Assembly: GCA_963810305.1 (NCBI GenBank)
Contig: CAWEMY010000011.1
Location: 200,912 to 264,911 of the forward strand
Length of the DNA: 64,000 nucleotides
Direction: 5' to 3'
Origin: an uncultured Acidobacteriota bacterium
GTDB lineage: Bacteria; Acidobacteriota; Vicinamibacteria; Vicinamibacterales; 2-12-FULL-66-21
Part shown: positions 1 to 64,000 of the stretch, piece by piece
Numbering within the stretch: the first letter of the stretch is position 1
How the letters are laid out: every line of letters starts with the position of its first letter
Notes under the pieces: model-generated
The model's database searches: none
Seen by the model: the letters and a program-made list of their open reading frames with translations, nothing else
What the model was told of the DNA's origin: nothing
Made by a program: the position numbers and the translations under genes

Positions 1-1311
1 ACCATGCTGGCGGACATCCGCGAGGAACGGAAGAACATCCTGCTGGTGTCGAACGGCTGGTGGCTACCGGGCCCGTCCAACCGGCTGACCGAGACCATCG
101 CGCCACAGAAGCCGTCGATCGGCGTCAGTAATGAGGGACAGCCGACGCTTGGCGCGCGGCGTGGAGAAGTCTCCGAGCGGTGGTGCCAGGAACAACTGCA
201 GCGTCTGTCATCGATCGACTTCCAGCAACGGCAGCGCGACCTGCTCGACCTGGCGCGCCGGTCGAATGTGACGTTCTACGCGCTCCGCCCGATTGGTCTC
301 GCTGCGCCCGCGACCGTCGCGGGTATGCGCGCCGACCGCAACGCCGTCGACAGCCTGCTCGTCCTCAGCAACAACACCGACGGGATCGCGGTGGTGAACA
401 CCAATGATCTGACCACGGGGGCGCGGAAGATTGCGGATGATCTGGCGGCATCGTACGTGCTCGGCTACTACCCGACGAACACCAAAGCCGACGGGCGTCT
501 CCGGAAGATTACGGTTCGTTTGAAGGCAACCAACGCGACCGTCCGCGCGCGTCGCGAATACCGCGCCCCGACAGAGCAGGAGATTGCGTCTTTGCGCGCC
601 GCGGTCACAGCCCCCATCGCAGCCGCGGCTGTGAGCGGCGCCGAGAGCGCGCTCGCGGAACTGAAACGTCTTCGCCCGGCTGCTCAGGTGCACACGCGTG
701 GCGCTGTGCTTGGCGATGACCTGATTCTCACGACCGAGCTGACCGCACCGGAAGTCGAGTCTGGCCGCTGGAAGGAGGGAGGCGACGTGCAGATCATGGT
801 CAGCAGCGCCGGCGGCGAGCCGATCACGACTGCTCGCGCGCGCGTGGAGCCGGGCGCTCGTTCGGCGGTGGCGCGAATCCCTCTGGCCAAAGCGCCGGGG
901 CCGTTCAATGCCGCAGTACGGGTCAGGAACGCCAGTGGGGGTGACGCGCAGGATGGCATCTCTGTCGAGCGGAAATCGTCGGTGTTCGGCGACCCGTTGC
1001 TTTTCCGTTTGCCGCTCCCCGCGGTGGCGAAGCCGGCGGGATCGGTTTACTTCCGGCGCACCGAACGGATGCAGATCCGCTGGCCGGTCACGGCACCGTT
1101 GACCCAGCGCGAGGCGCGGGTGTTGGGCCGCGACGGTGTCCCGCTGGACTTAGCTGTTTCGGCCAGCGACCTCGAAGAAGCGGGAACGCGCTTTGTCGTC
1201 GTCGAGCTGAACCTCGCGCCTCTGACCGCGGGCGAGTACATCATGGAGTTGAAGGGAACTGCGGCGGGGAAAAGCGAAGCGGCGATGCTGGCGTTTCGGG
1301 TATTTCGTTAA
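1..1311 (+). CDS. VWFA-related acidobacterial-domain protein, 5' end cut by the window edge
   Basis: The frame is open from base 1. Translation starts in the tail of a vWA fold (KNILLVSNG). It is followed by the RKITVRLK...VRARREYRAP beta-sandwich motif, which is also present in the paralogue at 12000-12896. Confidence 0.7.
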   Translation, partial: TMLADIREERKNILLVSNGWWLPGPSNRLTETIAPQKPSIGVSNEGQPTLGARRGEVSERWCQEQLQRLSSIDFQQRQRDLLDLARRSNVTFYALRPIGLAAPATVAGMRADRNAVDSLLVLSNNTDGIAVVNTNDLTTGARKIADDLAASYVLGYYPTNTKADGRLRKITVRLKATNATVRARREYRAPTEQEIASLRAAVTAPIAAAAVSGAESALAELKRLRPAAQVHTRGAVLGDDLILTTELTAPEVESGRWKEGGDVQIMVSSAGGEPITTARARVEPGARSAVARIPLAKAPGPFNAAVRVRNASGGDAQDGISVERKSSVFGDPLLFRLPLPAVAKPAGSVYFRRTERMQIRWPVTAPLTQREARVLGRDGVPLDLAVSASDLEEAGTRFVVVELNLAPLTAGEYIMELKGTAAGKSEAAMLAFRVFR

Positions 1312-1390
1312 GCGCGGGGCGCGGGGCGCGGGGCGCGGGGCGCTGGGGCGCGAGCCGCGGTTCGCAGTGCGCGGTGCGCAGCGCGGGGCG
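1312..1390. repeat. GCGGGGC heptamer tandem array (G-quadruplex-type motif on the + strand)
   Basis: Read directly: five GGGG runs separated by CGC, then degenerate units gcgcggt/gcgcagc/gcggggc. It starts immediately after the stop codon at 1311. Confidence 0.9.
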
Positions 1391-1442
1391 AGTCACCTAT
1401 TCAGTCTTGATTATTCGCCTGTCAGCATTCACCATTGAGTAG

Positions 1443-1718
1443 ATGATCTTCGGGTTTCTACTGGCCCCCGATAAGAGGATTACTGAGAAGCTGCTGGGCG
1501 ATCGTCTGCGTGGCGGACGTATTCGCTGCCCTGCCTGCGACTGGCAGCCGCAGCCCTACGATCGGTGGTGCTGTGCGCCTGGGTGCGGCGAAGTCTGGAA
1601 CACCTTCGAGACTCGCGGCACCTGCCCGGGCTGCATGAAGCACTGGACCCACACCGCCTGCCATCGCTGCGACGCCTGGTCACGTCACGAGGACTGGTAC
1701 GAAATCACCGATCGCTAA
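1443..1718 (+). CDS. Small Cys-rich zinc-ribbon-like hypothetical protein
   Basis: 91-aa ORF with 11 Cys arranged in CxxC/CxxC-like pairs (CPACDW...CAPGCG...CPGCMKHW...CHRCDAW). No function can be inferred. Confidence 0.5.
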   Translation: MIFGFLLAPDKRITEKLLGDRLRGGRIRCPACDWQPQPYDRWCCAPGCGEVWNTFETRGTCPGCMKHWTHTACHRCDAWSRHEDWYEITDR

Positions 1719-1773
1719 TCGCCCTGCGCTCTTCGCCCCCTCGCACCGCCCCCGCACCCCCCGCACCCCGCTC

Positions 1774-2793
1774 CTATCTCCCCAGCGGACAGCTGATCAC
1801 CGCCGGCGCCTCCGCAGGCTCGGCGAAGAGTGTCGACAGCGGGTCGAAATCCGTATCGCGATTCCCCGGCGCCCGCGCGTACGCGAGCCGCGCATGATGC
1901 TCCTCCGTCCGCGACATCGTCGTGGATCCGCAGTCGCGCGCGGACCAGTTGGTGCTGAGGACGTCGCCGCGCGCGACGTGGTAGAAACCAAGGGCGTGGC
2001 CGACTTCGTGCGCCAGCGTGCGCGGCGCGATCGTGCCGCACGGCGTGTCGCACCGGCTCGCCAGATTCAGGGTGAGACTGCCTGGATCCGTGCCGACCAT
2101 CGACCAGCCGCAGAATTCGTTGCCAGGCTGGTTCACGAACGAGACGTTCACCACGCCTGGTCGCTCGCCGCGCGCCCCTGCGGCGAATTCCACCGCCCCG
2201 GCGGCGAGGCGACCACCGGTCATCTGCGCGACCGATCCCTGAATGACCGAGCGCACCAGGTCCCGTTCGGAAGATGAGAGCTCGGTCCCGTCGCGGGGAT
2301 TCCTGGTGTCGACGTAAAAGTTGGGATTCCTCGTCCACCGCTTGAGCCGCATCAGGCTCGACGGATCGTCGAACTGGTTCCTGATCAACTGCCGGTAGAA
2401 CTCCAGGGAGAACGGCGCGGCATCGCGAATGAGGTCGATCGAGATCTGTCCGCCGCTGGTGACCGACTGGAGATGCGTGCGGCGGGTCAGATACCCGGGC
2501 GCGGAAATCTCGATGATCACGTCCCCCGGCAGACGCCCGTCAGTCAGCTGCCAGACTCCACCGCCGGATGTCGTGAGCGTCTGCGGGCTGCCCGCCACCG
2601 TGAACGACAGCGTCGCGGCATCGATCGGGTGTCCGGTCAGGGCCTCGACGACAATACCGCGCACCGCTGAGGTCGATTGATTCGGCGTCGAGGGTTCGGT
2701 TGGGCTGCTCTTACTGGTACACGCGCCAACCAACGACACACAAATCACAAGCGCGAAGCCGATCGGACCGGCTCCACGACCCGATAGGTGCAT
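1774..2793 (-). CDS. Lipoprotein-type zinc metalloprotease (metzincin-like HEVGHALGF motif)
   Basis: Internal ATG at 2793 precedes a signal/lipobox-like segment (FALVICVSLVGAC). HExxHxxG motif near the C-terminus. The upstream part of the 456-aa ORF is Arg/Ser-rich and overlaps the ligase gene. Confidence 0.75.
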   Translation of the reverse strand: MHLSGRGAGPIGFALVICVSLVGACTSKSSPTEPSTPNQSTSAVRGIVVEALTGHPIDAATLSFTVAGSPQTLTTSGGGVWQLTDGRLPGDVIIEISAPGYLTRRTHLQSVTSGGQISIDLIRDAAPFSLEFYRQLIRNQFDDPSSLMRLKRWTRNPNFYVDTRNPRDGTELSSSERDLVRSVIQGSVAQMTGGRLAAGAVEFAAGARGERPGVVNVSFVNQPGNEFCGWSMVGTDPGSLTLNLASRCDTPCGTIAPRTLAHEVGHALGFYHVARGDVLSTNWSARDCGSTTMSRTEEHHARLAYARAPGNRDTDFDPLSTLFAEPAEAPAVISCPLGR

Positions 2794-2884
2794 TCGGATC
2801 TCCGGAGTTTCGCAGGGTCGGCGAAATTGTAACGTGGCGGATACGGCTTTGCCAGTGGGATCCGCCGCTTTTGCTGCTGCTGGG

Positions 2885-4495
2885 CTACCTTTTCGCGTGC
2901 TGCTGGGCGACCGACAGCAGTGATCGAACCGTCTCGAGGGTGTCGGCGTCTTCGGGTTTCTTGTCTTTGCGCCAGCGAAGCATCCGAGGGAAGCGGACGG
3001 CAATCCCCGAGCGATGGCGCGAAGACTCAGCAATACCCTCGAACCCCAGTTCGAAGACCTGCACCGGTTCGACGTGTCTGACAGGGCCGAAACGCTCCCG
3101 CGTGTGCCGGCGGAGCCAGCGATCCATCTCACTGATTTCCTCATTTGAGAGCCCGGAGTACGCCTTTGCTATCGGCACGAGCGCTCCCTCATGCCAGACG
3201 CCGAACGTGTAGTCGGTCAACAGGCTGGCGCGCTTGCCGCTGCCGGGCTGTGCGTAGATGAGCACGGCGTCGATCGAGTAGGGGTCGATCTTCCACTTCC
3301 ACCACTCGCCGCGCTTCCGACCTACGCCGTACCGTGACGTCCGCCGCTTGATCATCATCCCTTCGACGCCGAGCGCCCTCGAGTTCGTCCGCAGCGCTGC
3401 GAGGATGTCCCAGGATGCCGCTTGCACCTCCGCGGACATGCGCAACACTCCTTCACCTCCGCCGATAGCCTGCTCCAGCAGTCCGCGGCGCTCGGCCAGC
3501 GTGCGCTGCCGGATGTCGTCGCCGCCGCTTTCGAGAATGTCGTAGGCCATGAAGACAACCGGCACCGCACGTGACATCTGCGCCACCTGTTTCTGGCGTC
3601 CGATGCGTTGCTGGAGTGCGGAGAACGGCAGCGGCCGGTCATCACGAAACGCGAGCACCTCACCGTCGAGCACGGTGCCGTCCGGCAGGCGAGTCGCCGC
3701 CGCGGCGATCTCCGGAAAGCGGTGGGTGATCAATTCCTCACCACGCGACCAGAGATGAACGGTCTCCGCCCGGCGAATCAACTGAGCGCGGATGCCGTCC
3801 CACTTCCATTCGACCTGCCAGTCTGCGAGGTCGCCAAGCGCATGCACATCCCCTTCGAGCGGCGCCGCCAGGCAAAACGGATACGGTCTCGACTTGTCAT
3901 CGTCGGTGTGCTCGGTGGAGAGGACGTTCTCGAACCAGTCCGGCGTCGGGGTCCATTCACCCATGAGCCGTGCGGCGACGATCGGCGTCTCGAGACCGGC
4001 AGCGGCCGCGATGGCGCGGACGACCAGTGTCTGAGACACGCCGACCCTGAACTCTCCCGTCAGGAGTTTCAGCAGGATGAATCGTTCGAGACGGTCGAGC
4101 GTTCGCCACCATTCAGAAACCCGGCGCTGCTGCTCTTCGGGATCCAGATCACGGAGTGGGAGGATGCGCTCGTCGAGCCATGTCGCAAGCGGCAGCGGGG
4201 GTTCGGGCACGGTCGGCAGTTGATCGAGCATCAGCGCCGCCGTTTCAGCGCCGTCTCCGACGACCGAATAGCACTCGCCCAGAATCCATTCCTCGAACCC
4301 GGTGGCGGCGAGGGTCCACTGGCCGATCGAGGCATGAGGGACCAGCCGTTTGAGGCGGCGGCCGGTCAGAAAGAACACGGCCCACGCAGCGTCCGCGCGT
4401 GGGGCGGCGGCGAAATACCTGGCCATCGCCGCCACCTTCGCGTTGGTCGAGGTGGTGCTGTCGATCTCGTCGTAGAGCCTGGCAAACTTCCGCAT
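2885..4495 (-). CDS. ATP-dependent DNA ligase (ligase-associated DNA damage response type)
   Basis: Starts MRKFARLYDEIDSTTSTNAKV. Contains the adenylation lysine motif EWKWDGIR and an OB-fold tail. The ATG at 4495 overlaps the upstream gene's TGA (ATGA). Confidence 0.9.
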   Translation of the reverse strand: MRKFARLYDEIDSTTSTNAKVAAMARYFAAAPRADAAWAVFFLTGRRLKRLVPHASIGQWTLAATGFEEWILGECYSVVGDGAETAALMLDQLPTVPEPPLPLATWLDERILPLRDLDPEEQQRRVSEWWRTLDRLERFILLKLLTGEFRVGVSQTLVVRAIAAAAGLETPIVAARLMGEWTPTPDWFENVLSTEHTDDDKSRPYPFCLAAPLEGDVHALGDLADWQVEWKWDGIRAQLIRRAETVHLWSRGEELITHRFPEIAAAATRLPDGTVLDGEVLAFRDDRPLPFSALQQRIGRQKQVAQMSRAVPVVFMAYDILESGGDDIRQRTLAERRGLLEQAIGGGEGVLRMSAEVQAASWDILAALRTNSRALGVEGMMIKRRTSRYGVGRKRGEWWKWKIDPYSIDAVLIYAQPGSGKRASLLTDYTFGVWHEGALVPIAKAYSGLSNEEISEMDRWLRRHTRERFGPVRHVEPVQVFELGFEGIAESSRHRSGIAVRFPRMLRWRKDKKPEDADTLETVRSLLSVAQQHAKR

Positions 4496-5502
4496 CAGTC
4501 TCCGGACGGCTCGCCTTCCCAGGCGGTCCGAATGACGCCGGTGTCCAGGCCGGTGGATCTCAAATAGCGTGCGAGGGGCTCCGCGTAACCGTGAGTCGCA
4601 AGGACACGCTGCGCGCCGGTATCGGCGACAGTCTGCAAAATGGCCGGCCAGTCCGCGTGGTCGGAGATGACGAAGCCCTTGTCGTACGCGCGTTGCCGGC
4701 GGACGCCGCGAACCCTCATCAACCCCGACGCGAACGCGTCGGAATGCGTGCCCAGCCTCCGCATCCATGGCGTGCCGCGCGCGGAGAGCGGCGCGAGCAC
4801 GAGTTGCCCTGTGAGCGACACCTTTCGGGACGTCCGGCCTCCGTCGCGTTCGATGACCTGGCGGACGTCCGGGAGAGCGACGCCCGCTTCTCGATAGGCG
4901 TCGATCATGCCCGTGAGCATTCCATGCACGTAGACGGGTGTATCTGACACCCGCGCCAGTTCCGCAAGCAGCCGCTGCGCCTTGCCGATGGTGTAACAGA
5001 AGATGACGGACGTTCTGTCTGCCTCGCGGTTTCCGTTCCACCAGGCGAGAACGTCCGCCATGACGACCGATGTCGCGTCCCAGCGGTAAATCGGGAGGCC
5101 GAACGTCGATTCGGTGACGAAGGTATCGCAGCGGATCGGCTCGAACTCCGCGCACGTGGGATCCGGCGCCCGTTTGTAGTCACCTGCGACGACCCACACG
5201 CCCTCTGATCCCTCGATCCGGATCTGCGCCGACCCCAGCACGTGACCCGCCGGATGGAAACTCACGCGGACGTCCCTGACGTCGAGCGTCGTTCCGTACG
5301 GCAGCGACTCGACGATCGCCTCGGGTCCGAAGCGGCGCCGGAGGAGTGGGACTGTTTGCGGCGTGCAGAGATAGGCGTCACTCCCGGGACGCGCGTGATC
5401 CCCATGGGCGTGCGTCAACAGCGCCCGGTCCACCGGCTCCCACGGATCGATGTGAAACCCGCCGGCTTCGCAGTAGAGGCCTTTCGCCGTTTCTTTCAGC
5501 AC
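4495..5502 (-). CDS. DNA ligase-associated exonuclease (metallo-beta-lactamase / beta-CASP fold)
   Basis: HAHGDH metal motif near the N-terminus, 335 aa, translationally coupled to the ligase. Confidence 0.85.
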   Translation of the reverse strand: MLKETAKGLYCEAGGFHIDPWEPVDRALLTHAHGDHARPGSDAYLCTPQTVPLLRRRFGPEAIVESLPYGTTLDVRDVRVSFHPAGHVLGSAQIRIEGSEGVWVVAGDYKRAPDPTCAEFEPIRCDTFVTESTFGLPIYRWDATSVVMADVLAWWNGNREADRTSVIFCYTIGKAQRLLAELARVSDTPVYVHGMLTGMIDAYREAGVALPDVRQVIERDGGRTSRKVSLTGQLVLAPLSARGTPWMRRLGTHSDAFASGLMRVRGVRRQRAYDKGFVISDHADWPAILQTVADTGAQRVLATHGYAEPLARYLRSTGLDTGVIRTAWEGEPSGD

Positions 5503-5528
5503 GTCATTTCAGTCTAGGACGAAGTACC

Positions 5529-7370
5529 ATGAACGTCTCCATGCAAACAACGGTTGACGCGCGGCTTAGTGACGTGCTCGAACGTTACTGGGGCTACGGG
5601 TCTTTTCGTCCGCTGCAGCGCGAAGCGATGGAGGCGATCCTTGCCGGCCGCGATTCGATCGTGGTGCTTCCGACAGGTGGTGGCAAGTCGCTGTGCTTCC
5701 AGGCGCCGGCACTCGTCCGCGACGGCCTTGCCGTGATCGTCTCGCCATTGATCTCGCTCATGAAAGACCAGGTGGACACGCTGACCGGCAACGGCGTGCC
5801 GGCGGCACTGCTGAACAGCTCGCAGTCAGCCGACGCGCGCACGTCGGTCACAGCTGGTCTGCGCGAAGGGCGGTATCGGCTGCTCTACGTTTCACCCGAA
5901 CGTCTCGCCGGCGAGGGCGGCCAATCCTTCCAGACATGGCTGTCACGGTGCAACGTCAGCTTCATCGCCGTGGACGAGGCGCACTGCATCAGCCAGTGGG
6001 GACATGACTTCCGCCCGGAATATCGCCAGCTTGGTGAGCTCCGGTTGCGATTTCCCGGGGTCAGTCTCCACGCGTATACCGCAACGGCGACCGCACGCGT
6101 GCGGGGCGACATTGCGATGCAGCTCGGGCTTCGTGAGCCATTGGAGCTGGTGGGATCGTTCGATCGGCAGAACCTCGTCTACCGCGTCCTGCCGCGCGCG
6201 AATCTCAAACGCCAGCTTCAGGAAATGCTCGGTCGGCACAAAGGGGAGGCGGGCATCATCTATTGCACCTCCAGGCGCGAGGTCGAGGCGCTATCTGCCT
6301 GGCTTGGAGGCGTTGGCGTGCGCGCGCTGCCGTACCATGCCGGCCTTGACGATGGCACGCGCAGCCGCAACCAGGATGCATTTCTCGAAGAAGAGATCGA
6401 CGTCATGGTGGCCACCGTCGCCTTCGGGATGGGGATCGACCGCTCCGACGTGCGGTTCGTAGTGCACGCCGGTGCCCCGCAGTCGCTCGAGCACTACCAG
6501 CAGGAGTCGGGGCGCGCCGGTCGCGACGGCCTCGAAGCCGAATGCGCGCTCATCTACTCGTCGGCCGACTTCATGAAGTGGCGCCTCATGCTCGAGAAGA
6601 GCGGGGAGATGACCGACGGGGTGCGCCGCCTGCTCCGGCAGATGGAGCGCTATGCGGCAAGCGTCGGGTGCCGCCACCGCCACCTGGTCGAATACTTCGG
6701 CGAACGGTATGGCCGAACTGATTGCGGCGCCTGCGATTTCTGCCTCGGCGAGCTGGAACCGGTCGGCGAGGCGGCCGTCCTGGCGCGAAAGATCCTCTCC
6801 TGCGTCGCGCGTGTCGGCCAGCGATTCGGCGCGTCGCATGTCGCCAACGTGCTGTGCGGGAGTGAGAACGAGCAGGTCCTCTCGCGCCGCCACAACGAGC
6901 TCACGACGTTCGGCCTGCTGCGGGACGCAACGTCCGCCGAGGTGCGCGGCTACATCGAGCAGCTGGTCGCCGCCGGATTTCTTCGGCAGACCGACGATGC
7001 GTTTCCGGTGATTGCATTGACCGCGCCGGGTGTCCAGCTTTTAAAGGATTCGAGTGCCGCCGGGGATCTCGCGCTCTCGCGGCAGCGCCGCGTCGTCCGC
7101 GAGCGCGAGCAGAAACGGTCGCGCGTCGAGACCGAAGCGTGGGAGGGAGTGGACCGCGCCTTGTTCGAGGAACTGCGCGCCGTCCGCCTGCAGATCGCGC
7201 GCGCGCGGGGGGTCCCGCCGTACGTCATCTTCCACGACACGACGCTGCGCGAGCTCGCGAGGCTCAAGCCGCAGACGCTCGCGGAGCTTCGCACCGTCTA
7301 CGGCGTCGGCGCTCGCAAGGCGGAAGACTTGGGGGAGACGTTCTTGAACGTGTTAAGGGCGACGGCATGA
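5529..7370 (+). CDS. recQ: ATP-dependent DNA helicase RecQ
   Basis: FRPLQREAMEAIL, PTGGGKS (Walker A), DEAHCISQWGHDFRPEY and a C-terminal HRDC-like region. The internal ATG at 5529 was chosen because the upstream part of the ORF overlaps the exonuclease gene. Confidence 0.95.
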   Translation: MNVSMQTTVDARLSDVLERYWGYGSFRPLQREAMEAILAGRDSIVVLPTGGGKSLCFQAPALVRDGLAVIVSPLISLMKDQVDTLTGNGVPAALLNSSQSADARTSVTAGLREGRYRLLYVSPERLAGEGGQSFQTWLSRCNVSFIAVDEAHCISQWGHDFRPEYRQLGELRLRFPGVSLHAYTATATARVRGDIAMQLGLREPLELVGSFDRQNLVYRVLPRANLKRQLQEMLGRHKGEAGIIYCTSRREVEALSAWLGGVGVRALPYHAGLDDGTRSRNQDAFLEEEIDVMVATVAFGMGIDRSDVRFVVHAGAPQSLEHYQQESGRAGRDGLEAECALIYSSADFMKWRLMLEKSGEMTDGVRRLLRQMERYAASVGCRHRHLVEYFGERYGRTDCGACDFCLGELEPVGEAAVLARKILSCVARVGQRFGASHVANVLCGSENEQVLSRRHNELTTFGLLRDATSAEVRGYIEQLVAAGFLRQTDDAFPVIALTAPGVQLLKDSSAAGDLALSRQRRVVREREQKRSRVETEAWEGVDRALFEELRAVRLQIARARGVPPYVIFHDTTLRELARLKPQTLAELRTVYGVGARKAEDLGETFLNVLRATA

Positions 7371-7446
7371 CGTGCGACGTGCCACGTGCTACGTGCGACG
7401 TGCGACGTGCTGACGTGCGACGTGCCACGTGCTGACGTGCTGACGG
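7368..7446. repeat. NACGTGC heptamer tandem array
   Basis: About 11 units (gacgtgc/cacgtgc/tacgtgc, occasionally with one extra base) starting at the recQ stop codon and ending 8 nt before the next start codon. Confidence 0.9.
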
Positions 7447-7453
7447 AGGGCGA

Positions 7454-7741
7454 ATGGCGGCCTATGTGATTGCGAATATCGATGTGAAAGATCCAGTCCG
7501 GTACCAGGACTACATAAAGATGTCCCCGGTCAGCATCGCGAAATTCGGCGGACGCTTTGTCGCGCGCGGGGGGAAGACCGAGGTGCTGGAGGGAAACTGG
7601 ATGCCGAAGCGTCTCGTGCTGCTGGAGTTCCCCTCCGTTGAGCGCGCCAGGGAGTGGTGGGCCTCCGACGAATACGCTCCAGCGAAAGCCCTGCGTCAGG
7701 CGACGTCCTACGGCGAGCTTGTCATCGTCGAAGGTCTGTGA
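7454..7741 (+). CDS. DUF1330 domain protein
   Basis: 95 aa. MAAYVIANIDVKDP...YQDY...EFPSVERAREWWASDEY pattern typical of DUF1330. Confidence 0.8.
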   Translation: MAAYVIANIDVKDPVRYQDYIKMSPVSIAKFGGRFVARGGKTEVLEGNWMPKRLVLLEFPSVERAREWWASDEYAPAKALRQATSYGELVIVEGL

Positions 7742-8048
7742 CAGCGGGACAACACAGAGGCACAGAGACACAGAATGTAAAGGATTTTTTGCGACGGAAA
7801 TGGCACGCGTGGGCCTTGACGAGTCCGACAAAATGGTCCGACAAAATAGGTTGACAAAAACAACCCTGCGGGCCTACGCTCGGCCCCCACGCCCTTACCG
7901 GAGCCCGGTTGCGTCGGTGGCGCGCCAACAGCGCCAGATCGCGTGAACGATGCCGGTTTTGGCCGCGTTGTTCGGATTCTCTGGTTGCCACAGCCAGAGG
8001 CTGAGGTCACCTGACGCGTAACGCCCACTCAAGAACGAGGAGCGAATC

Positions 8049-8345
8049 ATGAAGCCGACTGGACGTCGACTCACCCTTGGCGAGCTTCAGCAGATCGATA
8101 GCGTGATTACGCTGGCGCAGGAGCGAGGCTTCAAGCTGAGTGACGAAGTCAAGGTTCAGAGCGAGATCTGCTGCTGCGGCGCCATTGGCACGACGACACA
8201 CGGTCATCTGGTCCTTCCCGAACAGGATCAGGCGATCGTGCGCCAGCTCGTGGAGCTGGAGTCGCGGTTGACGTTCAAGCCGACGCTTGCACAGCTGATC
8301 GAGGCGCGTGGCAAGCTCCTTCGCGACGCAGGCGCCAAGCAATAG
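8049..8345 (+). CDS. Hypothetical small protein
   Basis: 98-aa ORF preceded by an AGGAG ribosome-binding site. Its composition is visibly less GC-rich than neighbouring genes. No recognisable family. Confidence 0.5.
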   Translation: MKPTGRRLTLGELQQIDSVITLAQERGFKLSDEVKVQSEICCCGAIGTTTHGHLVLPEQDQAIVRQLVELESRLTFKPTLAQLIEARGKLLRDAGAKQ

Positions 8346-8880
8346 GCACAAACAGCGGATCAAGCCGCCTGTGCACGAGTGGCTGACTGCCGTCATCCTG
8401 GCGGTGGTCTTCGTTGCGAGCATCTTGAATCAGTTGCCGCTGCGCTGGTGGGCGAGCGTGGTCGCGCGGTTCGATCCCTGGACGTTCCTTCCCTTCTGGG
8501 CCTTCTTCGCCCCCAATCCTGGCTACGCCGGCACACATCTCGTCTACCGCGATCGGGATGTGGACGGGTGGACGGAGTGGGCCGAAATCCAGATCCCCGA
8601 TACCACGGCCTGGCGGTGGGTGTGGAACCCGGGACGCTTCGAGCGAAAGGCGATCCAGGATCTCTTCAACGGGCTCATCCGCGCTTCGAAAGAGATCCGC
8701 AATCCGGCGGCACTCGAGCTCACGACGGCCTATGTTGGCTTGCTGACGTGGGTGATGGCGCAACCGCCCTTGCGCCCGGCGACGACGCATCGGCAGTTCA
8801 CCGTGCTGCAAGCCGTTGGACATGGTCCCGCGCGGTCGCTTCAAGCCGTCGTCCTGTCGCGCGAGTACGTCTTTGCTTAG
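8308..8880 (+). CDS. Hypothetical membrane-anchored protein (start uncertain; in-frame GTG at 8371 is plausible)
   Basis: One N-terminal TM helix (LTAVILAVVFVASIL), then a Trp-rich soluble part. Coding-like composition. Confidence 0.5.
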   Translation: MASSFATQAPSNRHKQRIKPPVHEWLTAVILAVVFVASILNQLPLRWWASVVARFDPWTFLPFWAFFAPNPGYAGTHLVYRDRDVDGWTEWAEIQIPDTTAWRWVWNPGRFERKAIQDLFNGLIRASKEIRNPAALELTTAYVGLLTWVMAQPPLRPATTHRQFTVLQAVGHGPARSLQAVVLSREYVFA

Positions 8881-9667
8881 CGCCGAGTTCGCGCTGTCGA
8901 TCGCGTTTCGAGCGTCGATTGCCGCGCTCACGATTGGGTTCCTCGAACAACTGAGCGTCTTCGAACGCGCGTTCGGCCCGCGCGGCCCCTTCTCGCCAGC
9001 GATGGCGGAAGTCTTCGGTCGCAAAGGGGCAGCTCAGTCGTCGTTCAACGGAGCCGTTCGTGCCGTGCTCGCGATCGGAATCCTATTCGGCTTGGCGGCA
9101 GTAGTGGCTGGTCCCTACCCGGCCGTCGGCCGGTTGAGCGGCACAGCAGTGCTGATCTGCCTCGTCCTCTCGCGGTGGCGGCGAGTGATGGCGAGCGACG
9201 GCGCCGAGCAGATGGCTGTCCTCACGCTGCTCGCGGCGTGCCTTGCGGTACTCCCAGGCGTGAATGAGAACGCCACCAGAGTTGCGGTGTGGTTCATCGC
9301 CGGTCAGGCGATCCTGAGCTACGTCACGGCCGGGGTGGCGAAAGCCGTCTCGCCAACGTGGATGCGGGGCGACGCGATTCCTCTCATCATGAGCTCCGAA
9401 TCTCACGGGCAACCGTGGATGGCGTCGCTCCTCCGCTCGTACCCGGCCATAGGCACACTGCTCACGCGCTCCGTGGTCGTCTTCGAATGCGCATTTCCGT
9501 TGATTCTCATCGGGCCGTCCGAGCTGGCGATGGGGCTCCTCGCGATCGGCTTCTCGCTTCATCTCGGATGCGCCGTCACGATGGGGCTCAACGCGTTTCT
9601 TCTGGCGTTTCCGGGAGCGTACGTCTGCGTCGCCTACGTCGCGCAGACGACCTCGCCGTTCTGGTAG
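8816..9667 (+). CDS. Polytopic membrane protein, possibly HTTM-like (start uncertain)
   Basis: Six to eight hydrophobic segments. The N-terminal region (FLEQLSVFERAFGPRGPF) resembles the beginning of HTTM domains. This family call is from memory only. Confidence 0.5.
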   Translation: MDMVPRGRFKPSSCRASTSLLSAEFALSIAFRASIAALTIGFLEQLSVFERAFGPRGPFSPAMAEVFGRKGAAQSSFNGAVRAVLAIGILFGLAAVVAGPYPAVGRLSGTAVLICLVLSRWRRVMASDGAEQMAVLTLLAACLAVLPGVNENATRVAVWFIAGQAILSYVTAGVAKAVSPTWMRGDAIPLIMSSESHGQPWMASLLRSYPAIGTLLTRSVVVFECAFPLILIGPSELAMGLLAIGFSLHLGCAVTMGLNAFLLAFPGAYVCVAYVAQTTSPFW

Positions 9668-9711
9668 GCCAGTCCCTGGACGATTTTCTTGATCAGCTCC
9701 GTGGGCTGTAA

Positions 9712-10197
9712 TTACTTGCCTGGCTGAGCGCTCCGCCGCGGACGCTGTTTCGCTGAAATTGACTTGATCACCATCCGCCGCCGGCCGGCAGGATCGATCG
9801 GAACGTCGGCCAGACGGAGCGCGTGCGCGATCAGCGCGCGAATCTCGGGCTTGTCGAGATCCTTCGCCGACACCAGGCGGACGTGTCGGACGACGTTGCC
9901 GCTTCCTTTCAGCAACTTGGCGGGATCGGCGATCTCGGGGCCGTTCTGGATGAAACACAGTGTCACCCAGCGTGGAAACACGGCGAGCGATACGATTGCC
10001 TCCGACGCGCGCTCAGTCGGACCGAAGCCGATGACGAGCGCGTTGTAGTTGTCGTAGACCATTTCGACGGCGCCCGGCACGAGCCGTCTCATACGGGTGA
10101 GCGCGCTTCGCGCGTCGACGGCAACACCGGGCGAGAATTTCGACAGGAACGCTTTGAGCTGTTCTGCGGGTTGCGCCGTTGTGCGGGTCGCCGGCAT
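9712..10197 (-). CDS. DUF1801 (YdhG-like) domain protein
   Basis: 161 aa. AEQLKAFLSKFSPGVAVDARSALTRMRRLVPGAVEMVYDNYNALVIGFG pattern. Confidence 0.75.
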   Translation of the reverse strand: MPATRTTAQPAEQLKAFLSKFSPGVAVDARSALTRMRRLVPGAVEMVYDNYNALVIGFGPTERASEAIVSLAVFPRWVTLCFIQNGPEIADPAKLLKGSGNVVRHVRLVSAKDLDKPEIRALIAHALRLADVPIDPAGRRRMVIKSISAKQRPRRSAQPGK

Positions 10198-10216
10198 TGT
10201 GAAAGGTTACGCCAGA

Positions 10217-10609
10217 ATGTCTATCCGGATCGTCCGGCTCGGCTCTCCGCGCGCCGCAGGCGAAGGCCCGCGGCTTGGAACCGTCCGCCGGCCGCCGCGT
10301 GGGGTGAAGAAGACCGAATACGCGAAACGCGATTTCTTCGATGTGTGGCTGCCGGAGCTTGCGCCGTCCGCGGCGTTGTTCTCAGGGGCGCGAGGTCAGC
10401 CCTGGACGCCGGACCGCTGGCGACAGTTCGCGAAGCGCTACCGGAAGGAGATGGGAGAGCCGGCGGCGCGACATCTCCTCGAAACACTAGCCGCGTTGTC
10501 GCGTCAGTCGAGTTTCTCGATGGGTTGCTATTGCGAGGAGGAAGCGCACTGCCATCGCAGCCTGCTGCGGGAGGTGCTCGAGGAAGCCGGAGCGTCAATC
10601 ATCCCGTGA
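10217..10609 (+). CDS. DUF488 domain protein
   Basis: Internal ATG at 10217. RLGTVRRPPRGVKK...DVWLPELAPS...MGCYCEEEAHCHRSLL is characteristic of DUF488. Confidence 0.8.
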   Translation: MSIRIVRLGSPRAAGEGPRLGTVRRPPRGVKKTEYAKRDFFDVWLPELAPSAALFSGARGQPWTPDRWRQFAKRYRKEMGEPAARHLLETLAALSRQSSFSMGCYCEEEAHCHRSLLREVLEEAGASIIP

Positions 10610-11333
10610 GCGCGCGCCGCTCGATGGCGCCCAGCCACATCCGCCTGATGATCGCGCTGCCGGGATAGATCAGCCGCCAATAGACTGCGAAGCGTCGTCG
10701 GGCCTCTGGGCTGTTCGCGAACACACGTGTTTCGGTTGAAACGACGGATGCGTGCGGCCCGTCGGGTGTCACCCGGAAGTTCATCGTCGCCAGCGCGAAT
10801 CCCGGTGGCAGCATCCGCTGAAAGACGTCAGGCGTCAGCCGCCCGCGGGTGCCGGCCGGGGCGACCAGCACCGTGCCGATGACCAGCTCCTGAGGCGCGT
10901 CATCGGCAAGGCGCACGAAACCGGTTCGTGTGGCCACGTCGATGATCGACTCAGTAGATCCGGCGTTGAGAAGGCTCGTGGGCGCCGGTCGTCCGCCGCG
11001 GCGGATCCAGGTCAGCGTGTGGAACAACCGGATCTCGTCAGCGCGCACCTTCATGATGGCTTCGAACACGCGCGCAGGTGGTGCGGCAACCCGCAGCGTG
11101 TGCACCTCATGGAACTGCCAGACGGGGGCGAACTCATCGATGCGCGTCGAGCCGGTTGTCCGCGATTCGAATGTCGGCGCCATCAGGGCGCCCATCGCTG
11201 CCAGGAGCGCGACGGCGGCGAGCCCGAGCGCCCGACGCCGCGTCACGCGTATCCGGGCGATCGGCTTGACAACGAGTGCCAAAGCTACCAGAAGCGCCAG
11301 GCCGCCGGTGTAGACGAAGAGGGAGGCGAACAT
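10599..11333 (-). CDS. Membrane-anchored hypothetical protein (SRPBCC-like fold suspected)
   Basis: The ATG at 11333 gives two N-terminal TM helices followed by a soluble domain. The upstream part of the 437-aa ORF is antisense to the next gene. Confidence 0.55.
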   Translation of the reverse strand: MFASLFVYTGGLALLVALALVVKPIARIRVTRRRALGLAAVALLAAMGALMAPTFESRTTGSTRIDEFAPVWQFHEVHTLRVAAPPARVFEAIMKVRADEIRLFHTLTWIRRGGRPAPTSLLNAGSTESIIDVATRTGFVRLADDAPQELVIGTVLVAPAGTRGRLTPDVFQRMLPPGFALATMNFRVTPDGPHASVVSTETRVFANSPEARRRFAVYWRLIYPGSAIIRRMWLGAIERRALTG

Positions 11334-11357
11334 GTGGGACTCTTTCTGGTATAACGC

Positions 11358-11996
11358 GTGGGTTCTCGTAGTGTGACAGAGGGGGTGAGTGTGCTGCGTC
11401 GATGGTTTGGGCCGAGCAAGAAAGAGATCTGGCGGCAGTTGAGCGAGGAGATCAACGCGCGGTTCATCGAAGGCGGCGCGTGGAAGACCGACAAAATCGA
11501 AGCGACGCACCATCAGTGGATCGTCACACTCGACACCTATGCCGTCTCGACGGGCAAGACCGTCATCGTCTTCACCCGCATGCGGGCGCCGTATGTCAAC
11601 CCCGATGGCTTCCGCTTCACGATCTACCGCCGGGGCTTCTTTTCCGGTCTCGGGAAGAGGCTTGGCATGCAGGACGTCGAAATAGGGCTCGAGGAGTTCG
11701 ACAACGAATTCATCATCAAAGGGAACGACGAAAGCAAGCTGCGGCAGCTGTTCGCAAATCCGAAGATCCGCGAGCTGATTGAAGGCCAGAAGGACATCAA
11801 CTTTTCGGTCAAGGACGATGAGGGATGGTTCGGCCCGACGTTTCCGGACGGGGTCGACGAACTGACGTTCGTCGTCGCCGGTGTCATCAAGGACATCGAA
11901 CGCCTGAAGCACCTGTACGAGTTGTTCTCGACCACGCTCGACGAGCTATGCCGGATGGGGTCAGCCTATCAAACCGACCCCGGCGTCAAAGTGTGA
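11358..11996 (+). CDS. Hypothetical protein (alternative GTG start at 11391 behind GGGGGTGAG)
   Basis: 212-aa ORF with balanced, protein-like composition (KGNDESKLRQLFANPKIRELIEGQKD). No family recognised. Confidence 0.6.
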   Translation: MGSRSVTEGVSVLRRWFGPSKKEIWRQLSEEINARFIEGGAWKTDKIEATHHQWIVTLDTYAVSTGKTVIVFTRMRAPYVNPDGFRFTIYRRGFFSGLGKRLGMQDVEIGLEEFDNEFIIKGNDESKLRQLFANPKIRELIEGQKDINFSVKDDEGWFGPTFPDGVDELTFVVAGVIKDIERLKHLYELFSTTLDELCRMGSAYQTDPGVKV

Positions 11997-11999
11997 GCG

Positions 12000-12896
12000 C
12001 TATCGCCAGTAGCCCCGTCGCGCCGTGACATCTCCGCGGCGGTTCTTCAGCTTCACTTCGAGCGGATGCCACCCCCCGGGCGGTACTTTCCTCGGCGAAT
12101 AGGTGAGGAGGTAGCGACTCTTGAAATCCGCGACGATCTTGGCGAACGTGGTTGTCAGCTCGGCCCCTCCCTTGACCTGCAGTCGCTCCCCGCCTGTCCG
12201 GTCGGCGAGATCTCCGAGAAAGTGGCCGGGGAACAGCTCGGGCTCGTCTTTGTAAAGGCTCTGCTCAGTATCATCAGGCGATGGGTGCGTCGACACGGTG
12301 TAGATCACCATGTCGCTGCGGAGCGCCGCTTCGATGACCGTGGTCGTGTCGAGCCAGCTCACCGTGTCCAAGCCATCGGTGAATACCAGCAGGATCACGC
12401 GGCCGGGCGCCTGCTCGCGCAGCACGGTGGCGGCAAACACGGCGTCGCGCAGTGCTGTCGATCCCTCGGCTCTCATTCGATCGATGGCGGCGATGATCCC
12501 CTGGCGATCACGGGTGATGGTTGCCGGCCGGTCGATCCTCTGCGAAAACGTCAGCAACGCGGCGCTGTCGTCGTCACGAAGTGCCTGCACCGCGGCGCGT
12601 GCCGCCGTTTTCAACTGGTCAAGCATCCGCCCCTTGACGCTGCTGCTGACGTCCAGTGCGAGAAACAGGGTCACGGGTACGTCTTCGACCGCAACCGCCT
12701 CGATCTGCTGGACCACCTTGCTGTCGCGCAGCTCGAAGTCGGCGGCGGTGAGACCGACGACCGGACGGCTTCCCTGCCGCACCTGCACATCGACACGAAC
12801 TGCGTCCGCAGTGGAGCGGAATCGGGCCGGCGACTGCTCCTGTGGTTCGAGACAGGTGAGCGCCGCGAGGAGGGAGAGAACGGCCAGCCGCGTCAC
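12000..12896 (-). CDS. VWFA-related acidobacterial-domain protein
   Basis: vWA MIDAS-like DVSSS, then GSTALRDA and TDGLDTVS, with a C-terminal HPLEVKLKNRRGDVTARRGYWR motif. The GTG at 12896 overlaps the upstream TGA (GTGA). Confidence 0.8.
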   Translation of the reverse strand: MTRLAVLSLLAALTCLEPQEQSPARFRSTADAVRVDVQVRQGSRPVVGLTAADFELRDSKVVQQIEAVAVEDVPVTLFLALDVSSSVKGRMLDQLKTAARAAVQALRDDDSAALLTFSQRIDRPATITRDRQGIIAAIDRMRAEGSTALRDAVFAATVLREQAPGRVILLVFTDGLDTVSWLDTTTVIEAALRSDMVIYTVSTHPSPDDTEQSLYKDEPELFPGHFLGDLADRTGGERLQVKGGAELTTTFAKIVADFKSRYLLTYSPRKVPPGGWHPLEVKLKNRRGDVTARRGYWR

Positions 12897-14074
12897 TTCC
12901 GCGCCTCCTCCCTGAGCGCCTTGAGCAGTTCCTCGGGCAGCCAGTACTGCCCGTAGCGGTATCCCCACCACGGATCCTCGACGCCGAGTAGCGCGGCGCG
13001 TTCGACGTAACCCGCCGCTTCGCGTGCGTCGCCGCGACGCTGCGCGTTGTGGGCTCGGGCAATCAGCGAGCTTTGGTGTGTCGCCGTCTCGGCGAGCAGC
13101 GCAGCTGCGTCAGCCAATCGATTCTGACGGTCGCGGATCCGGGCGAGAAACAGCCTGGCGAGATAGCGCTCGCGTGCGTCGAGGGAGCGCGCGATCAGCT
13201 TTTCGAAGAGCTCAGCCGCCGCTCCGTCATCCTTCTGCTGCATGCGAACCTGAGCCAGCCGAAGGATCCCCTCAATGTTCGACGAATCGAGGCGCAGCGC
13301 CCGTTCGAGGTACTCGCGCGCGCGCTCGAGCATCTGCTTGCGAGCGAACCGCGCCGAACTGAGCTGCCGGACAGTCCACGAGAGCGTGCCGCCCGGTTCA
13401 ATTCGTCGGGCTCCTACTTCCGGACCGAGCGTTCTGAACACCCGCAACAGCGGCTCGCCCGCCAGTGAAGCGAATGTCTCATGGAGGGTCCCGCAGGCGA
13501 CAAACAAGGGGGCATACGTCTGCTTCTCGTGACAATGCGGCGTGAGGATGTGGTACGCATCCGTGAACTCGGCCTGCGCCATCCGCTGCAGTCCGATCGC
13601 CAGGATCCACTGCGCAGCAAAGGGATCTTGCTCGCCTGTGAGTGCAGCCGCGGCTCCAAAGGCATTGGTCGCGAGGGCGAGATGGTGGTCTGCAACACTA
13701 ACCGCGTCTCGATCCATCGGCAGCCCCGGATACATGGAATTCCGCGCCACGAGTGCCGCTTCCATGTGCAGTGCGGCGAGTGAGCGAAGGAGCCGCGGTG
13801 TCCAGGGGACGACATCTGTCGGTCTTGGCGGCCAGCCGGCCGCGATCCTTTCCATCTGGGCGCGAATGGCGCCGACGGCCTTCTCCTGCTCGTCTTTCGC
13901 CATCGACCCAAGCAGCTTCAGGGCCCCGGTGAGATCGCCGGACCGATATCGTTGGGTCGCTTCGTAACTGTGCTGAATCCACTGATCGACGGCGCTCTTG
14001 TTCTGATCGAAGGGGCCAGACCGCGGCGCCGCCGGGACCAGAAGGGCCGTGATCGTGAGCAGAACGACAAGCAT
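12893..14074 (-). CDS. TPR-repeat secreted protein
   Basis: The ATG at 14074 gives a signal peptide (MLVVLLTITALLVPAAP). Helical repeat content with TPR-like AxxYLxRAL segments. Confidence 0.7.
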   Translation of the reverse strand: MLVVLLTITALLVPAAPRSGPFDQNKSAVDQWIQHSYEATQRYRSGDLTGALKLLGSMAKDEQEKAVGAIRAQMERIAAGWPPRPTDVVPWTPRLLRSLAALHMEAALVARNSMYPGLPMDRDAVSVADHHLALATNAFGAAAALTGEQDPFAAQWILAIGLQRMAQAEFTDAYHILTPHCHEKQTYAPLFVACGTLHETFASLAGEPLLRVFRTLGPEVGARRIEPGGTLSWTVRQLSSARFARKQMLERAREYLERALRLDSSNIEGILRLAQVRMQQKDDGAAAELFEKLIARSLDARERYLARLFLARIRDRQNRLADAAALLAETATHQSSLIARAHNAQRRGDAREAAGYVERAALLGVEDPWWGYRYGQYWLPEELLKALREEARK

Positions 14075-14121
14075 GCTCTTATAAGCAGCGTAGCAGACCG
14101 CTGCTGCTAGAGTACCGGCTG

Positions 14122-14565
14122 ATGAAAACCGCGTGGAACGACGCCGACTATCGGGAGCTGTGTACCAGGCTCGATCGGCTGCAGGCGAGTGCATCTCCCA
14201 AATGGGGCCGCATGACCGCGCCGCAGATGCTCTGCCATTGCACTGACGCGCTGCGAATGGTGAGCGGAGCCCTGCCGACGGCACCCAAGAACGCGCCGAT
14301 CCGGTTTCCGCCGCTGAAGCAATTGATCATTTACTGGCTGCCGTGGCCGAAGGGTGTGCCGACCGCGCCGGAGCTGCTGGCGCGAGCGCCTTCCGAGTGG
14401 CACGGAGAGCTGGTAACGCTCCGCGAGGAACTTGCCGCGCTGGTGAAACGCGGACGGTCAGGGCCGTTCGTGCCACACCCCGCATTCGGGCGGCTGACAC
14501 CACGGGCGTGGGGCGTGCTGGTCTACCGGCACCTCGATCACCATCTTCGCCAGTTCGGCGTTTAG
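14122..14565 (+). CDS. DUF1569 (DinB-like) protein
   Basis: 147 aa. WGRMTAPQMLCHCTDALR...HPAFGRLTPRAWGVLVYRHLDHHLRQFG pattern. Confidence 0.75.
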   Translation: MKTAWNDADYRELCTRLDRLQASASPKWGRMTAPQMLCHCTDALRMVSGALPTAPKNAPIRFPPLKQLIIYWLPWPKGVPTAPELLARAPSEWHGELVTLREELAALVKRGRSGPFVPHPAFGRLTPRAWGVLVYRHLDHHLRQFGV

Positions 14566-14566
14566 C

Positions 14567-14704
14567 ACGTGCGACGTGCGGTGCCGGGTGCCAGGTGCGA
14601 CGTGCGATGTGCCACGTGCGGACGTGCGAACGTGCCAGGTGCGAACGTGCGCCTGGCGCACCCCGCATCCCGCGCCCCGCGCCCTGCGCCCCGCGCCCCG
14701 CGCG
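14567..14704. repeat. Composite heptamer array: NACGTGC-type (14567-14652) abutting a C-run type (14660-14704, G-quadruplex-type on the - strand)
   Basis: Read directly. It fills the whole gap between two convergent stop codons. Confidence 0.9.
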
Positions 14705-15340
14705 CTACGCTACGTGCAAGGCGATCACGAGAACCGGCCAGCAGACGAACGCAGCCAGAGAAAGACCGTACGGGCGGGGGATCGGAAGTGGCAGCACCAT
14801 CGCTACCGCTGTCGTCGTGAAGACGGCGATGGACGCGGCTGTGCCTGGGTTCAGCAGCAGAACAGTTGCCCAGACCAGTGCCGCGACGGGCGCGGGCAGG
14901 CCAATGAATCCGTCAGTCTGCTGGTGCGAAACGTTGTAGAACGCGAGTCTGCTGACGGCGCACGCGACGAAGAAGAACACCGACATCCACCAGAGAACTT
15001 CCAGGCCGGCTGACCTGTCCGCCGAAGCCTGGGCGAAGGCGGAAGCCGGCCTCCACCGCAACAGCAGCATGCACATGGCCGGTGCGACACCGAACGAAAC
15101 GGCATCGACAAGGCTGTCGAGTTGCTCGCCGATGGCGCGCTGATCCTCATCGCGCGCGAACAGCCGCGCGAAACGGCCGTCGAAGGTATCGAGAATGACG
15201 GCGACAGCGATCAGTGCGCCGGCGAGGCCGGGCGACCGCTGGCCGGCGAAGGCGATTGCCCCGAGAGCTGCCAGCAATGACGCATAGGTCAGCAGGTTGC
15301 CGGGATGAAAGCAACGCAGTGGAGAAGCGGACGCCGTCAT
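14705..15340 (-). CDS. CDP-alcohol phosphatidyltransferase (PssA/PgsA-like)
   Basis: DTFDGRFARLF...GEQLDSLVDAVSFG matches the D-x2-DG-x2-AR...G-x3-D-x3-D signature. Polytopic membrane protein. The ATG overlaps the upstream TGA (ATGA at 15337-15340). Confidence 0.85.
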   Translation of the reverse strand: MTASASPLRCFHPGNLLTYASLLAALGAIAFAGQRSPGLAGALIAVAVILDTFDGRFARLFARDEDQRAIGEQLDSLVDAVSFGVAPAMCMLLLRWRPASAFAQASADRSAGLEVLWWMSVFFFVACAVSRLAFYNVSHQQTDGFIGLPAPVAALVWATVLLLNPGTAASIAVFTTTAVAMVLPLPIPRPYGLSLAAFVCWPVLVIALHVA

Positions 15341-18007
15341 GCGGCGCGCTCCAGCGGAAACATCTGATACAGCGTTCGCCAGGTTCGGAGGACGCGCGGC
15401 AGGAACGCCTGGCTACGTACCCGATGGACGACCGCGTACATCGACAGCCGATTGATCAGCAGATCGTATAGAGCACTGCGAAATCCCTCGAGCCACACCG
15501 TTCGGTCAATCACGCCCCCGTGCTGCCGCTCCAGCGCGGTGCGATGTCGATCGATCCACGGAGCGACCCCTTCCAGCGTCGTATCGGCCGGCAGAACGAA
15601 GCAAAGAAACTCCGCGAGGTCACGCTGCGGCGCTCCGATTGTCGCAAGCTCCCAATCGTAGGCGCACAAGCGTCGCATCGCTGCCGCGCAGGCACACGTT
15701 GCGCGGATTGAAATCGTTGTGGATCAGCGTGCGCGGGCCACACTCCAGCGCCGGCCACCACTCTTCAACTCGCGTCAGCAGGCGCCGCTGTATGGCGATG
15801 ATGTCCGTGTCGGACCACGAGGAGAACAGCGGTGCGGCATGATCCGCGAGCGCGCTCCAGAGAGGCGACATCTCCGCCATGCCGCTGGTTGACGGAACAG
15901 ATCCGATCCACGGCCTGGCGCGCAACTCCGCCTCACGGCCGATCCAGATGGCGTGAAGCTCCGCGAGTCCATCGACCGCTTTCGCTATTTGCGACGGTCG
16001 CCATGTCGGATGCGCCGAGACGTCCGCCGCGACGACATCGTCGACGTATTCCAGAGCCGCGATCCAGGTGTGCGTTCCTTCGTCGGCGATGGATCCGAGC
16101 AGGGCAGGCGAGTGTCTACGGAAGCGCGGATCCTGTTGACGGTAGATCTCGATTTCCCGCTCATGTGATGCAGCGAATCCAATTCGGTCGCTGAACCGGC
16201 GATATTGCCGGCCGAGGGTTGGATCCACCAGCTCAGCGAGCGCTTCTCCGACCGCGATGACGTCTGTGTCGCGGGCCTTCACCTTCGTCATCACATCCCG
16301 GCGGCGCCCCTCGCCGTCGGTCAGCCGTACGCGGAAGAGCCCGGTCGTTCTTCCAGATCGCCACGCCGTGAGCTCGCTGATGATGCTGTGGTCTGAACCC
16401 GCGCCGAGGATCTCCACTTTCGAGATCGGCGTACGCAGAAGGCGGGAGAAGAAGGCGCGGTCAAGGGTGAGCGGCTCGACGGCGCGTTCAACAGTCGCTC
16501 TTGCATGCGGTGGGTCAGGCAGGTCCCCGGCGGCGCGGAACGCCGCAAAATACTTCTCGAGTAACGGTGCGTCGAGTGCGACGGCGAGGTGTCCCGTCCG
16601 GCGGAGGAGCGCTCGTGTCGCGGCGCCGGTTGCGTGCACACGCCTCCGTTCCTCGTACAACTCGGGTCAGTGTCAGCCCTCCTGTGCCGGCGGGACGTTC
16701 GAGGAAGAACGAGCGGAGCGGACGAAGCGGATGCGCGGCGCTCGTGGTGCTCAACGGCCGTGTCTCGCGCTCGAGCTGACGCAGCCACTCGTGGTACGAC
16801 ACCAGCCGGACGTCGTACCCGTACATCCTCATCCACAGCACGCATTCACGCCAGTGGCGTGGGCGATCGTGGCCGAGATGAAACACAGGTCCGCGCGCGC
16901 GTGACAGGCGGAGAATGGCGGCGGCCACGCGGTCTACCGGCTCGCAATCCAGATTCCAGTCCAGGTCCGGTGCGGTCCCCATCGCCACGCATCCGCGCAC
17001 CAGCGCCGAGATCAGGTCGTCGCGGTTGAACGCTCCATCAACGCTGTGTCCGGAGATCAGCGCCGGCCGATAGATGCGCACCGGAAGCCCACGGCCACCC
17101 GCCTGCCTCACCAGCGCCTCCGCCACGATCTTCGTTTGCGCGTATCCGAGATGCACACCGCGCAGTGCGGGCAGACTGTCGAGCGTCTCGTCCACGACAC
17201 GCGGGCCTTCCGTCGAGTAACACACCGACAGACTCGATATGAAATGGAAGGGAATTCCACGCCGGCACGCCAGCCGCAGAAGCTCCAGAGTCCCCAGGAC
17301 GTTTGCGCTCCTCAAGGCGCTGTATGTGAACACCCAGTTCACCGCCGCCCCGCAGTGAAGGACCGCGTCGACTTCGCTCGCGAGCTGTTCGAATCGTGCG
17401 TCGCTCAGGCCGAGGCGGGAGTGGCTGAGATCTCCCTCGAGCAACTCGATTCGAGGTTGTTGGGCCGGCTGAAGCCGGCCCCTACCGAGACCGGCGTGAT
17501 GGGCCGGCTGAAGCCGGCCCCTACCGGAGTGCGTAGAGGCCGGCTTTAGCCGGCCTGACTTGCGGCCTCACCAGACACACCAGGGTCGCCGACGTCGTCT
17601 CGAGAAGTTCCTGAATCAGCGCCTGACCGAGAAATCCCGTCCCACCGGTGAGCAGGATCTTTCGCGCGGAACGGAGATCCGTCGTTCGTGCGCTCCGTTT
17701 GGACGTACGAACGTCCGCCGGCAGGACGGCGTCGGCGAACATCTGATCGAAGGGATCTTCGTGCGCGCGGGTACGCGATTCCCTCGCGCATCAGACGCGC
17801 CGCCAGCGTCCTGGCGTCCGCGCAATCGGCGAGCACGTCCGCCGGCAGATCGCAACCGAGCTCCGCCTCCAGCGCCGCGGCAAGTTCGATCGTCGCAAGC
17901 GAGTCGAGCCCGAGAAGGTCGAACGGCGTTGCCGGGTCGATTTGCACGTCGGACCGAAGGCACCGTGCGGCCACGGCGGTGATCGTGGATTCGAGTTGTT
18001 CGGTCAT
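15337..18007 (-). pseudogene. ACP - thioester reductase - APH-like phosphotransferase fusion, read in several frames (frameshifts near 17775, 16660 and 15685, plus a REP insertion at 17462-17556). Either a genuine pseudogene or indel errors.
   Basis: ACP motif LGLDSL. Reductase N-terminus ILLTGGTGFLGQALIQELL, then HCGAAVNW and a YAQTK catalytic region. Reductase tail PLRSFFLERP / LYEERRRVHATGA...DAPLLEKYF. It runs without a stop into a kinase-like domain ending HNDFNPRNV / YDWELATIG. Confidence 0.75.
17462..17556. repeat. REP-like elements (family B): two direct copies plus one inverted copy, inside the reductase coding region
   Basis: gggccggctgaagccggcccctacc at 17462-17486 and 17501-17525. 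The inverted copy gtagaggccggctttagccggcct is at 17533-17556. Confidence 0.85.
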
Positions 18008-19722
18008 GACGTGGGTACCCCAGTTCGGGAGGGATCACTCCAGAAGGCGAGCAGCTGGAACTCACCCGCACGAAACGCCGCGCGGCAGAGGAAGCGTTGG
18101 AGCTTTCCGCTGGTAGTCTTCGGCAGGCTTCCCGGCGGCACGAGCGCGACGGCGCACGGAGACACCTGGTGCCGCTCGGCGACGGAACGCCTGACCGACG
18201 CGATGGCCTGCTGGAGGTCGCCGTCGGATTCCGACCGGGCGGGATCGGTCTCGGCGACCAGCGCAATGCATTCCTCTCCGTCGCGATCGACGGCAAAAGC
18301 CGCGCAGCAGCCCGGACGAACGGCTGGATGCGCTTGCTCCGCGGTCGCCTCGAGGTCCTGGGGATAATGCTTCACGCCGCGGACTATGAGGACGTCCTTG
18401 ATCCGCCCGGTGACGAACAGCCTGCCATCGACGATGCATCCAAGATCGCCGGTGCGCAGGTAGGGACCGTCGCCGGAGTCCGAGATCACCGCGCCGAAGA
18501 CCTGCGCCGTGTCCTCGGGCTTGTGCCAGTAGCCAGAGGCAACGCTCGGGCTGTTCACCCAGATTTCGCCGATGTCGCCGTCCGCCACGACGACGCGAGA
18601 TTCGGGATCGACGATGCGGATCGCGTGCCCGTCATCGATGACACCGGAGCTGACGAGGGAACGCCCGTCCGGCGTATCGACGAAGACCGGCCCATCCTCT
18701 GGACCGCTCGAAACCAGCAAGGTCGATTCGGCGAGACCGTAAGAAGGTCGCAGGGCTTCCCAGCGGAAGCCGCACGGAGCGAAGGTGCGATGAAAGTGTT
18801 CGAGGGTCGATCGGCGGACCGGCTCGGAGCCGTTGTACGCCAGGCGCCAGGTCCGCAGGTCGAGCGCCGAGCGATCTTCGTCACTGACGCGCCGCGTGCA
18901 CAGGTCATAGGCGAAGTTGGGTCCGCCGCTGTGGGTGGCCCCGTAACGCGAGATCGCCTGCAGCCAGCGCGCGGGTCTCTGGAGGAACGCCGCCGGCGAC
19001 ATCAGGTACGAGGGATAGCCGCTGAATACGGGCTGCAGCACCCCGTTGATGAGCCCCATATCGTGATTCACGGGAAGCCACGACACCCCGGCGCTCGTCG
19101 AGTCGTACCTCCCGAGAGCCGCGCCGCGGGCGAGGTTATCCAGCAGGTTCGCGTGTGTGACGACGACTCCGCGGGGTATCGCAGTGGAACCTGACGTGTA
19201 CTGCAGCAGCGCCACGCTGTCGGCGCCTGCGGACGGCGGACGCCAACTGTCCGCCGCTTCGTCTGGCACCTCTTCGACGTTGACCCAGCGAAGCCCCGAC
19301 AGTTCAGGCACGAGCGCCTGGAGCAGAGGCGCGCGCTCGTGAACAGCCGTTGACGACAGGACGAGCGTGACCCCGGCGTCCGCGATCATGCCTCGCAGAC
19401 GCGTGCTCGACCGGTCAGCGCGCGCCGAGGACGGCGGGTAGGTCGGGATCGCGATCGCCCCCGCGTAGAGGACCCCGAAAAACGCCGGAACGAAATCCAC
19501 TGACGGGGGCAGCAGGATCAGCACTCGCGCACCCGGCTCACTGTGCGAGGCGAGAACCGCCCCGATCGCTCGGCTGCGGGCATCTATCCGGGCCCACGTC
19601 AATGAGGCGTGTTCGCGCTCCCCAGCTTCGAGGAACGTGAACGCGGTATCGCCCCCCTGTGCCGCCGCCCGGTCGCGCAGCAGCTCGATCATCGATACCG
19701 GACCGTGTGTAGTCACGCGCAT
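18004..19722 (-). CDS. Fatty acyl-AMP ligase (FAAL-type adenylating enzyme)
   Basis: LQYTSGSTAIPRGVVVTH (A3 core), YLRTGDLG, GRIKDVLIVRG and KTTSGKLQR. Starts at the ATG at 19722. Intact, 572 aa. Its stop overlaps the ACP start (ATGA at 18004-18007). Confidence 0.9.
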   Translation of the reverse strand: MRVTTHGPVSMIELLRDRAAAQGGDTAFTFLEAGEREHASLTWARIDARSRAIGAVLASHSEPGARVLILLPPSVDFVPAFFGVLYAGAIAIPTYPPSSARADRSSTRLRGMIADAGVTLVLSSTAVHERAPLLQALVPELSGLRWVNVEEVPDEAADSWRPPSAGADSVALLQYTSGSTAIPRGVVVTHANLLDNLARGAALGRYDSTSAGVSWLPVNHDMGLINGVLQPVFSGYPSYLMSPAAFLQRPARWLQAISRYGATHSGGPNFAYDLCTRRVSDEDRSALDLRTWRLAYNGSEPVRRSTLEHFHRTFAPCGFRWEALRPSYGLAESTLLVSSGPEDGPVFVDTPDGRSLVSSGVIDDGHAIRIVDPESRVVVADGDIGEIWVNSPSVASGYWHKPEDTAQVFGAVISDSGDGPYLRTGDLGCIVDGRLFVTGRIKDVLIVRGVKHYPQDLEATAEQAHPAVRPGCCAAFAVDRDGEECIALVAETDPARSESDGDLQQAIASVRRSVAERHQVSPCAVALVPPGSLPKTTSGKLQRFLCRAAFRAGEFQLLAFWSDPSRTGVPTS

Positions 19723-20402
19723 CGCAGCTCCTGGTGTGTCCGCACAAAAAGCGCACGAACTTTTTCCTTGTTCTCGACGACGTCGGTCTCTTTCCAGTCG
19801 GTGGTGTGGATCGGCGGGCAGCACGTAGACGTCCACGATGCCGCGGCCTGCCCGATATCCGAGACCGGGATCGACATCGGTCGGGATGTGGAAATACATC
19901 GGCACGATTGGCGCGCGCAGAACGGTCGCGAGGTGGAATGCACCCTTGTTGAAGTGCCCGATGTCCCCGGTCGTGATCCGGCCCCCTTCGGGGCTCAGGT
20001 AGACCGATTCGCCCGTCCGCCGCAAGACCTCGCCTGCCCTGGTGAAGATGCGTCTGCGTTCGTCCGGCCGATCCTGCGGGACGGTGAAGAACGTGCCCAT
20101 CATCGACGCGATGAAGCCGAGCGGGATCCACTTGCGCAGGAAGCCACTCAGGAAGAAGCGGGTGTTCGGCAGACCCAGGGCAACGAGGATGAAGAGGTCC
20201 AGCGTGGACGTGTGGTTCGACACGTAGACGGTCTGGGTGCGCGGAAATGCCGTGTGTCTTCGCCGCCTGGGAGCGGCAGCGCTGCTGATGAACCCGCATG
20301 CGGACGCCGTAGCAGGCGCAGAATGCAGCGGGCGAGCAGGGTGGCGATGCGCGCGTACAGCCGCCGCGCGCGGAAGAGCGTCACGACGCCGAGCGGCAAC
20401 AT
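19713..20402 (-). pseudogene. PlsC-type lysophospholipid acyltransferase, read in at least three frames (shifts near 20250 and at the CCC run near 19816)
   Basis: NHTSTLD (H-x4-D) and PEGGR motifs lie in the frame of the 806-aa ORF. The conserved tail PPIHTTDWKETDVVENKEKVRALF with its own stop at 19713 is in another frame. The plausible N-terminus MLPLGVVTLFRARRLYARIATLL is in a third frame. Confidence 0.7.
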
Positions 20403-20460
20403 GCGCGACGGCCGTCAGCGTCATCAGCAGCGAGGCTGATGACGCCCAGTGCGATCGCCT

Positions 20461-21474
20461 TCACTGCGCCCTCCTGCAGATCACCGTCTGCATTGCCAGG
20501 TTCAGTCGTCTTTCGAACAGCAGCAGCGGCAGTAGCAGGATCTGTCCAACGAAGTAGGGGAAGATCGCCTTGTCCAGGTTCAGGCCACGCCCTTTGAGCA
20601 GGCGGAATGCGGCGCCCGTGAACAGGTAGAAGTACGCGGGGAAGGCGCCGTACGGCAGGTAGTCGACTACCTCGAGGCCGGACTTGCGCACGGCGCGCAG
20701 CAATGTGTCGCGGTCGAAAAGCACGGTGTGTTGCGGCGCCTGCAGACCCGGCCAGCGATTGCCGAACCAGCGGAACGTCCGGCTGTCGAGGCGCGGCACT
20801 TCAATCACGAGCCGACCCTCTGGTTTCAACACGCGCCGCGCCGTCTCGAGACTGCGCAGCGGATCGTAGTCATGCTCCAGGAAGTGCCACATCGTTACCA
20901 GGTCGAACCGGTCCGGCGCGAGATCCGCCTCGTAGAAGAGGCCGCAGTGAAACTCGACTTGCGCCAGTGAGGAGGCAGCGCTGAGGTCCTTGAAATCCAC
21001 TCCGCACACGTGTGCACCCGTCGTGCGGCGCAGCCGCTCGAGGAAGGTGCCCACCGCACACCCGACGTCGAGGACCTGACTCGAAGGTCCCAGCGACACG
21101 TAGCGGGAAACGATCCGATCCTTGGCGGCATCGAGCTTGTTCATCGCGCGCTCGAAGAGCGGCGTCAGCAATCCCCAATTGCGCTTCTTGCGATGCGCGA
21201 TGTAGGTGTCGTCGTAGTACCCAGCGATGTGTCGCAGCGACACGCGTGGATTCTGATAAGCGAGATCGCATCGCGTGCAGCGCACGAACTGAAACTCCCC
21301 GGGCGTGCCCCCGAGATCGTCCTGGGCGGTTACGAACGGGCGTGTCTCAGTCGCTCCACACAAGTAGCAGGAGACCCGTTCGAAGAAGTCGGCCGGCCGT
21401 CGAACCGACTGACCTGAGGCGGCCTCCAGGCCGGCGTACGAGTCCCGATCGACGACCGCGTCGATGACGTTCAT
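20461..21474 (-). CDS. Class I SAM-dependent methyltransferase with an N-terminal Cys4 zinc ribbon
   Basis: CYLCG...CTRCDLAY, then the SAM motif VLDVGCAVGTF and the WHFLEHDYDP motif. The ATG at 21474 overlaps the upstream TGA. Confidence 0.85.
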   Translation of the reverse strand: MNVIDAVVDRDSYAGLEAASGQSVRRPADFFERVSCYLCGATETRPFVTAQDDLGGTPGEFQFVRCTRCDLAYQNPRVSLRHIAGYYDDTYIAHRKKRNWGLLTPLFERAMNKLDAAKDRIVSRYVSLGPSSQVLDVGCAVGTFLERLRRTTGAHVCGVDFKDLSAASSLAQVEFHCGLFYEADLAPDRFDLVTMWHFLEHDYDPLRSLETARRVLKPEGRLVIEVPRLDSRTFRWFGNRWPGLQAPQHTVLFDRDTLLRAVRKSGLEVVDYLPYGAFPAYFYLFTGAAFRLLKGRGLNLDKAIFPYFVGQILLLPLLLFERRLNLAMQTVICRRAQ

Positions 21475-22037
21475 GAATGTCCTCCAACAAGCCGGGCAAG
21501 CGGACTGGCGGGGTCGTGCCATGCCTCGTAGACGCACACGATGAGATAGAGCACCATCGCGACAGAGAGAATCTGAACGGGCGCTTCGAGCACGCGCGAG
21601 CCCGCCACGATCCCCACCATCGCCGGGTACTTTGCGAGGAGCAGCTGCTCCCCTGCGACGCTGCGGCGGGTTCGGGCCAGGTACCAGACCCCCAGAGCGG
21701 CGGTCAGAACGGCAAGCACGCCGACGGCGATTCCACTCGGGTCCCGCCATATCGCGAGGCAGATATTCAGCACGGCGAGAGCACCGCACAAGGCCACGAT
21801 CTGCGTCCCTTCGCCGTCACGCACGAGCACCCGGCCCGGGTGCTCGACACGATCGCGGCCGCGGTCGGCCAGGTCGTCCCACATTCGGAACTGCGCCAGC
21901 AACAGCAGCGCGACCGCGAAGTCGATGGCGAACGACGTCCAGGACGCCGGTGGCACGATGACGGCCGCGGCAATCAGCAGCGCCAACGGCAGGAAGAGGC
22001 GGAGCCGGAAGCGTTCGCGGAGGTAGCTCACGACCAT
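21471..22037 (-). CDS. Small polytopic membrane protein with one Asp-rich motif (WDDLADRGRD; UbiA-like?)
   Basis: 188 aa from the ATG at 22037, with five or six hydrophobic helices. ATGA overlaps at both ends. Confidence 0.6.
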   Translation of the reverse strand: MVVSYLRERFRLRLFLPLALLIAAAVIVPPASWTSFAIDFAVALLLLAQFRMWDDLADRGRDRVEHPGRVLVRDGEGTQIVALCGALAVLNICLAIWRDPSGIAVGVLAVLTAALGVWYLARTRRSVAGEQLLLAKYPAMVGIVAGSRVLEAPVQILSVAMVLYLIVCVYEAWHDPASPLARLVGGHS

Positions 22038-24577
22038 CACCGCGCCTCCACATGGACGATCCCCTGGTTGCCGTCGACGACGACACGCGCGCCATGGGGA
22101 ATGAGGCGGGTGGCGTCCTTCACCCCGACGACAGAGGGGATGCCGAACTCGCGCGCGATGATCGCGCCGTGGGAAAGCATTCCGCCTCTCTCGATGACCA
22201 GACCCGATATGAGCGGAAAGATTGGCGCCCAGCCAGGATCGGTCTGGCGCGTCACCAGGACGTCCCCTTTGGCAAGCCGGTGCGACTCGGTGACGTCGAG
22301 CAGGATCGCGGCGTTCGCCGTCGTTCTTCCTCCGCATGCTCCGACGCCGGCGAGCTGCGCTTCTGGTTGTTCGATCCCCCTCGCACCGGGATGCGCTTCG
22401 GGCCGGAAGTATTCGCCGACCGGAATCGCCATCGAGTCAGGCGGCGTGGTCTTACTCAGTTCGGCGTGAGCGGCCTTGGTGATGTCGATGATTCGCGCCA
22501 GATGGTCCGGAAACATCGCGCCACCGGCAGCGAGCAGTTCGAGCTCTTCCGCGGTCAAATAGAAGACATCATCGCGGTGTGTTACGCGCCCCGTGGCGGC
22601 GAGCCGCTCGCCGATCTCGAGAGCGACGCGGCGCAGCCGGCTGTACAAGAGCGCCTGCTTCAACCGAGCGCGTTCCCGCAACTGAATCGACCGCTGTGTC
22701 CAGCGAAGGATCGTCGCGACGATCAGCCTTTGCCTCCAGCCGAGCGCAGCCAGCACTGCGTGGGTCTGCTCGAGGCGCTCGGACTTCTGTCGCTTCAATA
22801 AGTCGACAGGCGAGTCGCCGTCCAGTGCCGCATATGCCTTGAGCAGCTCGATGACGGGCGCGGGCTCTTCCTGGAAGCTTGGGACGGTGAGCATCAGTTC
22901 CGCGGAGCAGCGAAACCCCCAGTGCTCCAGATAGTCCTCGAGTGCCCCGCGGAAGGTGGCGAATCTGCTCGTCGGTGGAGAGCGCGGCGAGCACCTCATC
23001 GGGTCGTTGATTCCGAATCAGTGCAGTCAGCGCCTCGTCGCGGCGGATCATCCGCGACAGCTCCCACAGCCGCACGGCAGGAACGCCGCTCACCAGGTCA
23101 GGCAGCGCTTTGAGAAGGGAGTTGTGGAGTGACTGCTGGTCGCGGCCGGGGAACGAATGCGTCAGCAGCCGCTGAAGCGCTGCGTAACACACCATGGACG
23201 CCGCGTCAGCGAGTGACGCGTTCTTCCAGCGATGGCATCGTATGTCGATGAAGCCGCGGAAATCGTCCAGAAGCTCGGATTGGGTCTTCTGCTTCAGTCG
23301 CTCGGGACGAGTCTCGGCCGCGTAGTCATCGACTGTCTGTTCGAACTGTCGCACGCGGCTCGTCAGGAAAAGGTATTGCCAGGTGGTCTTTGCCGCGATC
23401 CACGCGAGCTCGAAGGCCTGGCGCACCCGGTAGGCCGCACCAGCGCGTGGGGTCGTGGTCTCCTCGGCCCCGACGAACTGGTTGAACGATGCGGCGAGCA
23501 GGTCTCCGAACGGCGCTGACCGGAGCACCGAGTGGATGCTCGTCAGGTTGTAGTACATCCGCGCGCCGTGGACGCCGATGATCTGGCGCAACGCCGGCTC
23601 CATCAGGCGCAGGCGGCGCTCAGAAATGCCGAAGGCGCTGCCCAGATTGCGGAAGTAGTGGTAGTAGCCGGCGCGCGCGATCGAATAGAGGAGCGGCGAA
23701 ATCGGCTGCGGGAAGTTCTCGTTGACGTTGGCGTTGGACCAGAAGCAGGTGCGTGGGTCCGTGGGCCCCTGGGTCCGGGCGGCATTGGATCCGTGGGTCG
23801 TAATCGGGCGAGACTGGACGATCCACAGCTTTCCAGCGGCGTCGATCGTCCACTCGATGTCCTGCGGGCAGCCGAACGCCGCTTCGATGTCGAGTGCGAG
23901 AGCCGCAAGCTCGGCGATCTTGACGTCGTTCAGCAGGACCGCCTCCGCAACCGGCACATCGTCCGGCGCCGCCAGGCGCACCCATCGTAGAGGCCGTCGC
24001 TGTCAGCCGGCCGGCTTCAGCCGGCCTGTCAGCCGGCCTGTCAATCGCAACCCGACCCGGATTCACCGCGCCCGAGACGAGCGCTTCTCCCATCCCTCCG
24101 CAGTACTCGACGAGCATCTGCTGCGGGTCGGTCGGCGACACCGTGAAGAGGACACCCGACAGCACCGCCTCCACCTGCCGCTGAACGATGATCCCCATCC
24201 CGTCGAGTGCCTTGCCACGCGCCTTCTGATAGGCGAGGACACGCGGTGACTGCTCGCGAGGCCCACACTCGTTCGATCGCTGAGCGGAGCAACGGCTCGG
24301 TGGTCACGTCGGCAACGGAATCGAGCTGCCCGGCGAATGAGGCATCGGCCGAGTCTTCGCCGATCGCCGAGCTGCGGACGATTACGGGCGCAGAGAGAAG
24401 CGGCATCAGCTCTTCGAACTCGATCGCGCCGGCGACGAGCACCTCGTTCGGGATGACAATCCCGTCGGGCACCCGCGCTCCCGCCGCCATGAGCCGGGCA
24501 AGGTTCGCCGCCTTGCCACCGCAGCCGGTGAGCTCTGTCGCTTCGGAGAGCGGCACAAGGGAAGTGAGGACGTTCAT
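22037..24577 (-). pseudogene. PEP-utilising phosphotransferase with rifampin-phosphotransferase-like architecture (PPDK_N ATP-grasp + central domain + C-terminal swivel His domain). Frame changes near 24250 and 22965, and a REP insertion at 23987-24043.
   Basis: N-terminus GGKAANLARL...VRSSAIGEDSADASFAGQLDS. Then SPRVLAYQKARG...GIIVQRQVEAVLSGVLFT and PQDIEWTID...LWIVQSRPIT. C-terminus TRQTDPGWAPIF...GGMLSHGAIIAREFGIPSVVG. The pieces lie in different frames. Confidence 0.75.
23987..24043. repeat. REP-like element (family B, with partial duplications) inside the PPDK_N coding region
   Basis: gtagaggccgtcgctgtcagccggccggcttcagccggcctgtcagccggcctgtca. The reading frame differs on its two sides. 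Confidence 0.8.
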
Positions 24578-25143
24578 GCCGGGCGCGCCTTCAATCCGAG
24601 TTGGAACATCACCACGCTGAAGACCCAGTGGATGGCGGGTCCGACAATCAGAACGACCGCCCACGTCTGCCACGGCATCGGCACGAGGACAGTCATGGCA
24701 AGCAGCATCCCGATCCCTGAGTCCAGACGGTCGGCCAGGAACTGAATCGCGGATGAAACGCGCTTGAACGGCGCAGCCCCGGGGACGATATCGAGCTGCC
24801 GCTTGACGAACGAGTTCGGCAGCTCGCCGGCCATGAATCCGAAGCCTGCCGCCGCACCTAGCGCCGCGAACCATCCAGTCGAGAGGTCCCACAAGCCGGC
24901 TGACGCGGGCGTGATCGCAGCCAGCAGCGCGAACGAGGCGGCCGCGGCTGGCACCATCACCACGAACCCGCGGATGGTCTTGTTCGCGCCGAAGAGCCTC
25001 CGCCGGCGAAAGCGCAGCCCGCCGTCGAGCGGCAGCGCGAACGCCCTCGACATCGGAGACGCGAACCACGCCGTCTGCGCAACGCCGGCGAGGGTGAACG
25101 CCAGCAGGATGAACGCGCCGCAGGCAGTCGCATCGAGCGGCAT
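24574..25143 (-). CDS. CarS-like (CDP-archaeol synthase / DUF46 family) CTP-dependent cytidylyltransferase
   Basis: 189 aa and polytopic. GANKTIRGF, GELPNSFVKRQL and LADRLDS line up with the archaeal CarS motifs G-D-G-K-T-W-R-G-F, G-D-L-x2-S-F-I-K-R-R and V-D-Q-L as I recall them. Confidence 0.65.
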   Translation of the reverse strand: MPLDATACGAFILLAFTLAGVAQTAWFASPMSRAFALPLDGGLRFRRRRLFGANKTIRGFVVMVPAAAASFALLAAITPASAGLWDLSTGWFAALGAAAGFGFMAGELPNSFVKRQLDIVPGAAPFKRVSSAIQFLADRLDSGIGMLLAMTVLVPMPWQTWAVVLIVGPAIHWVFSVVMFQLGLKARPA

Positions 25144-25150
25144 GGCGGTG

Positions 25151-26111
25151 CTAGACGTCAAAGCCGGTTTCCAATCGATTCTGGAACAGCAGGACGTCGC
25201 CGGGGATGCGCTTCGCCCGCGAGATCCACTGCCACCAGCCGATCTCGTTTTCAGGCGAGTACGGAATCCGGCGCAGGTGGTAGCCGGGCACGAATGGATA
25301 CATGTGATGCAGCTCGTGCGCGTCGAAATGAAGAACGAAGGCGGACGCCAGCGCGCGGCAGCCGGAGCGAGCGGGTAAATGGTTCCTGCTCGATCGCGGG
25401 GAACGGCTTGACCGCCGCTCCGTGACTGACGTTCTGAGGCACGTGGGTGTGCTGACTCAGAAGGAGCAGATCCTCCATCGCGAGGCTGAGCAGCAGCGCA
25501 AGGCCGCAGGCGCGAAGCATGGCTGCCGGCCCGAGGAGCGCCGTGACGACGGCATACAACGCGACGAGGGTCAGCACGTCCCGGACAAGCGCGCGCCGGT
25601 CGGACGGTTTCGGAAACATGCGCAGCAGCCGCGCGAGGTGCCAGTAGTTGCTCACGCGGTAGATGATGGAGAACAGCGGGATCCAGAGCCGCCAGCAGGT
25701 ATTGACCAGCGTCCGCTCGGCGCGCCCGAGCGGACGCGGCACCAGCGATTCGGTCGTCGGATCGAGGTCCTGCCAGCCCGTCCACTTGTGATGTCGTCCG
25801 TGGACGCGCGTCCAGGCGTGGTATGGGATCAGCGAGAAAGCGGCGGCGACCCGTCCTGCTGCCGCATGCCATCGGCGGGTGCGAAACAGCGTTTCATGCC
25901 CGCATTCGTGCAGGATCACGAACCACTGGACGAGCATGACGGCAAGGAGGGCCTGACCGCACAGCCACAGGACCCATCCGCCGGCGAACGACAGCACCAG
26001 GCCGAGCACCGTGCCCGCCGAGGCGATCGCGATCACCCGCAGCCCGGCCGCATTCGTCGCGCGGAGGTGAGTCAGGTCGGCCGGAAAAGGTGCCCCCTCG
26101 CTGCGTCCCAT
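25151..26111 (-). pseudogene. Membrane fatty-acid desaturase-family enzyme with one frameshift near 25345
   Basis: His boxes HECGH and HGRHH are in the ORF frame. The third box, HELHH (ALASAFVLHFDAHELHHMYPFVPGYHL), and the stop TAG at 25151 are in the +1 frame. Confidence 0.8.
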
Positions 26112-26129
26112 TGCGTTCTCCTGTCATCG

Positions 26130-26280
26130 TAGTCCAGCCCTTTAGGGCTGCCCATCGAAGGTCGTCCAGCCCTTCAGGGCTGTCGTAGTCGTAGTCCAGC
26201 CCTTTAGGGCTGTTTTCGTAAACAGCAGGCCAGCCCTTTAGGGCGTTCGTCTCCTCGAGTCCAGCCCTTTAGGGCTGTCT
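26130..26280. repeat. Array of five REP-like hairpins (family A: GTAGTC-CAGCCC-TTTA-GGGCTG)
   Basis: Hairpins at 26135-26150, 26167-26182, 26197-26212, 26231-26245 (degenerate) and 26262-26277, spaced about 30-34 nt apart. Confidence 0.9.
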
Positions 26281-26355
26281 GGTAACAGGAGCACGATAGG
26301 AAATCAGGGGATTCTGTGTCGTGACAGGGGGCTGAAGAAGTGTGAAGAAAACGTG

Positions 26356-27258
26356 TCAGCGGTCGCTCTTCCGTCGTTCCATTTCCTCCAGTGTTTTTGG
26401 CCAGTCCTGCTTGAGGAGCCGCGAGAGGGCCCGATCCGACAGCAGGCGACCCTCGGTCTGGCACGTCGCGCAGTAGTTGCACTCGTTGTGGGCGTAGACG
26501 ATCCGCTGGATTGGCGCACCGCAGGCGGGGCACGGCTTGCCGAAGCGGCCGTGTGCCGCCATGCCCTCGCGAAAGGCAGTGACCTTCTCGGGGAATCCCG
26601 CACCGACTTCGTCGCGCGTCCGCGCAATCCAGGCTTCCAGCGTCCGCTGCGTGGCGTCGAACAGCCGTGCGATCTCGGCGTCGGTCAGCGTTCGCGTCTG
26701 CTTCATCGGTGAGAGCCTCGCCGCGTGCAGGATCTCGTCGGAGTAGGCGTTGCCGATCCCGCTGAAAATCTGCGGATCCGTGAGCGCGCGCTTCAGCGTG
26801 TGATTCTCAGCCGTGAGCCGTCCGGCGAAGGCGGCAAGGTCCGCCTCCAGGACCTCGAGTCCGCCGCGCTCGAACTCCGTCAGGCCGGCAGCATCGCGGA
26901 CGAGATGAATCGACGCTTGCCGCTTCGCGCCCGCTTCGGTAAGCAGCAGCGTCCCGGAGGGAAAGTCGAACGCCGCCATCCCGACTTTCCCGGGAATCGC
27001 CGCGCCCGGATCGCGCCACCGAAACCGTCCCGCGATCATGAGGTGGACGACGATATACAAGTCGTCGTCGAACACGAAGACGACGCGCTTGCCCATGCGC
27101 CGCAGTGCCGTCACGCGCTTCCCCTGGAAGCTTTCTGGTGAGGGCTCGATCGTCCGGATGATGAAGGGATTCCCGATCCGAATCCGCTCCAGCGGCTGAC
27201 CGACAACTCGCGGCGTCAGTGCCTCCAGATAGATGACGATGTCGGGGAGTTCGGGCAC
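26356..27258 (-). CDS. Fpg/Nei-family DNA glycosylase / AP lyase
   Basis: N-terminal MPELPD (catalytic Pro2/Glu3), an H2TH region and a C-terminal zinc finger CPACG...CNYCATCQ. Confidence 0.85.
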
Positions 27259-27291
27259 TGCAGAAGTTTAGTGCCGGACTGCCCGCGCAGC

Positions 27292-28065
27292 TCACAGCGC
27301 GCGCCCCAGCACCGCTTCGAGCTTCGGACGATAGCCACGGCTCAGCGTCAACGTCGTTCCGTTCTTCAGCACCAGCGTGAAGTCGCCGTGGAAGTCCGGC
27401 AGCAGTTCGCGGACGCGGTCGATCTGCACGATTGACGAGCGATGGACGCGGACGAACCGGTCGGGATCCAGCTCCCGCTCGAGACGGCCCATCGTGTCGC
27501 GCACTAAGTACTCGCGCGAACCGGCATGAAGCGTGACGTAGTTGTCAGCCGCGCCGATCCAGTCGACATCCGCGAGATCGAGCACATGAACTCTCCCCTC
27601 GGTGCGCACCGGGATCCTCGTCAGATGCTTTCGTCCGGGGGCGAGAGCCTCGAGGAGCGCCAGTACGCGATCGTCCACTCGCACGCCCTGTCTCTCTTCC
27701 ACGCGCACTCTGGCGCGGGAGATGGCGGTCGCCAGGCGTTCGGCCTCGACGGGCTTCAAAACGTAGTCGAGCGCGTGTACCTCGAACGCGCGCAGGGCAT
27801 ATTGGTCGTACGCGGTCACGAAGATGACGACCGGAATTTCCTCCGGAGACATCGCCTGAAGTAATGCGAACCCGTCCAGCTCCGGCATCTGCACATCGAG
27901 AAGGACGATATCCGGTGAGAGCTCGCGGATCATGTCGAGGGCCGTCGCCCCGTCGCCGCATTCACCGGCGACGACGACCTCCGCGATCGCGCGCAGCAGC
28001 CGTCGCAGCCGTCTCCGTGCGACCGGTTCATCGTCGACGATCAGGACGCGGAGCGGGTCGCTCAT
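27292..28065 (-). CDS. LytR/AlgR-family response regulator (REC + LytTR)
   Basis: VLIVDDEP...DIVLLDVQMPELDG receiver domain, with a LytTR-type C-terminal DNA-binding domain. Confidence 0.9.
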   Translation of the reverse strand: MSDPLRVLIVDDEPVARRRLRRLLRAIAEVVVAGECGDGATALDMIRELSPDIVLLDVQMPELDGFALLQAMSPEEIPVVIFVTAYDQYALRAFEVHALDYVLKPVEAERLATAISRARVRVEERQGVRVDDRVLALLEALAPGRKHLTRIPVRTEGRVHVLDLADVDWIGAADNYVTLHAGSREYLVRDTMGRLERELDPDRFVRVHRSSIVQIDRVRELLPDFHGDFTLVLKNGTTLTLSRGYRPKLEAVLGRAL

Positions 28066-29112
28066 TCACGTCCTCGCCGCGTCGGTCTGAAACGGGACCA
28101 CAATCTGCACGCGGGTGCCTCCGGCCGGCCGGCTGGCGATGTCGAACACATGGGTGTCGCCGTACACGGCCTTGAGACGCTCGCGTATGTTGCTGAGGCC
28201 GATCCCGTCCCGAATGGCTGCCGGATCGATTCCCGGTCCATCGTCTTCGACTTCTATGATCAGGCGGTCCGCGTCACGCCGGGCGCGGATGATGATGCTG
28301 CCGGCAAACCGGTGAGCCCCGATTCCGTGCTTGATCGAGTTCTCGACGAGCGGCTGAAGAATGAAGATCGGCACCAATGCCGCAGTGATGTCGTCAGGGC
28401 GCTCGACACGGGCGCTCAGGCGATCGCCGAATCGCGCGTGCTGGATGTCCAGATACTTCGACGTCAGCTCGAGCTCACGGTCGAGCCGGACCAGATCAAC
28501 ACCACCGGAGTCGAGCGTCTCGCGAAGGAGTTGGCTCAATCCGGTAATCATTCTTTCGGCAGTCGCCGGACTCTCGTGGACCAGCTCCGCGATCGCATTG
28601 AGGGTATTGAAAAGAAAGTGGGGATGGAGCTGCATGCTGAGAAGTTGCAGCCGCGCATCGGCGAGCCGCGCCTCGGCATGCAGCGCACGCAGCTCGCGTT
28701 CGCGCTCGCCGCGGTAGTACGCGTGGACGTGAACCACCGCGATGATGCCCCAGTAAATCAGATAGTGTGTGGTGAGGTTGCTCAAGAGGAAGTACTGGTG
28801 GACCCCCATCGCGTTCCGCGCCATGCGCGTGAGTGACACCTTGAGAATCGCCACCGGCAGGCCGACAGCCGCCAGGATCAGCGCACGGCGCACCCAGGCG
28901 CTGCGGGTGAGCAGCAGACGTCTCGCGAGCCATGCGACCAGCGGCGTCAGGGCCGCCCATACGTACCACTCCGTCAACGCCATCGAGAGCGTGAGGCCCC
29001 ACCGCGGAGGCTGATACGTGATCGCGTAGGTGAGCGAACTGCTGACCGCGAAAACCACGGCGAGCAGCGTCCAGCCGGCAAGAACGGCCAGCCATAGCAG
29101 GCTTCGGCGCAT
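28066..29112 (-). CDS. LytS/YehU-type sensor histidine kinase
   Basis: Four N-terminal TM helices, LHPHFLFNTLNAI (His_kinase region) and an HATPase tail (ENSIKHG...DDGPGI). Its stop codon directly abuts the response-regulator start. Confidence 0.9.
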   Translation of the reverse strand: MRRSLLWLAVLAGWTLLAVVFAVSSSLTYAITYQPPRWGLTLSMALTEWYVWAALTPLVAWLARRLLLTRSAWVRRALILAAVGLPVAILKVSLTRMARNAMGVHQYFLLSNLTTHYLIYWGIIAVVHVHAYYRGERERELRALHAEARLADARLQLLSMQLHPHFLFNTLNAIAELVHESPATAERMITGLSQLLRETLDSGGVDLVRLDRELELTSKYLDIQHARFGDRLSARVERPDDITAALVPIFILQPLVENSIKHGIGAHRFAGSIIIRARRDADRLIIEVEDDGPGIDPAAIRDGIGLSNIRERLKAVYGDTHVFDIASRPAGGTRVQIVVPFQTDAART

Positions 29113-29160
29113 GCAGGATCTTACTGGGTCCGTGGGGCCCCAATGGTCCGCCGGTGATGG

Positions 29161-29550
29161 TTAACGGACGGCAGGTGCCTCGGTCGACGCCGCTCCCGCC
29201 CGTCGCGTCCAGTACGCGCGACGCGCGAAGGCGACGATCCCGAGGACGCTGAAGAACACCAGCTCGCCAACGCCGCTCCCTCCGTGTGTCAGTCGTGTAA
29301 TGGCGGCTCCGACCATGACCACCATCAGCGTCAGTGCCGCGGGAGTGGCGAGCTTCGGCACCAGGAGTGCCAGTCCGCATACGGCCTCAATACCGCCAAT
29401 CACCAGGTAAAAGTGATCCGGGTAGCCCCACACTCGGAACATGCGCTCCCAGGCAGGACTCGTGAACTTCTGGATACCCGAACCGGTCATCGCCAGTGCC
29501 ATCAACGCTTGCAACAACCACACGCCACCGATCCGTAACTTGCGCATCAA
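29161..29550 (-). CDS. DoxX-family membrane protein
   Basis: 129 aa with four TM segments. GSGIQKF...GIEAVCGLALL pattern. Confidence 0.75.
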   Translation of the reverse strand: MMRKLRIGGVWLLQALMALAMTGSGIQKFTSPAWERMFRVWGYPDHFYLVIGGIEAVCGLALLVPKLATPAALTLMVVMVGAAITRLTHGGSGVGELVFFSVLGIVAFARRAYWTRRAGAASTEAPAVR

Positions 29551-29655
29551 TCACCCCCAAGGAGAGGGATCGTCCGCTACAGGGCAGCGTCCGGCGCAGC
29601 TGATTGGGGTGAGTTGGAGAATATCGGGGCAGACTGGACGACCTCCCCGGGGCCT

Positions 29656-29757
29656 GCGACCCGTGATCGACGACCCGTGCTCGACGCCCCGCGCTCCGCG
29701 AACTGCGCCGCGACCCGCGCTCCGCGACCCGCGAACCGCGAACCGCGAACCGCGAAT
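29656..29757. repeat. CGCGA(A/C)C heptamer tandem array
   Basis: Degenerate units from about 29656. Near-perfect units cgcgacc, cgcgaac x3 and cgcgaat at 29723-29757, ending 10 nt before the peptidase start codon. Confidence 0.9.
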
Positions 29758-29767
29758 ATACTGCGGC

Positions 29768-31481
29768 ATGCACCGCCGATATCTGATCCCCGCCCTTTTC
29801 ATCGCCATTGTCGCCCCCGGCGTGATGGCCGAGCAGCCGTCACGCGGCGGTGTCAGCTCGATCACGGAAGCGAACTTGAAGGAGTGGCTGACCTACATCG
29901 CGTCCGACGAGCTCCAGGGGCGCGCGACCTATACCGAGGGCCTTGGCCTCGCGGCGGGTTATATCGCCGGCCACCTGAAGGAGTGGGGAGTGAAGCCGGC
30001 CGGCGAGCACGGCAGTTATCTTCAGACCGTGAAGGTGCAGGGCATCCGCACCAACAGCAAGGCATCCGTCACCGTGGACGTCAACGGCCAGTCGCGGACG
30101 TTCAAGGACGGCGAAGGGATCACCTTCTCGCGCCAGATGGGAGCGAAGCAGACGATCGACGCAGGCGATGTGATCTTTGCCGGATACGGGCTGCAGATCC
30201 CCGCAGCCGACTTGAATGATTACGCCGAGGGTTCTCCGAAGGGAAAGGTTGTCGTCTATCTCGGCGCGCAGGGTCCGGCGACGCTACCGGCAGGATCCGG
30301 CAGGCTGCTCATCGCGCGCGGCCGTTCCGCGGTCGAAAAGGGGGCTGCGGCGGTGATTTCTCCGGGAAGCGCGTTCACCGGCCGTGGCGGCACTCCAGCA
30401 GTACCCGCGGCGCCGACCGGCGGTCGAGGCCAGCAGCCGGCCGACAATGGTGATTTCACGACCGTCCAGCGATACGACGCGGTCGTCACACCGCAACTGT
30501 CGGCGCAGGACTCCTTTCTTCGAATTCCTCTTCAGCGGGTCGGACCTGAAGTACGCGGACCTGAAGGCAATGGCGGACAAGCGCGAGCCCCTGCCACGCT
30601 TTGCGCTCAAGGGCGTGAAGGTGACGATCAACGTGGATGCCGACTATCAGATCGTTCGCACCCGGCGCACCAACAACGTGGTCGGCATCGTCGAGGGCAG
30701 TGACCCGAACCTCAAGGACACCTACGTCGCCTTCGGCGCGCACTACGACCACGTCGGTTATCGCGAGGGAGGAGTACCGGCGGGCGGTGGCGCGGATCCA
30801 GGGGGATGCACGGGCCAGGTGCGACCCACGCCCGATCCCGGCGACGTCATCAGTAATGGCGCAGACGACGATGGATCCGGGACGGTGGCGCTGATGGCGC
30901 TCGCAAAAGCGTTTGCGACTGGACCGAAACCGAAGCGGTCACTGCTCTTCGTCTGGCACGCGGGCGAAGAAAGCGGGCTCCTCGGGTCGCGGTATCACGC
31001 CGACTTCCCGGTCGTGCCGCTCGACAAGATCGTCGCGCAGCTCAACATCGACATGATCGGCAGGAACCGATGCGACGATCCGGCGCAGTCGAACACCGTC
31101 TTCGTCGTCGGAGCAGACCGTATCAGCACCGAGCTTCACAACGTCAACGAGGATGCGAACCAGTCGCTGTCGAAGCCGTTGACGATGGATTACGAGATGA
31201 ATGACCCGGCCGATCCGCAATCGATCTACACGCGGAGCGATCACTACAGCTACGCCCTGAAGGGGATCCCGATCATTTTCTACTTCACCGGTCTGCACAA
31301 GGATTACCACTTCGTGACCGACGAAGTGTCGAAGATCGAGTTCCCGAAGATGGCGCGGGTGACGCAACTCGTGTACACGACCGGTCAGCGGGTCGCCAAC
31401 ATGGACAAGCCGCCAACGCGGGACAACAAGGGCCCGCGCGCCGGCAAGGGAACTTCAGGGAAGCTCCCGACGGACCGGTAG
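29768..31481 (+). pseudogene. Secreted M28-family aminopeptidase (PA domain + M28 catalytic domain) with one frameshift at the TTT run near 30517
   Basis: Signal peptide MHRRYLIPALFIAIVAPGVMA. The second frame carries NVVGIVEG, AHYDHVG, GADDDGSGTVALMALAKAF and WHAGEESGLLGS. Confidence 0.8.
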
Positions 31482-31487
31482 CGCCGC

Positions 31488-31552
31488 GGACGGTAGAGGC
31501 CGGCGGACGGTAGAGGCCGGCGGACTGGTAGAGGCCGGCTTTAGCCGGCCTC
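31488..31552. repeat. REP-like family B: two truncated heads plus one complete hairpin (possible bidirectional terminator)
   Basis: ggacggtagaggccggc appears twice, followed by ggactggtagaggccggctttagccggcctc. It sits between two convergent stop codons (31481 and 31556). Confidence 0.85.
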
Positions 31553-31555
31553 CCC

Positions 31556-32091
31556 TTATTGAATCCTGACCAGCTGACCGCGCACGACGCCCGAGGGATT
31601 CAGCGCGGTGTGGGCGTTGAAGTAGAACCCGTTCGGATTGTTCAGGATTTCGTTGGTATCCGACTGGTCTACCGCGATGTTCTCGAAGCGCTGCCCGGTA
31701 ATCCCGCCGTTCACGAGCGGAATCGCCGTCGCGCGGTGAGCCCGGTGTTGACCTCGACACCGCCGGCGACGCCGGCGAGACCGCGATGAATGTGCGCGAG
31801 GATCCACGTGCTGCCGGCTGGGAAACCGCTCATGTTCACGATGAAGGTGGCCGTGGCACCGGTGACGTTGTTCCCTGCATCGCGGTTCAGGCGAAATTCA
31901 ATCCGGACGTCACCACGTGCGTTTGTTTCCAGCCCCGTGCTCGACGGTGTGTTTCCGCCCACTTCGTTCTGTGCGCTCAGCTGCGCCGTGAATACCGCCA
32001 GGTTCGGATCGGCCGGAGACGTCGGCGTATCGTCGTCGCACGCAGCCAGACCGGTTGCCAGCATCAAGACCAGGAATCCCCGTTTCAGCAT
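31556..32091 (-). pseudogene. CHRD-domain lipoprotein with one frameshift near 31732
   Basis: Signal/lipobox MLKRGFLVLMLATGLAAC. HIHRGLAGVAGGV is in one frame, and FYFNAHTALNPSGVVRGQL (the CHRD C-terminal signature) is in another. Confidence 0.75.
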
Positions 32092-32105
32092 GTGGTCCTC
32101 CCCAC

Positions 32106-32993
32106 TCAGAATTTTCGCGTGATGTTGAACCCCAGATAGATAGCATTCGGCGTGCCGCCGCGCGCGATCTGGCCGGGGGTAGTTGCGAAGGAGTTCGTCA
32201 GATTCAATTGCAGCGTGTGGCCGCGCGTCCACTTCTCGACCCCGACGCCCCACATGTGCTCGCCGGGATCGTGACCGGAGAGCCGCGGCGTGTACTCACC
32301 GACGACGAAGACTGTCGGCCGGACGCGTAGACGGCCTCCCAGACCGACGTAGAACGTGGCCTTGTGCGAGGCATGATCTTCTTCATCCTGCCCGTCACGG
32401 CCAGGCGCAGTCTTGTGGTCGTGATCGTGGTCGATTGAACCCCCGGCGACCCGCTCGGCGTCGAACGTGCCGTAGACGTAGGTCGGGGAGGCATACAGCG
32501 CCAGTGCCTGACCCCACGTTCGTGAGAAGACCGCTCCGGCTCCGGGTTGGTGACCGTCCTGCAGGTTGTCGAGCGCTTCCATCGAGGCGAAACCTGAGAC
32601 CCCGAACGGCAGCCCCTTGTCCTGACGAACGGCATCCCAGCGCGAGAACAGTTGCAGCGCCTTATTCAGTGTGGAGCGATGGATGCCGATCTGGATGTTT
32701 TCTTCGACGGCAAACCGGTATTCGAAGCCGATGACGGCGCCGTTGTCCAGGGCGAAGAGGTCGTTCGCGAGATCCGAAAAATCGCCGAGCTTCAGGTCAC
32801 GGGCGAAACGGTGCGTCAGCCTGAAATACCCATGATGCCGCGCCATTGACTGGGTCGTCGGCAAGGCGATCAGGTTCAGCTCGATTTGGGGATCGGCGCT
32901 TCTGCCGGGGGCGGCCGGCGCATCCTGCGCAAAAGCGGGTGACGCGATGAAGAGCAGGGATGCGGTGAGGGCAGAGAGGCAGCGAACGGACAT
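32106..32993 (-). CDS. Outer-membrane beta-barrel-like protein (DUF5777-like)
   Basis: The ATG at 32993 gives a signal peptide (ASPAFAQD). Alternating beta-strand pattern with a C-terminal ...LGFNITRKF ending in Phe. Confidence 0.65.
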   Translation of the reverse strand: MSVRCLSALTASLLFIASPAFAQDAPAAPGRSADPQIELNLIALPTTQSMARHHGYFRLTHRFARDLKLGDFSDLANDLFALDNGAVIGFEYRFAVEENIQIGIHRSTLNKALQLFSRWDAVRQDKGLPFGVSGFASMEALDNLQDGHQPGAGAVFSRTWGQALALYASPTYVYGTFDAERVAGGSIDHDHDHKTAPGRDGQDEEDHASHKATFYVGLGGRLRVRPTVFVVGEYTPRLSGHDPGEHMWGVGVEKWTRGHTLQLNLTNSFATTPGQIARGGTPNAIYLGFNITRKF

Positions 32994-33125
32994 ACGGTCC
33001 TCGGTGCGAGAGGCAAGCCCCGTGCCCGGCTGTGAGTCACTTATCGCAACGCAATCAATCACTTACAGTGCCTAGCTTACCCTTTCGGTAAGGCTGTTAC
33101 GTCGCGGGTAACAGATAATCGATTC

Positions 33126-33869
33126 ATGAGAAAGAAGGCCGCTGCGGGCCTTCGCGCCGTCTGGACGCACCTGGCGTCGCGCGATCGCGACGAATTGCGG
33201 CTGTTGCTCGGCGCCTTCGCGCTCGTGGGGATCATCCTGGCTCTCATGGCGCTGGTCGGGAATGTGCTCGAGGGAGATACGCAGCAGTTCGACGAGCGCT
33301 TGCTCAAATCCCTGCGCAAGGCTGACGCGCCGGCCGAACCGCTGGGGCCGCGATGGTTGAAGCTCGCCGCGTTCGACATCACTGCGCTCGGTGGCCCGAC
33401 GGTGCTCGGACTCACGGTCGTCGGCGTCACCGGCTATCTGCTCCTGCACGGCCTCTATCGCAACGCGCTGTTCGTGCTGACCGCCAGTGTCGGCGGATGG
33501 ATCATCAACGATGTCCTCAAGGTGCTGTTCGCGCGGCCGCGTCCCTCGATCGTCCCGCATCTCAGGGAAGTGTCCAGTCTCAGCTTTCCGAGCGGTCACG
33601 CCCTGACCTCCGCGGTCGTGTTCCTTACGCTCGGGACTCTGCTCATGCGCGTGGCGAAGAAGCCGTTAGCCAAGTGGTATTGCATCGCCGTTGCCATGGG
33701 CGCAACCGCACTCGTCGGCGCAAGCCGTGTCTACCTCGGCGTGCACTATCCAAGCGACGTCGTTGCCGGATGGCTGATCGGGCTCTCCTGGGCGTTGATC
33801 TGCTGGATGGTCGAACGCGCGGTGGAACGCCGGTACGGTCTGAAGAAGGAACGCGCGGAGGCAAGCTAG
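33126..33869 (+). CDS. PAP2-family phosphatase
   Basis: KVLFARPRP, SFPSGH and SRVYLGVHYPSDV (the three PAP2 motifs). Polytopic. Confidence 0.9.
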   Translation: MRKKAAAGLRAVWTHLASRDRDELRLLLGAFALVGIILALMALVGNVLEGDTQQFDERLLKSLRKADAPAEPLGPRWLKLAAFDITALGGPTVLGLTVVGVTGYLLLHGLYRNALFVLTASVGGWIINDVLKVLFARPRPSIVPHLREVSSLSFPSGHALTSAVVFLTLGTLLMRVAKKPLAKWYCIAVAMGATALVGASRVYLGVHYPSDVVAGWLIGLSWALICWMVERAVERRYGLKKERAEAS

Positions 33870-33882
33870 AATTTTTCCTGAG

Positions 33883-34854
33883 ATGAGAGGCTTCACTCTT
33901 GCCCTCGCGACGATCGTGACGGTAGCGGTGCCATCGCAGAGAGACGAGCCATTTCTTCTCGCCGTTCTGAATCGTGACGGGCTGGCCCAGCCGTTTGCGG
34001 CGTTCGACGGGCGCCGGTGGAAGGCGCCGTGGCCGGATCACCGGCAGACCGAACTACCCATCTCGCTCGGGAGCGTTGACTCGGCGTGGTGGGGGATCGG
34101 CGCGCCTCCTTCACGGATGACGCTGTGGGCCCACGGAAGCGCTGTCGCCGAGACCTCGATTACGGCGCTCGCGGCGATCCGCGGCTTATGCTCGGCGCGG
34201 ATCGGTCTGCGCACCGATTACCAATCGAAAACGCTCGCTCCGCCCAGAATGAAGGCGCCCTATCCAAAGGACGGTCTGCTCGTCGCCGGCAGCGCACAGG
34301 TCGGCCCCATCGAGATGGTCGCGCCAGGATCGGAGGAGTGGAACCGCGCCCTGATTCTGCTGACCGATGCCTTCAACAAGGCCGAGTCGCGCGCGATCGC
34401 CTCGTTTGGCGGCTGGCGGCATCCGGTCCGCGAGGAGTCACGGCGGCGTCAGGCGATCACCATCGAAGCGATCTACAAGGCGCCGAGCGACGCCCCCGGC
34501 TGGACGACGTATTTCGTCGAAGCCGTCCGGGAGTACCAACCGACGTCGTTCGTCCCGACCGGACCCCGCGGCCTGGCGCGCAAGGACGATTGCGGCCTGA
34601 CGACGACGGGGCAGGCGTGGGTGCATCTCGGTCCGGGGAACAAGAGTGAGGTGGAGTTGACGTCGCGCGTTACCTACTGCGATCGCAAAGGCGTCAACGT
34701 GATGCTCCCGTTCGGTACCGTCCGCGCCGGCAAGCGCACATACTGGGTCTACCAGTTCTCCGGCTACGAGGATGAGTGGTATCAGGTCGTCCGTCCCGAA
34801 CCAAAAGACATCGAGGTCGCCGTCAGCTTCCACGCAGGTTCGTGCCCTGAGTAG
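33883..34854 (+). CDS. Secreted hypothetical protein
   Basis: 323-aa ORF with a signal-like N-terminus and protein-like composition. No family recognised. Confidence 0.55.
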   Translation: MRGFTLALATIVTVAVPSQRDEPFLLAVLNRDGLAQPFAAFDGRRWKAPWPDHRQTELPISLGSVDSAWWGIGAPPSRMTLWAHGSAVAETSITALAAIRGLCSARIGLRTDYQSKTLAPPRMKAPYPKDGLLVAGSAQVGPIEMVAPGSEEWNRALILLTDAFNKAESRAIASFGGWRHPVREESRRRQAITIEAIYKAPSDAPGWTTYFVEAVREYQPTSFVPTGPRGLARKDDCGLTTTGQAWVHLGPGNKSEVELTSRVTYCDRKGVNVMLPFGTVRAGKRTYWVYQFSGYEDEWYQVVRPEPKDIEVAVSFHAGSCPE

Positions 34855-34934
34855 CGGGGTGCGGGAGTGCGAGGGGTGCGGGGGGTGCGGGATGGGGAGT
34901 GCGAGGGGTGCGGGCGAGTGCAGGGACGCGGGTG
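34855..34934. repeat. G-rich 7-8 nt tandem array (GGGGTGC/GGGAGTGC units; G-quadruplex-type on the + strand)
   Basis: Read directly. It lies between the stop at 34854 and the aspartate kinase start at 34960. Confidence 0.9.
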
Positions 34935-34959
34935 AACCATCAGGACTAGGAATCACGGA

Positions 34960-36186
34960 TTGAGCATCGTCGTCCAGAAGTACGGTGGGAGCAGCGTCGC
35001 GGACGTGGACAAGATTCGCGGCGTTGCCGAACGCGTGATGCGGACGAAACGCGAAGGCCACGGCGTCGTCGTTGTCGTCTCCGCGATGGGAGACACGACC
35101 GACGATCTTCTCGCGCTGGCCAAGCGGGTCTCCGCGAATCCCGATCGCCGTGAGCTGGACATGCTGCTCTCGGCGGGCGAACGGATTTCGATGGCGCTGC
35201 TCTCCATGGCGATCCGGGAGCTCGGCGGTGATGCGATCAGTTTCACCGGGAGCCAGTCGGGGATCATCACCAACGACCGCCACGTCGACGCGCGAATCAT
35301 CGAAGTCAGGCCTTTTCGGGTCCAGGACGAGCTCGCGCGCGGCCGGGTGGTCGTCATCGCGGGCTACCAGGGGGTGTCGTATCGCCGCGAGGTCACCACC
35401 CTCGGCCGTGGCGGCAGCGACACGACGGCCGTAGCGATGGCCGCGGCGCTGAGCGCGGAGTACTGCGAGATCTGCTCAGACGTCGATGGCGTCTACAGCG
35501 CGGATCCACGGATCGTCCACGACGCGCGACGCATCGACACTCTGTCGTACGAAGAGACACAGGAGCTGGCCGAGTCGGGCGCTAAGGTGCTGAACGCGCA
35601 GGCCGTGGAGTTCGCAAAGAATGCGGGCATCGCGATCTATGCGCGTGCGACCGCCTCGGAGCTGCCGGGCGCTGATCCCTCGGCTGACGGCACGGTCGTG
35701 CGCCGGTACGCGCCGCGAACACCGGGTTCCGTCGTTGGCGTCGCCAGCGAGCGGGACGTTTTCGTTCTCCAATCGGCAGGTGACGCCGTCGAACTGCTGG
35801 CCTTGCTCGACGCGCGCGGCGTCGTGGGCAAGCAGCTTCAGTCCACCTCCTTCGGCGCTCCCGGCGATGGCGTGACGCTGGTCATTTCACGCGAGAACCT
35901 GCACGACGAAGGACGGCTGCGCAAGGACATCGATCAGTCGTATGGCGCGGCCGCGTCGCTGGTGGATGGCATCGGTGCGGTCAGCGTGGTCGGCGCCGGC
36001 ATCAACGCGAGCTACGGCAATCTGCTTCGCGGCACGCAAGCGCTGCGCGACGCGGGCATTGCGCCACAGGCGCTCTCTACCTCGTCGTTCCGAATCACCT
36101 GGATCGTTCCGCGTCCTGCGGTGGATGACGCCGTTCGCGCGTTGCATTCGGCGCTCGTCACCGCTGACGTTCCGCGCTTACCGTAG
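34960..36186 (+). CDS. lysC: Aspartate kinase
   Basis: [24 protein letters not shown] and GYQGVS...[19 protein letters not shown], with C-terminal ACT repeats. Apparent TTG start. Confidence 0.9.
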
Positions 36187-36289
36187 GAAGCTCGCCCCGA
36201 GGCGCTCGGGCTCCACCTGCGTGCCGCCGTACTCACTCACCGCGCTGGACGACTGCCACCGATGAAATGGACCGCTACGCCTTGCCCGC

Positions 36290-37981
36290 CTAGTTCGCCG
36301 ACGCGGGTCGACCACCCAGCACCGAATGCAGGAACAACGGCTCGAAGAAATCGCACTGCACCTCCCGGGGACGGATGGCTTGATGAATCGTCGAGCCGAA
36401 GACTATGTACTTGTCATTCCCACGTCCCCGCCCCGTCGGGCGCGTGAGGGCCAGCCAGGGGATCACGGATTCGTCGTCAGTGTTGGGACTGCCTGTGGCG
36501 GCGAACCGTGTCCAGTAGCCGCTCATCGAGTCGTGAAGCGCGACGTCTGGAGGAAGGAGCGTGTAGATCGGGAAAGGCGGGGCATAGTTGTTTCCGAAAA
36601 TGATGTTCGACTCGACGCCGTGTATGACGTGATTCAGTGAAAGCGTGTCGATTTCGTATTCGTACGAGACCAAGTACGCCGGCGTGCGGCTCCGCTCGAT
36701 CAGGCGCGCGAGTCGCCGCCCTTCGCAGACAAACTGAGCATCGCCGGTGACGCGGGCCATCGCTTCTTCCGGAGATGGAACGCTGGACTCAGGGTCGACA
36801 TCAGCCGGGTAGAGATCCAGAACGCCTGGTGCATGGGGGCCGAACTCGGTCATCACCCAGTTTTCGTACTGCGCGAGGCTGACGCCGGACGGGAAGCTCC
36901 GCGTAATGAACGCACCCCATCCCTCGTCGCGATTGAAGCCGACGATCGCCGGGACGCGGTGGAAAGCACCCGACTCGAAGAGCAGCCGCGGTTGATCCGG
37001 GATGACGGCGCCATCGACCACCGGTTCCCAGAAGATCCGATTCGGCGGCTCGGCGACTTGTTGGGTGCCCTGAGAGAGCGCCGTCAGCACCGCATCACGG
37101 CTTTTCGAACGCATGCACGTACCAACCTGTGCTGGATCAGTGCAGCCGAGAGCCGTCGCAAAGGCGTCCCCGGTTACCGCTGCCTCCGCGCCCGTCGTCC
37201 ACCGACTGGTGGGATATGCGCTCTGGATGATTGCCCGATGGAAGAGGCCGGAGCTGCCTGGCGAGACGAGATGCAGCCCGACGCTTTGACCTCCGGCTGA
37301 GGTACCCGCGAGCGTGACGTTGTCAGGATCTCCACCGAACTGCGCGATGTTCTCCTGCACCCAGCGGAGCGCGGCTCGCTGATCGAGCAGACCGTAATTG
37401 CCGGCGGTCCCCTCAGGCTCAGCGGCGAGGGCGGGGTGCACGAGAAATCCAAACGGCCCCAATCGGTAGTTCGGCGCGACGACAACCGCGCCCGTCTCTT
37501 CAGCCACTCTGCGGCCGTTGGTCCCGGCGAAGTTGGCTGACGCGCCAGTGAAGGCACCGGTGTGCAGCCACACGATCACGGGCGCTGGACCGTTCGGGAG
37601 CGGGTCGGCAACCCACACATTCAGCCTCAGGCAGTCTTCGCTTCCCGAGAGCGATGGTGTCTGCCCGAAGAAAGAAACGGACGGACAACCGGGCGGAGGG
37701 GTTGTCGCGTTCAGGACCGACGGCGTCCACGGCGTTGCCGGCTGCGGCGGCCTCCACCGGTTGAGGCCCGCTGTGGACGCCGCGAACGGAATACCGAGAA
37801 ACGCGCATGACGCGCCGAGATCGGCTCCTTGAACGTCGCCGGCCGGCAGTGTCACGAAGCAAGAAGACTGAAGCCCTGTTCCTGACAAGTTCTCCTGTTT
37901 CGGTGCGATGAAGCAAGTTGATAGGACCACGGCACTTATCAAGGCACGCTGTCCTGCCATTCGTCCCATGGCGCGTGTCAT
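36290..37981 (-). CDS. Type-B carboxylesterase/lipase-family protein
   Basis: EDCLRLNVW, NYRLGPFGFL, GNYGLLDQRAALRWVQENI and the nucleophile-elbow-like GTSAGG. The ATG at 37981 sits behind AGGAG. Confidence 0.85.
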   Translation of the reverse strand: MTRAMGRMAGQRALISAVVLSTCFIAPKQENLSGTGLQSSCFVTLPAGDVQGADLGASCAFLGIPFAASTAGLNRWRPPQPATPWTPSVLNATTPPPGCPSVSFFGQTPSLSGSEDCLRLNVWVADPLPNGPAPVIVWLHTGAFTGASANFAGTNGRRVAEETGAVVVAPNYRLGPFGFLVHPALAAEPEGTAGNYGLLDQRAALRWVQENIAQFGGDPDNVTLAGTSAGGQSVGLHLVSPGSSGLFHRAIIQSAYPTSRWTTGAEAAVTGDAFATALGCTDPAQVGTCMRSKSRDAVLTALSQGTQQVAEPPNRIFWEPVVDGAVIPDQPRLLFESGAFHRVPAIVGFNRDEGWGAFITRSFPSGVSLAQYENWVMTEFGPHAPGVLDLYPADVDPESSVPSPEEAMARVTGDAQFVCEGRRLARLIERSRTPAYLVSYEYEIDTLSLNHVIHGVESNIIFGNNYAPPFPIYTLLPPDVALHDSMSGYWTRFAATGSPNTDDESVIPWLALTRPTGRGRGNDKYIVFGSTIHQAIRPREVQCDFFEPLFLHSVLGGRPASAN

Positions 37982-38093
37982 GGCGGTCTCCTTTCGAGTA
38001 ATGCCGGAAATACGCGGAGCGTGGTCATTTAGTCCTTGAACAGAGGTCCAAAAAAGCCCCAAAATTCCTCCCTCACGCTTTCCCGAACGCGTC

Positions 38094-40271
38094 ATGAGCG
38101 GCCAGGACCAGCGGGCCTACGAATTCGGCGCTTTTCATCTGGATGTCGCGGAGCACCGGCTCCTGCGTAACGACCAACCTGTTCCGCTCACGCCCAAGGT
38201 CTTCGAGCTTCTCAGGGTCCTCGTCGAGAACGCCGGACATCTGGTCGACAAAGAACGCCTGCTGAAGGAGCTGTGGCCGGGAACGTTCGTCGAGGAAGCC
38301 AACCTCAATCGCGGCGTCTCGGTCCTCAGGAAGGCTCTCGGCGAGACGTCCGCGGAGCGCTACATCGAGACCGTCCCAAGGCGCGGATATCGATTCGTGG
38401 CCACCGTCCGCGTGCCGGAACCTGGGATTCGATCTCGCGCCGGAGTCTGGGGGCTTGCAGCCGCCGTGGCCCTGGTGGTGGCCCTCGGCGCGATCGTCAG
38501 GTACACCGTGGCGCGTTCCGTCGAGCCCAACGGCCGCGTCACCAGAGTCGCTTCAATTCACCGGCAGCTCACGTTCACCGGCAAGGAGCTCACCCCGACT
38601 CTGTCACCGGACGGCCGTCGCATCGCCTACGTGTCGCACGGTTCGCCCCACCGGCGGGTGATGATCCGAGAGATTTCGACCGGAGAGCCCGTCGAAATCT
38701 TCAGTGCGCCCGAAACCGGAGGGCTGCGCTGGTCGCCCGACAGCACCGATCTGATCTTCTGGGCGGGTGGAGCCGGAACTGACGGCGTGTACGTCGCAAC
38801 ACCCTCGAGTGGAGGGGCACGTCGAGTCGCTGCGAAAGGAGCATCGACTGCCTGCTGGTCGCCCGACGGTTCCACGATCGTTCTCGCGTTCTTCGTTTCC
38901 CGCCAGCTGCTGTTTGTCGACAAGGCGGGGGAGGTACGGCAGACAGTCGCGCTGCGGGACATTCACGACTGGATATGGGACCTGGATTGGTCATCGGCCA
39001 ACGGACGTCTTCTGTTTGTCGCGGATGACGATCAGCGGCGCTCGACCGTCTGGACGATACGGCCGGACGGAACCGATCAGACCCGTGTGTTGACCGCGAC
39101 GACCGAGATTCTCGGGGCTCGGTGGGCGCGCGGAGGAGAGGCGTTCTACTATTTCGGCCGAGTCAACCAGACGGTCTCTCTCTACAAGGTTGTCGTCGGC
39201 CCGGAGCACCGAACGGCAGGCGTACCGATTCTGCTGGTGAGCGGCCTCGAAACCGATCAGACGTTCGGGCTCTCCGCGGATGGAACCCGTCTCGTCTACG
39301 CGCGCGCCCCGTATTACTCGAACTTGTATCTCGTCGAGCCAGTTGCTGCGAAAGGTCATGAGCAGATACGACGAACGCAACTGACTCACGGCACCGCCGT
39401 GGTTGAGAGGCCGCGCGTCTCACCTGATGGAGAATCCATCCTTTTCAGCATGGGGTACGAATCGCGGGCCGACCTTTACACCATGCCGGCGGCCGGCGGG
39501 AGACCGATACAGCTCACCTCCCTGAACGCCTTCAGCATCGGCGGCGTCTGGTCCCGCGACGGGCGCTCGGTGGCGTTCGCCTCCACTGAGGGAGGCAAGG
39601 CGCGCGTCTGGGTGGTGAACGCGGATGGAAGTTCCGCGCGCCCCCTGCCGACCCACGACCTGAGTGAGAGTTTCGAGCTGTCGTGGGCGCCCGGGGAGCG
39701 CCTCCTTTATCAGCAGGCAGGAAACCGGAACTACTACCAGGTCGACGCGCAAAGCGCAATGCAACGGCTGTTGGTCAAGGACAGTTCGGTTGGCTGGATC
39801 GGATCACCCGCGTATTCGCCGGACGGAAAGAGAGTTGCTGTCTCGTGGAATCGCCGGTCCGGTCGTGGGGTCTGGCTCGTCGACGCTGACGACTCCCGCG
39901 AGACGCTGATCCGCCCGGCCTCCGGTCCATCCGATTCCGTGCCGTTCCCGATTGGCTGGTCTGTCGACGCCTCATCCATCTACGCGCTCGACGGACAGAC
40001 AGGGGCGTACCGTGGTCTCTCGGTTCCATTCGAGTTGACGACAAGGGAGGCGAGGATTCTAAAAGTGCCGGTCAGTGGCGGGCCGCCCACAACGGTGATG
40101 TGGTTGCCCTTCGAAGAAATCGGCACCGTGGCGATGTTCCCCGACGGGCGGAGGTTCGTCTGTACGGTCTATACCTCACGATCGGACATCTGGGTCGTCG
40201 AGGACTTCGACGTTTCAGCCGAACCGACAGTCGATGCGCGGCGCCCGAGCGCATCGAAGCGCGGACTCTGA
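38094..40271 (+). CDS. CadC/OmpR-type winged-helix regulator fused to a TM segment and a TolB-like beta-propeller
   Basis: N-terminus YEFGAFHLDVAEHRLL...LTPKVFELLRVLVEN...VPRRGYRF, one TM helix, then repeated SPDG/WSPDG propeller blades. Confidence 0.85.
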   Translation: MSGQDQRAYEFGAFHLDVAEHRLLRNDQPVPLTPKVFELLRVLVENAGHLVDKERLLKELWPGTFVEEANLNRGVSVLRKALGETSAERYIETVPRRGYRFVATVRVPEPGIRSRAGVWGLAAAVALVVALGAIVRYTVARSVEPNGRVTRVASIHRQLTFTGKELTPTLSPDGRRIAYVSHGSPHRRVMIREISTGEPVEIFSAPETGGLRWSPDSTDLIFWAGGAGTDGVYVATPSSGGARRVAAKGASTACWSPDGSTIVLAFFVSRQLLFVDKAGEVRQTVALRDIHDWIWDLDWSSANGRLLFVADDDQRRSTVWTIRPDGTDQTRVLTATTEILGARWARGGEAFYYFGRVNQTVSLYKVVVGPEHRTAGVPILLVSGLETDQTFGLSADGTRLVYARAPYYSNLYLVEPVAAKGHEQIRRTQLTHGTAVVERPRVSPDGESILFSMGYESRADLYTMPAAGGRPIQLTSLNAFSIGGVWSRDGRSVAFASTEGGKARVWVVNADGSSARPLPTHDLSESFELSWAPGERLLYQQAGNRNYYQVDAQSAMQRLLVKDSSVGWIGSPAYSPDGKRVAVSWNRRSGRGVWLVDADDSRETLIRPASGPSDSVPFPIGWSVDASSIYALDGQTGAYRGLSVPFELTTREARILKVPVSGGPPTTVMWLPFEEIGTVAMFPDGRRFVCTVYTSRSDIWVVEDFDVSAEPTVDARRPSASKRGL

Positions 40272-42937
40272 TCAATTCTTCAAGGCCTCGAGCGGACTGA
40301 TGCGCGTCGCGCGCCGGGCGGGCAACCAGCACGCCAGCAACGCCGACGCTGTAATTGCCGGCACCGCGATCAGGTAGCTGACCGGGTCCCCAGGGGTCAC
40401 TCCGAACAGCTGCGTTTTCATGAACGTCGCCGCCATTGCGCTGCCAGCAAGACCGAGGACCGATCCGACCAACGCCAGGGATGCACCTTCGCGCATGACA
40501 AGTCGTCGCAGCTCAGCCCGGCGCGCGCCGAGGGCGACGCGGACGCCGAATTCATGTCTTCGCAGCGCGACCGCGTAAGACGTCACGCCATAGACGCCGA
40601 CGCACGCAAGCAGAAGCGCAATTGCCGCGAAGCTTGCGGCGAGCAGCGCCGTGAAGCGCCTGGTGGCCCTCGCATTGGCGACGTATGCATCGAGCGGACG
40701 CGCGTCCGCCACGGGTAGCAGCGGATCGATCGAGCGGACCGCCGCCCGGACTGCGGCCACAGCCACTGACGGATCTCCCGAGGTCCGAACGACATAGGCC
40801 ATCGGATTGCGGAACGCCTGCGGCCATGGATAGTAGATCTGCTCGTTGGTTTCCTCGGTCGGGCGTCGGTGCCGGACATGCTTGATGACGCCGACCACTT
40901 TCACCATGGTGTCGGGCGAGCCGGACGTCGAGGGATCGGCCAGCATGCGCTTGCCAAGCGCCGACTGGCCTGGCCACGTGCGTTCGGCCAGGCGCTGGTC
41001 GACGATCGCTACCGCCTCGGACTTCGCCGTATCCGACTCGGTGAAGTATCTCCCCTCGAGCAGCGTCGCGCCGATCGTCTCGAAATACCCGGGCATGACC
41101 GATCGGGTGTCGGCCACGCGCGCGGACGCGACGTCGGTCTTCCCTTCCGGCAGATAGGGACCGCCCCAGTTCGGGAGCTGGTCGTAGGGGAGGTGACTGA
41201 TCGCACCGGTCCCTGTCACTCCCGGCATCGCGGCGAGTTTTTCACGCAGCACCCGCGCAAAGTTGACGGCCGCGTCACCCGACTGATAGCGCGGCCCGGC
41301 GAGTGAGATCCGGAACGTCAGCACGTGGTCCGCATCGAACCCCGCATCGACTTGTTGCAGGCGGGCGAACCCTCGCACGAGCAGACCGGCGCCGACGAGC
41401 AGGACAATGCCGAGCGCGATCTGCGCAACGACGAGCGCGGCGCGGGTACGGGTACTGGATGTTGACACCGCCTCGACGCTCCCCTCGCTGAAGCGCCACC
41501 GCCAGGTCGGTTCGAAGTAATTCAGCCAGCGGTGCAAGAGAGAACAGCACGCCCCAGGTGAGCGCCACTGCGGTGGCAAACCCGAGCACCTTCCAGTCGA
41601 TGACCGCAACGTCGATCCGGACGAGCGCGGCGGGCCGAACGGCGAGTAGAGCAGCGAGGCTGGTTTGCGCCACGACGACGGCCGCCAGCCCGCCCAGACT
41701 CGCGAGCACCAGCCCCTCGGCGAGGCACTGGCCGAAGAGCCGGCCGCGGCTTGCGCCAAGTGCCATGCGCATCGCGGTCTCGTGCGACCGCGACGCCGCT
41801 CTGGTCACCAGCAATCCGGCGACGTTCACGCATGCGATCAGCAGCAGGAGACCCACGCCGCCGAAGAGGGCCAGCAATGCCGGACGGACTTCCCTGACGC
41901 CATCGTCCTGCAGGCCGACGGCATAGAAAGTCGCACCGCTGCTCCCGTACTCCTTGAACTCACGCCCGAGTTGTTTCGCGATACCAGCCACTTCACTCTG
42001 CGCGGCGTCGAGTGACACCTCCGGCTTCATGCGGCCAACAACCCTGAGGAACTGCTGGCTGCGCGGCCACTGGGTGAAACGGGCGTTCAGAAGCTGCCAC
42101 GCCTGCAGATCATCCGGCACGCTCGCATCCGGCGGCAACAGCAACCGGAACGTCCGCGGCATTACCCCGACGACCGTGGTCGGGCGTCCATTCAACTGGA
42201 TGCGACGGCCGACAACCGACGCGTCCGCTCCGAACCTGCGCTCGAAGAGTGACCATCCGAGAATGACTCCCGGCGATGCCGATTGCGCCTCGTCGCCTCC
42301 GGTCGAACGTGCGTCCCAGGGCGGCCTCAGCCCCGAGCACGCTGAAAAAGTTGGCGGTGACGAGCCCGATCCGCAGCTGCTCAGGGTCCCCCTCGCCGGT
42401 CAATGCGGTGGTGTTTGCCCAGATCCCGCCAAACGATTCGAATAACTGCGCGCGCTCTCGCAGATCGACGAGCTCCGGCCCGGCGAGCGGGGCGCGCGGG
42501 TAGCCGGCCTCGGTCAGGTCCTGCCAGATGAACACGAGGCGGTCAGCGTTCCGGTACGGCAGCGGTTCGAGGAGAAGGGCATTGACCAGGCTGAAGATCG
42601 CGGCAGTGCTGCCGATCCCAAGTGCCAGGGTGAGCGTGGAGACGATGGCGAAGCCGGGCGCCTTCCACAACTGCCTCCAGGCGAAGCGGATGTCGCGCAG
42701 CGTGCAGTCGGCTGCGACACCGATGCGCGCCGCCCGCACGCGCTCTTTCACCTGCTCCACGCCGCCGATCTCGATCAGGGCCGCGCGCCGGGCGGCGTCC
42801 GGCGCAAGACCGCGCGCCTGGTGACGTGACGTCAGCTCCTCGACGACGAAGCGCATCTCGTCGTCGAGATCGCCATCGAGCTGCGACGGTCGCCGCAGGG
42901 TCGACCACAGGCTTGTAATGCGTCGTCGGAGGGGCAC
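40272..42937 (-). pseudogene. ADOP-type (MacB-like, duplicated FtsX) permease with frameshifts near 42305 and 41460
   Basis: Three consecutive ORFs (275, 306 and 495 aa) together give a complete N-terminal helix / MacB periplasmic domain / FtsX, then a second copy. The join sequences are LGRTF|[17 protein letters not shown] and [10 protein letters not shown]|...[14 protein letters not shown]. Confidence 0.8.
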
Positions 42938-42943
42938 CGATTT

Positions 42944-43276
42944 CTACTCCGCCTCGAGCACCGAGCCGATGGCCCCGGCGATCCGTGCCCAGTTCCGTTT
43001 CTCAACCCCGAGCTGCCGACGCCCCGCCGCGGTGAGGCGATAGAGCTTTGCCCGGCGTCCTTCCGCGGTCGTGCCCCATTCCCCCTCGAGAAAGCCCTCC
43101 TGCTCGAGGCGGTGCAGCGCCGGGAAGAGCGATCCCGCTTTGACCGCGAAAGTTCCGCGGGTGATCTGCGCGATGCGATCCGCCACCGCGACACCATGAC
43201 GGGGCTCGAGATCCAGGGTCTTGAGGATAAGGAGGTCGAGCGTACCTTTGAGAAGCTCGGTCTGCTGATTGGCCAT
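42944..43276 (-). CDS. PadR-family transcriptional regulator
   Basis: LKGTLDLLILKTL...HGVAV...GSLFPALHRLEQEGFL. It lies directly upstream of the ADOP permease, which is the usual pairing. Confidence 0.9.
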   Translation of the reverse strand: MANQQTELLKGTLDLLILKTLDLEPRHGVAVADRIAQITRGTFAVKAGSLFPALHRLEQEGFLEGEWGTTAEGRRAKLYRLTAAGRRQLGVEKRNWARIAGAIGSVLEAE

Positions 43277-43282
43277 ATCGTT

Positions 43283-44188
43283 CTAGCGCTCCGGGGCAAG
43301 CTGCCAGCCGGTGTTCAACCACTTGCCGCCTCGTCGCACGAACACCTCCGTCGCCTTGCCCCGCTCGGTCCGCACACTGCCGCCCTGCTCGATATCGAGC
43401 TCGTAGGTCGTATAAATGATGACTGTGTAGCCGTAGGCCTGGAACTCCGTGCGCGGGAACGCCAGCCGCGTCAACTTGCCGCCGCCTTTGGCGAAGCGCT
43501 CGGCGCCGGACACGATGGAATCGTAGCTACCGAAACCGTCGCTGCCGGAATGCATGGTGATCAGCTCGGGCGGCAGCAGCACCGACAGCGCCTTGGTATC
43601 CCCGCTGTAGTACGCACGCCACACCGCTTCGCGCGCCGCGAGGATCGGCTTCTTCTGTGCGTCCGTGAGTGGCTCGAACGTGCTCATTCGAGCATCCTGA
43701 TAGTCGGGATGGAGCGACGTCTGCGACGCGACCTGGATCCAGTTGCCGTCTTCCCTGGCGTAGATGTCCATGAGCGTCAGCTTCGACGTCCGCGGACGCG
43801 TGCCCTGCATGTGGTGGACGTCGGCGACGAAATTGACGACGCCGACGTCGCCGTAGAAGACCGTGTCGTATTCCTGGATCTTGTAGCCGACCATACCCTG
43901 GCCCTTCGGCTCCATGCCTTCGCTGCCGACGTTCGCCTTCATGTAGCCGTCGCGTCCCTTGACGACGGTCCGAGAGGACGTCAGGTAGCCGCGCCAGTCG
44001 CGGCCGTGCGTCGCCGCCAGCTTCGCGGCGTCCTTGTCAATGAATGCGGCGAAGATGCTTTCGATGTGCGCACGAATGGCGGCGGCGTCGGCCTCACGCC
44101 CGGACGTCTGCGCGGCTTGCGCCCACACCGCGACCGACCCAGCGACACCCACCATGCCGACGAGCAACATCCGTAGCCTGGCGTTCAT
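43283..44188 (-). CDS. Secreted protein with tandem NTF2-like (SnoaL/DUF4440-type) domains
   Basis: Signal peptide, then two repeats of the pattern AIRAHIESIFAAFIDKDAAKL... / REAVWRAYYSGDTKAL.... Confidence 0.7.
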   Translation of the reverse strand: MNARLRMLLVGMVGVAGSVAVWAQAAQTSGREADAAAIRAHIESIFAAFIDKDAAKLAATHGRDWRGYLTSSRTVVKGRDGYMKANVGSEGMEPKGQGMVGYKIQEYDTVFYGDVGVVNFVADVHHMQGTRPRTSKLTLMDIYAREDGNWIQVASQTSLHPDYQDARMSTFEPLTDAQKKPILAAREAVWRAYYSGDTKALSVLLPPELITMHSGSDGFGSYDSIVSGAERFAKGGGKLTRLAFPRTEFQAYGYTVIIYTTYELDIEQGGSVRTERGKATEVFVRRGGKWLNTGWQLAPER

Positions 44189-44363
44189 CGTCCACCTCCT
44201 GTCGAGCGATGGTCAGATATAGAACATCAATATCGAACGTCGAGGAGCATACACAGGAGTGGCGTTTCGTGCAAGCGATCCGGTCGTTCCGGTGCGGCTG
44301 TGTTACGCTGCCGGCTTCGTCAGCGGTTCCGCTTGAACACTTTGGACTGACAAGGATCGAGAG

Positions 44364-45881
44364 ATGATCGACCGACGCGAGTTCCTGCAGACGACCCTCG
44401 CTGGTGCGGCGGCGTTTGCCGTTGTCGACCGGGCGGATGGGGCGCAGGCTGGCGACGCGGATCGCGCCGCGGTTGTCGGACAGATTGCCCCGCGCCACGC
44501 CGCAACCCTGAAGATGTTGCAGGACTGGATCGCCCTGCCGTCTATCGCCGCCGAAAACCTGAATTACCCGCAGGGCGCGGAGCACATGGCGCGGCTGGCG
44601 CGTGACGCCGGGTTCGAGCGCGTCGAGGTCATCCCGACAAAGGGCAAGCCGGGGGTGTTCGCCACGCTGGATGCCGGCGCGGATTCGACGCTGGGCGTCT
44701 ACTTCATGTACGACGTGAAGCAGTTCGATCCGAGCGAGTGGTCGTCGCCGCCGCTCGAGGGGCGGCTGGTCGATCGGCCCGGCGTTGGCACCGTCATTGT
44801 CGGACGTGGTGCGACCAACACCAAGGGACCTCAGATTGCCTTCCTCGCCGCGCTGCATGCGTTCAAGGCAGCGGGCAAGAAGCTCCCCGTGAACCTCGTC
44901 CTCGTGTGCGAGGGGGAGGAGGAGATCGGATCGCCGAACTTCTCGGAGATCGTCTTCAAGCCTGAGGTCGAGGCCGCACTGAAGAAATGCGCGGGCGTGA
45001 TCATCCCGCTCGGCAACCAGAGTCTCGGCGGCGCCGTCGAAATCAACCTCGGGGCGAAGGGGATCGTGGAGCTCGAACTGGTGTCGAGCGGGGCGAAGTG
45101 GGGCCGTGGCCCGACCTCCGACGTGCACTCCAGTCTCGCCGCGCACATCGACTCGCCGGTGTGGCGTCTCGTGCAGGCGCTGCACACGCTCGTCAAAGCC
45201 GATGGGCACACGCCCGCGGTGGAGGGCTTCTTCGACAAGGTGCGGCCACTGTCTCCAGAGCTCAAGCGGATCCTGGACGAAGCGATTCCAAAACGCAACG
45301 AGGCGGGGGCGAAGAAGGTGCTCGGCGTCCAGCGGTGGATCGCGGACGAGCCCTGGGAGGTGTCGCTCCGCCGGCTCGTGACGCAGCCGACGATCAACAT
45401 CGAGGGGTTGGTGGCGGGTTACACGGGTCCGGGCGGCAAGACGATCCTGCCGCATCGCGGTGTAGCCAAGATCGACATGCGGCTGGTGCCCGACATGACC
45501 GCCGCCGGTACCCTGGAGCTCCTCAAGCGGCACCTCGCGAAGCACGGATTCGACGACATCGAAGTGAACATGAGCGGCGGCTACGACCCGACGGAGACCG
45601 CGCCGGATTCGCGTCTGATTCGCGCGCAGCAGGCGGCGTATCGCAAGGCTGGTATCGAGCCGGGGCTGTGGCCGAGGCTCGCCGGGTCGTGGCCCGGCGT
45701 TACGTTCACCGGGCCGCCGCTCCGTTTGGCCGCCGGCCAGTTCGGGCTCGGCACCGGCGGCGGTGCACACGCGCCGGACGAGTTCTTCCTGATCGACTCC
45801 ACGAATCCGAAGGTTGCCGGCCTCGACGGCGCGACCGCGTCGTACGTGGACCTCTTCTACGCGCTCGCGCAGGTCCGGTGA
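44364..45881 (+). CDS. M20-family peptidase with a Tat-type signal
   Basis: MIDRREFLQTTLAGAAAFA (twin-Arg), GRGATNTKG, VCEGEEEIGSP and a C-terminal GGGAHAPDE. Confidence 0.85.
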   Translation: MIDRREFLQTTLAGAAAFAVVDRADGAQAGDADRAAVVGQIAPRHAATLKMLQDWIALPSIAAENLNYPQGAEHMARLARDAGFERVEVIPTKGKPGVFATLDAGADSTLGVYFMYDVKQFDPSEWSSPPLEGRLVDRPGVGTVIVGRGATNTKGPQIAFLAALHAFKAAGKKLPVNLVLVCEGEEEIGSPNFSEIVFKPEVEAALKKCAGVIIPLGNQSLGGAVEINLGAKGIVELELVSSGAKWGRGPTSDVHSSLAAHIDSPVWRLVQALHTLVKADGHTPAVEGFFDKVRPLSPELKRILDEAIPKRNEAGAKKVLGVQRWIADEPWEVSLRRLVTQPTINIEGLVAGYTGPGGKTILPHRGVAKIDMRLVPDMTAAGTLELLKRHLAKHGFDDIEVNMSGGYDPTETAPDSRLIRAQQAAYRKAGIEPGLWPRLAGSWPGVTFTGPPLRLAAGQFGLGTGGGAHAPDEFFLIDSTNPKVAGLDGATASYVDLFYALAQVR

Positions 45882-45885
45882 GGGT

Positions 45886-46462
45886 ATGCGACCGCTCGCG
45901 CTTCTAATGCTTCTCGCGTCGCCGCTGCTGGCGGTCGGGCAGCGCGGCAACGTCCTCCGATCGATCGTTTCAACCAGCCGGGTACGTATGCGCTGACACA
46001 CGTGTCGGTCATCGATGGAACCGGCGCTCCCATCAGACGGGATCAGACAGTGGTCGTCGACCGCGGGCGGATCACGTTCGTCGGTGACGCCGCCGGCGCA
46101 CCGATTCCCGTGTCCGCTGAGGTGTTGGACCTTACTGGCCGGACTGTTTTCCCCGCTTCTCGGACATCGGCAGCCTGAAACTGCTGTACACCAATTACGG
46201 CTTGGATCCGGTTGTCGCGATCAGGACCGCCACGCACGAAGGTGCGAGGTTCCTCCGTATCGACGAGCGAACCGGGACCATCGCCATGCACAAAGAAGCA
46301 GATCTGGTCGTGGTCACGGGCGATCCGTCGACGCGCATGCGTGATGTCGAGAACATTGAGCTCGTGTTTTCGAACGGGGTCAGATTCGACCCGGCGAAGC
46401 TACTCGAGGCGAATCGGGGCCTGTACAAGTTCGCGGCCCACGAGCATGCGTTGCGGCGTTAA
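45886..46462 (+). pseudogene. Amidohydrolase-family remnant: signal peptide, N-terminal beta-sandwich piece and C-terminal piece only. The catalytic core is missing.
   Basis: MRPLALLMLLASPLLA is in one frame. LTHVSVIDGTGAPI...VLDLTGRTVFP is in a second frame. LDPVVAIRTATHEGARFL...EADLVVVTGDPS...VFSNG is in a third. There is no HxH region in between. About 580 nt are present where roughly 1.3 kb would be expected. Confidence 0.7.
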
Positions 46463-46553
46463 CCGGCCGCGTCGGCGTTAGCCTCGATTCAGGCCGCCGC
46501 GGCGCGGGGGTTATCGGTTGTGCCTGCCGTCGGTTAGAATCGGCGACAGCCCG

Positions 46554-46751
46554 ATGCCCGCTCAACTGAAGCGCGCCGTTCAACTGACCTCCTTCGACGA
46601 AGAGGAACGAACACGGCCGCGGCTGCGGTACTGGTTGTCGCGGCCCCCTCGGGAACGGGTTGCGGCGGTCGAGTTTCTGCGGAGGCAGGTCAATGGATCT
46701 GGCGCCCGACTTCGACGAGTTCATCGAGTGCTTGAATGTCCATGGGGTTGA
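46554..46751 (+). CDS. Small conserved hypothetical protein (often found next to nucleotidyltransferase-fold genes)
   Basis: SFDEEERTRPRLRYWLSRPPRERVAAVEFLRR...RLRRVHRVLE. Overlaps the next gene by 59 nt in another frame. Confidence 0.5.
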   Translation: MPAQLKRAVQLTSFDEEERTRPRLRYWLSRPPRERVAAVEFLRRQVNGSGARLRRVHRVLECPWG

Positions 46752-47145
46752 GTTCGTCATCGTCGGCGCGTACGCCCTCGCTTTCCACGGCGCGCCCCGG
46801 TTCACCGGTGACCTCGACGTCCTGATCCGCCCCACCCTGACCAACGCCGGACGGCTGTTGAAAGCCTTGGACGCGTTCGGCTTCGCGGTTGCGCCGTTGA
46901 CTCCCGAGAAGATCGCCGATCCCCGCCGCATGCTGCAGATGGGTGTGCCTCCAGTGCAGATTCACGTCATGAGCACGATCAGCGGCGTCAACTGGGACGA
47001 GGTCTGGGCCGATCGTCTCGAAGGCCCTCTCGGGCGGCATCGCGTTGCGTTTCTCGGCCGCGATACCTTCCTGCGGAACAAGCGCGCTGCCGCCAGACCA
47101 AAAGACCTCGCCGATATCGACGCGCTGCAGTCCGGGAGCGACTGA
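46693..47145 (+). CDS. Nucleotidyltransferase-fold protein (MNT/AbiEii-like minimal NTase)
   Basis: The ATG sits behind GGAGG. FVIVGAYALAFHGAPRFTGDLDVLI (the G-x-G...D-x-D NTase core). Confidence 0.65.
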   Translation: MDLAPDFDEFIECLNVHGVEFVIVGAYALAFHGAPRFTGDLDVLIRPTLTNAGRLLKALDAFGFAVAPLTPEKIADPRRMLQMGVPPVQIHVMSTISGVNWDEVWADRLEGPLGRHRVAFLGRDTFLRNKRAAARPKDLADIDALQSGSD

Positions 47146-47603
47146 CGGGGATCGATCGTCTCCGGCGTCAGGAGGCCTTGCACGCCATTCCCACGCCGAT
47201 GGAGGAGGCGTCGGAGGAAGCGACTCCCCGGGAATCGGGTATCCGGGGGATACCAGTTGCCGTCGCCGCACGTCCAGTCGGGCCCCGGTTGTATCGTCGG
47301 GCGCGACGCTGGCAGAGCGCACGCATCCCCGGAGGGAGCCAGCCCTCATTGCAGCACGTGCCGCCGCCTAGCGCGACGAACGGATCCCCCGTCGTGCAGC
47401 CTCGACCGATGAGGACGCTTCCTACTCTTGCCTGGTTCGGATACGACAGCGCAGTGGAGCCCGCATGTGGTATCCGGATGCCGCGTGGGACCGGCACTTC
47501 GATGACTTCCCATAATCGTTCGCGCGTTAGGAGACCCCTCGGCGTAACCGATCAAGGGGCAGCCCCGGTTGACGGGAGGTTTGGACCTAGCTAAGCTTAG
47601 TCC

Positions 47604-47843
47604 ATGAAACAGGTGAATCTGCATGCCGCCAAGACCACGCTCTCGCGACTTGTGGACGAGGCCGTCGCCGGCGAGGAGATCGTCATCGCCAAGGCCGGCA
47701 GGGCGCTGGTGCGCCTCGTGCCCGTCGGTCACGGGTCGCGCCGTGCCGGGTTCGGCGCCGACAAGGGCCGTATCCGCGTACGAAAGGACTTTGACGCGCC
47801 GCTGCCGGCGGCCGTGTTGCGGGCGTTCGGCGTCGAGCCGTGA
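47604..47843 (+). CDS. Phd/YefM-family type II antitoxin
   Basis: MKQVNLHAAKTTLSRLVDEAVAGEEIVIAKAGRALVRLVP. Overlaps the toxin start by 4 nt. Confidence 0.85.
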   Translation: MKQVNLHAAKTTLSRLVDEAVAGEEIVIAKAGRALVRLVPVGHGSRRAGFGADKGRIRVRKDFDAPLPAAVLRAFGVEP

Positions 47844-48235
47844 GGCTGTTGCTCGACACGCAGACCGTGCTGTGGTGGAGGGAGGGAAATCGCCGGCTCG
47901 GTCCACGCGCCCGCGCGGCGATCGAGCGCGAAGCCGCCGCCGTGCTCGTCAGCGCCGCCAGTGGCTGGGAGATCGCCATCAAGTCGCAGATCGGCCGACT
48001 TCGCCTGCGCGAGCCGGCTGACGTCTGGGTGCCCTCGGCGGTCGAGACCAGTGGCTTCGGGTCGCTCAGCGTCACGATGCGACACGCGGTCGCCGTCGCC
48101 AGCCTGCCCACCCATCACGCCGATCCGTTCGACCGCCTCCTCATTGTCCAGGCACAGCTCGAAGACCTCACGCTGGTCACGTCGGACGAGGCGTTCGAGG
48201 ACTACGACATCCGGCTCCTCGATGCCCGAAAATAA
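47840..48235 (+). CDS. vapC: VapC-type PIN-domain toxin
   Basis: LLLDTQTVLWW... with the acidic residues D5, E (GWEIAIK) and DPFDRLLIVQA. 131 aa. Confidence 0.85.
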   Translation: MRLLLDTQTVLWWREGNRRLGPRARAAIEREAAAVLVSAASGWEIAIKSQIGRLRLREPADVWVPSAVETSGFGSLSVTMRHAVAVASLPTHHADPFDRLLIVQAQLEDLTLVTSDEAFEDYDIRLLDARK

Positions 48236-48269
48236 ATGAGGACGGAGCGACCGGTGTAACCTGCCACCC

Positions 48270-50127
48270 GTGAGCAGCTCTCGCCCGTTTCCGTTTCGCC
48301 ATCTTCCCGCGGCGCAGCAGTTCACACTCGCGATCACCGTGTTGAGCGTCCTCTGGACGCTGTTCCTGCTGCTCTTTGGCGGGATCGACTTCTCATTTCT
48401 CGGCATTCGCTTGCGATCGCACCGGTGGTCCGACCCGGCGATGGTCGCCGTGGTATCCCTCCTGGTCTTCGCCTGGTTGCGACGACGTTCGAAGACACCG
48501 GCGGCACGATCCGGTCGCGCGATCGCGGCGGCGGTGGGGAAGTGGTGGCGCACACCCGACAATGTGCTGCTCGTGGCGATTCTCGTGGTCGCCGCCATCG
48601 CGCGATTCTGGGGGTTGACATTCGGGCTGCCACATCCAGCGGCACAGGCCTGACGAGGAAGCCGTATCGGCGCTGGCCGGCAACTATTACCTGGGTTACT
48701 TCGAGCAAACCGACTTCACCTATCCGCCGCTCTTCATACTCGCCGTGGCCGCCGCGCTCTGGTTTGCCTTTCGCACGGCACCCGCGATGCTGTCGCGGCT
48801 GAACATTCGTCTCGGGCTGTCCGATCCGACGATGTCGGCGCAGCGAATCGTGGCGCGTCTCCTGAGCGCTGCTGCTGGCGTGATCAGTGTCTGGCTCGTC
48901 TTCCGCATCGGGACGCGGCTCTTCGGCCGGCCGACGGCATTGGTCGGTGCCGCATTCCTCGCGCTCGCCTTTCTCCACGTCCGCGATTCGCACTTCGGTG
49001 TGACCGACGTGCCGATGACTTTCATGGTGCTGGTCGGGTTCCTCGCGATCGTCAAGTTGTCGGAATCCGGTTCGCGCCGCGATCTCGTGGCCGCCGGGAT
49101 CTGGACGGGCCTGGCGGTTGCGACGAAGTACAACGCAGCGCTGCTCGTCCTGCCGGCGTCGTTCGCGATTCTGAACGATCCGCTTCAACGTCCGATTCAG
49201 AGTCGTCTCGTTCGAGTCGTCGCCTTCGCCGCGATCATGACGGCGGCATTCCTGATCGTGTGCCCCTTCTCCGTTCTCAGCTATGAGAAGTTTCTGTACG
49301 ACGTCACGAACGTCTCGCGACATCTGGCCGACGGGCATGGGGTCGATCTGGGGAGAGGATGGACCTACCACCTGACTACGACGCTGAGATACGGGCTTGG
49401 CATTCCGCTGCTGGTGGCCGGCATCCTCGGTCTCCCGTTGATGGTCTGGCGAGAGGGACGCCGGGGCATCCTCGTGGCACTGTTCCCGATCGCGTATTAC
49501 GCGCTGATCGGGAGCGGCCGAACGGTCTTCGCACGGTACATCCTGCCAGCCGTGCCGTTCCTGTGCCTGACGGCCGGATACTTCGTCGTGACGACGGCTG
49601 CGGTCGTCACGAGCTACCTCCACCGGCCACGTTGGCGGATTCCGGCGACAACGGTCATGACCGCGGCCGTGCTGTGGCCATCGCTGCTGTCGGTCATCGC
49701 GTTCGATCGCTTGATCGCCAGGGACGACAGCCGCGTTCTCGCGCGGCGCTGGGTCGAAGCGCGATTTGTGCCCGGAACCACGATCGGCCAGCTCGGTCTC
49801 CCACCTGGTAATTTCGGCTCCGTCTACGTCCCCTACGAAACCGACTACCGGTTGTCCGACATCACCGCCACCTCAAAGCCGACGCTGGTCATCGTCGTCT
49901 CGGGGCCATTCGGATCATCGCGTCTTGACAGCGTCCCGCCGTGGCTGGAGCGTGACTACGATCTGCAATTCGTTCAACAGGTCGTCGCCGAAGACCACCC
50001 GGCGAACGTATACGATCGGCAGGACGAGTTTTACGTGCCTCTCGCCGGCTTCAATCAGATCGTGCGGCCAGGCCCCAACCTGAGGATTTACGTTCGTCGC
50101 GGCGCGCGGACCACTTCAGGCAAGTAG
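48270..50127 (+). pseudogene. GT39/ArnT-like (PMT family) membrane glycosyltransferase with one frameshift near 48635
   Basis: The N-terminal TM part ends ...RFWGLTFGLPH. The next frame continues RPDEEAVSALAGNYY and then about 10 TM helices (LAFLHVRDSHFGVTDVPMTF...ATKYNAAL). Confidence 0.75.
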
Positions 50128-50184
50128 CGGCGAGCATGGTCCACGCCCGTATCGATGCCGTGGACGCCTGTGGCCCAAGTCGAA

Positions 50185-52692
50185 CTATTCCGTCCGCAAA
50201 GCGACGAGTGGATCGATCAACGTCGCGCGCCTCGCCGGCACGTAGGCTGCCAGTCCGGCAAACAGCACGAAGAGCACGGCTATGCCAGCGAAGGTTGGTG
50301 GATCCAGGGGTGTCAGCTCGAAGAGCATCGATTCCAGAGTGCGGGTGAGCGCGGCCGCTCCCAGCAGTCCGAGCCCGAGACCAAGCGCGGTAAGCACGAG
50401 GCTCTCGCGGAGGACGAGCCCGAGCACACCGGCCCGCGGTGCACCCAGAGCCATCCGGATGCCAAGCTCCCGCGTTCGCTGAGCCACCGTGTAGGAGATC
50501 ACGCCGTAGATCCCGACCAGCGCCATCGTGACACCAAGGGCCGCAAGCACGCCGAGCAAGACCGCGTACATGCGCGGCCGCGCGACGGTCGTTGAAATGA
50601 TCTCGTTCATCGGCGCCACATTGAAGAGGACGCCTTCTACGTCGGCCTGGTCGAGAAGCGTCCGCACCGTCCTGATCGCTGCACCCTCGCCGCCACCGTA
50701 TCGCACCGTGTAGTAAGGACCCAACGGGAAGAGCGGCGACAGATCCTCTCCCCATTGACGCGCATCAAGAAAGAACTGAGGCTCCGCGGCCCGATCGACC
50801 CCCCACTGTCGCACATCGGCGACCACACCGACGATCGTCCATGGCGTGCTGCTCTGCGCGACATACACTCGCTGGCCGACCGCATTGGCGCTGTCGCCAA
50901 AGTCGCGCCGGGCCAGCGCCTCATTGATGATCAGGACGCGGGGCTGGCCTGCACTGTCGCGCTGCTCGAATGTGCGTCCGGCCGTCAGAGGGATGTGCAT
51001 GGTCTCGAAGTAGCCGCGGCTGACGACACGGACGTCGGCGCCCTGTGCCGGGGAAGACGGCTGACTACCTGGGGTTCTGCTCACCGCGAGCGTGTCACGC
51101 AGTCGCACCAATGGCAATTGATTCGCATACGCCGCACTTACGACGCCGGGCTGCGATTGGAGCCTCGAGACGAATTCCTCCGCGAACCGTCGAAGTCTCG
51201 GCAGCGGGTACCGCTCTGACGGCAGCGACACCTGGAAGGTCAGGACGCGCGCCGCCTCGTACCCGACGTCGACCCGAAGCAGGCCGATGAAGCTGCGGAT
51301 CAAGAGGCCTCCACCTACCAGGAGGACGATCGACAATGCCACCTCGACGACGATGAGCGCGCTGCGAAGGCCGCTCCTTCGGAGACGAGCACCAGCCGCG
51401 GCCGGTTCGTTTCGCAGCGCGGCGAACGGGGTGTGACGCCGGTGCTGCATCGCGGTGATCAGCCCGAACAGGATGCCGACCAGCACCGCAACTCCGACGG
51501 TGAAAGCCAGCACCGACCCATCGATGTGGACGCTATCAACACGGGGAATCATTCTTCCGTCGGCTTGACCGAGATCGATCCGATCGATGGTGGTCGCAAG
51601 CTTTCGCAGAAGCTGGACGCCGCCGGCCGCGAGGCCTGTCCCGAGTATCGCCGCGACCGTGGTCAGCAGCAGGCTTTCGGTCATCATCAGCCGCAGGATG
51701 CGAGCCTGGCCAGCCCCGATGGCCAGGCGGATCGCCATCTCCCGCTGCCGTGCGACGGATCGAACCAACAGCAGATTGGCGACGTTGAGACAGGCAATCA
51801 GGAGGACGAATCCGACCGCGCCCATGAGCACAAGCAAGGCGGGTTTCACCGGCGCAACGAGTTCCTGCTGGAGGCCGACGGTCGAATAGCCGAGCGCGTC
51901 GGGTTCCGCACGACGTCGGCGCAGGTCGCGAAGGACTGGTTCGATGCTCGCGGTCGCCGCATCCGCGGAGACACCAGCCGCGAGCCGCGCGACGACGCGA
52001 CCGGTATCAGATGATCGCAGCGGAATCCAGTATTGCGCCGCACTGCCAGGCAGGTATTCAAAACCGGACGGCATGACCCCGACGACCGTATAGATCTTTG
52101 CACCGGCGGGTCTGCCCGGCCCCAGCGCTGGCTCGAGCGTGATGCTACGTCCGAGCACGCCGGGATCACGAGCGAAATGCCGCTGCCACGAACCGTAGCT
52201 GAGAATCAGGACGTTCGGAGCTCCCTCGCGCTCGTCCTCCGGCCCGAACAATCGTCCCAGGACTGGGCGGACGCCGAGCATCGGGAAGACCGATGCGGTG
52301 AGTTCTCCTCCCGACCATCGGGGTTCGTGACCGCGCCAGTTGGTCAGCGAGAACCCGATGTTGCCGACGCGATCGAAGGCACGCGTGCGTTCGGCGAGTG
52401 CCTCGGTCTCCGCGGCGGTCAGGCGGAGCGGCTGCTGGTTCGGAGCACCGGTCCTCGTTTCGGTGGTGACCAGCAACCGCACCTGACGCTCAGCAAATTC
52501 GTAAGGCAGCGGCTGAAGGAGAACGCCGTTGACGACGCTGAAGATCGCTGTGTTGGCACCAATCCCGAGCGCCAGTGTCAGGATGACGACGGCACTGAAA
52601 CCAGGATGGCGTCCCAGCGTGCGCACGCCGTACGCAACATCCCGCCTGACATCGACGGCCCACGCTGGTGCTAACCGGGTTGCAGCGGCCAT
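50185..52692 (-). CDS. ADOP-type (MacB-like, duplicated FtsX) permease, intact
   Basis: 835 aa. DVAYGVRTLGRHPGFSAVVILTLALGIGANTAIFSVVNGVLL, two MacB-periplasmic/FtsX units, C-terminus PARRATLIDPLVALRTE. Confidence 0.9.
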   Translation of the reverse strand: MAAATRLAPAWAVDVRRDVAYGVRTLGRHPGFSAVVILTLALGIGANTAIFSVVNGVLLQPLPYEFAERQVRLLVTTETRTGAPNQQPLRLTAAETEALAERTRAFDRVGNIGFSLTNWRGHEPRWSGGELTASVFPMLGVRPVLGRLFGPEDEREGAPNVLILSYGSWQRHFARDPGVLGRSITLEPALGPGRPAGAKIYTVVGVMPSGFEYLPGSAAQYWIPLRSSDTGRVVARLAAGVSADAATASIEPVLRDLRRRRAEPDALGYSTVGLQQELVAPVKPALLVLMGAVGFVLLIACLNVANLLLVRSVARQREMAIRLAIGAGQARILRLMMTESLLLTTVAAILGTGLAAGGVQLLRKLATTIDRIDLGQADGRMIPRVDSVHIDGSVLAFTVGVAVLVGILFGLITAMQHRRHTPFAALRNEPAAAGARLRRSGLRSALIVVEVALSIVLLVGGGLLIRSFIGLLRVDVGYEAARVLTFQVSLPSERYPLPRLRRFAEEFVSRLQSQPGVVSAAYANQLPLVRLRDTLAVSRTPGSQPSSPAQGADVRVVSRGYFETMHIPLTAGRTFEQRDSAGQPRVLIINEALARRDFGDSANAVGQRVYVAQSSTPWTIVGVVADVRQWGVDRAAEPQFFLDARQWGEDLSPLFPLGPYYTVRYGGGEGAAIRTVRTLLDQADVEGVLFNVAPMNEIISTTVARPRMYAVLLGVLAALGVTMALVGIYGVISYTVAQRTRELGIRMALGAPRAGVLGLVLRESLVLTALGLGLGLLGAAALTRTLESMLFELTPLDPPTFAGIAVLFVLFAGLAAYVPARRATLIDPLVALRTE

Positions 52693-52718
52693 GCTCGCGT
52701 CGAATTGTTGGTCGTGCG

Positions 52719-54461
52719 TCAGTGGATCGTCAAGAGCTCGGAGATTTGCCGCCGCAGCCGCGGCGGTGCCGCGCGGGTGGCGCGCCCGATGTGCGCGAGC
52801 AGCACCAGCGAGGCATCGCGCCGGATACTGTCGACAATCAGGACTTCCATGTTCCGCTTGCCTGGTGAGAGTTGAAGTCCGAATCGGTCACGGAGGACCG
52901 CAGTCACTGACGTGGCGCGGTCCTCGTCCCATCCGAACTCGAGGTTGTACGAACCCGTGACGCCCGTCTCGTCAATCACCGGCTTGCCGAGAATGCTCTG
53001 CAGCGCACCGGCGAGTTCTTCCATATTGGCTTCCTTGACCTGCACGGCCCGATCCTGAATCCAGATGGCCGGTTTGTGCCCCCGGGATCGCTCCAGGCGC
53101 GAAGGGTCGGTCGCGCTCAACACGAACACGTCGAACGGGCGGACTTCGAAGTGAGTCTCCAGGCGCAGGCGATGCTTCAATTCCTGCTGGAGCAGTGACC
53201 GAAAGGATTCCGTTTCGTCGACGCCGACGACGGCTTTCAGCGAGTATCGCGTCTCGGCCAGCCACGAGGGTCCAATCACTCGGACAGACGGCACGTCGTA
53301 GGCCGTCGCCAGCATCCCCTTGAGCGTCATGCCGTCGGCCCGCATCGTATTGGTACTGATCGAGGCGGATCTCCCCGACGCAGGTCCGATAGCAAACTCC
53401 ATCCATTGCCGGGACGCGTCTCGTTGCGTGAGGAGAACGAGCCCAACCATGACGACGACTATCACGATCGTGCCAGCCACCGCTGACAATCCCAGGCGAA
53501 TTCGTCGACCGCCGCGGATCACGCCGTACACAGCAGCGAGGATGAGAATTGCCGGGAGCGCGAATAGTGCGACGACCGCGGCCTGGCCCCGGTCCGCTGT
53601 CGCGTCCTTTCGGCGCGCCGCGAACGTCTCGGCCGCGGCGTTTCGTGGAAACAGCGCCGCGATGTCCAGTACGCGCTCACCTTTCTTCAACTCGTCGGCG
53701 AGATTGAACGTCACGACCCTGTCGAAATCGTGGAAGTAGTAGAGGTGCATGGTGCGCGCACGCAGGTCGTAGATGTTGGAGTAGAGCGTCGGCGCATTGC
53801 CCTTCTGATGAGTGGCGGCGAGGATGCGGCGAAAGAGGTCGACCGAGATGCCCTCGCCCGCGCGCTCCAGCATCTCGGACGCAATCGTGAACCGGCCGTC
53901 CTCCGATCCGTTCGAGCGGGACTGGTGAAAGTTCGTCTGCACGAAGTGGCGGCGTGATTTGCGCACGATCGCGTTGCGTTCGATCGACACCGCGTCGCCT
54001 GAGGCGTCGGCGAACATGTAGATCGCCTCAACCAGGAAGTCGCGGTTGTACTGACTGAAGAGGCGAGCAACCTCCTCCACCGTGCTGCACTCCGCCATCG
54101 CGCGGTCGACGATATTGCCTGAGAAACGCGGGAGATCGGATCCTGCGGCGGCTTTCATCGGCGGGGCTGAAAACGCGTCGAACCATAGGCCGCGCTCGTT
54201 CATCCCCCCCTGCGGCGTCATGTCGTCAAACCCGGTGTAGACGCGACCGTAGGAGCCCGGCTTTGCTGGAAGGAACCAGATCTTGGTCCGGGGATTGTCC
54301 CAGTCCTCGTTATTGCCGACGAGAATCTGTCCTCCGCCTACGGCGCAGAAGGCGGTGCAGGCCTGGGCAACCGTGTGGCCGATGAGCGCGAACGCGCAGC
54401 CGATAAGGCCGGCGAAGACGATTCGACGTATCCGCGCGTGTCGCATCACGGTCAGCTCCAC
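52719..54461 (-). CDS. Fusion protein: Ntn-hydrolase (C45/choloylglycine-hydrolase-like) domain + TM region + TIGR03435-type C-terminal domain
   Basis: The signal peptide ends AQAC|TAF (candidate Cys nucleophile), followed by GNNEDW. There are two TM helices mid-protein. The C-terminal part has MTLKGMLATAYDV...IGPSWL, LETHFEVRP.DVFVL, PVIDETGVTGSYNLEF and RFGLQL...VLIVDS. Confidence 0.75.
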   Translation of the reverse strand: MELTVMRHARIRRIVFAGLIGCAFALIGHTVAQACTAFCAVGGGQILVGNNEDWDNPRTKIWFLPAKPGSYGRVYTGFDDMTPQGGMNERGLWFDAFSAPPMKAAAGSDLPRFSGNIVDRAMAECSTVEEVARLFSQYNRDFLVEAIYMFADASGDAVSIERNAIVRKSRRHFVQTNFHQSRSNGSEDGRFTIASEMLERAGEGISVDLFRRILAATHQKGNAPTLYSNIYDLRARTMHLYYFHDFDRVVTFNLADELKKGERVLDIAALFPRNAAAETFAARRKDATADRGQAAVVALFALPAILILAAVYGVIRGGRRIRLGLSAVAGTIVIVVVMVGLVLLTQRDASRQWMEFAIGPASGRSASISTNTMRADGMTLKGMLATAYDVPSVRVIGPSWLAETRYSLKAVVGVDETESFRSLLQQELKHRLRLETHFEVRPFDVFVLSATDPSRLERSRGHKPAIWIQDRAVQVKEANMEELAGALQSILGKPVIDETGVTGSYNLEFGWDEDRATSVTAVLRDRFGLQLSPGKRNMEVLIVDSIRRDASLVLLAHIGRATRAAPPRLRRQISELLTIH

Positions 54462-54560
54462 AGAGCAAAGATGATTCCCTCGCTATCGGCTGAAAATCCG
54501 GGCCGGAGGGATCGCATTCTGTCCGAAACCGGGACGCCGCGACCGCCCCTGAACAGGCTC

Positions 54561-54651
54561 CGCCCCGCGAACCGCGCCGCGCGAACCGCGAACCGCGCCC
54601 CGCGAACCGCGCCCCGCGAACCGCGCCCCGCATCCCGCACCCCGCATCCCG
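54561..54651. repeat. Composite heptamer array (CGCGAAC / CGCGCCC units, then CCCGCAT units; G-quadruplex-type on the - strand)
   Basis: Read directly. It lies in the divergent region between 54461 and 54693. Confidence 0.9.
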
Positions 54652-54692
54652 TCATATTTCACCCCGGCGGGCGTTATACCCTTGGCGACCAG

Positions 54693-55244
54693 ATGGAAGC
54701 ACACGGCAACACCGCCGCATCGGACACGCGGGATCTGTTCCGCGAGCATGGGGGAGCGGTCTATCGGTTCGCGCTGGTGCTCGTCCGGCATCACCAGGAC
54801 GCGGAGGACGTGGTCCAGGAGACGTTCATGAAGCTCCTGCAGCACCTCTCGTCCGCTGGGAACACTGCGAACCTGCGCGGCTGGCTGTTCACTGTCGCCG
54901 CCCACGCGGCGCGCGACCGGCAACGGCGGCGCATGCGCTGGTTGCCATGGACGACCCGTGCAGAGCCTGCCGTCGATCCAGCGGCGCTTCCCGACGAGGA
55001 CGGGAGGTACAAAGCGCTCCGTGAGGCGCTTCGCGGTCTTTCACACCGCGACCGCCTGCTGCTCGCGCTGCGTGCACAAGGACTCACGTATCGCGAGATC
55101 GCGGCCGCCGCAGACATCCGGGAATCCTCCGTGAGCCAGCTCCTCGCGCGTGCGACAGAGCGATGGAGCAGAGGCACGGCGGAATTCAGAACAGGGGACC
55201 GTTATGAGCCATCTTACGACCGCGCAAATCCAGGCCGTCGCTGA
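54693..55244 (+). CDS. ECF-type RNA polymerase sigma factor
   Basis: Region 2 (AEDVVQETFMKLL...LRGWLFTVAAHAARD) and region 4 (LSHRDRLLLALRAQGLTYREIAAAADIRESSVSQLLARA). The 3' end overlaps the next gene by 41 nt, so the true stop is uncertain. Confidence 0.8.
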   Translation: MEAHGNTAASDTRDLFREHGGAVYRFALVLVRHHQDAEDVVQETFMKLLQHLSSAGNTANLRGWLFTVAAHAARDRQRRRMRWLPWTTRAEPAVDPAALPDEDGRYKALREALRGLSHRDRLLLALRAQGLTYREIAAAADIRESSVSQLLARATERWSRGTAEFRTGDRYEPSYDRANPGRR

Positions 55245-56328
55245 CGATCAGGCGCCGCCGGCAGACCGCGATCACGCCGCCTCGTGCCCGTCTTGCGCGG
55301 CGCAGGTCAGCGAGCGGCGGCAGAGCGCAGCTTCATTCGCATCAGCACTGAACACCGCGGTGATGCCGTCGGCAACAGCCCGACGGATCGAGACCGCGCT
55401 CGCGGCGTCGACCGCACCCGCGACGGGTGCGGGAGCAACCCGGCTCCGCCCGGCGCCGTCACCCCGGCGCTGGCGGTCGGCAGCATGGGGGTCGGCAGGG
55501 CTGGCGGCGGCGATCGTGCTGGCGATCGTGTTCGTCGCGCCAATGATGAAGGAGGATCGAGGCGCCGTGTCCGCCTCCGAAATCCTCGCGCACTCGGCCA
55601 GCCGGCTGGCCCAGGAGAGTACCGGCATCGAACTGCTCGAGTACGAGCTGGTGCTCGACGGGGTTCCAAAGGACATGATGCCGGATCACGCCAACGGCAC
55701 CTACCATGTCCGCCAGGCCATCGACCACACCGTCCCCGGGCGGTTTCGTTACTCGAGTTATGGACCCGGCGGTGAGCCGATCTCGTCCATCGCGCAGGAT
55801 CCGGCGTCAGGACAGCGCGTGATGATGGTCAACCTCGAAGGCCAGGCGTATCGCTTCGAGGTGAGCGTCCCATCGAATGTCGGACCGTCGCTCCCCGAAA
55901 TGGAACGGCTTCACATGGAAGCGTCAATGATGATGATGCAGGCGAGCGGGAACCAGCTCGTCGAAATCGTCGAAACCGCGGAGGGGCGCCAGTACCGGAT
56001 CGAAGTGCCGAAAGTGAGCGCACCCGGATCGAACCCCGTCTGGGACCTGACCGAAGCGCGGGTCCTCATCGATGCGAAGGACTACCGCGTCCACGAGCTT
56101 GCGGTCAAAGGCACGTTCCTGAAGCAGCCGTACAGCGTTTCGTACCGTTTGATCAGCCGTGATGTTGTCACCAGCGTCGCACCGGACACCTTCGAAGTGC
56201 CCCGGCAGCCCGGAGAGATCCTGGTCAGCGGTGAAGGTTCGGCGGTGCCGGCGCGCGACGCGATGGTGCTCGCGCTGCGGGAGCTCGCCAGGCTGAAAAC
56301 GCGCGCCAATGACATCGCAAGCGACTGA
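55204..56328 (+). CDS. Anti-sigma factor (zf-HC2-like N-terminus, one TM, large extracytoplasmic domain)
   Basis: H-x3-C-x2-C motif (DHAASCPSCAAQV) and a TM helix (GLAAAIVLAIVFVAPMM). Its position directly after the ECF sigma factor supports the call. Confidence 0.7.
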   Translation: MSHLTTAQIQAVADDQAPPADRDHAASCPSCAAQVSERRQSAASFASALNTAVMPSATARRIETALAASTAPATGAGATRLRPAPSPRRWRSAAWGSAGLAAAIVLAIVFVAPMMKEDRGAVSASEILAHSASRLAQESTGIELLEYELVLDGVPKDMMPDHANGTYHVRQAIDHTVPGRFRYSSYGPGGEPISSIAQDPASGQRVMMVNLEGQAYRFEVSVPSNVGPSLPEMERLHMEASMMMMQASGNQLVEIVETAEGRQYRIEVPKVSAPGSNPVWDLTEARVLIDAKDYRVHELAVKGTFLKQPYSVSYRLISRDVVTSVAPDTFEVPRQPGEILVSGEGSAVPARDAMVLALRELARLKTRANDIASD

Positions 56329-57238
56329 CGCGATCCGGATCGACGGGCTCGCGAAATACTACGGGCCGGTCGTGGGGATCGATGACATTTCGCTGCAGGT
56401 CGAACGCGGTGAGGTGTTCGGTTTTCTTGGCGCCAACGGCGCCGGCAAGACCACGACAATCCGCGTGCTGCTCGACTTGCTGCGCCCGTCGAACGGCAGC
56501 GCCGCCATCCTCGGCTTCGACTGCCAGCGTCACAGCCTGCAGGCGCGACATCAGGTCGGCTACCTTCCCGGCGATCTTCCGGTGTATCCGGACCTCTCCG
56601 CAGGCGGTTATCTGAAGTATCTGTCGCGGCTCGATGGCCGCCCGGTTGGCCGGGACTACCTCGCCCAGCTCCTTCGGCGCTTCGACGTCAGCGACCTGGA
56701 CCTCCGCCGCCGGCTGCGGGACCAGTCGCACGGGATGAAACAGAAGATCGGCATCATCCAGGCGCTGATGGCCCGGCCACCGGTCGTGATCCTCGACGAA
56801 CCCACCGCCGGTCTCGATCCATTCATGGTCCATGCCTTTCGCGAAGTCGTCGACGAGCTTCGTGGCAGCGGCACGACGGTTTTTCTCTCCTCACACGTTC
56901 TCACTGAAGTGGAAACGACGTGCGATCGAGTCGGCATCATCCGTGGCGGGCGGATCGTGAGTATCACCGGCATCGCCGATCTCAAGGCGCGGGCACCACG
57001 GCGCGTTGTGATCGAGTTCGCGACCTCGGTGAGCTTTCCAGCGGACCTCGACGGGATCACCGCCCGCGAGATCGCACCGGCGCGGTGGGAGGTCGACGTG
57101 GCCGGCTCACTCGAGACACTGATGAAAGCCTTAGCGCCGCTGCCGGTCCGTGACCTTTCGATCGAGCCCTTCAGCCTCGAACAGCACGTCCTCGCGTTGT
57201 ACGCATCGTCTGACAACCCTGCTGGAGGCGGTGCATGA
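56309..57238 (+). CDS. ABC transporter ATP-binding protein
   Basis: GANGAGKTT (Walker A), the signature SHGMKQK and Walker B VVILDEPTAGLD. Confidence 0.9.
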   Translation: MTSQATDAIRIDGLAKYYGPVVGIDDISLQVERGEVFGFLGANGAGKTTTIRVLLDLLRPSNGSAAILGFDCQRHSLQARHQVGYLPGDLPVYPDLSAGGYLKYLSRLDGRPVGRDYLAQLLRRFDVSDLDLRRRLRDQSHGMKQKIGIIQALMARPPVVILDEPTAGLDPFMVHAFREVVDELRGSGTTVFLSSHVLTEVETTCDRVGIIRGGRIVSITGIADLKARAPRRVVIEFATSVSFPADLDGITAREIAPARWEVDVAGSLETLMKALAPLPVRDLSIEPFSLEQHVLALYASSDNPAGGGA

Positions 57239-58041
57239 GTCTTGGCGCTTTGATGCTGCGCTCCGCTGTCCAGGCAAAGTACGTGCTCCTCGGCGGCATC
57301 CTGTTGCTGTTTTTCTTTCAGCTCCTCTTGATCGGACAGGCTGCCGAGATCGAACGCTCGAATGCCTTCGGACGGATGGCTGAATTCGTACCCGCGTTCC
57401 TTCAAAACGGGCTCGGCCAGCAGGCGCTGCTACTGGCCACCTTCAAAGGCACGGTCTCATTCGGCTACTTCCACCCGGTCATCGTCTGCCTGCTGTCGCT
57501 CGTGGCGGTCTACATTGCGACCGAACCGGCGCACGAAGTGGAAAGCGGCCTGGTCGATCTCGTCCTGGCGCGCGCTGTGCCACGACGGCGGTTGCTGACG
57601 CGCTCGCTGTTGCTCTCGTTCGGCAGCGTTGCGGCGATCGCCACATTCATGCTGTGTGGCACGTTCCTCGGCCTCAGTTGGCTGGCATCGGACGGCTCGT
57701 CCGTCGACTCGCGGGTTCTCTTGATCCTGGTCGCGCATCTCGTCGCGGTGGCGTGGTGCTGTGGCGCGATCGGGCTCTTCCTCGGTTCGATCTCGAAACG
57801 ATGGACGACTGCGTTCACCACTGGCGCGCTCATCGTTGTCGTCGGCTATCTCGTGGACTTTCTCGCGATCGGCTGGCCGCCGGCTCGCGTCATCTCCGGG
57901 TTCTTCCCCTTCGACTACTTTCCGGCGCTGGTGATTCTCGCTGGCAATTCAAATCCATGGCGCGACCTTGGCATCCTCGCCACGGCCACCGTAGCGTTCG
58001 CCGCTCTAGCGTTCTGGAGATTCGAAAAGCGAGACGTGTAA
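57235..58041 (+). CDS. ABC-2-type transporter permease
   Basis: 268 aa with six hydrophobic helices. Its start overlaps the ATPase stop by 4 nt. Confidence 0.75.
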   Translation: MSLGALMLRSAVQAKYVLLGGILLLFFFQLLLIGQAAEIERSNAFGRMAEFVPAFLQNGLGQQALLLATFKGTVSFGYFHPVIVCLLSLVAVYIATEPAHEVESGLVDLVLARAVPRRRLLTRSLLLSFGSVAAIATFMLCGTFLGLSWLASDGSSVDSRVLLILVAHLVAVAWCCGAIGLFLGSISKRWTTAFTTGALIVVVGYLVDFLAIGWPPARVISGFFPFDYFPALVILAGNSNPWRDLGILATATVAFAALAFWRFEKRDV

Positions 58042-58081
58042 CAGAACGCGTTGCGCAGTGCGCGCCGCGCGGCGCGATCCG

Positions 58082-60651
58082 CTACTTCACTGTCCCCCTC
58101 GCCCAGTCCCACCCTTCAAGGCCCTTCGCGTTGACGGCCTTCACCGAAATGATGGTTCCGGCGGGAGCCTTCGGCACGTTCGCGGACGGCTGACTGACCC
58201 GGAACTGCTGCGCCTCCGGGTTCGACGGCGGCCCATAGGCGACGATGTAACCGGTCACGCCTTTTTCAGGACTTGGCATCCAGGTTACGCCGGTTGCGCC
58301 GCCTGTGGCGCTCGTTACCTGCACGTCCTGCAATCGGGACGGGCTCGACGCCAGGAGCATCAGCGTTGCCGCCGTCGTCTTGGCGACCTCGGTGACCAGT
58401 TGGTGGTTGATCGTATCGAGCAGGTCGTGCGACTGGTGGTAATGCGGATTTCCGAGGACAGGATACGACCCGATGCCGCCGACGATGTCGCCGTAAGCCT
58501 CGTAGTAGGCGGCGGCGTCGGTGCTTCTGTAGTACAGGGTGTCGTAGGTGATCATGTTGCTGAACTGCATGGCGGCCGCGTGCTGAATGTCTCGGATCCC
58601 GGCGTTCGAATAGCGAATGGTGTTGTCCAGCCGGTGGTCGTTGGCCCAGCCGACCATGTCGTTGTTGAGTGCGCCGACGATCCGGACTTTGTCCGCCACC
58701 GCGCGCCGGACGAATTCACGGCTACCGAGCAACCCAGCTTCTTCTCCAGTGAACGACGCGAAGACGATCGTCGCCGGTTGCGGGCGTCCGGCGAGAAGGC
58801 GGGCCGTCTCCAGCAGCGCCGCCGTCCCCGACGTGTCATCGTCTGCTCCGGGGCCGATCGCGACCGAGTCGTAGTGGCTGCTGACGACGTAAACCAGCTC
58901 GGGGTTGACCGTCCCTTTCAGCGTGGCGATGACGTTTGCCGTCTGCCCGCCGAGAGCACCGCGGCCGGCGAACCACTGGTATTCCGGTTCGTAGCCGAAT
59001 GACTTGTACGCCGCCCATAGATACTCCGCCGCGCGTTTGTTCCCCGGACGAGTGATGTGCTTCGAGTCGAAGTCGAAGAGGGCCTTTTCATGCGCATAGA
59101 CGCGGGCAACCGAGGCCTCGTCGGTCGCTCGTTTGACGTCGGCGGAAATCGGCGCGTAGATCCGCCGCGCCTTGGCGCGCAAGCGCCTGTTCGCCGGCGA
59201 GATTCGCGCGCAGCCTGGCGCGCAGATCGTCCCGTGTGACCCGGCGTGTCATGTCGACGAGATAGAGGCCACGTTCGACTGAGATCGTGTCGCCGTCGCG
59301 GTCCGCGACGATCAGAAGCTTTCGTCCGTCCGGCGATGGCACCCAGGCGTACTCAGGCGCGATCGTCCGGACCGTATTGTTGTGGAACAACCGTGTGCGT
59401 GTGCCCGCATTGACGTCATGAATGTAAGATCGGCGGTGGCGTGCCTCGCCGATCATCCCGAGCACGCGCGTGTCGTCGAGGAAGCGGGGAAGGATGTCGT
59501 GCTGGATCTCCCGCGTCATTCGCGTTTCGACGCTGCCATCGCGATTGACGAGGAAGATCTCCCAGTCCTCCTTCGGCATCATCTGGAAAGCGACGCGGCC
59601 GCCATCGCGCGACAGCGCGGGCGCATCGATACGCTCCGGTCCCTTGCGCGCCACGGTCGCTGACGTCAGGTCGCCGGCCGGCGCGGTCGCGAGTCGGGTA
59701 CTCGGCCCCTTCCCGAGTGACATACGCGACAGTGGATCCGTCGGACGAGAGTGCGAGCGACGTCGCGGTGACGGTTGTGGTGGCGCCGGTGTCGGCCCGC
59801 AGGATTCCGAAAGGCCGCGGTGCGCCGGCGTCGCCACGGCCGCCGCCGGCGGTGCGAACGGAATACGTCGCCACCGCGCCGGATGCACTCACGTCGAGAA
59901 ACTGCTTGTCCCCTTCGCCTGTCGTGATCGCGCGGGGTGCCGCGCCGTCCGCCACGGTGTAGATCTGCGGCACTGCCCCTTGTTCGCTCGTGCTCCCTGA
60001 GAACAGGACCCCTGCGGACGTAAACGCCAGACCCGTCTTACGCATGTCCGGCGCCGCGAGCTCCGTCTCACGGCCTGATGTGAGATCGCGGATGACGATT
60101 TTCGAGTCGAGCGCGAGTTGCTGGTTGAAAGCTGCGGTGCGCGCCTGGCGCTGCGCCGGCGGGGCGGCGTCAAGCGCCGCCTGGAGCTGACTCAGTGCAG
60201 ATGTCCATTCCGGTTTCAGGTAGGCGAGCTGCTTTCCATCCGGCGAGAACGTCAGCGCGTGACCTTTTAGCTCTGCGATTGATCGTCCGGGATCTTCCGT
60301 GCGAATCACTCGGGTGACTCTTGCCGGCAGCTGACCGGTTTCGAACGACGCGTGCGTGGAATCGGGCGAGAAACGCGGCGCGCCCCCGTCGGTTGTCAGT
60401 TCGACCGTCTTGAAGAGCTCGCCCGTCTGAAGTGCGATTGTTTCCAGCGTTGCGTCATCAACCCCGGGAGAGTCGAGGATCTGGAGGTACATGTTGAGCG
60501 CCGTGACGTAATCGCCGCGATCCCACGCGAGCGCAGCGGCTTCGAGCGGCGAGTCCGCCGCTCTTCCGGACAACGGCATCCACAGCGCGGCCATGACGGC
60601 CGGCAGCACCATCAGAATCTGCGTTGAACGTCTCATGCGAACGCGGAGCAT
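58082..60651 (-). pseudogene. Secreted TolB-like beta-propeller + M28 peptidase fusion with frameshifts near 59718 and 59180
   Basis: Three ORFs join as ...SDGSTVAYV|LGKGPSTRLATAPAGD... and ...RLRANLAGEQALAR|KARRIYAPISADV.... The C-terminal part carries M28 motifs (SSHYDSV, GADDDTSGTAALLETARLL, FTGEEAGLLGS). Confidence 0.75.
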
Positions 60652-60779
60652 AACACGCCCAACTTCTTGCGTTGCCCGTGCGAATGGGAGTCCGACCCAA
60701 TGATTGCGCTGCGCGCTGAATGAGCTGAATGGTAGGAGCCACCAGGCGCATAGTGAGTGCGCCTGGTGGCCTAGTTGCA

Positions 60780-60801
60780 CAGCCCTAAAGGGCTGGCCTA
60801 C
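60780..60801. repeat. REP-like hairpin (family A, opposite orientation)
   Basis: cagccctaaagggctggcctac is the reverse complement of the 26130-26280 unit with one mismatch. It lies 25 nt downstream of the stop at 60826. Confidence 0.8.
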
Positions 60802-60825
60802 GTGAGCGCCTGGCTCGCGTCTCTG

Positions 60826-62174
60826 TCACTTCTTCTCGAGCAGTTTTCGCAGCTCCGCGATGTGCGTGCGGAGCAGCTCCACCTGCGCTTTGTCGAGTGT
60901 CATCCCGCCGCTTTCGTTCTGGGACTTCAGCAGGGCTTCGATCGCCGCGACGTGAGTCAGTGCGTCGGCTGCCGCCGGCTCGCTCGCGGGAGCGCCGCAG
61001 TGGCTGGCGGGGATGTGGGTTCAGTCGGCGGTAAGGTCGGTTCAGCAGGCTTGGTCGGCGCCGGCGCTGGCGCATCCGGAGTTGCCGCGGCTGCTGCGCC
61101 GCCCCCCGAGGCGCGTTCAAACGCCGCGAGGCTCTTCCGCATCTCGACCAGCTTGTCGCGCACCGGCGGATCCAGCGTCATGCCGCCACCGCTCGTGCCG
61201 ACGGCGCCTTCCGTGCCGGAAGCCGGCGCGGCACCGGTATCGGGTCCGAGAAGCGCCGTCAGGTTCGCTGACACCTTCGCGTAAGCTGCCGGCCAGTTGC
61301 TCTGGGTGGTGATCAACTCGTTGAAGTTGGATATCAGCTGCGCAACCTGGGTTCTTGCGTCGCCGGTCAATTTCCCCGCTTCGGGCAGCTGCGTCATCTG
61401 GCTGAGCGCATTCCGGGCTTCGGTGAGGTGCCGCTTGGCGGCTTCCGCGTCAACCTTCTGCGCCGCCGGAGCGGCTGGCTCGGTCGCCGGAGGCGCTGAC
61501 TGCGGCGGCGGTTGCGTCGCCGGTGGTGGCGTCGCCGGCGGTTGCGTCGGTTCGGTCGCCGGTGTCGGTGCGCTCGGTTCGGTTTTCGGTGTGTCGCCGG
61601 CGGTCGGAGCCTGAGTCGACATCGCGGTCGCGAACGCCGTCAGGTGAGTGCGGAATTCGGTCAGCTTCGTACGCGTGGCGTCGTCCAGGGCGGCGGCGGC
61701 CGGCGGCTTCGTGCTCGTCGTTCCGGACGTGCCTGTGGGACTCACCCCGAGTAACTGCGTCACGATCTTATCCATGGCGGCCACTTCGTTGCCCCAGTTG
61801 GCGGTCGCACGCGACACGCGGGTCTGGGTATTGGTCGGACTGGGGGTCTGGGTCACGCCGACAGCGCCGGTGTTGCCGGCAGCGGCCATCCCCTCGAGTG
61901 TCGTCATGTGCTTCTTCAGTTCGGCGACCTGAGCGCGTGCTCGCGCCGGGAGATTCGCAGTCCCAAGCTCCTCGAGTGTTGTCTTCGCCTGTCGCAGGTG
62001 TTCCTGTGCGGAGCCCTGGCTGGCGGCGGGCGGCTGCGCGGCGTCAGCCGCGGGCGGAGTGGATTGAGTTGCGGGCGGCTGTGTGGCCGGTGGCGTCTGC
62101 GCGGCAGCGGCACCCGGCAGCATCAGCAGGGCCGCGGCGGCTACCGTCACTGTCCAAGTTGCGGAAGATTTCAT
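60826..62174 (-). pseudogene. Secreted Pro/Thr/Ala-rich protein with five repeated helical modules; one frameshift near 60995
   Basis: Signal peptide MKSSATWTVTVAAAALLMLPGAAAAQ. The modules are separated by PPAT/PTxP linkers. The last module (MTLDKAQVELLRTHIAELRKLLEKK, then stop) is in another frame. Confidence 0.65.
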
Positions 62175-62278
62175 TTACTTGCTCCTCTCTGAGCAGATCC
62201 TGTCTTTCGAGTTCATTGAGGAGTCGAAGAGCAAGCGAGGTGCCACGCCAGGACTCGCGAGCTCTGCTATGTGCGGAA

Positions 62279-62315
62279 CGCGGGATGCGGAGATGCGGGA
62301 TGCGGGATGCAGCGG
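62279..62315. repeat. GCGGGAT heptamer tandem array
   Basis: cgcgggat gcggagat gcgggat gcgggat gcagcgg. This is the reverse complement of the CCCGCAT units seen at 14660-14680 and 54630-54651. Confidence 0.85.
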
Positions 62316-62322
62316 TGACGAA

Positions 62323-63009
62323 TTAATTCCTTCTGATCTCCTGTTCTCCTGTTGAGATCGCCCGGCGGTGGCGAACGAATTCGATCACCATCGGAAGAAT
62401 CGACACGAAAATGATGCCCAGCACGACCAACTCGAAGTTCTTCTTTACCACTTCGATGTTACCGAAGAGGTAACCCGCACCCACGCAGATCAGAACCCAG
62501 AGGACGCCGCCGGCGATGTTGTAGAACCCGAACGTTGTGTAGGTCATCGACGCCGCGCCGGCTACGAACGGGATGAACGTGCGCACGATCGGGACGAAGC
62601 GGGCGAGGACGATGGCCTTGCCGCCGTGGGTTTCGAAGAAGTCGTGCGCTCGCTCGAGATGGTTGGGATTGAGCAGCCGTTCGAGCTTGCCGCGGCGACC
62701 TTCGGGTTTGAAGACCCGCGGGCCGACATACCTGCCGACGCTGTAGTTCACTGCGTCACCGAGGACGGCGGCGACAACCAGCAGCAGCAGAACCAGCCGG
62801 ATATCGAGCGCGCCGGTCGCGGCGATTGCCCCGGTCGCAAACAATAGTGAGTCCCCGGGCAGAAACGGCGTGACGATCAGACCGGTCTCCGCGAAGATGA
62901 TCGCGAACAGAAGGCCGTAAACGACGACTCCGTGAGTGTCGACGAACGCGGCGAGGTGGACGTCGAGATTGAGAAACAGGTCGAGCAGTTCTGCCATGTA
63001 TTCGAACAT
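62323..63009 (-). CDS. DedA-family membrane protein
   Basis: FAETGLIVTPFLPGDSLLFATG and ARFVPIVRTFIPFVAGA motifs. ATG at 63009 (alternative at 62997). Confidence 0.85.
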   Translation of the reverse strand: MFEYMAELLDLFLNLDVHLAAFVDTHGVVVYGLLFAIIFAETGLIVTPFLPGDSLLFATGAIAATGALDIRLVLLLLVVAAVLGDAVNYSVGRYVGPRVFKPEGRRGKLERLLNPNHLERAHDFFETHGGKAIVLARFVPIVRTFIPFVAGAASMTYTTFGFYNIAGGVLWVLICVGAGYLFGNIEVVKKNFELVVLGIIFVSILPMVIEFVRHRRAISTGEQEIRRN

Positions 63010-63096
63010 TGTAGTTCGCGTGCCATGTGCGGAACGCATGAGTGCAATGCGAAAGTTATGCGGTTTGCGGCTGGCATCGGGTCGTATTATTCGCGC

Positions 63097-63294
63097 ATGT
63101 TGAATACCGAAGTTCCTTACACGCGAACTCTGACGCTCGTGCTGCCCGAGTCGGAATGGCGCGCGCTGCGCGACGCGGAACCCGATGCGGTTGCCTGGCT
63201 GCACTCGCAGATCCGGAACCGCCTGATGCCCGGCGAGGAGCGACGGCCGCAGTCGATCCGTTCCGCCGACGCGGCGTGGGACGAAGAGTACTGA
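63097..63294 (+). CDS. Small hypothetical protein
   Basis: 65-aa ORF from the internal ATG. It lies divergent from the DedA gene. Weak support only. Confidence 0.35.
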   Translation: MLNTEVPYTRTLTLVLPESEWRALRDAEPDAVAWLHSQIRNRLMPGEERRPQSIRSADAAWDEEY

Positions 63295-63302
63295 TGCTGG
63301 AG

Positions 63303-64000
63303 CTAACCCGGGGGCGCGAGCTTCAGACGAGGCGTCGTGCGGCGCAGCGCGTCGAACATGTGCTGCACCATCCTCGACACTCTCGCGCCGCGGACGTAGA
63401 CCCACCCGGTCTCCCGCACCAACGTCACGCCGGTAATGCGCTTGCACCGGAGGGTGCCGCTGCGCACCTCGCGCGCGAGCGCCTGGTAGGGCAGGATCGT
63501 CAGGCCCATCCCGATCATCGTCAGCGCCTTCAGAATCTCGACGTTCTCGGTTTCCATCACGATGCGCGGCCGGATGCCGTCGCGTTGCATCATGTCGTCG
63601 ATCACGCGCCGGGTGCTCGAGCCGCGTTCGAAGAGGACCCACGGCTGCCCGATGAGATCCGCGGCAGAAACCCGCCGCAGCTTCGCCAGCTTGTGCGAGG
63701 GAGGCATCACCAGCAGTAACTCCTCGCGCATGACCGGTACCTGTGTGAGATCCGCCCCCTCGATCGGCAGCGTCAGCAGGCCCGCGTCAATCGCGCCGCT
63801 CCTGATCCGCTCCAGAAGCATCGGCGTCGCGCCGGTCGTCAGCTTGACGTCAACATTCGGATGCCGGCGGCGAAACTCCTTCAGCAGTGCGGGGAAGACG
63901 TGGAGGCACACCGTCATCCCGCCACCGAGGTGCAGGGTGCCCGCGAGTGTCTGATGCTGATCGACGATACTGGCGGTCGTCGCACGCACATCGGCAAGGA
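63303..64000 (-). CDS. LysR-family transcriptional regulator; only the substrate-binding domain is in the window (the 5' end lies beyond it)
   Basis: LHLGGGMTVCLHVFPALLKEFRRRHPNVDVKLTTGATPMLLERIRSGAIDAGLL is a typical LysR_substrate domain. The frame is open to the window edge. Confidence 0.8.
   Translation of the reverse strand, partial: LADVRATTASIVDQHQTLAGTLHLGGGMTVCLHVFPALLKEFRRRHPNVDVKLTTGATPMLLERIRSGAIDAGLLTLPIEGADLTQVPVMREELLLVMPPSHKLAKLRRVSAADLIGQPWVLFERGSSTRRVIDDMMQRDGIRPRIVMETENVEILKALTMIGMGLTILPYQALAREVRSGTLRCKRITGVTLVRETGWVYVRGARVSRMVQHMFDALRRTTPRLKLAPPG

Follow-up and report, generated by a model that had tools for sequence, protein, structure and literature searches.

The DNA analysed here comes from a Vicinamibacterales (Acidobacteriota) soil bacterium and carries a nine-gene lipid operon, which is real and occupies positions 26111 to 14705 on the minus strand of a 64,000-nucleotide stretch (the window). 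Its product is probably an undescribed phospholipid, possibly with an ether linkage. No product is known, and no paper describing the operon was found in the literature.

Operon layout and gene breaks

The order and strand of the nine genes, named A to I from 26111 downwards, are those given in the original prediction. All of the start/stop junctions that it listed were also correct when compared with the ORF coordinates and the sequence: ATGA overlaps at 24574-24577, 21471-21474, 18004-18007 and 15337-15340, a TGATG junction at 22035-22039, a 10-nt overlap of genes F and G at 19713-19722 and a 7-nt gap between genes A and B at 25144-25150. A GTGA overlap of the methyltransferase and PlsC genes at 20461-20464 was absent from that list. 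Identical overlaps are present in the gene calls of an intact relative, L145. A sigma-70-like promoter was looked for and none was found, and terminator-like sites within the region were not in excess (8 observed versus 6.5 expected). All nine genes are closely packed and make up one operon, as had been proposed.

The leader between an Fpg-like gene and the operon (26112..26355, minus strand) contains four perfect copies of the palindrome CAGCCCTT(T/C)AGGGCTG (26135-26150, 26167-26182, 26197-26212 and 26262-26277) and one degenerate copy; the window holds 5 matches against 0.00 expected. Another palindrome, GGCCGGCTTCAGCCGGCC, lies inside gene C (24009-24026). Gene H contains three palindrome units of 36-39 nt, GGCCGGCT(GA/TT)AGCCGGCC, on the minus strand at 17463..17555. 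These units occupy a loop of the reductase domain and are in frame once an insertion at 17561 is removed, and the relatives L081 and L145 have two units each within an intact ORF.

Four genes are not intact ORFs as read, because of 13 single-base insertions in the operon: one in the desaturase gene, three in the PEP enzyme gene, five in the PlsC gene and four in the ACP-thioester reductase-APH gene. Twelve were pinpointed (25355, 24253, ~24028, 22964, 20430, 20404, 20311, 19815, 17775, 17561, 16667 and 15669), and the thirteenth lies in the PlsC gene, somewhere in 20253-20281. The original prediction was silent on frameshifts from assembly error, its wording "corrected protein" being the only hint. 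It could be argued that the operon is decaying into a set of pseudogenes, disabled by these frameshifts and by the insertion of palindromic elements, since frameshifts seem several-fold denser here (13 over 11.4 kb) than elsewhere in the window (about 5 candidates over 52.6 kb) and palindromic repeats lie inside two genes. We consider this very improbable. All 13 insertions are +1 changes at non-homopolymer sites, and none is common to three relatives of 87-94% nucleotide identity. The short-read relatives L145 and L081 have all genes intact, whereas a long-read assembly that is 94% identical (L146) has different +1 insertions of its own; the source contig, at 681,761 bp, also suggests a long-read assembly. 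The palindromic units are in frame and are present inside intact orthologues too. Repair leaves no stop codons and preserves the catalytic motifs, and dN/dS after repair is 0.10-0.19 for all genes, the broken genes being equal to the unbroken ones. Judged from these ratios, every gene of the operon is under purifying selection. Long-read assembly errors, rather than decay, are the most likely cause of the breaks, because the relatives lack the insertions, two of them are intact and dN/dS is this low after repair.

The encoded enzymes

Pfam domain calls were judged against gathering cut-offs. The predicted domains held for eight proteins, and the small membrane protein (gene D) fell below threshold. 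Five of the nine proteins (A, B, D, F and I) are integral-membrane lipid enzymes, and catalytic motifs are intact across the enzyme families of the operon.

Three genes provide fatty-acid activation, reduction and acylation. Gene G (18004..19722, minus strand, intact) encodes a fatty acyl-AMP ligase (FAAL) of 572 aa (AMP-binding, 206.2 bits). Its top PDB matches are all FAALs (7R7E at 9e-141, 3KXW, FadD32, FadD23 and FadD28), while CoA ligases in the PDB match at 1e-22 or more weakly. Gene H (15337..18007, minus strand, broken) encodes a fusion of about 887 aa of an ACP (PP-binding, 46.7 bits; GLDSL), a thioester reductase (NAD_binding_4, 183.7 bits; GGTGFLG and YAQTK) and an APH-type kinase (APH, 42.8 bits; HNDFNPRN and YDWE). 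The reductase assignment, on which the original prediction partly depended, is upheld by the Pfam score and by TIGR01746 (259 bits, cut-off 213). Gene F (19713..20464, minus strand, broken) has a GTG start and encodes a PlsC-type acyltransferase of about 250 aa (PF01553, 60.0 bits) with the motifs HTSTLD (HX4D) and SPEGGR; once repaired, it has no stops and a dN/dS of 0.108.

Three further proteins resemble archaeal lipid enzymes. Gene B (24574..25143, minus strand, intact) encodes a 189-aa CTP:lipid-phosphate cytidylyltransferase of the CarS family. That assignment, already made from the sequence, is supported by PF01864 (37.1 bits, cut-off 22) and by a profile of the CarS-like family, in which NKT, KR and DxxD motifs are invariant and whose sole match among all PDB sequences is Aeropyrum pernix CarS (5GUF, E 2.5e-8). 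Gene I (14705..15340, minus strand, intact) encodes a 211-aa CDP-alcohol phosphatidyltransferase (PF01066, 51.1 bits) with the motif DTFDGRFAR...GEQLDSLVD. Its best NCBIfam model is archaetidylserine synthase (88 bits, under the cut-off), and its nearest PDB entries are the Methanocaldococcus jannaschii phosphatidylserine synthase structures 7B1K and 7POW. Gene D (21471..22037, minus strand, intact) encodes the small "Asp-motif" protein of 188 aa and six helices, with the motifs DDLADRGRD and ExxHD. It scores 19.4 against the Pfam UbiA cut-off of 34.2; it has invariant residues, and its homologues carry PF01040. The AF2 model (pLDDT 93) has as its top two PDB folds in Foldseek the M. jannaschii DGGGP synthase structures 6M31 and 7BPU (prob 1.0, TMq 0.67), and on this modelled fold the protein is predicted to be a UbiA-fold intramembrane transferase. 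The family is small and separate (826 representatives among 1.84 billion), and in this lineage it is without the three C-terminal helices that other phyla have. B, D and I are all under equivalog cut-offs. The archaeal character of the operon is stronger than had been noted, since this small protein best matches the DGGGP synthase fold.

The remaining genes are A, C and E. Gene A (25151..26111, minus strand, broken) encodes a membrane di-iron fatty-acid desaturase/hydroxylase of about 319 aa (PF00487 FA_desaturase, 78.8 versus 29.7 bits) with the His boxes HECGH, HGRHH and HELHH; the L145 orthologue is intact at 319 aa. Gene C (22037..24577, minus strand, broken) encodes a rifampin-phosphotransferase (RPH)-like dikinase of about 840 aa, with an ATP-grasp domain, a substrate domain and a His swivel domain with GGMLSHGAIIARE (PPDK_N 150.3 bits, PEP-utilizers 86.3 bits). 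The nearest PDB entries are Listeria RPH (5FBS/5HV1, E 5e-59), and the L145 orthologue carries PF27448 Rph_4th. In NCBIfam it scores 451 bits with NF004881, the RPH/PEP-synthase-like group, and is under every cut-off (RPH 265 versus 999; RedH 315 versus 1350; PigC, at 257, also below). RPH converts a substrate hydroxyl and ATP to the phospho-substrate, AMP and Pi (PMC4844700). Gene E (20461..21474, minus strand, intact) encodes a 337-aa class I SAM methyltransferase (Methyltransf_23, 85.6 bits) with a four-Cys zinc ribbon at the N-terminus and a hydrophobic tail at the C-terminus. No other protein encoded in the operon is as well conserved (56-84% identity in the fetched loci), and the best fold matches of the gene E product are zinc-ribbon C-methyltransferases of NDP-sugars (MtmC, TcaB9 and KijD1).

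Distribution and relation to known systems

With the gene E methyltransferase as bait, the operon was found in about 200 of 185,579 species, mostly uncultured and patchily spread over at least ten phyla. The nearest relatives are Vicinamibacterales MAGs, and a single isolate, Nannocystaceae ST9, is among the 160 locus matches listed (99 distinct loci). The original prediction missed this spread far outside Acidobacteriota. Conservation was counted in 57 distinct species-level loci with full flanks. The six-gene core A-F is present in 47 of these and collinear in 40, in Acidobacteriota, Gemmatimonadota, Planctomycetota, Myxococcota, Nitrospirota, Proteobacteria and others. Genes C-D-E are always adjacent and are the most conserved part of the core. 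The genes are co-localised in dozens of genomes, as the operon hypothesis demanded, and the conservation of gene order far exceeds chance, as 40 of the 57 distinct loci at species level, from many phyla, have the same order. No further gene family is common across phyla in the flanks of these loci.

FAAL/TR-APH is present in 40-48 of the 57 loci (the reductase and kinase being adjacent in 45 of 46) and the CDP-alcohol transferase in 34. These genes are accessory to the six-gene core, a status that had also gone unnoticed. Some Planctomycetes keep the core without FAAL and TR-APH. Beside it they have a second enzyme with PPDK_N and PEP-utilizers domains and a protein resembling acyl-ACP reductases, which scores 50.8 bits with TIGR04058 and 63.7 bits with the PigE N-domain, in both cases under the cut-off. 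From their domains, these neighbours might be a replacement module that reduces and then phosphorylates.

The Myxococcus xanthus elb locus (ElbA-E) has been linked to the formation of alkyl ether lipids in aerobic bacteria, and its ElbD combines FAR-like, ACS, ACP and AGPAT domains (PMC9131029). Both systems combine a carrier protein with acyl activation, reduction and an acyltransferase of the AGPAT/PlsC type, and the likeness to ElbD in domain content was stated correctly in the original prediction. However, the four activities are fused in ElbD and divided here among three genes, one of which joins the reductase to an APH kinase instead. The HAD-like ElbB, the NAD-epimerase ElbA/ElbE and ElbC are absent from the operon, and elb has no CarS, UbiA-like, RPH-like, methyltransferase, desaturase or CDP-alcohol transferase genes. 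Identity with the elb locus was rejected on these grounds. The elb-like clusters of sponge symbionts are defined by elbD/elbB homologues; CDP-alcohol phosphatidyltransferases adjoin them in two clades, and CarS-, UbiA- and RPH-like neighbours are not mentioned (bioRxiv 10.64898/2026.06.23.733905).

Gene C has the domain architecture of RPH and the PigC/RedH/HapC dikinases (ATP-grasp, substrate-binding, His-swivel) together with their catalytic His motif (PMC4844700), but lies in a lipid operon and not in a resistance or prodiginine context. FAAL, carrier and TIGR01746 reductase recall the modules of FadD-type FAALs, NRPS/PKS terminal reductases and carboxylic acid reductases, from which the operon differs in the C-terminal fusion of its reductase to an APH-fold kinase. 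We know of no characterised precedent for this fusion. As in the bacterial CdsA/PssA route, the operon combines PlsC-type acylation, a CTP-activated lipid phosphate and a CDP-alcohol transferase for the head group, but its cytidylyltransferase is of the archaeal CarS type and not CdsA; a review states that these two enzymes tell archaeal from bacterial substrates (PMC9385802). The archaeal phospholipid pathway is represented by one relative each of DGGGP synthase, CarS and archaetidylserine synthase, and gene B matches 5GUF over its whole length. Unlike that pathway, the operon has a bacterial host and adds FAAL, ACP-TR-kinase, PlsC, RPH-like dikinase, methyltransferase and desaturase. It also lacks glycerol-1-phosphate dehydrogenase, GGGP synthase, polyprenyl synthase and geranylgeranyl reductase, all of which are absent from the whole window as well.

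The proposed product

The best explanation, which we infer and hold only tentatively, is that the operon makes an unusual CDP-activated membrane phospholipid with a hydrocarbon part from a reduced fatty acid. FAAL would adenylate a fatty acid and pass it to the carrier domain of the ACP-TR-kinase protein, whose thioester reductase would free the chain as an aldehyde or alcohol and whose APH-type kinase would convert the alcohol to an alkyl phosphate. A second phosphorylation by the RPH-like dikinase may give an alkyl diphosphate-type donor, or may turn a lipid alcohol into the phosphate required by CarS. The DGGGP-synthase-like enzyme would then create an ether bond between the chain and a hydroxyl of a glycerol-phosphate-type backbone, and the PlsC-type enzyme would acylate the remaining hydroxyl. 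The CarS-like enzyme would convert the lipid phosphate and CTP to a CDP-lipid, the phosphatidylserine-synthase-like transferase would add a serine-type head group, and the membrane-anchored methyltransferase and di-iron desaturase/hydroxylase would act in tailoring.

Several observations weigh against this scheme. None of the carriers has a known lipid product, and neither the operon nor the window encodes a glycerol-1-phosphate dehydrogenase, GGGP synthase or polyprenyl synthase. The diphosphates used by UbiA enzymes are allylic or anomeric; a saturated alkyl diphosphate is a poor electrophile and, to our knowledge, is without precedent as a UbiA donor, nor do we know of diphosphate synthesis by RPH-like enzymes. 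An ether-forming role of gene D has against it the failed Pfam UbiA cut-off, an E-value of only 3e-3 for the DGGGP synthase fold and the absent last three helices. The NDP-sugar C-methyltransferase-like fold of gene E is left unexplained.

It is possible, though unlikely, that the operon makes an alkyl or diol phospholipid without glycerol, with the TR-APH alkyl phosphate itself standing in for phosphatidic acid. Gene A would hydroxylate near C1, PlsC would acylate that extra hydroxyl, the CarS-like enzyme would make a CDP-alkanol for head-group addition by the CDP-alcohol transferase, and C, D and E would serve another step, e.g. head-group or carrier chemistry. Such a route requires no unprecedented UbiA chemistry and accords with the constant reductase-kinase fusion and with the lack of a glycerol-phosphate enzyme in the operon, and a lipid phosphate suffices for CarS-type and CDP-alcohol enzymes. 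It leaves no role, however, for the always-adjacent C-D-E, and the core persists without FAAL and TR-APH. In addition, Archaeoglobus fulgidus CarS is reported to be selective for DGGGP over bacterial phosphatidic acid and A. pernix CarS to have two wide lipid-binding grooves (PMC9385802). These grooves are adapted to isoprenoid chains (PMC9385802), which, with the best fold match of gene D, would suit a hybrid lipid instead: D would take an ordinary allylic polyprenyl diphosphate supplied by central metabolism, as genuine DGGGP synthase does, and couple it to a glycerol phosphate that bears a fatty acyl or fatty alkyl chain, and the CarS-like and PSS-like enzymes would complete a mixed archaeal/bacterial phospholipid. 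We regard this as improbable; non-allylic chemistry is avoided, but no polyprenyl synthase, GGGP synthase or geranylgeranyl reductase was found in the operon, its conserved flanks or the window, and two kinases are left without an obvious substrate.

A little less credible still is a specialised metabolite or lipid-linked carrier of an "NRPS-like" cluster, not a bulk membrane lipid. Gene C would be an ATP-dependent condensing enzyme, related to PigC/RedH, acting on the aldehyde released by the reductase, and the methyltransferase substrate would be a nucleotide-linked intermediate. The RedH and PigC scores of gene C (both below cut-off), the PigE-like substitute reductase of Planctomycetes, the fold of gene E and a rare, patchy occurrence like that of accessory metabolite clusters all speak for it. 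Nevertheless, more than half of the proteins (A, B, D, F and I) are integral-membrane lipid enzymes, and gene C is closer to the NF004881 group than to PigC.

For the preferred CDP-activated phospholipid, the etherification, CDP-activation and head-group steps would, by analogy, copy the archaeal order from DGGGP synthase through CarS to archaetidylserine synthase; in archaea the CarS step falls between DGGGP synthase and head-group transfer (PMC9385802). Since FAAL/TR-APH and the CDP-alcohol transferase are not universal, the core may act on another substrate. In the operon of this soil bacterium, a fatty-acid-reducing module is joined to relatives of three archaeal membrane-lipid enzymes, and its product is therefore probably a phospholipid that has not been described.

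Organization, conservation and spread of the operon

Nine coding regions were confirmed on the minus strand at 26111-14705, in the order that the original prediction had given: a desaturase (A), a CarS-like protein (B), a PEP enzyme resembling rifampin phosphotransferase (RPH; C), a UbiA-like membrane protein (D), a methyltransferase (E), a PlsC acyltransferase (F), a FAAL (G), an ACP-thioester reductase (TR)-APH kinase (H) and a CDP-alcohol phosphatidyltransferase (I). All of the start/stop junctions named in that prediction are correct, and a further GTGA overlap, which it had not listed, is present at 20461-20464. The predicted domains were examined by a Pfam search at gathering scores, run on proteins after joining the split pieces of the same gene. 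FA_desaturase, CarS-like, PPDK_N plus PEP-utilizers, Methyltransf_23, Acyltransferase, AMP-binding, PP-binding plus NAD_binding_4 plus APH, and CDP-OH_P_transf all exceeded these scores; the sole exception was the 188-aa membrane protein D, which did not reach the UbiA threshold (PF01040, 19.4 bits vs 34.2). Terminator-like sites were not in excess within the operon region (8 seen vs 6.5 expected), and the promoter and terminator scan gave no informative signal.

A search of 185,579 species, each represented by one genome, retrieved 205 relatives with the methyltransferase of the window as bait and 208 with its Myxococcaceae orthologue. Ninety-nine distinct loci were fetched, and 57 had adequate flank on both sides. 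The PEP enzyme, the methyltransferase and PlsC occur in all 57 of these, the desaturase and the CarS-like protein in 55 each, and the UbiA-like protein in at least 49; the kinase domain is found in 48, the reductase domain in 46, FAAL in 40 and the CDP-alcohol transferase in 34. The reductase and kinase domains are adjacent in 45 of 46 loci. The neighborhood is conserved: the six-gene core (A-F) is entire in 47/57 loci and collinear on one strand in 40/57. Clustering of the other flanking ORFs across loci revealed no additional family common to several phyla, and the borders of the operon are therefore sharp.

The operon is spread over about 200 species of at least 10 bacterial phyla, nearly all uncultured. 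Among the carriers are Vicinamibacterales, Pyrinomonadaceae, Thermoanaerobaculia, Solibacteraceae and Gemmatimonadaceae. Others belong to Pirellulaceae and other Planctomycetota, Myxococcota, Nitrospiria, Gamma- and Betaproteobacteria, Omnitrophota, Bdellovibrionales, Binatia and Bacteroidales. Among the matches listed, every record is a MAG except for one isolate, Nannocystaceae bacterium ST9. In Planctomycetota the CDP-alcohol transferase gene sits upstream of the desaturase gene, and five Planctomycete loci (L043, L046, L051, L052 and L077) are without FAAL and TR-APH. Beside PlsC these five encode a 616-aa protein and a 728-aa second PPDK_N/PEP-utilizers protein (e.g. L046 11849-15854, minus strand). 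The C-terminal half of the former is like acyl-ACP reductase and the PigE N-terminal domain, below the cut-off. We read this pair, on such sub-threshold likeness for its putative reductase, as a non-orthologous replacement of the 'reduce, then phosphorylate' module.

Directly upstream of the operon (26359-29112, minus strand) lie genes for an Fpg/Nei DNA glycosylase, a LytTR response regulator and a LytS-type histidine kinase. The related assembly L146 shares this layout, and in L002, L005, L006, L010 and L145 Fpg likewise precedes the operon; beyond Vicinamibacterales this neighborhood is not conserved. A DUF5777 membrane beta-barrel gene and a divergent PAP2 lipid phosphatase gene stand side by side (32109-33866), some 6 kb away from the operon. 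The window also holds a tRNA-Ala(GGC) gene (61493-61573).

Frame changes and palindromic elements

Four genes of the operon switch frame repeatedly as read. The possibility that the operon is decaying into pseudogenes in this genome was considered seriously, as frameshifts identified by a frame-tracking model look several-fold denser in the operon than in the remaining window. However, comparison with three related assemblies spanning the region, together with dN/dS, speaks against such decay. These are L081, a short-read farmland scaffold with 87% nucleotide identity to the window; L145, also a short-read scaffold, in which the operon is complete and its genes are intact (319, 195, 840, 188, 337, 250, 582 and 875 aa); and L146 (ENA ERZ25039504 contig_22188, locus 5359-16784), an independent 2.14-Mb contig with 93.8% identity and alike in its wider synteny. 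Relative to all three, every frame change in the operon is one surplus base at a non-homopolymer site (25355, 24253, ~24028, 22964, 20430, 20404, 20311, 19815, 17775, 17561, 16667, 15669 and one within 20253-20281). The operon of L146 has its own single-base insertions at other sites, and its gene calls are shattered elsewhere. Removal of the surplus bases left zero stop codons and 87-93% amino-acid identity to L081, and after this repair dN/dS was 0.10-0.19 in broken and unbroken genes alike. The contig that holds the window methyltransferase is 681,761 bp long, a length suggestive of long-read assembly. Because the relatives are without the insertions, no stops remain after repair and dN/dS is uniform, we attributed the frameshifts, from these comparisons of sequence, to errors in the consensus and read the operon in its repaired frames; the pseudogene explanation was rejected. 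The concentration of errors in the operon remains unexplained, and lower read depth of an accessory region may be one possibility.

Outside the operon, the frame-tracking model gave five candidates. That at ~30513-30516 falls in an M28 peptidase gene (29441-31478) and was confirmed as +1 against L146 and three other relatives' loci (L006, L011 and L025). Those at ~41540 and ~42295 are both in a MacB-like permease gene (40275-42937), and those at ~59181 and ~59693 both in an unannotated minus-strand gene around 58119-60622, again +1. All of the candidates in the window shift frame the same way. In practice, long-read MAG contigs of this lineage bear random +1 insertions that shatter gene calls, and public long-read assemblies cannot be relied on for the gene calls of this lineage.

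Apparent gene fusions proved to be out-of-frame read-throughs in other error-prone assemblies and not real fusions: desaturase-CarS (L006), D-methyltransferase (L010 and the public-collection protein P0035), PEP enzyme-D (P0164) and PlsC-FAAL (L019). On a short-read Pyrinomonadaceae contig (L060 6106-7812), the UbiA-like protein and the methyltransferase form one 580-aa ORF with a linker rich in Glu, Asp and Thr. This fusion, alone among those seen, might be genuine and was not relied on.

Two palindrome families were also observed. A REP-like palindrome, GGCCGGCT..AGCCGGCC, occurs five times in the window vs 0.01 expected (sites at 17463-17555, 24009-24026 and 31533-31550; also L081 about 5590-5660). 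Three tandem 36-39-nt units stand in frame within the TR-domain coding sequence (17463-17555), and in L081 and L145 an intact ORF contains two of them (translated ...SARLKPASTDPGRGRLQPAHE...). Since the units are in frame and number three in the window vs two in these relatives, the element lies in a protein loop and is variable in copy number, in which it closely resembles Rickettsia palindromic elements. The exact unit was found in 0 of the first 80 loci from other species. The 230-nt leader immediately preceding the operon (26135-26277) holds four perfect copies of the second family, CAGCCCTT(T/C)AGGGCTG, together with a degenerate fifth, and another site of this family lies at 60780-60795 in the window. 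L006 carries three copies within the PEP-enzyme gene (8942-9027), and in L081 (about 5098-5128) and L145 the 3' end of the FAAL gene bears a 30-nt insertion in which a near-copy (CAGCCCTTTAAGGCTG) is found. This family could be a leader hairpin, an insulator or a regulatory site.

Family assignment of the encoded proteins

The CarS-like protein B matches PF01864 with 37.1 bits (gathering score 22) over residues 38-186, and a profile of 21 orthologues had a single match among PDB sequences, A. pernix CarS (5GUF, E 2.5e-8), over nearly the whole length. K56 (NKT), K117-R118 and D141/D144 are invariant, and the NKT, KR and DxxD motifs can be read in the sequence. The score against PRK04032, the CarS equivalog, is 57.8 bits and the cut-off of 148 is not met; B is therefore taken as a CarS-family enzyme and not as an orthologue of archaeal CarS, with formation of a CDP-lipid inferred. 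For the CDP-alcohol transferase I, PF01066 scores 51.1 bits vs 22, the motif DTFDGRFAR...GEQLDSLVD fits D-x2-D-G-x2-A-R...G-x3-D-x3-D, the closest PDB structure is M. jannaschii phosphatidylserine synthase, and the NCBIfam model nearest to it is that of archaetidylserine synthase, at a score below cut-off. Serine specificity is not supported by the equivalog profiles, since neither cut-off was met (TIGR00473, 79.4 vs 107; NF038087, archaetidylserine synthase, 88.2 vs 240).

Although the UbiA domain of D fell below its threshold, many close homologues bear a precomputed PF01040 match. A profile of the D family had no match among PDB sequences, and only fold comparison succeeded. The AF2 model (pLDDT 93, pTM 0.88) had the DGGGP synthase of M. 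jannaschii (6M31 and 7BPU) as its top two Foldseek matches (probability 1.0, TMq 0.67-0.68, E 3e-3); next came trans-prenyl synthases, AfUbiA (4TQ6) and 8J8J, a membrane phosphoribosyltransferase. D is thus predicted, from the model, to have the all-alpha intramembrane UbiA fold. The first Asp motif (N/DDxxDxxxD expected) is invariant at D62, D63 and D70 in alignment A1, and the position of the second motif holds an invariant ExxxD (E177, D181) instead of DxxxD; the residues invariant in the family are R, DD..D...D, R, Y, KY and E...D. The family is small, with 826 representatives at E <= 0.001 among 1.84 billion. The Vicinamibacterales form of D does not have nine transmembrane helices but six long ones, in 186-190 aa; in Gemmatimonadota, Myxococcota, Nitrospiria and Planctomycetota the protein reaches about 260-290 aa (L016, L023, L026 and L038 compared). 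The Vicinamibacterales protein ends straight after the second motif, without about three helices. Despite the missing helices, D (21471-22037) is under purifying selection (dN/dS 0.148).

Protein C contains PPDK_N (150 bits), PEP-utilizers (86 bits) and the catalytic-His motif of the swivel domain, GGMLSHGAIIARE. It shows the architecture of RPH-like dikinases, with ATP-grasp, substrate and His swivel domains. An orthologue has the Rph_4th domain, the nearest solved structures are of Listeria RPH (5FBS, E 5e-59), and the RPH equivalog NF041857 was not met (264.9 bits vs 999). RPH converts its substrate and ATP to phospho-substrate, AMP and Pi (PMC4844700), and condensing members of the RPH/C family are also described, namely PigC, RedH and HapC (PMC13534948). 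All of the best PDB matches of G were FAALs (9e-141 to 1e-69), with CoA ligases at 1e-22 or weaker, and the NCBIfam FAAL subfamily fell below its cut-off (439 bits vs 775). Judged by these matches, G is nearer to characterised FAALs than to acyl-CoA synthetases. The reductase domain of H exceeds TIGR01746 (259 bits vs 213) and scores 183.7 bits for NAD_binding_4, its kinase domain scores 42.8 bits vs 23.2 for APH, and the motifs GLDSL, GGTGFLG, YAQTK, HNDFNPRN and YDWE are present; phmmer found no relative of the APH domain in the PDB.

The three His boxes of the desaturase A and the HX4D of F are legible. In the methyltransferase E, a zinc ribbon precedes the Rossmann methyltransferase core and a hydrophobic tail follows it. 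By fold it is matched best by MtmC, TcaB9 and KijD1, which are zinc-ribbon NDP-sugar C-methyltransferases (TM ~0.55), with generic natural-product and phosphoethanolamine methyltransferases next; such matches do not fix the substrate. We also considered A and E as a pair for mid-chain methyl branching, modelled on the tuberculostearic acid route or the 5-methyl groups of branched GDGTs. This idea was not supported, since the fold of E is not cyclopropane-synthase-like and no reductase for a methylene intermediate is present.

Possible products and significance

CarS and DGGGP synthase are held to be hallmarks of the archaeal side of the 'lipid divide'. Among bacteria, synthesis of archaeal-type lipids has so far been proposed for Candidatus Cloacimonetes, which possess GGGP and DGGGP synthases but are without CarS (PMC7852524). 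The operon has four activities in common with elb, the ether-lipid locus of Myxococcus xanthus (PMC9131029), but neither its architecture nor its neighbors. PlsC, FAAL and ACP-TR-APH are separate genes here, whereas ElbD is a single protein (reductase, ACS, ACP and AGPAT), and ElbB (HAD-like), ElbC and ElbA/ElbE (NAD-dependent epimerase family) are absent from the nine genes and their conserved flanks. Membership in elb was thus rejected; the elb-like clusters of sponge symbionts are defined by elbD and elbB. A search of full-text literature found no paper describing the gene set, which is not proof, as most subscription journals were not covered. The operon combines known enzyme families in a new way, and no product of it is known.

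The observation behind the original prediction holds, and its interpretation is supported as far as sequence analysis reaches. What is demonstrated at that level comprises the enzyme families and their motifs, the structure of the operon, its conservation and the fusion of reductase and kinase. The order of steps is an inference from family functions and from the archaeal order, in which DGGGP synthase is followed by CarS and then by the serine transferase (PMC9385802). The fatty alcohol made by FAAL, ACP and TR would be phosphorylated and used as alkyl donor by the DGGGP-synthase-like UbiA enzyme, which would form the ether bond; the archaeal-type CarS and the serine-synthase-type transferase would then complete a phospholipid. 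The product of the operon is quite likely a CDP-activated lipid built from a reduced fatty acid. That this lipid is an ether phospholipid is tentative and falls a little short of an even chance, and we consider it unlikely, on present evidence, that these steps together constitute a third, archaeal-style route to ether lipids in bacteria.

This reading is weakest at the donor of the UbiA-like enzyme. The diphosphate donors of known UbiA enzymes are allylic or anomeric, and we know of no precedent for a saturated alkyl diphosphate in this role. Three other products are kept open because this donor is without precedent: a glycerol-free alkyl or diol phospholipid, a hybrid isoprenoid/fatty lipid and a specialised metabolite.

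The ether-lipid route, if true, would not depend on those through AGPS, ElbD and PlsAR/Ger. It would also provide a candidate ether-forming system in Acidobacteria, a phylum suspected of branched GDGT production, and a natural case of archaeal-type enzymes acting on fatty-acid-derived chains. The operon is a defined, clonable 11-kb unit, in which such action and new ether-forming chemistry in Acidobacteria can be tested. The presence of CarS-family, DGGGP-synthase-like and PSS-like enzymes in one operon with a bacterial fatty-acid reduction module points to an undescribed class of lipids in soil, freshwater and marine bacteria.

Follow-up and report, generated by a model that had tools for sequence, protein, structure and literature searches.

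Analysis of a 64,000-nucleotide stretch of DNA from an uncultured Acidobacteriota bacterium (contig CAWEMY010000011.1), here referred to as the window, revealed a gene on the minus strand that encodes one enzyme composed of an acyl carrier domain (ACP), a thioester reductase (TR) and an APH/choline-kinase-like kinase. The ATG start codon of this gene overlaps the stop codon of the upstream fatty acyl-AMP ligase (FAAL) gene (ATGA), and further genes lie on the same strand. The features of the locus are as follows.

14705..15340, minus strand: CDP-alcohol phosphatidyltransferase, PssA/archaetidylserine-synthase-like, downstream partner
15337..18007, minus strand: whole ACP-TR-kinase gene, 888 amino acids (aa) with four single extra bases ignored
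15340..16516, minus strand: APH/choline-kinase-like kinase domain (Pfam APH and predicted fold)
15667..15667: extra base 4, within the kinase domain, after the catalytic loop and before the DWE motif
16517..16573, minus strand: reductase C-terminal tail DAPLLEKYFAAFRAAGDLP, which runs into the linker
16541..17661, minus strand: terminal thioester reductase domain (Pfam NAD_binding_4, TIGR01746)
16667..16667: extra base 3, frame change from the TR to its tail; GLTLPELYEERRR becomes GLTLT|RVV
17445..17565, minus strand: variable loop of the reductase, from strand beta2 to strand beta3, encoded by three REP-like hairpins GTAGGGGCCGGCTTCAGCCGGCCC
17563..17563: extra base 2, inside the TR, just upstream of the REP-derived loop
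17774..17774: extra base 1, frame change from the ACP to the TR; lacking in the contigs, both DNA and RNA, of related strains
17792..17983, minus strand: acyl carrier domain (PP-binding), 46.7 bits, residues 9-72
18004..19722, minus strand: FAAL, upstream partner
19716..20424, minus strand: LPLAT/PlsC-type acyltransferase, upstream partner
20461..21396, minus strand: zinc-ribbon and class I SAM methyltransferase
21477..22037, minus strand: short membrane protein, weakly UbiA-like, motif FRxWDDLADRxRDRxxHPxRVL
22049..24562, minus strand: rifampicin-phosphotransferase/PEP-synthase-like (Rph-like) dikinase (PPDK_N ... PEP-utilizers)
24577..25137, minus strand: CarS-like (CDP-archaeol-synthase family) membrane protein
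25251..26111, minus strand: membrane fatty-acid desaturase family protein

The domains PP-binding, NAD_binding_4 and APH were detected by Pfam in the separate open reading frame (ORF) pieces as well as in the read-through protein. As the initial annotation had described, the reductase tail LDAPLLEKYFAAFRAAGDLP (16573..16517) passes within a single minus-strand ORF (16660..15620) directly into the APH-like domain, which bears the catalytic loop HNDFNPRN (residues 762 to 769, 15721..15698, minus strand). After a frame change near position 15667, the ORF at 15678..15337 (minus strand) takes over and contains the metal-binding YDWELATIG (15660..15634, minus strand; YDWE being residues 782 to 785). 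That annotation had counted one frameshift and a kinase domain of about 330 aa; however, the interval 18007..15337 contains four frame changes (near 17774, 17563, 16667 and 15667), which are probably artifacts, and the domain spans about 390 aa in the structure model. Removal of the four bases yields a single 888-aa ORF with no in-frame stops and with all catalytic residues intact. The full-length model was predicted with a pLDDT of 89.7 and a pTM of 0.89, and Foldseek returned no PDB chain that spans both of its halves.

At the N terminus, the phosphopantetheine serine is Ser36 (codon 17902..17900, minus strand) in GLDSLATIEL, and the GLDS motif with this serine is nearly invariant among the full-length homologues. 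The reductase half scored 266.5 bits against TIGR01746 (cutoff of 213.35; residues 116 to 488) and 194 bits against PF07993 (NAD_binding_4; cutoff of 20.1). It carries the nucleotide-binding TGGTGFLG (residues 120 to 127, 17649..17626, minus strand) and the catalytic YAQTK (residues 288 to 292, 17144..17130, minus strand), and 36 full-length homologues show no variation at T120, G121, G124, G127, R147, Y288 and K292. The best Foldseek match of this half was the R domain of MxaA (4w4t/4u7w; E value of 6e-29, TM score of 0.91, 36 to 37% identity), and the PCP-R part of a carboxylic acid reductase (CAR; 5msv) was also among the matches. MxaA is a four-electron, alcohol-forming reductase. Two-electron (aldehyde-forming) and four-electron (alcohol-forming) reductases are indistinguishable by sequence, and we infer an alcohol as the TR product from the similarity to MxaA together with the existence of a sister architecture in which an HMG-CoA reductase (HMGR) takes the place of the TR.

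The model of the kinase half reached a pLDDT of 92.9, and all of its best 50 PDB matches in Foldseek were APH, macrolide, choline or homoserine kinases with a probability of 1.0. By its predicted structure, the C-terminal domain thus has the protein-kinase-like (APH/ChoK) fold assumed by the initial annotation. In line with this, PF01636 was matched at residues 609 to 806 with 45.2 bits (gathering threshold of 23.2), and H762, D764, N769, D783, W784 and E785 are invariant in the full-length homologues. K574 and E617 are invariant in the same 36 homologues and, judged by their positions in a modeled strand (568 to 576) and helix (613 to 621), are the putative beta3 Lys and alphaC Glu. The best PDB match by sequence profile was ACAD11 (8v3v; E value of 1e-6), which covered profile positions 210 to 287 only, and the top Foldseek match, 3dxp, had a TM score of only 0.42 to 0.48. 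The HYDxK catalytic motif and an Arg in place of the beta3 Lys are hallmarks of the ACAD10/11-type kinases (PMC13596139); the kinase described here shares their DWE metal-binding motif (D783, W784 and E785) but has HNDFN in place of HYDxK and Lys574 in place of the Arg. The nearest characterized kinases (ACAD11, 3dxp and ACAD10) phosphorylate lipid alcohols or hydroxyacyl thioesters (PMC13596139, PMC12440821). The substrates of these closest relatives are alkylglycerols or CoA-bound hydroxyacyl groups and not plain fatty alcohols.

Four disruptions within 2.7 kb, together with a repeat element in the coding region, could mean that the gene is a true pseudogene in this strain, with genuine mutations behind both the frameshifts and the REP insertion. 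Illumina DNA contigs (X1 to X4) are exactly one base shorter at all four sites, and metatranscriptome contigs (X14, X19 and X23) also lack the extra bases; these contigs derive from related strains that are only 90 to 99% identical to the window, and not from reads of its own strain, which leaves some room for the pseudogene. The cluster as a whole carries about 10 frame shifts per 10.5 kb, mostly +1 steps, and seven of the eight resolved shifts are due to a surplus C in the plus strand, a pattern with a technical look. Since the neighboring Rph-like and LPLAT genes are hit by the same +1 insertions, the frame breaks are most likely a consensus artifact. Sister long-read contigs (L001 to L003) contain frameshifts of their own that differ from those of the window, and the preserved catalytic residues and stop-free repaired frame likewise argue against decay. 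The REP-like hairpin array (17458-17556) within the TR coding sequence is translated in frame and without a stop as ...GRLKPA..GRLQPA..GRLQPA...; this strain-variable segment is in frame in locus L002, too, and forms a low-confidence surface loop in the model. We therefore consider a pseudogene very improbable; the four breaks probably represent consensus or single-base insertion errors and not gene decay. Similar caution is due with public gene calls annotated as an "SDR family oxidoreductase" of 650 to 690 aa or as an "aminoglycoside phosphotransferase" or "HMG-CoA reductase" of about 400 aa, which often represent pieces of this one protein produced by frameshifts.

Uninterrupted ACP-TR-kinase ORFs of about 890 to 930 aa occur in Acidobacteriota, Gemmatimonadota, Planctomycetota and Gammaproteobacteria. 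The fusion, which the initial annotation had read from an interrupted copy, is a continuous ORF in 11 genomes from at least five phyla, one of which encodes FAAL-ACP-TR-kinase as one polypeptide, and it is also seen in 37 full-length representatives (866 to 927 aa); a stop codon with a separate start between reductase and kinase was not found in the orthologues. Among 141 representatives, 80 were TR-kinase fusions, 24 were HMGR-kinase fusions and 37 were kinase-only entries, nearly all of them short fragments. The fusion is thus real and recurrent. It could be argued that reductase and kinase are separate, unrelated genes and that the kinase is an aminoglycoside or macrolide resistance APH joined to the reductase only by frameshift: kinase-only database entries are numerous, and in the closest contig (L002) the region is called as two overlapping ORFs of 461 and 433 aa. 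However, the split in L002 stems from a +1 insertion in that contig, and the neighborhood is one of lipid biosynthesis. Because the ORF is continuous in 11 genomes and the kinase is joined to a reductase in 104 of the 141 representatives, this explanation is effectively refuted. The initial annotation had not recognized the arrangement from earlier descriptions; our literature searches indeed found no published description or characterization of it, but among generically named database sequences it is common.

The HMGR-kinase fusions came from Moraxellaceae, Aestuariivivens and Kordia (Bacteroidota thus being among the hosts), Streptomyces tendae, Myxococcota, Entotheonella, Bdellovibrionales and Thermodesulfobacteriota. 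In these proteins an HMG-CoA reductase domain (323 to 390 bits) is followed by the same kinase in the same polypeptide, and in all fusions the kinase is C-terminal to the releasing reductase. The HMGR domain is unrelated to the SDR-type TR, and both are expected to convert a thioester to a primary alcohol. The order of thioester, primary alcohol and phosphate recalls HMG-CoA reductase and mevalonate kinase. However, mevalonate kinase has the GHMP fold and the kinase described here the APH fold, and lipid genes are found near the HMGR-kinase gene instead of other mevalonate pathway genes. Domain fusion indicates a common pathway and does not by itself establish consecutive catalytic steps. Nevertheless, the joining of two unrelated thioester-to-alcohol reductases to one kinase family supports the view that the kinase would act on the alcohol made next door. 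Phosphorylation of the alcohol in cis, as the initial annotation had suggested, may thus be considered to have strong comparative support from the two reductase types and the likeness to MxaA.

The genes that surround the fusion are conserved as well. Of 43 genome loci, 32 have a CarS-like gene, an Rph-like gene or both beside the kinase, and the HMGR-type clusters share the LPLAT, CarS-like, Rph-like, methyltransferase and desaturase genes and an acyl-activating enzyme with the TR-type clusters. In the window, the Rph-like gene is broken up by three +1 shifts, and the LPLAT gene, a gene of its own in relatives, is joined to the FAAL ORF through extra bases. The CDP-alcohol phosphatidyltransferase stayed below the equivalog cutoffs in all scores. 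This conserved set of lipid genes points to a widespread bacterial lipid gene cluster, putatively for an alkyl or ether phospholipid pathway.

We favor, at a probability of roughly 55%, the reading that the gene encodes an intact natural tridomain enzyme whose frame breaks are insertion errors and that the cluster leads from a fatty acid to a polar lipid. The upstream FAAL would adenylate a fatty acid and transfer it onto the ACP, the TR would use NADPH for a four-electron reduction that frees a primary fatty alcohol, and the fused kinase would convert this alcohol with ATP to an alkyl phosphate ahead of its diffusion. A polar membrane lipid may then be built from this phosphate by the conserved neighbors, namely the Rph-like dikinase, CarS-like CTP enzyme, UbiA-like protein, LPLAT and PssA-like enzyme. 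To our knowledge, free long-chain alkyl phosphates are not common bacterial metabolites. Because the same kinase is fused to two unrelated reductases, the hypothesis is unusually sharp and easy to test. If it is true, a kinase attached to an alcohol-releasing reductase represents a new way to off-load carrier-bound acyl chains, as phosphate esters primed for CDP activation, and identifies a family of bacterial fatty-alcohol or lipid-alcohol kinases.

Alternatively, the kinase might act on a later lipid alcohol, for example by converting 1-O-alkylglycerol to 1-alkyl-glycerol-3-phosphate, and the free fatty alcohol would not be its substrate. The LPLAT would then acylate the product, the CarS-like enzyme would activate it with CDP and the PssA-like enzyme would add the head group, and these are canonical substrate types for such enzymes. 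The kinase domain of ACAD10 and its prokaryotic homologues, which share the DWE motif, phosphorylate 1-O-alkylglycerol (PMC13596139), and the nearest characterized relatives by profile and by Foldseek are of the ACAD10/11 type. On the other hand, the kinase is probably no orthologue of ACAD10, as it matches only in the core and departs from that type in its catalytic motif and beta3 residue (PMC13596139), and we recognized no enzyme for ether formation, such as AGPS or Ger, in the cluster. Direct handover of the product is also the simpler account of a strict fusion to two alcohol-forming reductases, and we regard a later alcohol as possible but unlikely.

It is also conceivable that the kinase phosphorylates a hydroxyl of the carrier-bound acyl chain before its release from ACP or CoA, the phosphate serving as a leaving group or tag and not as the beginning of a phospholipid head group. 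ACAD10/11 and LvaA kinases act on 4-hydroxyacyl-CoA, and such kinases are the top sequence relatives (PMC12440821, PMC11342911); moreover, a phosphopantetheine arm, of ACP or of CoA, holds the substrate in both fusion types, and the cluster includes an enzyme of the desaturase/hydroxylase family. Yet it contains no partner eliminase or ACAD domain, and the releasing reductase always precedes the kinase. The CarS-like and CDP-alcohol phosphatidyltransferase genes suggest, in turn, that a phosphomonoester is built upon and not eliminated, and phosphorylation on the carrier therefore appears quite improbable.

The cluster may, in a rather unlikely extension of these ideas, represent an undescribed way for bacteria to make alkyl phospholipids, of ether type or free of glycerol, with an activated fatty alcohol as the starting point. 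The alcohol would come from FAAL, ACP and TR, or in other phyla from an acyl-CoA ligase and the HMGR-like domain; the fused kinase would yield an alkyl phosphate and the Rph-like dikinase the diphosphate, with which the UbiA-like membrane protein could alkylate an acceptor such as glycerol phosphate. Acylation by the LPLAT and the action of the CarS-like and PssA-like enzymes would complete the lipid, as in archaeal lipid synthesis. Such a route, if true, would mirror the archaeal ether-lipid pathway on the basis of fatty acids and would be a candidate for the ether-bond chemistry of Acidobacteria and their relatives.

Compared by described architecture, one of the closest known systems is ElbD of the Myxococcus xanthus elb operon, in which an adenylation domain that activates fatty acids is combined with an ACP, a FAR-like NAD(P)H reductase and an AGPAT/LPLAT (PMC9131029), the same lipid-pathway building blocks as here. 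Clusters of the elb type are reported from Acidobacteriota subdivision 6, some of them near CDP-alcohol phosphatidyltransferases (bioRxiv 10.64898/2026.06.23.733905). However, ElbD is a single R-A-ACP-AT polypeptide without a kinase, whereas the cluster in the window distributes these functions over three genes (LPLAT, FAAL and ACP-TR-kinase), places the reductase after the ACP and adds the kinase. The elb operon as described also lacks the Rph-like, CarS-like and UbiA-like partners. With the terminal R domains of PKS/NRPS and CARs (MxaA, the Streptomyces coelicolor PKS TR and CAR PCP-R), the enzyme shares the carrier-R didomain layout, the TGxxGxxG motif and the Tyr-Lys catalytic pair, but a kinase follows R in none of them, and the reductase in the window bears the REP-derived variable loop in addition. 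ACAD10/ACAD11 and 3dxp resemble the kinase half in the APH/protein-kinase-like fold, the DWE motif and the missing activation loop; ACAD10/ACAD11 are likewise fused to a lipid-processing domain and phosphorylate a lipid hydroxyl, as the present kinase putatively does, but their partner is an acyl-CoA dehydrogenase or HAD phosphatase and not a reductase, and the match (E value of 1e-6) is confined to the catalytic core, with HNDFNPRN for HYDxK and a beta3 Lys for Arg.

The logic of phosphate, CDP derivative and head group is common to several CDP routes, namely archaeal CarS with archaetidylserine synthase, CdsA with PssA, and the Kennedy pathway, which consists of a kinase, a cytidylyltransferase and a CDP-alcohol phosphotransferase. 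The cluster parallels them with a ChoK/APH-fold kinase, a CarS-family membrane protein and a PssA/archaetidylserine-synthase-like transferase. These routes start from acylated or alkylated glycerol phosphate, whereas the cluster presumably starts with a reductase-kinase acting on a fatty acid.

The cluster is present in many phyla of soil and sea that contain ether lipids and unusual lipids, some of which serve as paleoclimate proxies. Cultured carriers include Arhodomonas sp. AD133, Kordia jejudonensis, Aestuariivivens insulae and Streptomyces tendae JCM 4610, and genetics and lipidomics are therefore feasible.

The initial annotation held that the reductase reads straight into a kinase domain, and this was confirmed: the minus-strand ORF 16660..15620 carries the reductase tail and the APH-like domain in the same frame with no stop between them. 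The HNDFNPRN motif and, past a frame change, the YDWELATIG motif were both located. The single frameshift also claimed did not hold up, as the interval contains four frame changes, near 17774, 17563, 16667 and 15667. The thioester reductase (TR) domain, which follows the carrier domain, is divided between two minus-strand ORFs. The landmarks of the gene are as follows:

18007, minus strand: start ATG of the acyl carrier domain, in overlap with the stop codon of the adenylating enzyme upstream
16660..15620, minus strand: ORF leading from the reductase tail LDAPLLEKYFAAFRAAGDLP directly into the APH-like domain and ending with HNDFNPRN
15678..15337, minus strand: ORF with YDWELATIG, running to the stop

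Comparison with related sequences pointed to errors as the most likely source of the four frame changes. Logan contigs from four soil/rhizosphere DNA runs, representing strains 90-99% identical to the window and not the window's own strain, are each one base shorter at 15667/8, 16667, 17563/4 and 17774, and contigs of three metatranscriptomes have one base fewer at three sites (15667/8, 16667/8 and 17774). The metatranscriptome contigs also revealed transcription of the gene in relatives, reductase-linker junction included. Deletion of the four bases results in one 888-aa ORF with no internal stops, and the catalytic residues of carrier, reductase and kinase are all intact. The problem extends to the neighborhood, with approximately 10 insertions within 10.5 kb and a majority of +1 steps among the frame changes; the gene for the PlsC-type acyltransferase (LPLAT) contains two or three frame changes and that for the rifampicin-phosphotransferase/PEP-synthase-like (Rph-like) dikinase three. 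The affected features are listed here:

15667, 16667, 17563, 17774, 19815, 20404, 24253 and 30513: extra bases found only in the window, all insertions, none of the eight in a homopolymer
22049-24562, minus strand: Rph-like gene of ~900 aa in four pieces, with +1 shifts near 24254, 24036 and 22962
18004-20424, minus strand: 806-aa apparent fusion of LPLAT and fatty acyl-AMP ligase (FAAL), an artefact in which the extra base at 19815 joins two genes

The extra base at 24253 in the Rph-like gene was confirmed by related contigs, and in relatives LPLAT and FAAL are distinct genes with an overlap of a few bases. The N-terminus of LPLAT in the window contains more +1 shifts, at 20404 and 20247-20313. 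Among the eight insertions that could be resolved, seven add a C on the plus strand, and they lie outside homopolymers. Collectively, the eight window-only bases look like a systematic consensus error. Natural decay would not give insertions alone, and gene-specific pseudogenisation was judged unlikely. That the window copy is a real pseudogene is improbable; we keep a slim chance for it because the comparison contigs come from relatives. Programmed frameshifting was rejected, as the four sites lack a common slippery context, relatives read through and the same +1 insertions occur in neighboring genes. The sister contigs L001 to L003, long-read-style assemblies of relatives carrying the same gene, have frameshifts of their own that differ from those of the window; L002, for instance, has an extra C 12 nt downstream of the window's 16667 site (L002 ~7975-7985). 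L004 (NCBI MAG GCA_035575695.1, ~7940-7965) lacks two bases within the AAVNWVF motif, which divides the gene into a 246-aa and a 662-aa call.

The fusion is also found without frameshifts. Among species-representative genomes, those with uninterrupted ACP-TR-kinase ORFs (889-945 aa) belong to Vicinamibacterales, Gemmatimonadaceae, Planctomycetota (Pirellulaceae among them) and, as an isolate, Arhodomonas sp. AD133; a Burkholderiales MAG contains a reductase-kinase ORF, and one genome encodes FAAL-ACP-TR-kinase in a single protein of 1404 aa. The Vicinamibacterales chromosome OZ244838.1 is one carrier of an intact orthologue. A kinase-domain search returned 288 relatives, many labelled NAD_binding_4 + APH, and many gene calls of 650-690 aa begin mid-reductase because of local frameshifts. 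Scanning 1.84 billion representatives yielded 462 clusters at E <= 1e-30; the best 150 of these provided 141 new representatives, comprising 80 TR-kinase, 24 HMG-CoA-reductase-kinase (HMGR-kinase) and 37 kinase-only architectures. All but one of the kinase-only representatives (36/37) are <=506 aa long and therefore probably fragments. The continuous ORFs in genomes, together with the fused representatives, rule out that reductase and kinase are separate genes. Judged from these sequences, the TR-kinase fusion is genuine and of long standing, and the two domains are almost always joined.

The PP-binding carrier domain spans residues 9-72 of the corrected protein and includes Ser36. The reductase scored 194 bits with NAD_binding_4 and 266.5 bits with TIGR01746, which is over the curated cut-off, and this half matched the terminal R domain of MxaA (myxalamid synthetase) with a TM of 0.91 and an identity of 36-37%, followed by the S. 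coelicolor PKS TR and the CAR PCP-R didomain. MxaA itself reduces its substrate to an alcohol. The reductase of the fusion is a bona fide terminal TR. The C-terminal half, proposed to be protein-kinase-like, indeed belongs to the APH/ChoK superfamily: it scored 45.2 bits with APH, and its model (pLDDT 92.9) had exclusively APH/choline-kinase-type top PDB fold matches at probability 1.0, the first being 3dxp. When solved structures were ranked by sequence profile, the ACAD11 kinase domain came first (E = 1e-6), with a match confined to the catalytic core. Across 36 full-length homologues, TGxxGxxG, R147, Y288 and K292 are invariant in the reductase, as are K574, E617, H762, D764, N769, D783, W784 and E785 in the kinase. 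NCBIfam lacks a model for the kinase half, and no PDB structure was found to span both halves.

Closer inspection of the reductase coding sequence revealed a triple REP-like hairpin (17458-17556) that the initial annotation had overlooked:

17445-17565, minus strand: three REP-like hairpins (GTAGGGGCCGGCTTCAGCCGGCCC and a variant) within the reductase coding sequence

Within the Rossmann fold, the array is flanked by the CLVRP and GDL strands. Without the extra base at 17563, it is in frame and free of stops (...KSGRLKPASTHSGRGRLQPAHHAGLGRGRLQPAQQ...) and is translated as a GRLQPA-type repeat loop. The closest relative, L002, carries two hairpins at the same place, also in frame; in L001, L003 and L004, a short ordinary loop without hairpins takes their place. 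The segment varies in length among related strains. In the full-length model, pLDDT falls below 50 solely in this segment (residues 152-161 and 167-169). The REP-derived segment is, according to the model, a variable surface loop that is tolerated and not disruptive. A fourth REP-like copy is intergenic (31528-31551).

The fusion is housed in a cluster that recurs, besides the window, in four metagenomic loci and in many genome loci, with these components:

fatty-acid desaturase family protein; CarS-like (CDP-archaeol-synthase family) protein; ~900-aa Rph-like dikinase; short membrane protein; zinc-ribbon methyltransferase; LPLAT; FAAL; ACP-TR-kinase; PssA/archaetidylserine-synthase-like CDP-alcohol phosphatidyltransferase
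21477-22037, minus strand: the short membrane protein, ~186 aa, kept across the cluster (also L015 7389-8348 and L044 13983-14711, two other genome loci)

Of 43 genome loci from several phyla, HMGR-type clusters included, 32 have a CarS-like and/or Rph-like gene <=10 kb from the kinase. This lipid context ruled out a resistance-type APH. The short membrane protein is marked by the motif FRxWDDLxDRxRDRxxHPxRVL ... LLxKYP ... YExxHD. It showed a weak, sub-threshold match to Pfam UbiA in 8/11 members, over the first 60% of the profile only, and in Moraxellaceae the corresponding protein is longer and scores close to the UbiA threshold; a profile search against the PDB gave no useful match, and the UbiA-like assignment is tentative. 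Downstream of the cluster, positions 12000-14565 encode a VWA-domain protein, a TPR protein and a DinB/DUF1569-like gene, in an order conserved in L001, L002 and L004.

What the sequences show is the domain set with its active sites intact, the fusion itself and the cluster around it. We propose that FAAL would load a fatty acid onto the ACP, the TR would reduce the bound chain to an alcohol and the fused kinase would phosphorylate this alcohol in cis, whereupon the dikinase, CarS-like, UbiA-like, LPLAT and CDP-alcohol transferase proteins would convert the lipid phosphate into a polar lipid. Phosphorylation of the released alcohol in cis had been suggested initially, and this interpretation is supported. 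We put the probability that the kinase directly phosphorylates the reductase product at about 0.55. The fusion resides in a conserved multi-phylum lipid cluster, and the biochemical prediction is sharp and testable.

The most informative comparison is with a sister architecture, in which the same kinase family lies C-terminal to an HMG-CoA-reductase domain (265-390 bits) in place of the SDR-type reductase. It was found in Moraxellaceae (Gammaproteobacteria), Aestuariivivens and Kordia (Bacteroidota), Streptomyces tendae, Myxococcota, Entotheonella, Bdellovibrionales and Thermodesulfobacteriota, at the following loci:

L015 8360-11095; L044 8708-11032; L031 8819-11158: HMGR-kinase
L010, L013, L018, L025, L030, L035, L041: further HMGR-kinase loci

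HMG-CoA reductase and SDR thioester reductases are unrelated but perform the same net chemistry, the four-electron reduction of a thioester to a primary alcohol. That one kinase was joined to two analogous reductases strongly argues that it acts on the reductase product. A lipid alcohol arising later, such as 1-O-alkylglycerol, appears rather unlikely as the substrate; its phosphorylation is a reported activity of the ACAD10 kinase domain and bacterial homologues (PMC13596139). Still less likely is a hydroxyl on the carrier-bound chain, for which the 4-hydroxyacyl-CoA kinase activity of ACAD10/11 (PMC12440821, PMC11342911) provides a precedent. The kinase is not an ACAD10/11 orthologue, since it has HNDFN and a beta3 Lys where ACAD10/11 have HYDxK and a beta3 Arg.

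The closest known system is ElbD, the myxobacterial ether-lipid enzyme, which shares reductase, activating, ACP and acyltransferase domains but is a single polypeptide with another domain order and no kinase (PMC9131029); in architecture, ACP-TR-kinase does not fit ElbD. Elb-like clusters have been reported in Acidobacteriota subdivision 6 (bioRxiv 10.64898/2026.06.23.733905). The arrangement had not been recognized as a described one, and the literature covered, which leaves out most subscription journals, likewise yielded no account of TR-APH or HMGR-APH fusions, whether looked for as fusions, under alkyl-phosphate or fatty-alcohol kinases, or under bacterial CarS clusters. It is a recurrent variant of reductive chain release, visible in databases and uncharacterized.

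Identity clustering of the kinase domains gave 32% between the TR- and HMGR-architectures versus 35-38% inside each; the two are largely separate groups, suggesting one swap or a few. HMGR-type clusters contain an acyl-CoA-type ligase instead of FAAL and ACP. A true mevalonate pathway was rejected for these fusions, as other mevalonate genes are absent nearby and the lipid neighbors match those of the TR-type cluster. Some kinase-only fragments are named 'HMG-CoA reductase' in public annotations, a label probably transferred from HMGR-kinase fusions. In S. tendae JCM 4610 (L031 7162-11945), a GH3-family adenylating enzyme and a P-loop NMP-kinase-like (thymidylate-kinase-like) protein flank HMGR-kinase, and CarS-like and Rph-like genes are missing from the locus; this different, smaller module may still have a phosphate or diphosphate ester as its product.

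Follow-up and report, generated by a model that had tools for sequence, protein, structure and literature searches.

A CarS-family gene in a conserved eight-gene cluster of an uncultured Acidobacteriota bacterium

Genes at the locus

We analysed a 64,000-nucleotide stretch of DNA from an uncultured soil Acidobacteriota bacterium (the window), focusing on a CarS-like gene and the genes that accompany it. The cluster comprises the following features, listed in gene order:

25151–26111, minus strand: membrane fatty-acid desaturase/hydroxylase family, first gene of the cluster; one frameshift near 25356
24574–25143, minus strand: predicted CarS-like integral membrane CTP-transferase, 189 aa, intact (PF01864, 5GUF, hhalign)
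22037–24577, minus strand: rifampin-phosphotransferase/PigC-like dikinase with PPDK_N ATP-grasp, middle and C-terminal PEP-utilizers swivel domains
20461–21789, minus strand: SAM-dependent methyltransferase (Methyltransf_23/11/25); N-terminal extension poorly conserved
18004–20424, minus strand: PlsC-type acyltransferase and fatty-acyl-AMP ligase (PF01553, PF00501), one 806-aa ORF
15337–18007, minus strand: ACP, thioester reductase and APH/EcKL-fold kinase (PP-binding, NAD_binding_4 and APH matches)
14705–15340, minus strand: CDP-alcohol phosphatidyltransferase, PssA/archaetidylserine-synthase-like (PF01066, 51.1 bits), last conserved gene of the cluster

The CarS-like gene was stop-free on reverse-strand translation and is placed here on the minus strand, which corrects the preliminary description. 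Its product begins with MPLDATACGAF and ends with LGLKARPA. The mechanical ORF extended upstream as far as 25872; however, the homologues were 188–193 aa long and shared a common start site (one of them, P0001, has 189 aa and is 94% identical), supporting the ATG at 25143 as the start. The ATGA overlap reported earlier was recovered, with the TGA stop (24576–24574) overlapping the ATG of the dikinase gene (24577–24575).

On the upstream side, 7 nt separate the desaturase stop from the CarS-like ATG. PF00487 matched the ORF at 25251–26111 (66.3 bits), and the desaturase C-terminus (HELHHMYPFVPGYHL...FDV*) lies in another frame. The orthologue is intact in two related loci, L025 and L004 (319 aa), and the window carries one extra base at 25356 compared with L025. 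The dikinase is split over four frames, with PPDK_N and PEP-utilizers matches on four ORF pieces; in L004 and most loci, one ORF of 850 aa encodes it. Its best PDB matches were 5FBS/5HV1 (~5e-59), which we take to be the Listeria rifampin phosphotransferase, and its NCBIfam matches were RPH, PigC and RedH, every score falling far below the family cut-off. The position of the methyltransferase is conserved in those related loci that reach it.

Nearly all relatives encode the acyltransferase and the ligase in two genes that overlap, with separate ORFs of 249 aa and 596 aa in L004 and others, and the fatty-acyl-AMP ligase gave FAAL-type NCBIfam matches. The ACP-reductase-kinase region occupies four frames here (17546–18007, 16515–17444, 15620–16660 and 15337–15678); in relatives it encodes one protein of ~900 aa, a single 907-aa ORF in L004 and at least eight other loci. 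The thioester reductase matched MxaA (4U7W) at 2e-69, and the kinase region had no match among PDB sequences at E up to 1. The last piece of this region (15337–15678), a 'hypothetical' ORF of 113 aa, aligned with 16 orthologues and carries YDWELATxGAPQRDLAEF, presumably an APH/choline-kinase-type motif. This ORF was considered as a soluble cytidylyltransferase of a Kennedy-type pathway and rejected, since it bears the kinase motif and is contiguous with the kinase in intact relatives; it is the C-terminal lobe of that kinase. A CdsA-signature regular expression run over the window hit only a chance HGGVIDR inside the same piece.

The CDP-alcohol phosphatidyltransferase named in the preliminary description is present at the distal end. 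Its L004 orthologue scored 84.6 bits against TIGR00473 pssA (cut-off 107) and 84 bits against archaetidylserine synthase (cut-off 240), and the best PDB matches of the transferase were 7POW/7B1K, a CDP-DAG-serine O-phosphatidyltransferase (5e-12). The ORFs downstream (14327–14668 and 12893–14284) are without counterpart in related loci. An Rfam scan of the window gave no matches, and promoter and terminator scans found none above shuffled expectation.

The operon described earlier is interrupted in this window by several frameshifts, the CarS-like ORF itself being intact. The breaks in the desaturase (one), dikinase (three) and ACP-reductase-kinase (three), together with the abnormal acyltransferase-ligase fusion, would suit a decaying pseudogene array in which the CarS-like ORF is a functionless remnant, a reading we judge improbable. 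Genes outside the cluster are broken as well, namely an M28 peptidase (29441–30703 and 30384–31481; 569 aa in L025) and, apparently, a MacB-like permease across 40272–42937, and similar breaks occur in L002, L006 and L019, most other related loci being unbroken. This distribution fits assembly indel errors better than gene decay, and the frameshifts in the window are probably assembly errors. If they were real, the pathway would be non-functional in this organism.

Family, fold and conserved residues of the CarS-like protein

The assignment of the gene to the CarS family, first made from motifs, is confirmed and lies far beyond chance. The protein matched PF01864 at 37.1 bits (gathering cut-off 22; E 4.2e-9, Pfam) over residues 38–186, corresponding to profile positions 30–172 of 175. 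A phmmer search reached Aeropyrum pernix CarS (PDB 5GUF_A) at E 0.0033 over nearly the full length, and hhalign comparison of the bacterial and archaeal CarS alignments gave 99.7% probability (E 1.3e-25, 136 columns). In the HMM comparison proposed with the earlier assignment, PF01148 (CdsA/CTP_transf_1) did not match the window protein at E up to 10. Fused relatives in some cases, and archaeal CarS proteins in many, gave weak PF01148 matches, reflecting the superfamily link. The three motif blocks are present exactly as described: FGANKTIRGF, AGELPNSFVKRQL and LADRLDSG.

The proposed structural check pointed the same way. The AlphaFold2 model (pLDDT 89.5, pTM 0.86) contains five long helices (residues 5–28, 58–77, 89–116, 128–151 and 158–181) and two loop regions, and reproduces the 5GUF-type five-helix membrane fold with two cytoplasmic loops. 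In a Foldseek search of the PDB, 5GUF was the only credible match (probability 1.00, TM 0.49/0.57), with 28% identity over 167 columns and a moderate superposition (rmsd 5.7 Å). CdsA was absent among the top fold matches. Neither of the outcomes named beforehand as refuting the family assignment, a lack of any significant PF01864 match or a fold unrelated to CarS, was observed.

Most polar residues that are invariant in archaeal CarS are retained. The equivalent pairs (A. pernix/window) are D41/D40, K57/K55, D100/E107, K107/K114, R108/R115, D122/D138, D125/D141, H157/H172 and K170/K185, D100 being replaced by E. The archaeal-invariant positions kept (A. pernix numbering) are D41, G54, K57, G61, G99, F105, K107, R108, G115, D122, D125, H157 and K170; those changed are P23, N28 (to F), G56 (to N), R109 (to Q), Q123 (to R), F126 (to S) and N161 (to S). 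The second cytoplasmic loop has an insertion of ~9 residues compared with archaeal CarS, and the N-terminal 37 residues did not align to archaeal CarS. The changed invariant positions and the loop insertion suggest that the substrate, or even the chemistry, may differ from that of archaeal CarS.

Relatives are named 'CDP-archaeol synthase' or 'CDP-2,3-bis-(O-geranylgeranyl)-sn-glycerol synthase' in public sources. Taken with PF01864 membership, these names would make the protein a true CDP-archaeol synthase that activates isoprenoid DGGGP for archaeal-type ether lipids, which we regard as very improbable. The score against the NCBIfam CarS equivalog NF003114 was 57.8 bits, well short of the cut-off of 148, and the bacterial proteins form a separate, monophyletic clade only ~25% identical to archaeal CarS. 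Neither the cluster nor the other Pfam-scanned ORFs of the window contain GGGPS, DGGGPS/UbiA or G1P dehydrogenase; the conserved partners are all fatty-acid enzymes (fatty-acyl-AMP ligase, ACP-reductase and PlsC). As regards substrate, the name 'CDP-archaeol synthase' that databases give to bacterial CarS-like proteins is probably wrong.

A profile search returned ~1,650 representatives of clusters formed at 50% identity; soil metagenomes were rich in matches. There was no cultured carrier among the top matches, and a search seeded with a Pyrinomonadaceae orthologue gave metagenome and MAG proteins only. A full-text literature search found no description of the bacterial CarS clade or of the eight-gene cluster, and CarS is not mentioned in Coleman et al. 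2019.

Conservation of the cluster and a candidate lipid pathway

The gene order was common to 23 of 24 related genome loci: desaturase, CarS-like, dikinase, methyltransferase, PlsC acyltransferase, fatty-acyl-AMP ligase, ACP-thioester reductase-kinase fusion and PssA-like CDP-alcohol transferase. This eight-gene cluster was found in at least seven bacterial groups, with loci from Acidobacteriota, Gemmatimonadota, Verrucomicrobiota, Planctomycetota, Myxococcota and Gammaproteobacteria. The junction between the CarS-like stop and the dikinase start was ATGA in 18 of the 24 loci and GTGA in three. Gene fusions tie the CarS-like domain to PlsC (P0441, P0464, P0477 and P0503), to the RPH-like dikinase (P0414), to both (P0451, Oligoflexus) and to the reductase (P0486), and these fusion proteins come from independent assemblies.

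Family membership, fold, retention of most polar invariant residues, conserved synteny and gene fusions are directly supported. We consider it moderately likely that the gene encodes a bacterial-clade CarS-family CTP:lipid-phosphate cytidylyltransferase acting in a self-contained lipid pathway. On the best reading, its product would be the CDP-activated form of a non-canonical lipid phosphate made by the cluster; the substrate would probably be an unusual phospholipid precursor, possibly ether-linked. The preliminary description had likewise suggested a non-canonical CDP-lipid consumed by the distal transferase. That idea is strengthened by the gene order in at least seven groups, the ElbD-like domains, the PssA-like transferase, the fusions and the finding of no other cytidylyltransferase candidate in the cluster; the identity of the substrate is the part that we infer.

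We propose the following model, in which the cytidylyltransferase chemistry, the nature of the lipid, the order of the steps and the head group are conjectural. The fatty-acyl-AMP ligase would first charge the ACP portion of the ACP-reductase-kinase protein with a free fatty acid, and the MxaA-like thioester reductase would release it as an aldehyde or alcohol. The reduced chain would then enter a non-canonical backbone, which might be of a diol type or of an ether type like that of the ElbD system, and the PlsC-like acyltransferase would add a second chain. Phosphate might come from the RPH-like dikinase, which is translationally coupled to the CarS-like gene, or from the reductase-fused kinase. 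The CarS-like enzyme would convert the resulting phosphatidic-acid analogue and CTP into a CDP-lipid, in which the PssA-like transferase would replace CMP with serine or a comparable alcohol. Final tailoring of the product would fall to the methyltransferase and the desaturase-family enzyme. PssA-like and archaetidylserine-synthase-like transferases are of a type that uses CDP-lipid donors, and the one encoded here is likely the consumer of the CDP-lipid. Two features of the cluster count against this model, namely the presence of two kinases (the dikinase and the reductase-fused kinase) and the lack of a recognisable ether-bond-forming enzyme among its genes. The low equivalog score, the altered archaeal-invariant positions and the moderate superposition of the CarS-like protein on 5GUF also weigh against it.

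The altered archaeal-invariant residues would also be compatible with a different activity, that of a CTP-dependent lipid kinase acting on a fatty or lipid alcohol made by the cluster. Such an alcohol could be supplied by the MxaA-like reductase, and the wider CdsA-type CTP-transferase superfamily offers precedent in dolichol kinase and the phytol kinase VTE5, both CTP-dependent lipid kinases. However, the cluster already encodes two ATP-dependent kinases, and the PssA-like transferase needs a CDP-activated donor that no other enzyme of the cluster would provide. To our knowledge, every PF01864 member characterised so far is a cytidylyltransferase. We consider the kinase reading unlikely.

We also give little credence to the protein being a redundant or alternative CDP-diacylglycerol synthase on ordinary phosphatidic acid, in which case the clustering would be uninformative on substrate. 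CarS and CdsA are structural homologues that share the same chemistry (PMC9385802, PMC7018664), and the PlsC-type fusions would also fit a route from lyso-PA through PA to CDP-DAG. The strict cross-phylum linkage to the fatty-acyl-AMP ligase, ACP-thioester reductase and RPH-like dikinase, together with the reductase fusion, argues instead for a dedicated, reduced lipid. Moreover, archaeal CarS, where characterised, selects against PA as a substrate (Jain et al. 2014, reviewed in PMC9385802).

The favoured cytidylyltransferase reading can be extended further. The cluster might amount to a complete and hitherto undescribed aerobic pathway for non-canonical phospholipids (ether, vinyl-ether or diol) in Acidobacteriota and other phyla. 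The dikinase would then do more than deliver a phosphate: by phosphorylating the fatty aldehyde or alcohol made by the reductase, it would enable an ether or vinyl-ether bond, and the CarS-like and PssA-like enzymes would form a head-group line that runs parallel to CdsA and does not depend on it. We offer this as a speculative extension that is unlikely to hold; if true, it would open a genetic way into the question of how bacterial ether lipids arise in soil Acidobacteria.

CarS is regarded as the enzyme that stands in archaea for bacterial CdsA, and it counts among the marker enzymes of the 'lipid divide'. In the cluster described here, synteny, translational coupling and gene fusions link a distinct bacterial CarS clade to enzymes of fatty-acid reduction and re-esterification. 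This suggests that Acidobacteriota have a CDP-activation step dedicated to an unusual lipid. The phylum has figured in discussions of where bacterial ether and tetraether lipids, with their unclear biosynthesis, come from (PMC10087280, PMC11868695), and the eight-gene cluster offers a small, directly testable gene set.

Comparison with known systems

Among characterised lipid gene clusters, we compared the eight-gene cluster with the elb ether-lipid cluster of Myxococcus xanthus (MIBiG BGC0000871), relying on the published description of ElbD and its four-domain make-up (PMC9426513; bioRxiv 10.64898/2026.06.23.733905). The adenylation, thiolation/ACP, NAD_binding_4 reductase and AGPAT/PlsC domains are all present and syntenic, distributed over three genes compared with the one ElbD polypeptide. 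In contrast to elb, the reductase is fused to a kinase, and the cluster adds the CarS-like protein, the RPH-like dikinase, the methyltransferase and the desaturase. Elb-like clusters have been reported in Acidobacteriota subdivision 6 and Poribacteria, and CDP-alcohol phosphatidyltransferases adjoin some of the acidobacterial ones (bioRxiv 10.64898/2026.06.23.733905); the terms 'archaeol', 'cytidyl', 'dikinase' and 'pyruvate' did not turn up when that preprint was searched for them.

The dikinase has the same PPDK_N ATP-grasp domain, long middle domain and C-terminal swivel His domain as RPH and PigC/RedH, but differs in being coupled or fused to a predicted membrane CTP-transferase. We know of no such coupling or fusion for RPH or PigC.

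CdsA (PF01148; Thermotoga maritima CdsA) transfers CMP from CTP to a membrane lipid phosphate, presumably the same type of reaction as that of the CarS-like protein, and is much larger than this 189-aa protein. Archaeal CarS (A. pernix, 5GUF; Archaeoglobus fulgidus) shares with the CarS-like protein the PF01864 family, a similar size, five TM helices, two cytoplasmic loops and most invariant polar residues of the GxxKT, G(D/E)xxxSFxKR, DxLD and H...K blocks, whereas the partners of the CarS-like protein are fatty-acid enzymes rather than GGGPS and DGGGPS. The distal transferase is most similar to the phosphatidylserine/archaetidylserine synthase subgroup, represented by Methanocaldococcus jannaschii PSS (7POW/7B1K). 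In archaea, CarS is followed by archaetidylserine synthase, and the CarS-like and PssA-like pair in the window has the same two-step logic.

Family, fold and conserved residues of the CarS-like protein

Translation of the CarS-like gene (window 24574-25143, reverse strand) gave 189 codons open from ATG, containing the three blocks quoted in the preliminary description (FGANKTIRGF, AGELPNSFVKRQL and LADRLDSG). The mechanical ORF reaches upstream to 25872, the extra stretch overlapping the preceding gene in another frame; because the homologues are 188-193 aa long with an N-terminus identical in position, the 189-aa call is correct. The ORF is intact and shares 94% identity with the homologous protein P0001.

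The proposed comparison of PF01864 with CdsA was performed with Pfam models. The protein matched PF01864 (CarS-like) at 37.1 bits (gathering score 22), whereas CdsA (PF01148) gave zero match even at E up to 10. A single-sequence PDB search retrieved Aeropyrum pernix CarS (5GUF_A) at E 0.0033 over nearly the full length. Separate alignments were then built from 18 archaeal CarS proteins and from a diverse set of 19 bacterial relatives, and the profile-profile comparison of the two gave 99.7% probability (E 1.3e-25, 136 columns, 30% identity).

An AlphaFold2 model based on 24 homologues was confident (pLDDT 89.5, pTM 0.86) and predicted five long helices with two loop regions between them, in agreement with the published A. 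pernix CarS topology of five helices and two loop regions (PMC9385802, PMC7018664). Foldseek against the PDB returned 5GUF as the sole credible match (probability 1.00, TM 0.49/0.57), with all other matches at E > 1. With the PF01864 match and the fold match to 5GUF, neither a missing family hit nor an unrelated fold was found, and the assignment to the CarS family therefore stands.

Among the archaeal-invariant columns (A. pernix numbering), D41, G54, K57, G61, G99, F105, K107, R108, G115, D122, D125, H157 and K170 are kept, an invariant E stands in place of D100, and P23, N28, G56, R109, Q123, F126 and N161 are altered. The window protein also differs from archaeal CarS in a ~9-residue insertion in the second loop and in its first 37 residues, which are unalignable.

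Neighbour joining placed the bacterial sequences in one clade apart from every archaeal one; mean identity was 51% among bacterial sequences, 44% among archaeal ones and 25.5% across the two groups. The exhaustive profile search yielded 1,652 cluster representatives (50% identity) with E no higher than 1e-3, of which 73 reached 1e-30 or lower. Public pipelines already name these bacterial proteins 'CDP-archaeol synthase', so the family match itself is not new. The sole NCBIfam match, the CarS equivalog model, scored 57.8 bits where the cut-off is 148, and the protein is therefore a family member rather than an equivalog. A true CDP-archaeol synthase is made highly improbable by this score, by the separate bacterial clade and by the lack of any GGGPS, DGGGPS or G1PDH gene in the cluster or in the other window ORFs scanned.

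Gene order, coupling and natural fusions of the cluster

We surveyed one genome per species and found 24 loci, all in metagenome-assembled genomes, labelled Acidobacteriota (Vicinamibacterales, Pyrinomonadaceae), Gemmatimonadaceae, Verrucomicrobiaceae, Planctomycetaceae, Myxococcales, Gammaproteobacteria and Spirochaetes; the nearest relatives were Acidobacteria/Vicinamibacterales. A tblastn search with the window's neighbour genes showed a gene order common to 23 of the 24 loci, visible only up to the contig end where contigs end early.

Cluster genes in order
1, FA_desaturase-family protein, ~320 aa
2, CarS-like protein, ~190 aa
3, PPDK_N ... PEP-utilizers protein (dikinase), ~850 aa
4, methyltransferase, size variable
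5, PlsC-type acyltransferase, ~250 aa
6, fatty-acyl-AMP ligase, ~600 aa
7, ACP-thioester reductase-kinase fusion, ~900 aa
8, CDP-alcohol phosphatidyltransferase, ~200 aa

The reported ATGA overlap was present, the TGA stop of the CarS-like gene sharing bases with the ATG of the dikinase gene; this junction is ATGA in 18/24 loci and GTGA in 3/24. The distal phosphatidyltransferase noted previously was likewise recovered (ORF 14705-15340, same strand, PF01066 at 51.1 bits). Two loci departed in arrangement: in L017 the desaturase lies at the far end and ligase, reductase and kinase share one ~1,400-aa open frame (11356-15570), and in L024 (Spirochaetes) the order is rearranged and a 399-aa frame running from stop to stop (5758-6954) has the CarS-like part as its C-terminal half.

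Neighbour proteins were assigned on the unbroken locus L004. The 850-aa dikinase showed rifampin phosphotransferase (RPH) architecture, with top PDB matches 5FBS/5HV1 (~5e-59), entries deposited as 'phosphoenolpyruvate synthase' that we take to be Listeria RPH; in NCBIfam it matched the prodigiosin ligases PigC and RedH, all under cut-off. The reductase matched the myxalamid terminal reductase MxaA at 2e-69, an enzyme that reduces the thioester all the way to the alcohol. ACP, MxaA-like thioester reductase and APH/EcKL-fold kinase form one ~900-aa protein (L004 13964-16687), with equivalent single ORFs in L008, L009, L010, L012, L013, L015, L018 and L022. We know of no description of such a reductase-kinase fusion, which suggests that the reduced product is phosphorylated directly. 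The last gene was nearest to pssA and archaetidylserine synthase in NCBIfam and to M. jannaschii PSS structures in the PDB, and this terminal enzyme requires a CDP-activated donor. The 113-aa 'hypothetical' ORF ahead of this last gene was rejected as a separate domain and belongs to the kinase as its C-terminal lobe (motif YDWELATxGAPQRDLAEF), leaving the CarS-like protein as the sole cytidylyltransferase candidate in the cluster.

Distant representatives from the profile search included natural fusions, which independently link the CarS-like protein to acylation, phosphorylation and reduction steps.

Fusions of CarS-like proteins
P0441, P0464, P0477, P0503: with PlsC acyltransferase, ~390-404 aa (P0441 and P0477 each on three contigs)
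P0451: with PlsC and RPH-like, 1,228 aa, Oligoflexus
P0414: with RPH-like, 964 aa
P0486: with NAD_binding_4 reductase, 552 aa (second member of identical length)

State and surroundings of the window locus

In the window desaturase the reading frame shifts once, through an additional base at 25356 that the intact 319-aa orthologue in the related locus L025 lacks, and the dikinase and ACP-reductase-kinase are each spread over four frames. Similar breaks occur in L002, L006 and L019 and are absent from most other related loci; they are probably assembly indel errors rather than pseudogenisation. Many long window genes are hit and short genes are unbroken. Outside the cluster, an M28 peptidase is split (29441-30703 and 30384-31481; 569 aa in L025), and a MacB-like permease is apparently split across 40272-42937. 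At 18004-20424 a single 806-aa ORF covers both acyltransferase and ligase, for which nearly every related locus has two genes that overlap in different frames; this ORF may be a real fusion, resembling E. coli Aas, or another indel artefact.

The window has 65% G+C and also encodes several MacB/FtsX-type permeases, DUF3738 and PD40-repeat proteins. Five tandem copies of a REP-like-looking 16-nt palindromic hairpin element, AGCCCT(A/G)AAGGGCTGG, spaced 30-32 nt apart, occupy the Fpg-desaturase intergenic region (26134-26276, reverse strand), which is only ~84 nt in the 94%-identical relative L025; a further copy lies at 60779-60796 (11 matches, both strands counted, vs 0.11 expected by chance). 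Fpg and the cluster are directly preceded, on their own strand, by a paired LytTR-type response regulator and His_kinase (PF06580) sensor (27292-29112), with a PAP2-family phosphatase ~7 kb beyond (33126-33869); L025 has the same arrangement. A 756-aa ATP-dependent DNA ligase with a long N-terminal extension, divergently adjoined by a RecQ-family helicase (2885-7370), is unrelated to the CarS-like finding.

Proposed role and comparison with known lipid pathways

The myxobacterial ether-lipid enzyme ElbD contains adenylation, ACP, reductase and AGPAT domains (PMC9426513; bioRxiv 10.64898/2026.06.23.733905). All four are present in the cluster, which adds around them a kinase, a CTP-transferase and a PssA-like transferase. 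On these domains and this three-step logic, we therefore judge that the CarS-like protein probably CDP-activates a phosphatidic-acid analogue that the cluster itself makes from a reduced fatty acid and that may be of ether or diol type. The PssA-like enzyme would consume the resulting CDP-lipid, and the methyltransferase and desaturase would perform tailoring steps. There is a small chance that the CarS-like protein is instead a lipid kinase using CTP, an activity known in the wider superfamily from dolichol and phytol kinases, and a similarly small one that it is an ordinary CDP-DAG synthase.

In the literature searched, we found no paper discussing the bacterial CarS clade, its RPH-like dikinase coupling or the cluster. 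CDP-alcohol transferases adjoin some elb-like clusters in subdivision-6 Acidobacteriota (bioRxiv 10.64898/2026.06.23.733905); a search of that paper for the terms 'archaeol', 'cytidyl', 'dikinase' and 'pyruvate' had no match. The CarS-like protein represents a variant enzyme within an uncharacterised, widely distributed lipid cluster. As a producer of CDP-lipid, it would act in a kinase/CTP-transferase/PssA-like sequence that resembles bacterial DAG kinase, CdsA and Pss, the last two steps also resembling archaeal CarS followed by archaetidylserine synthase.
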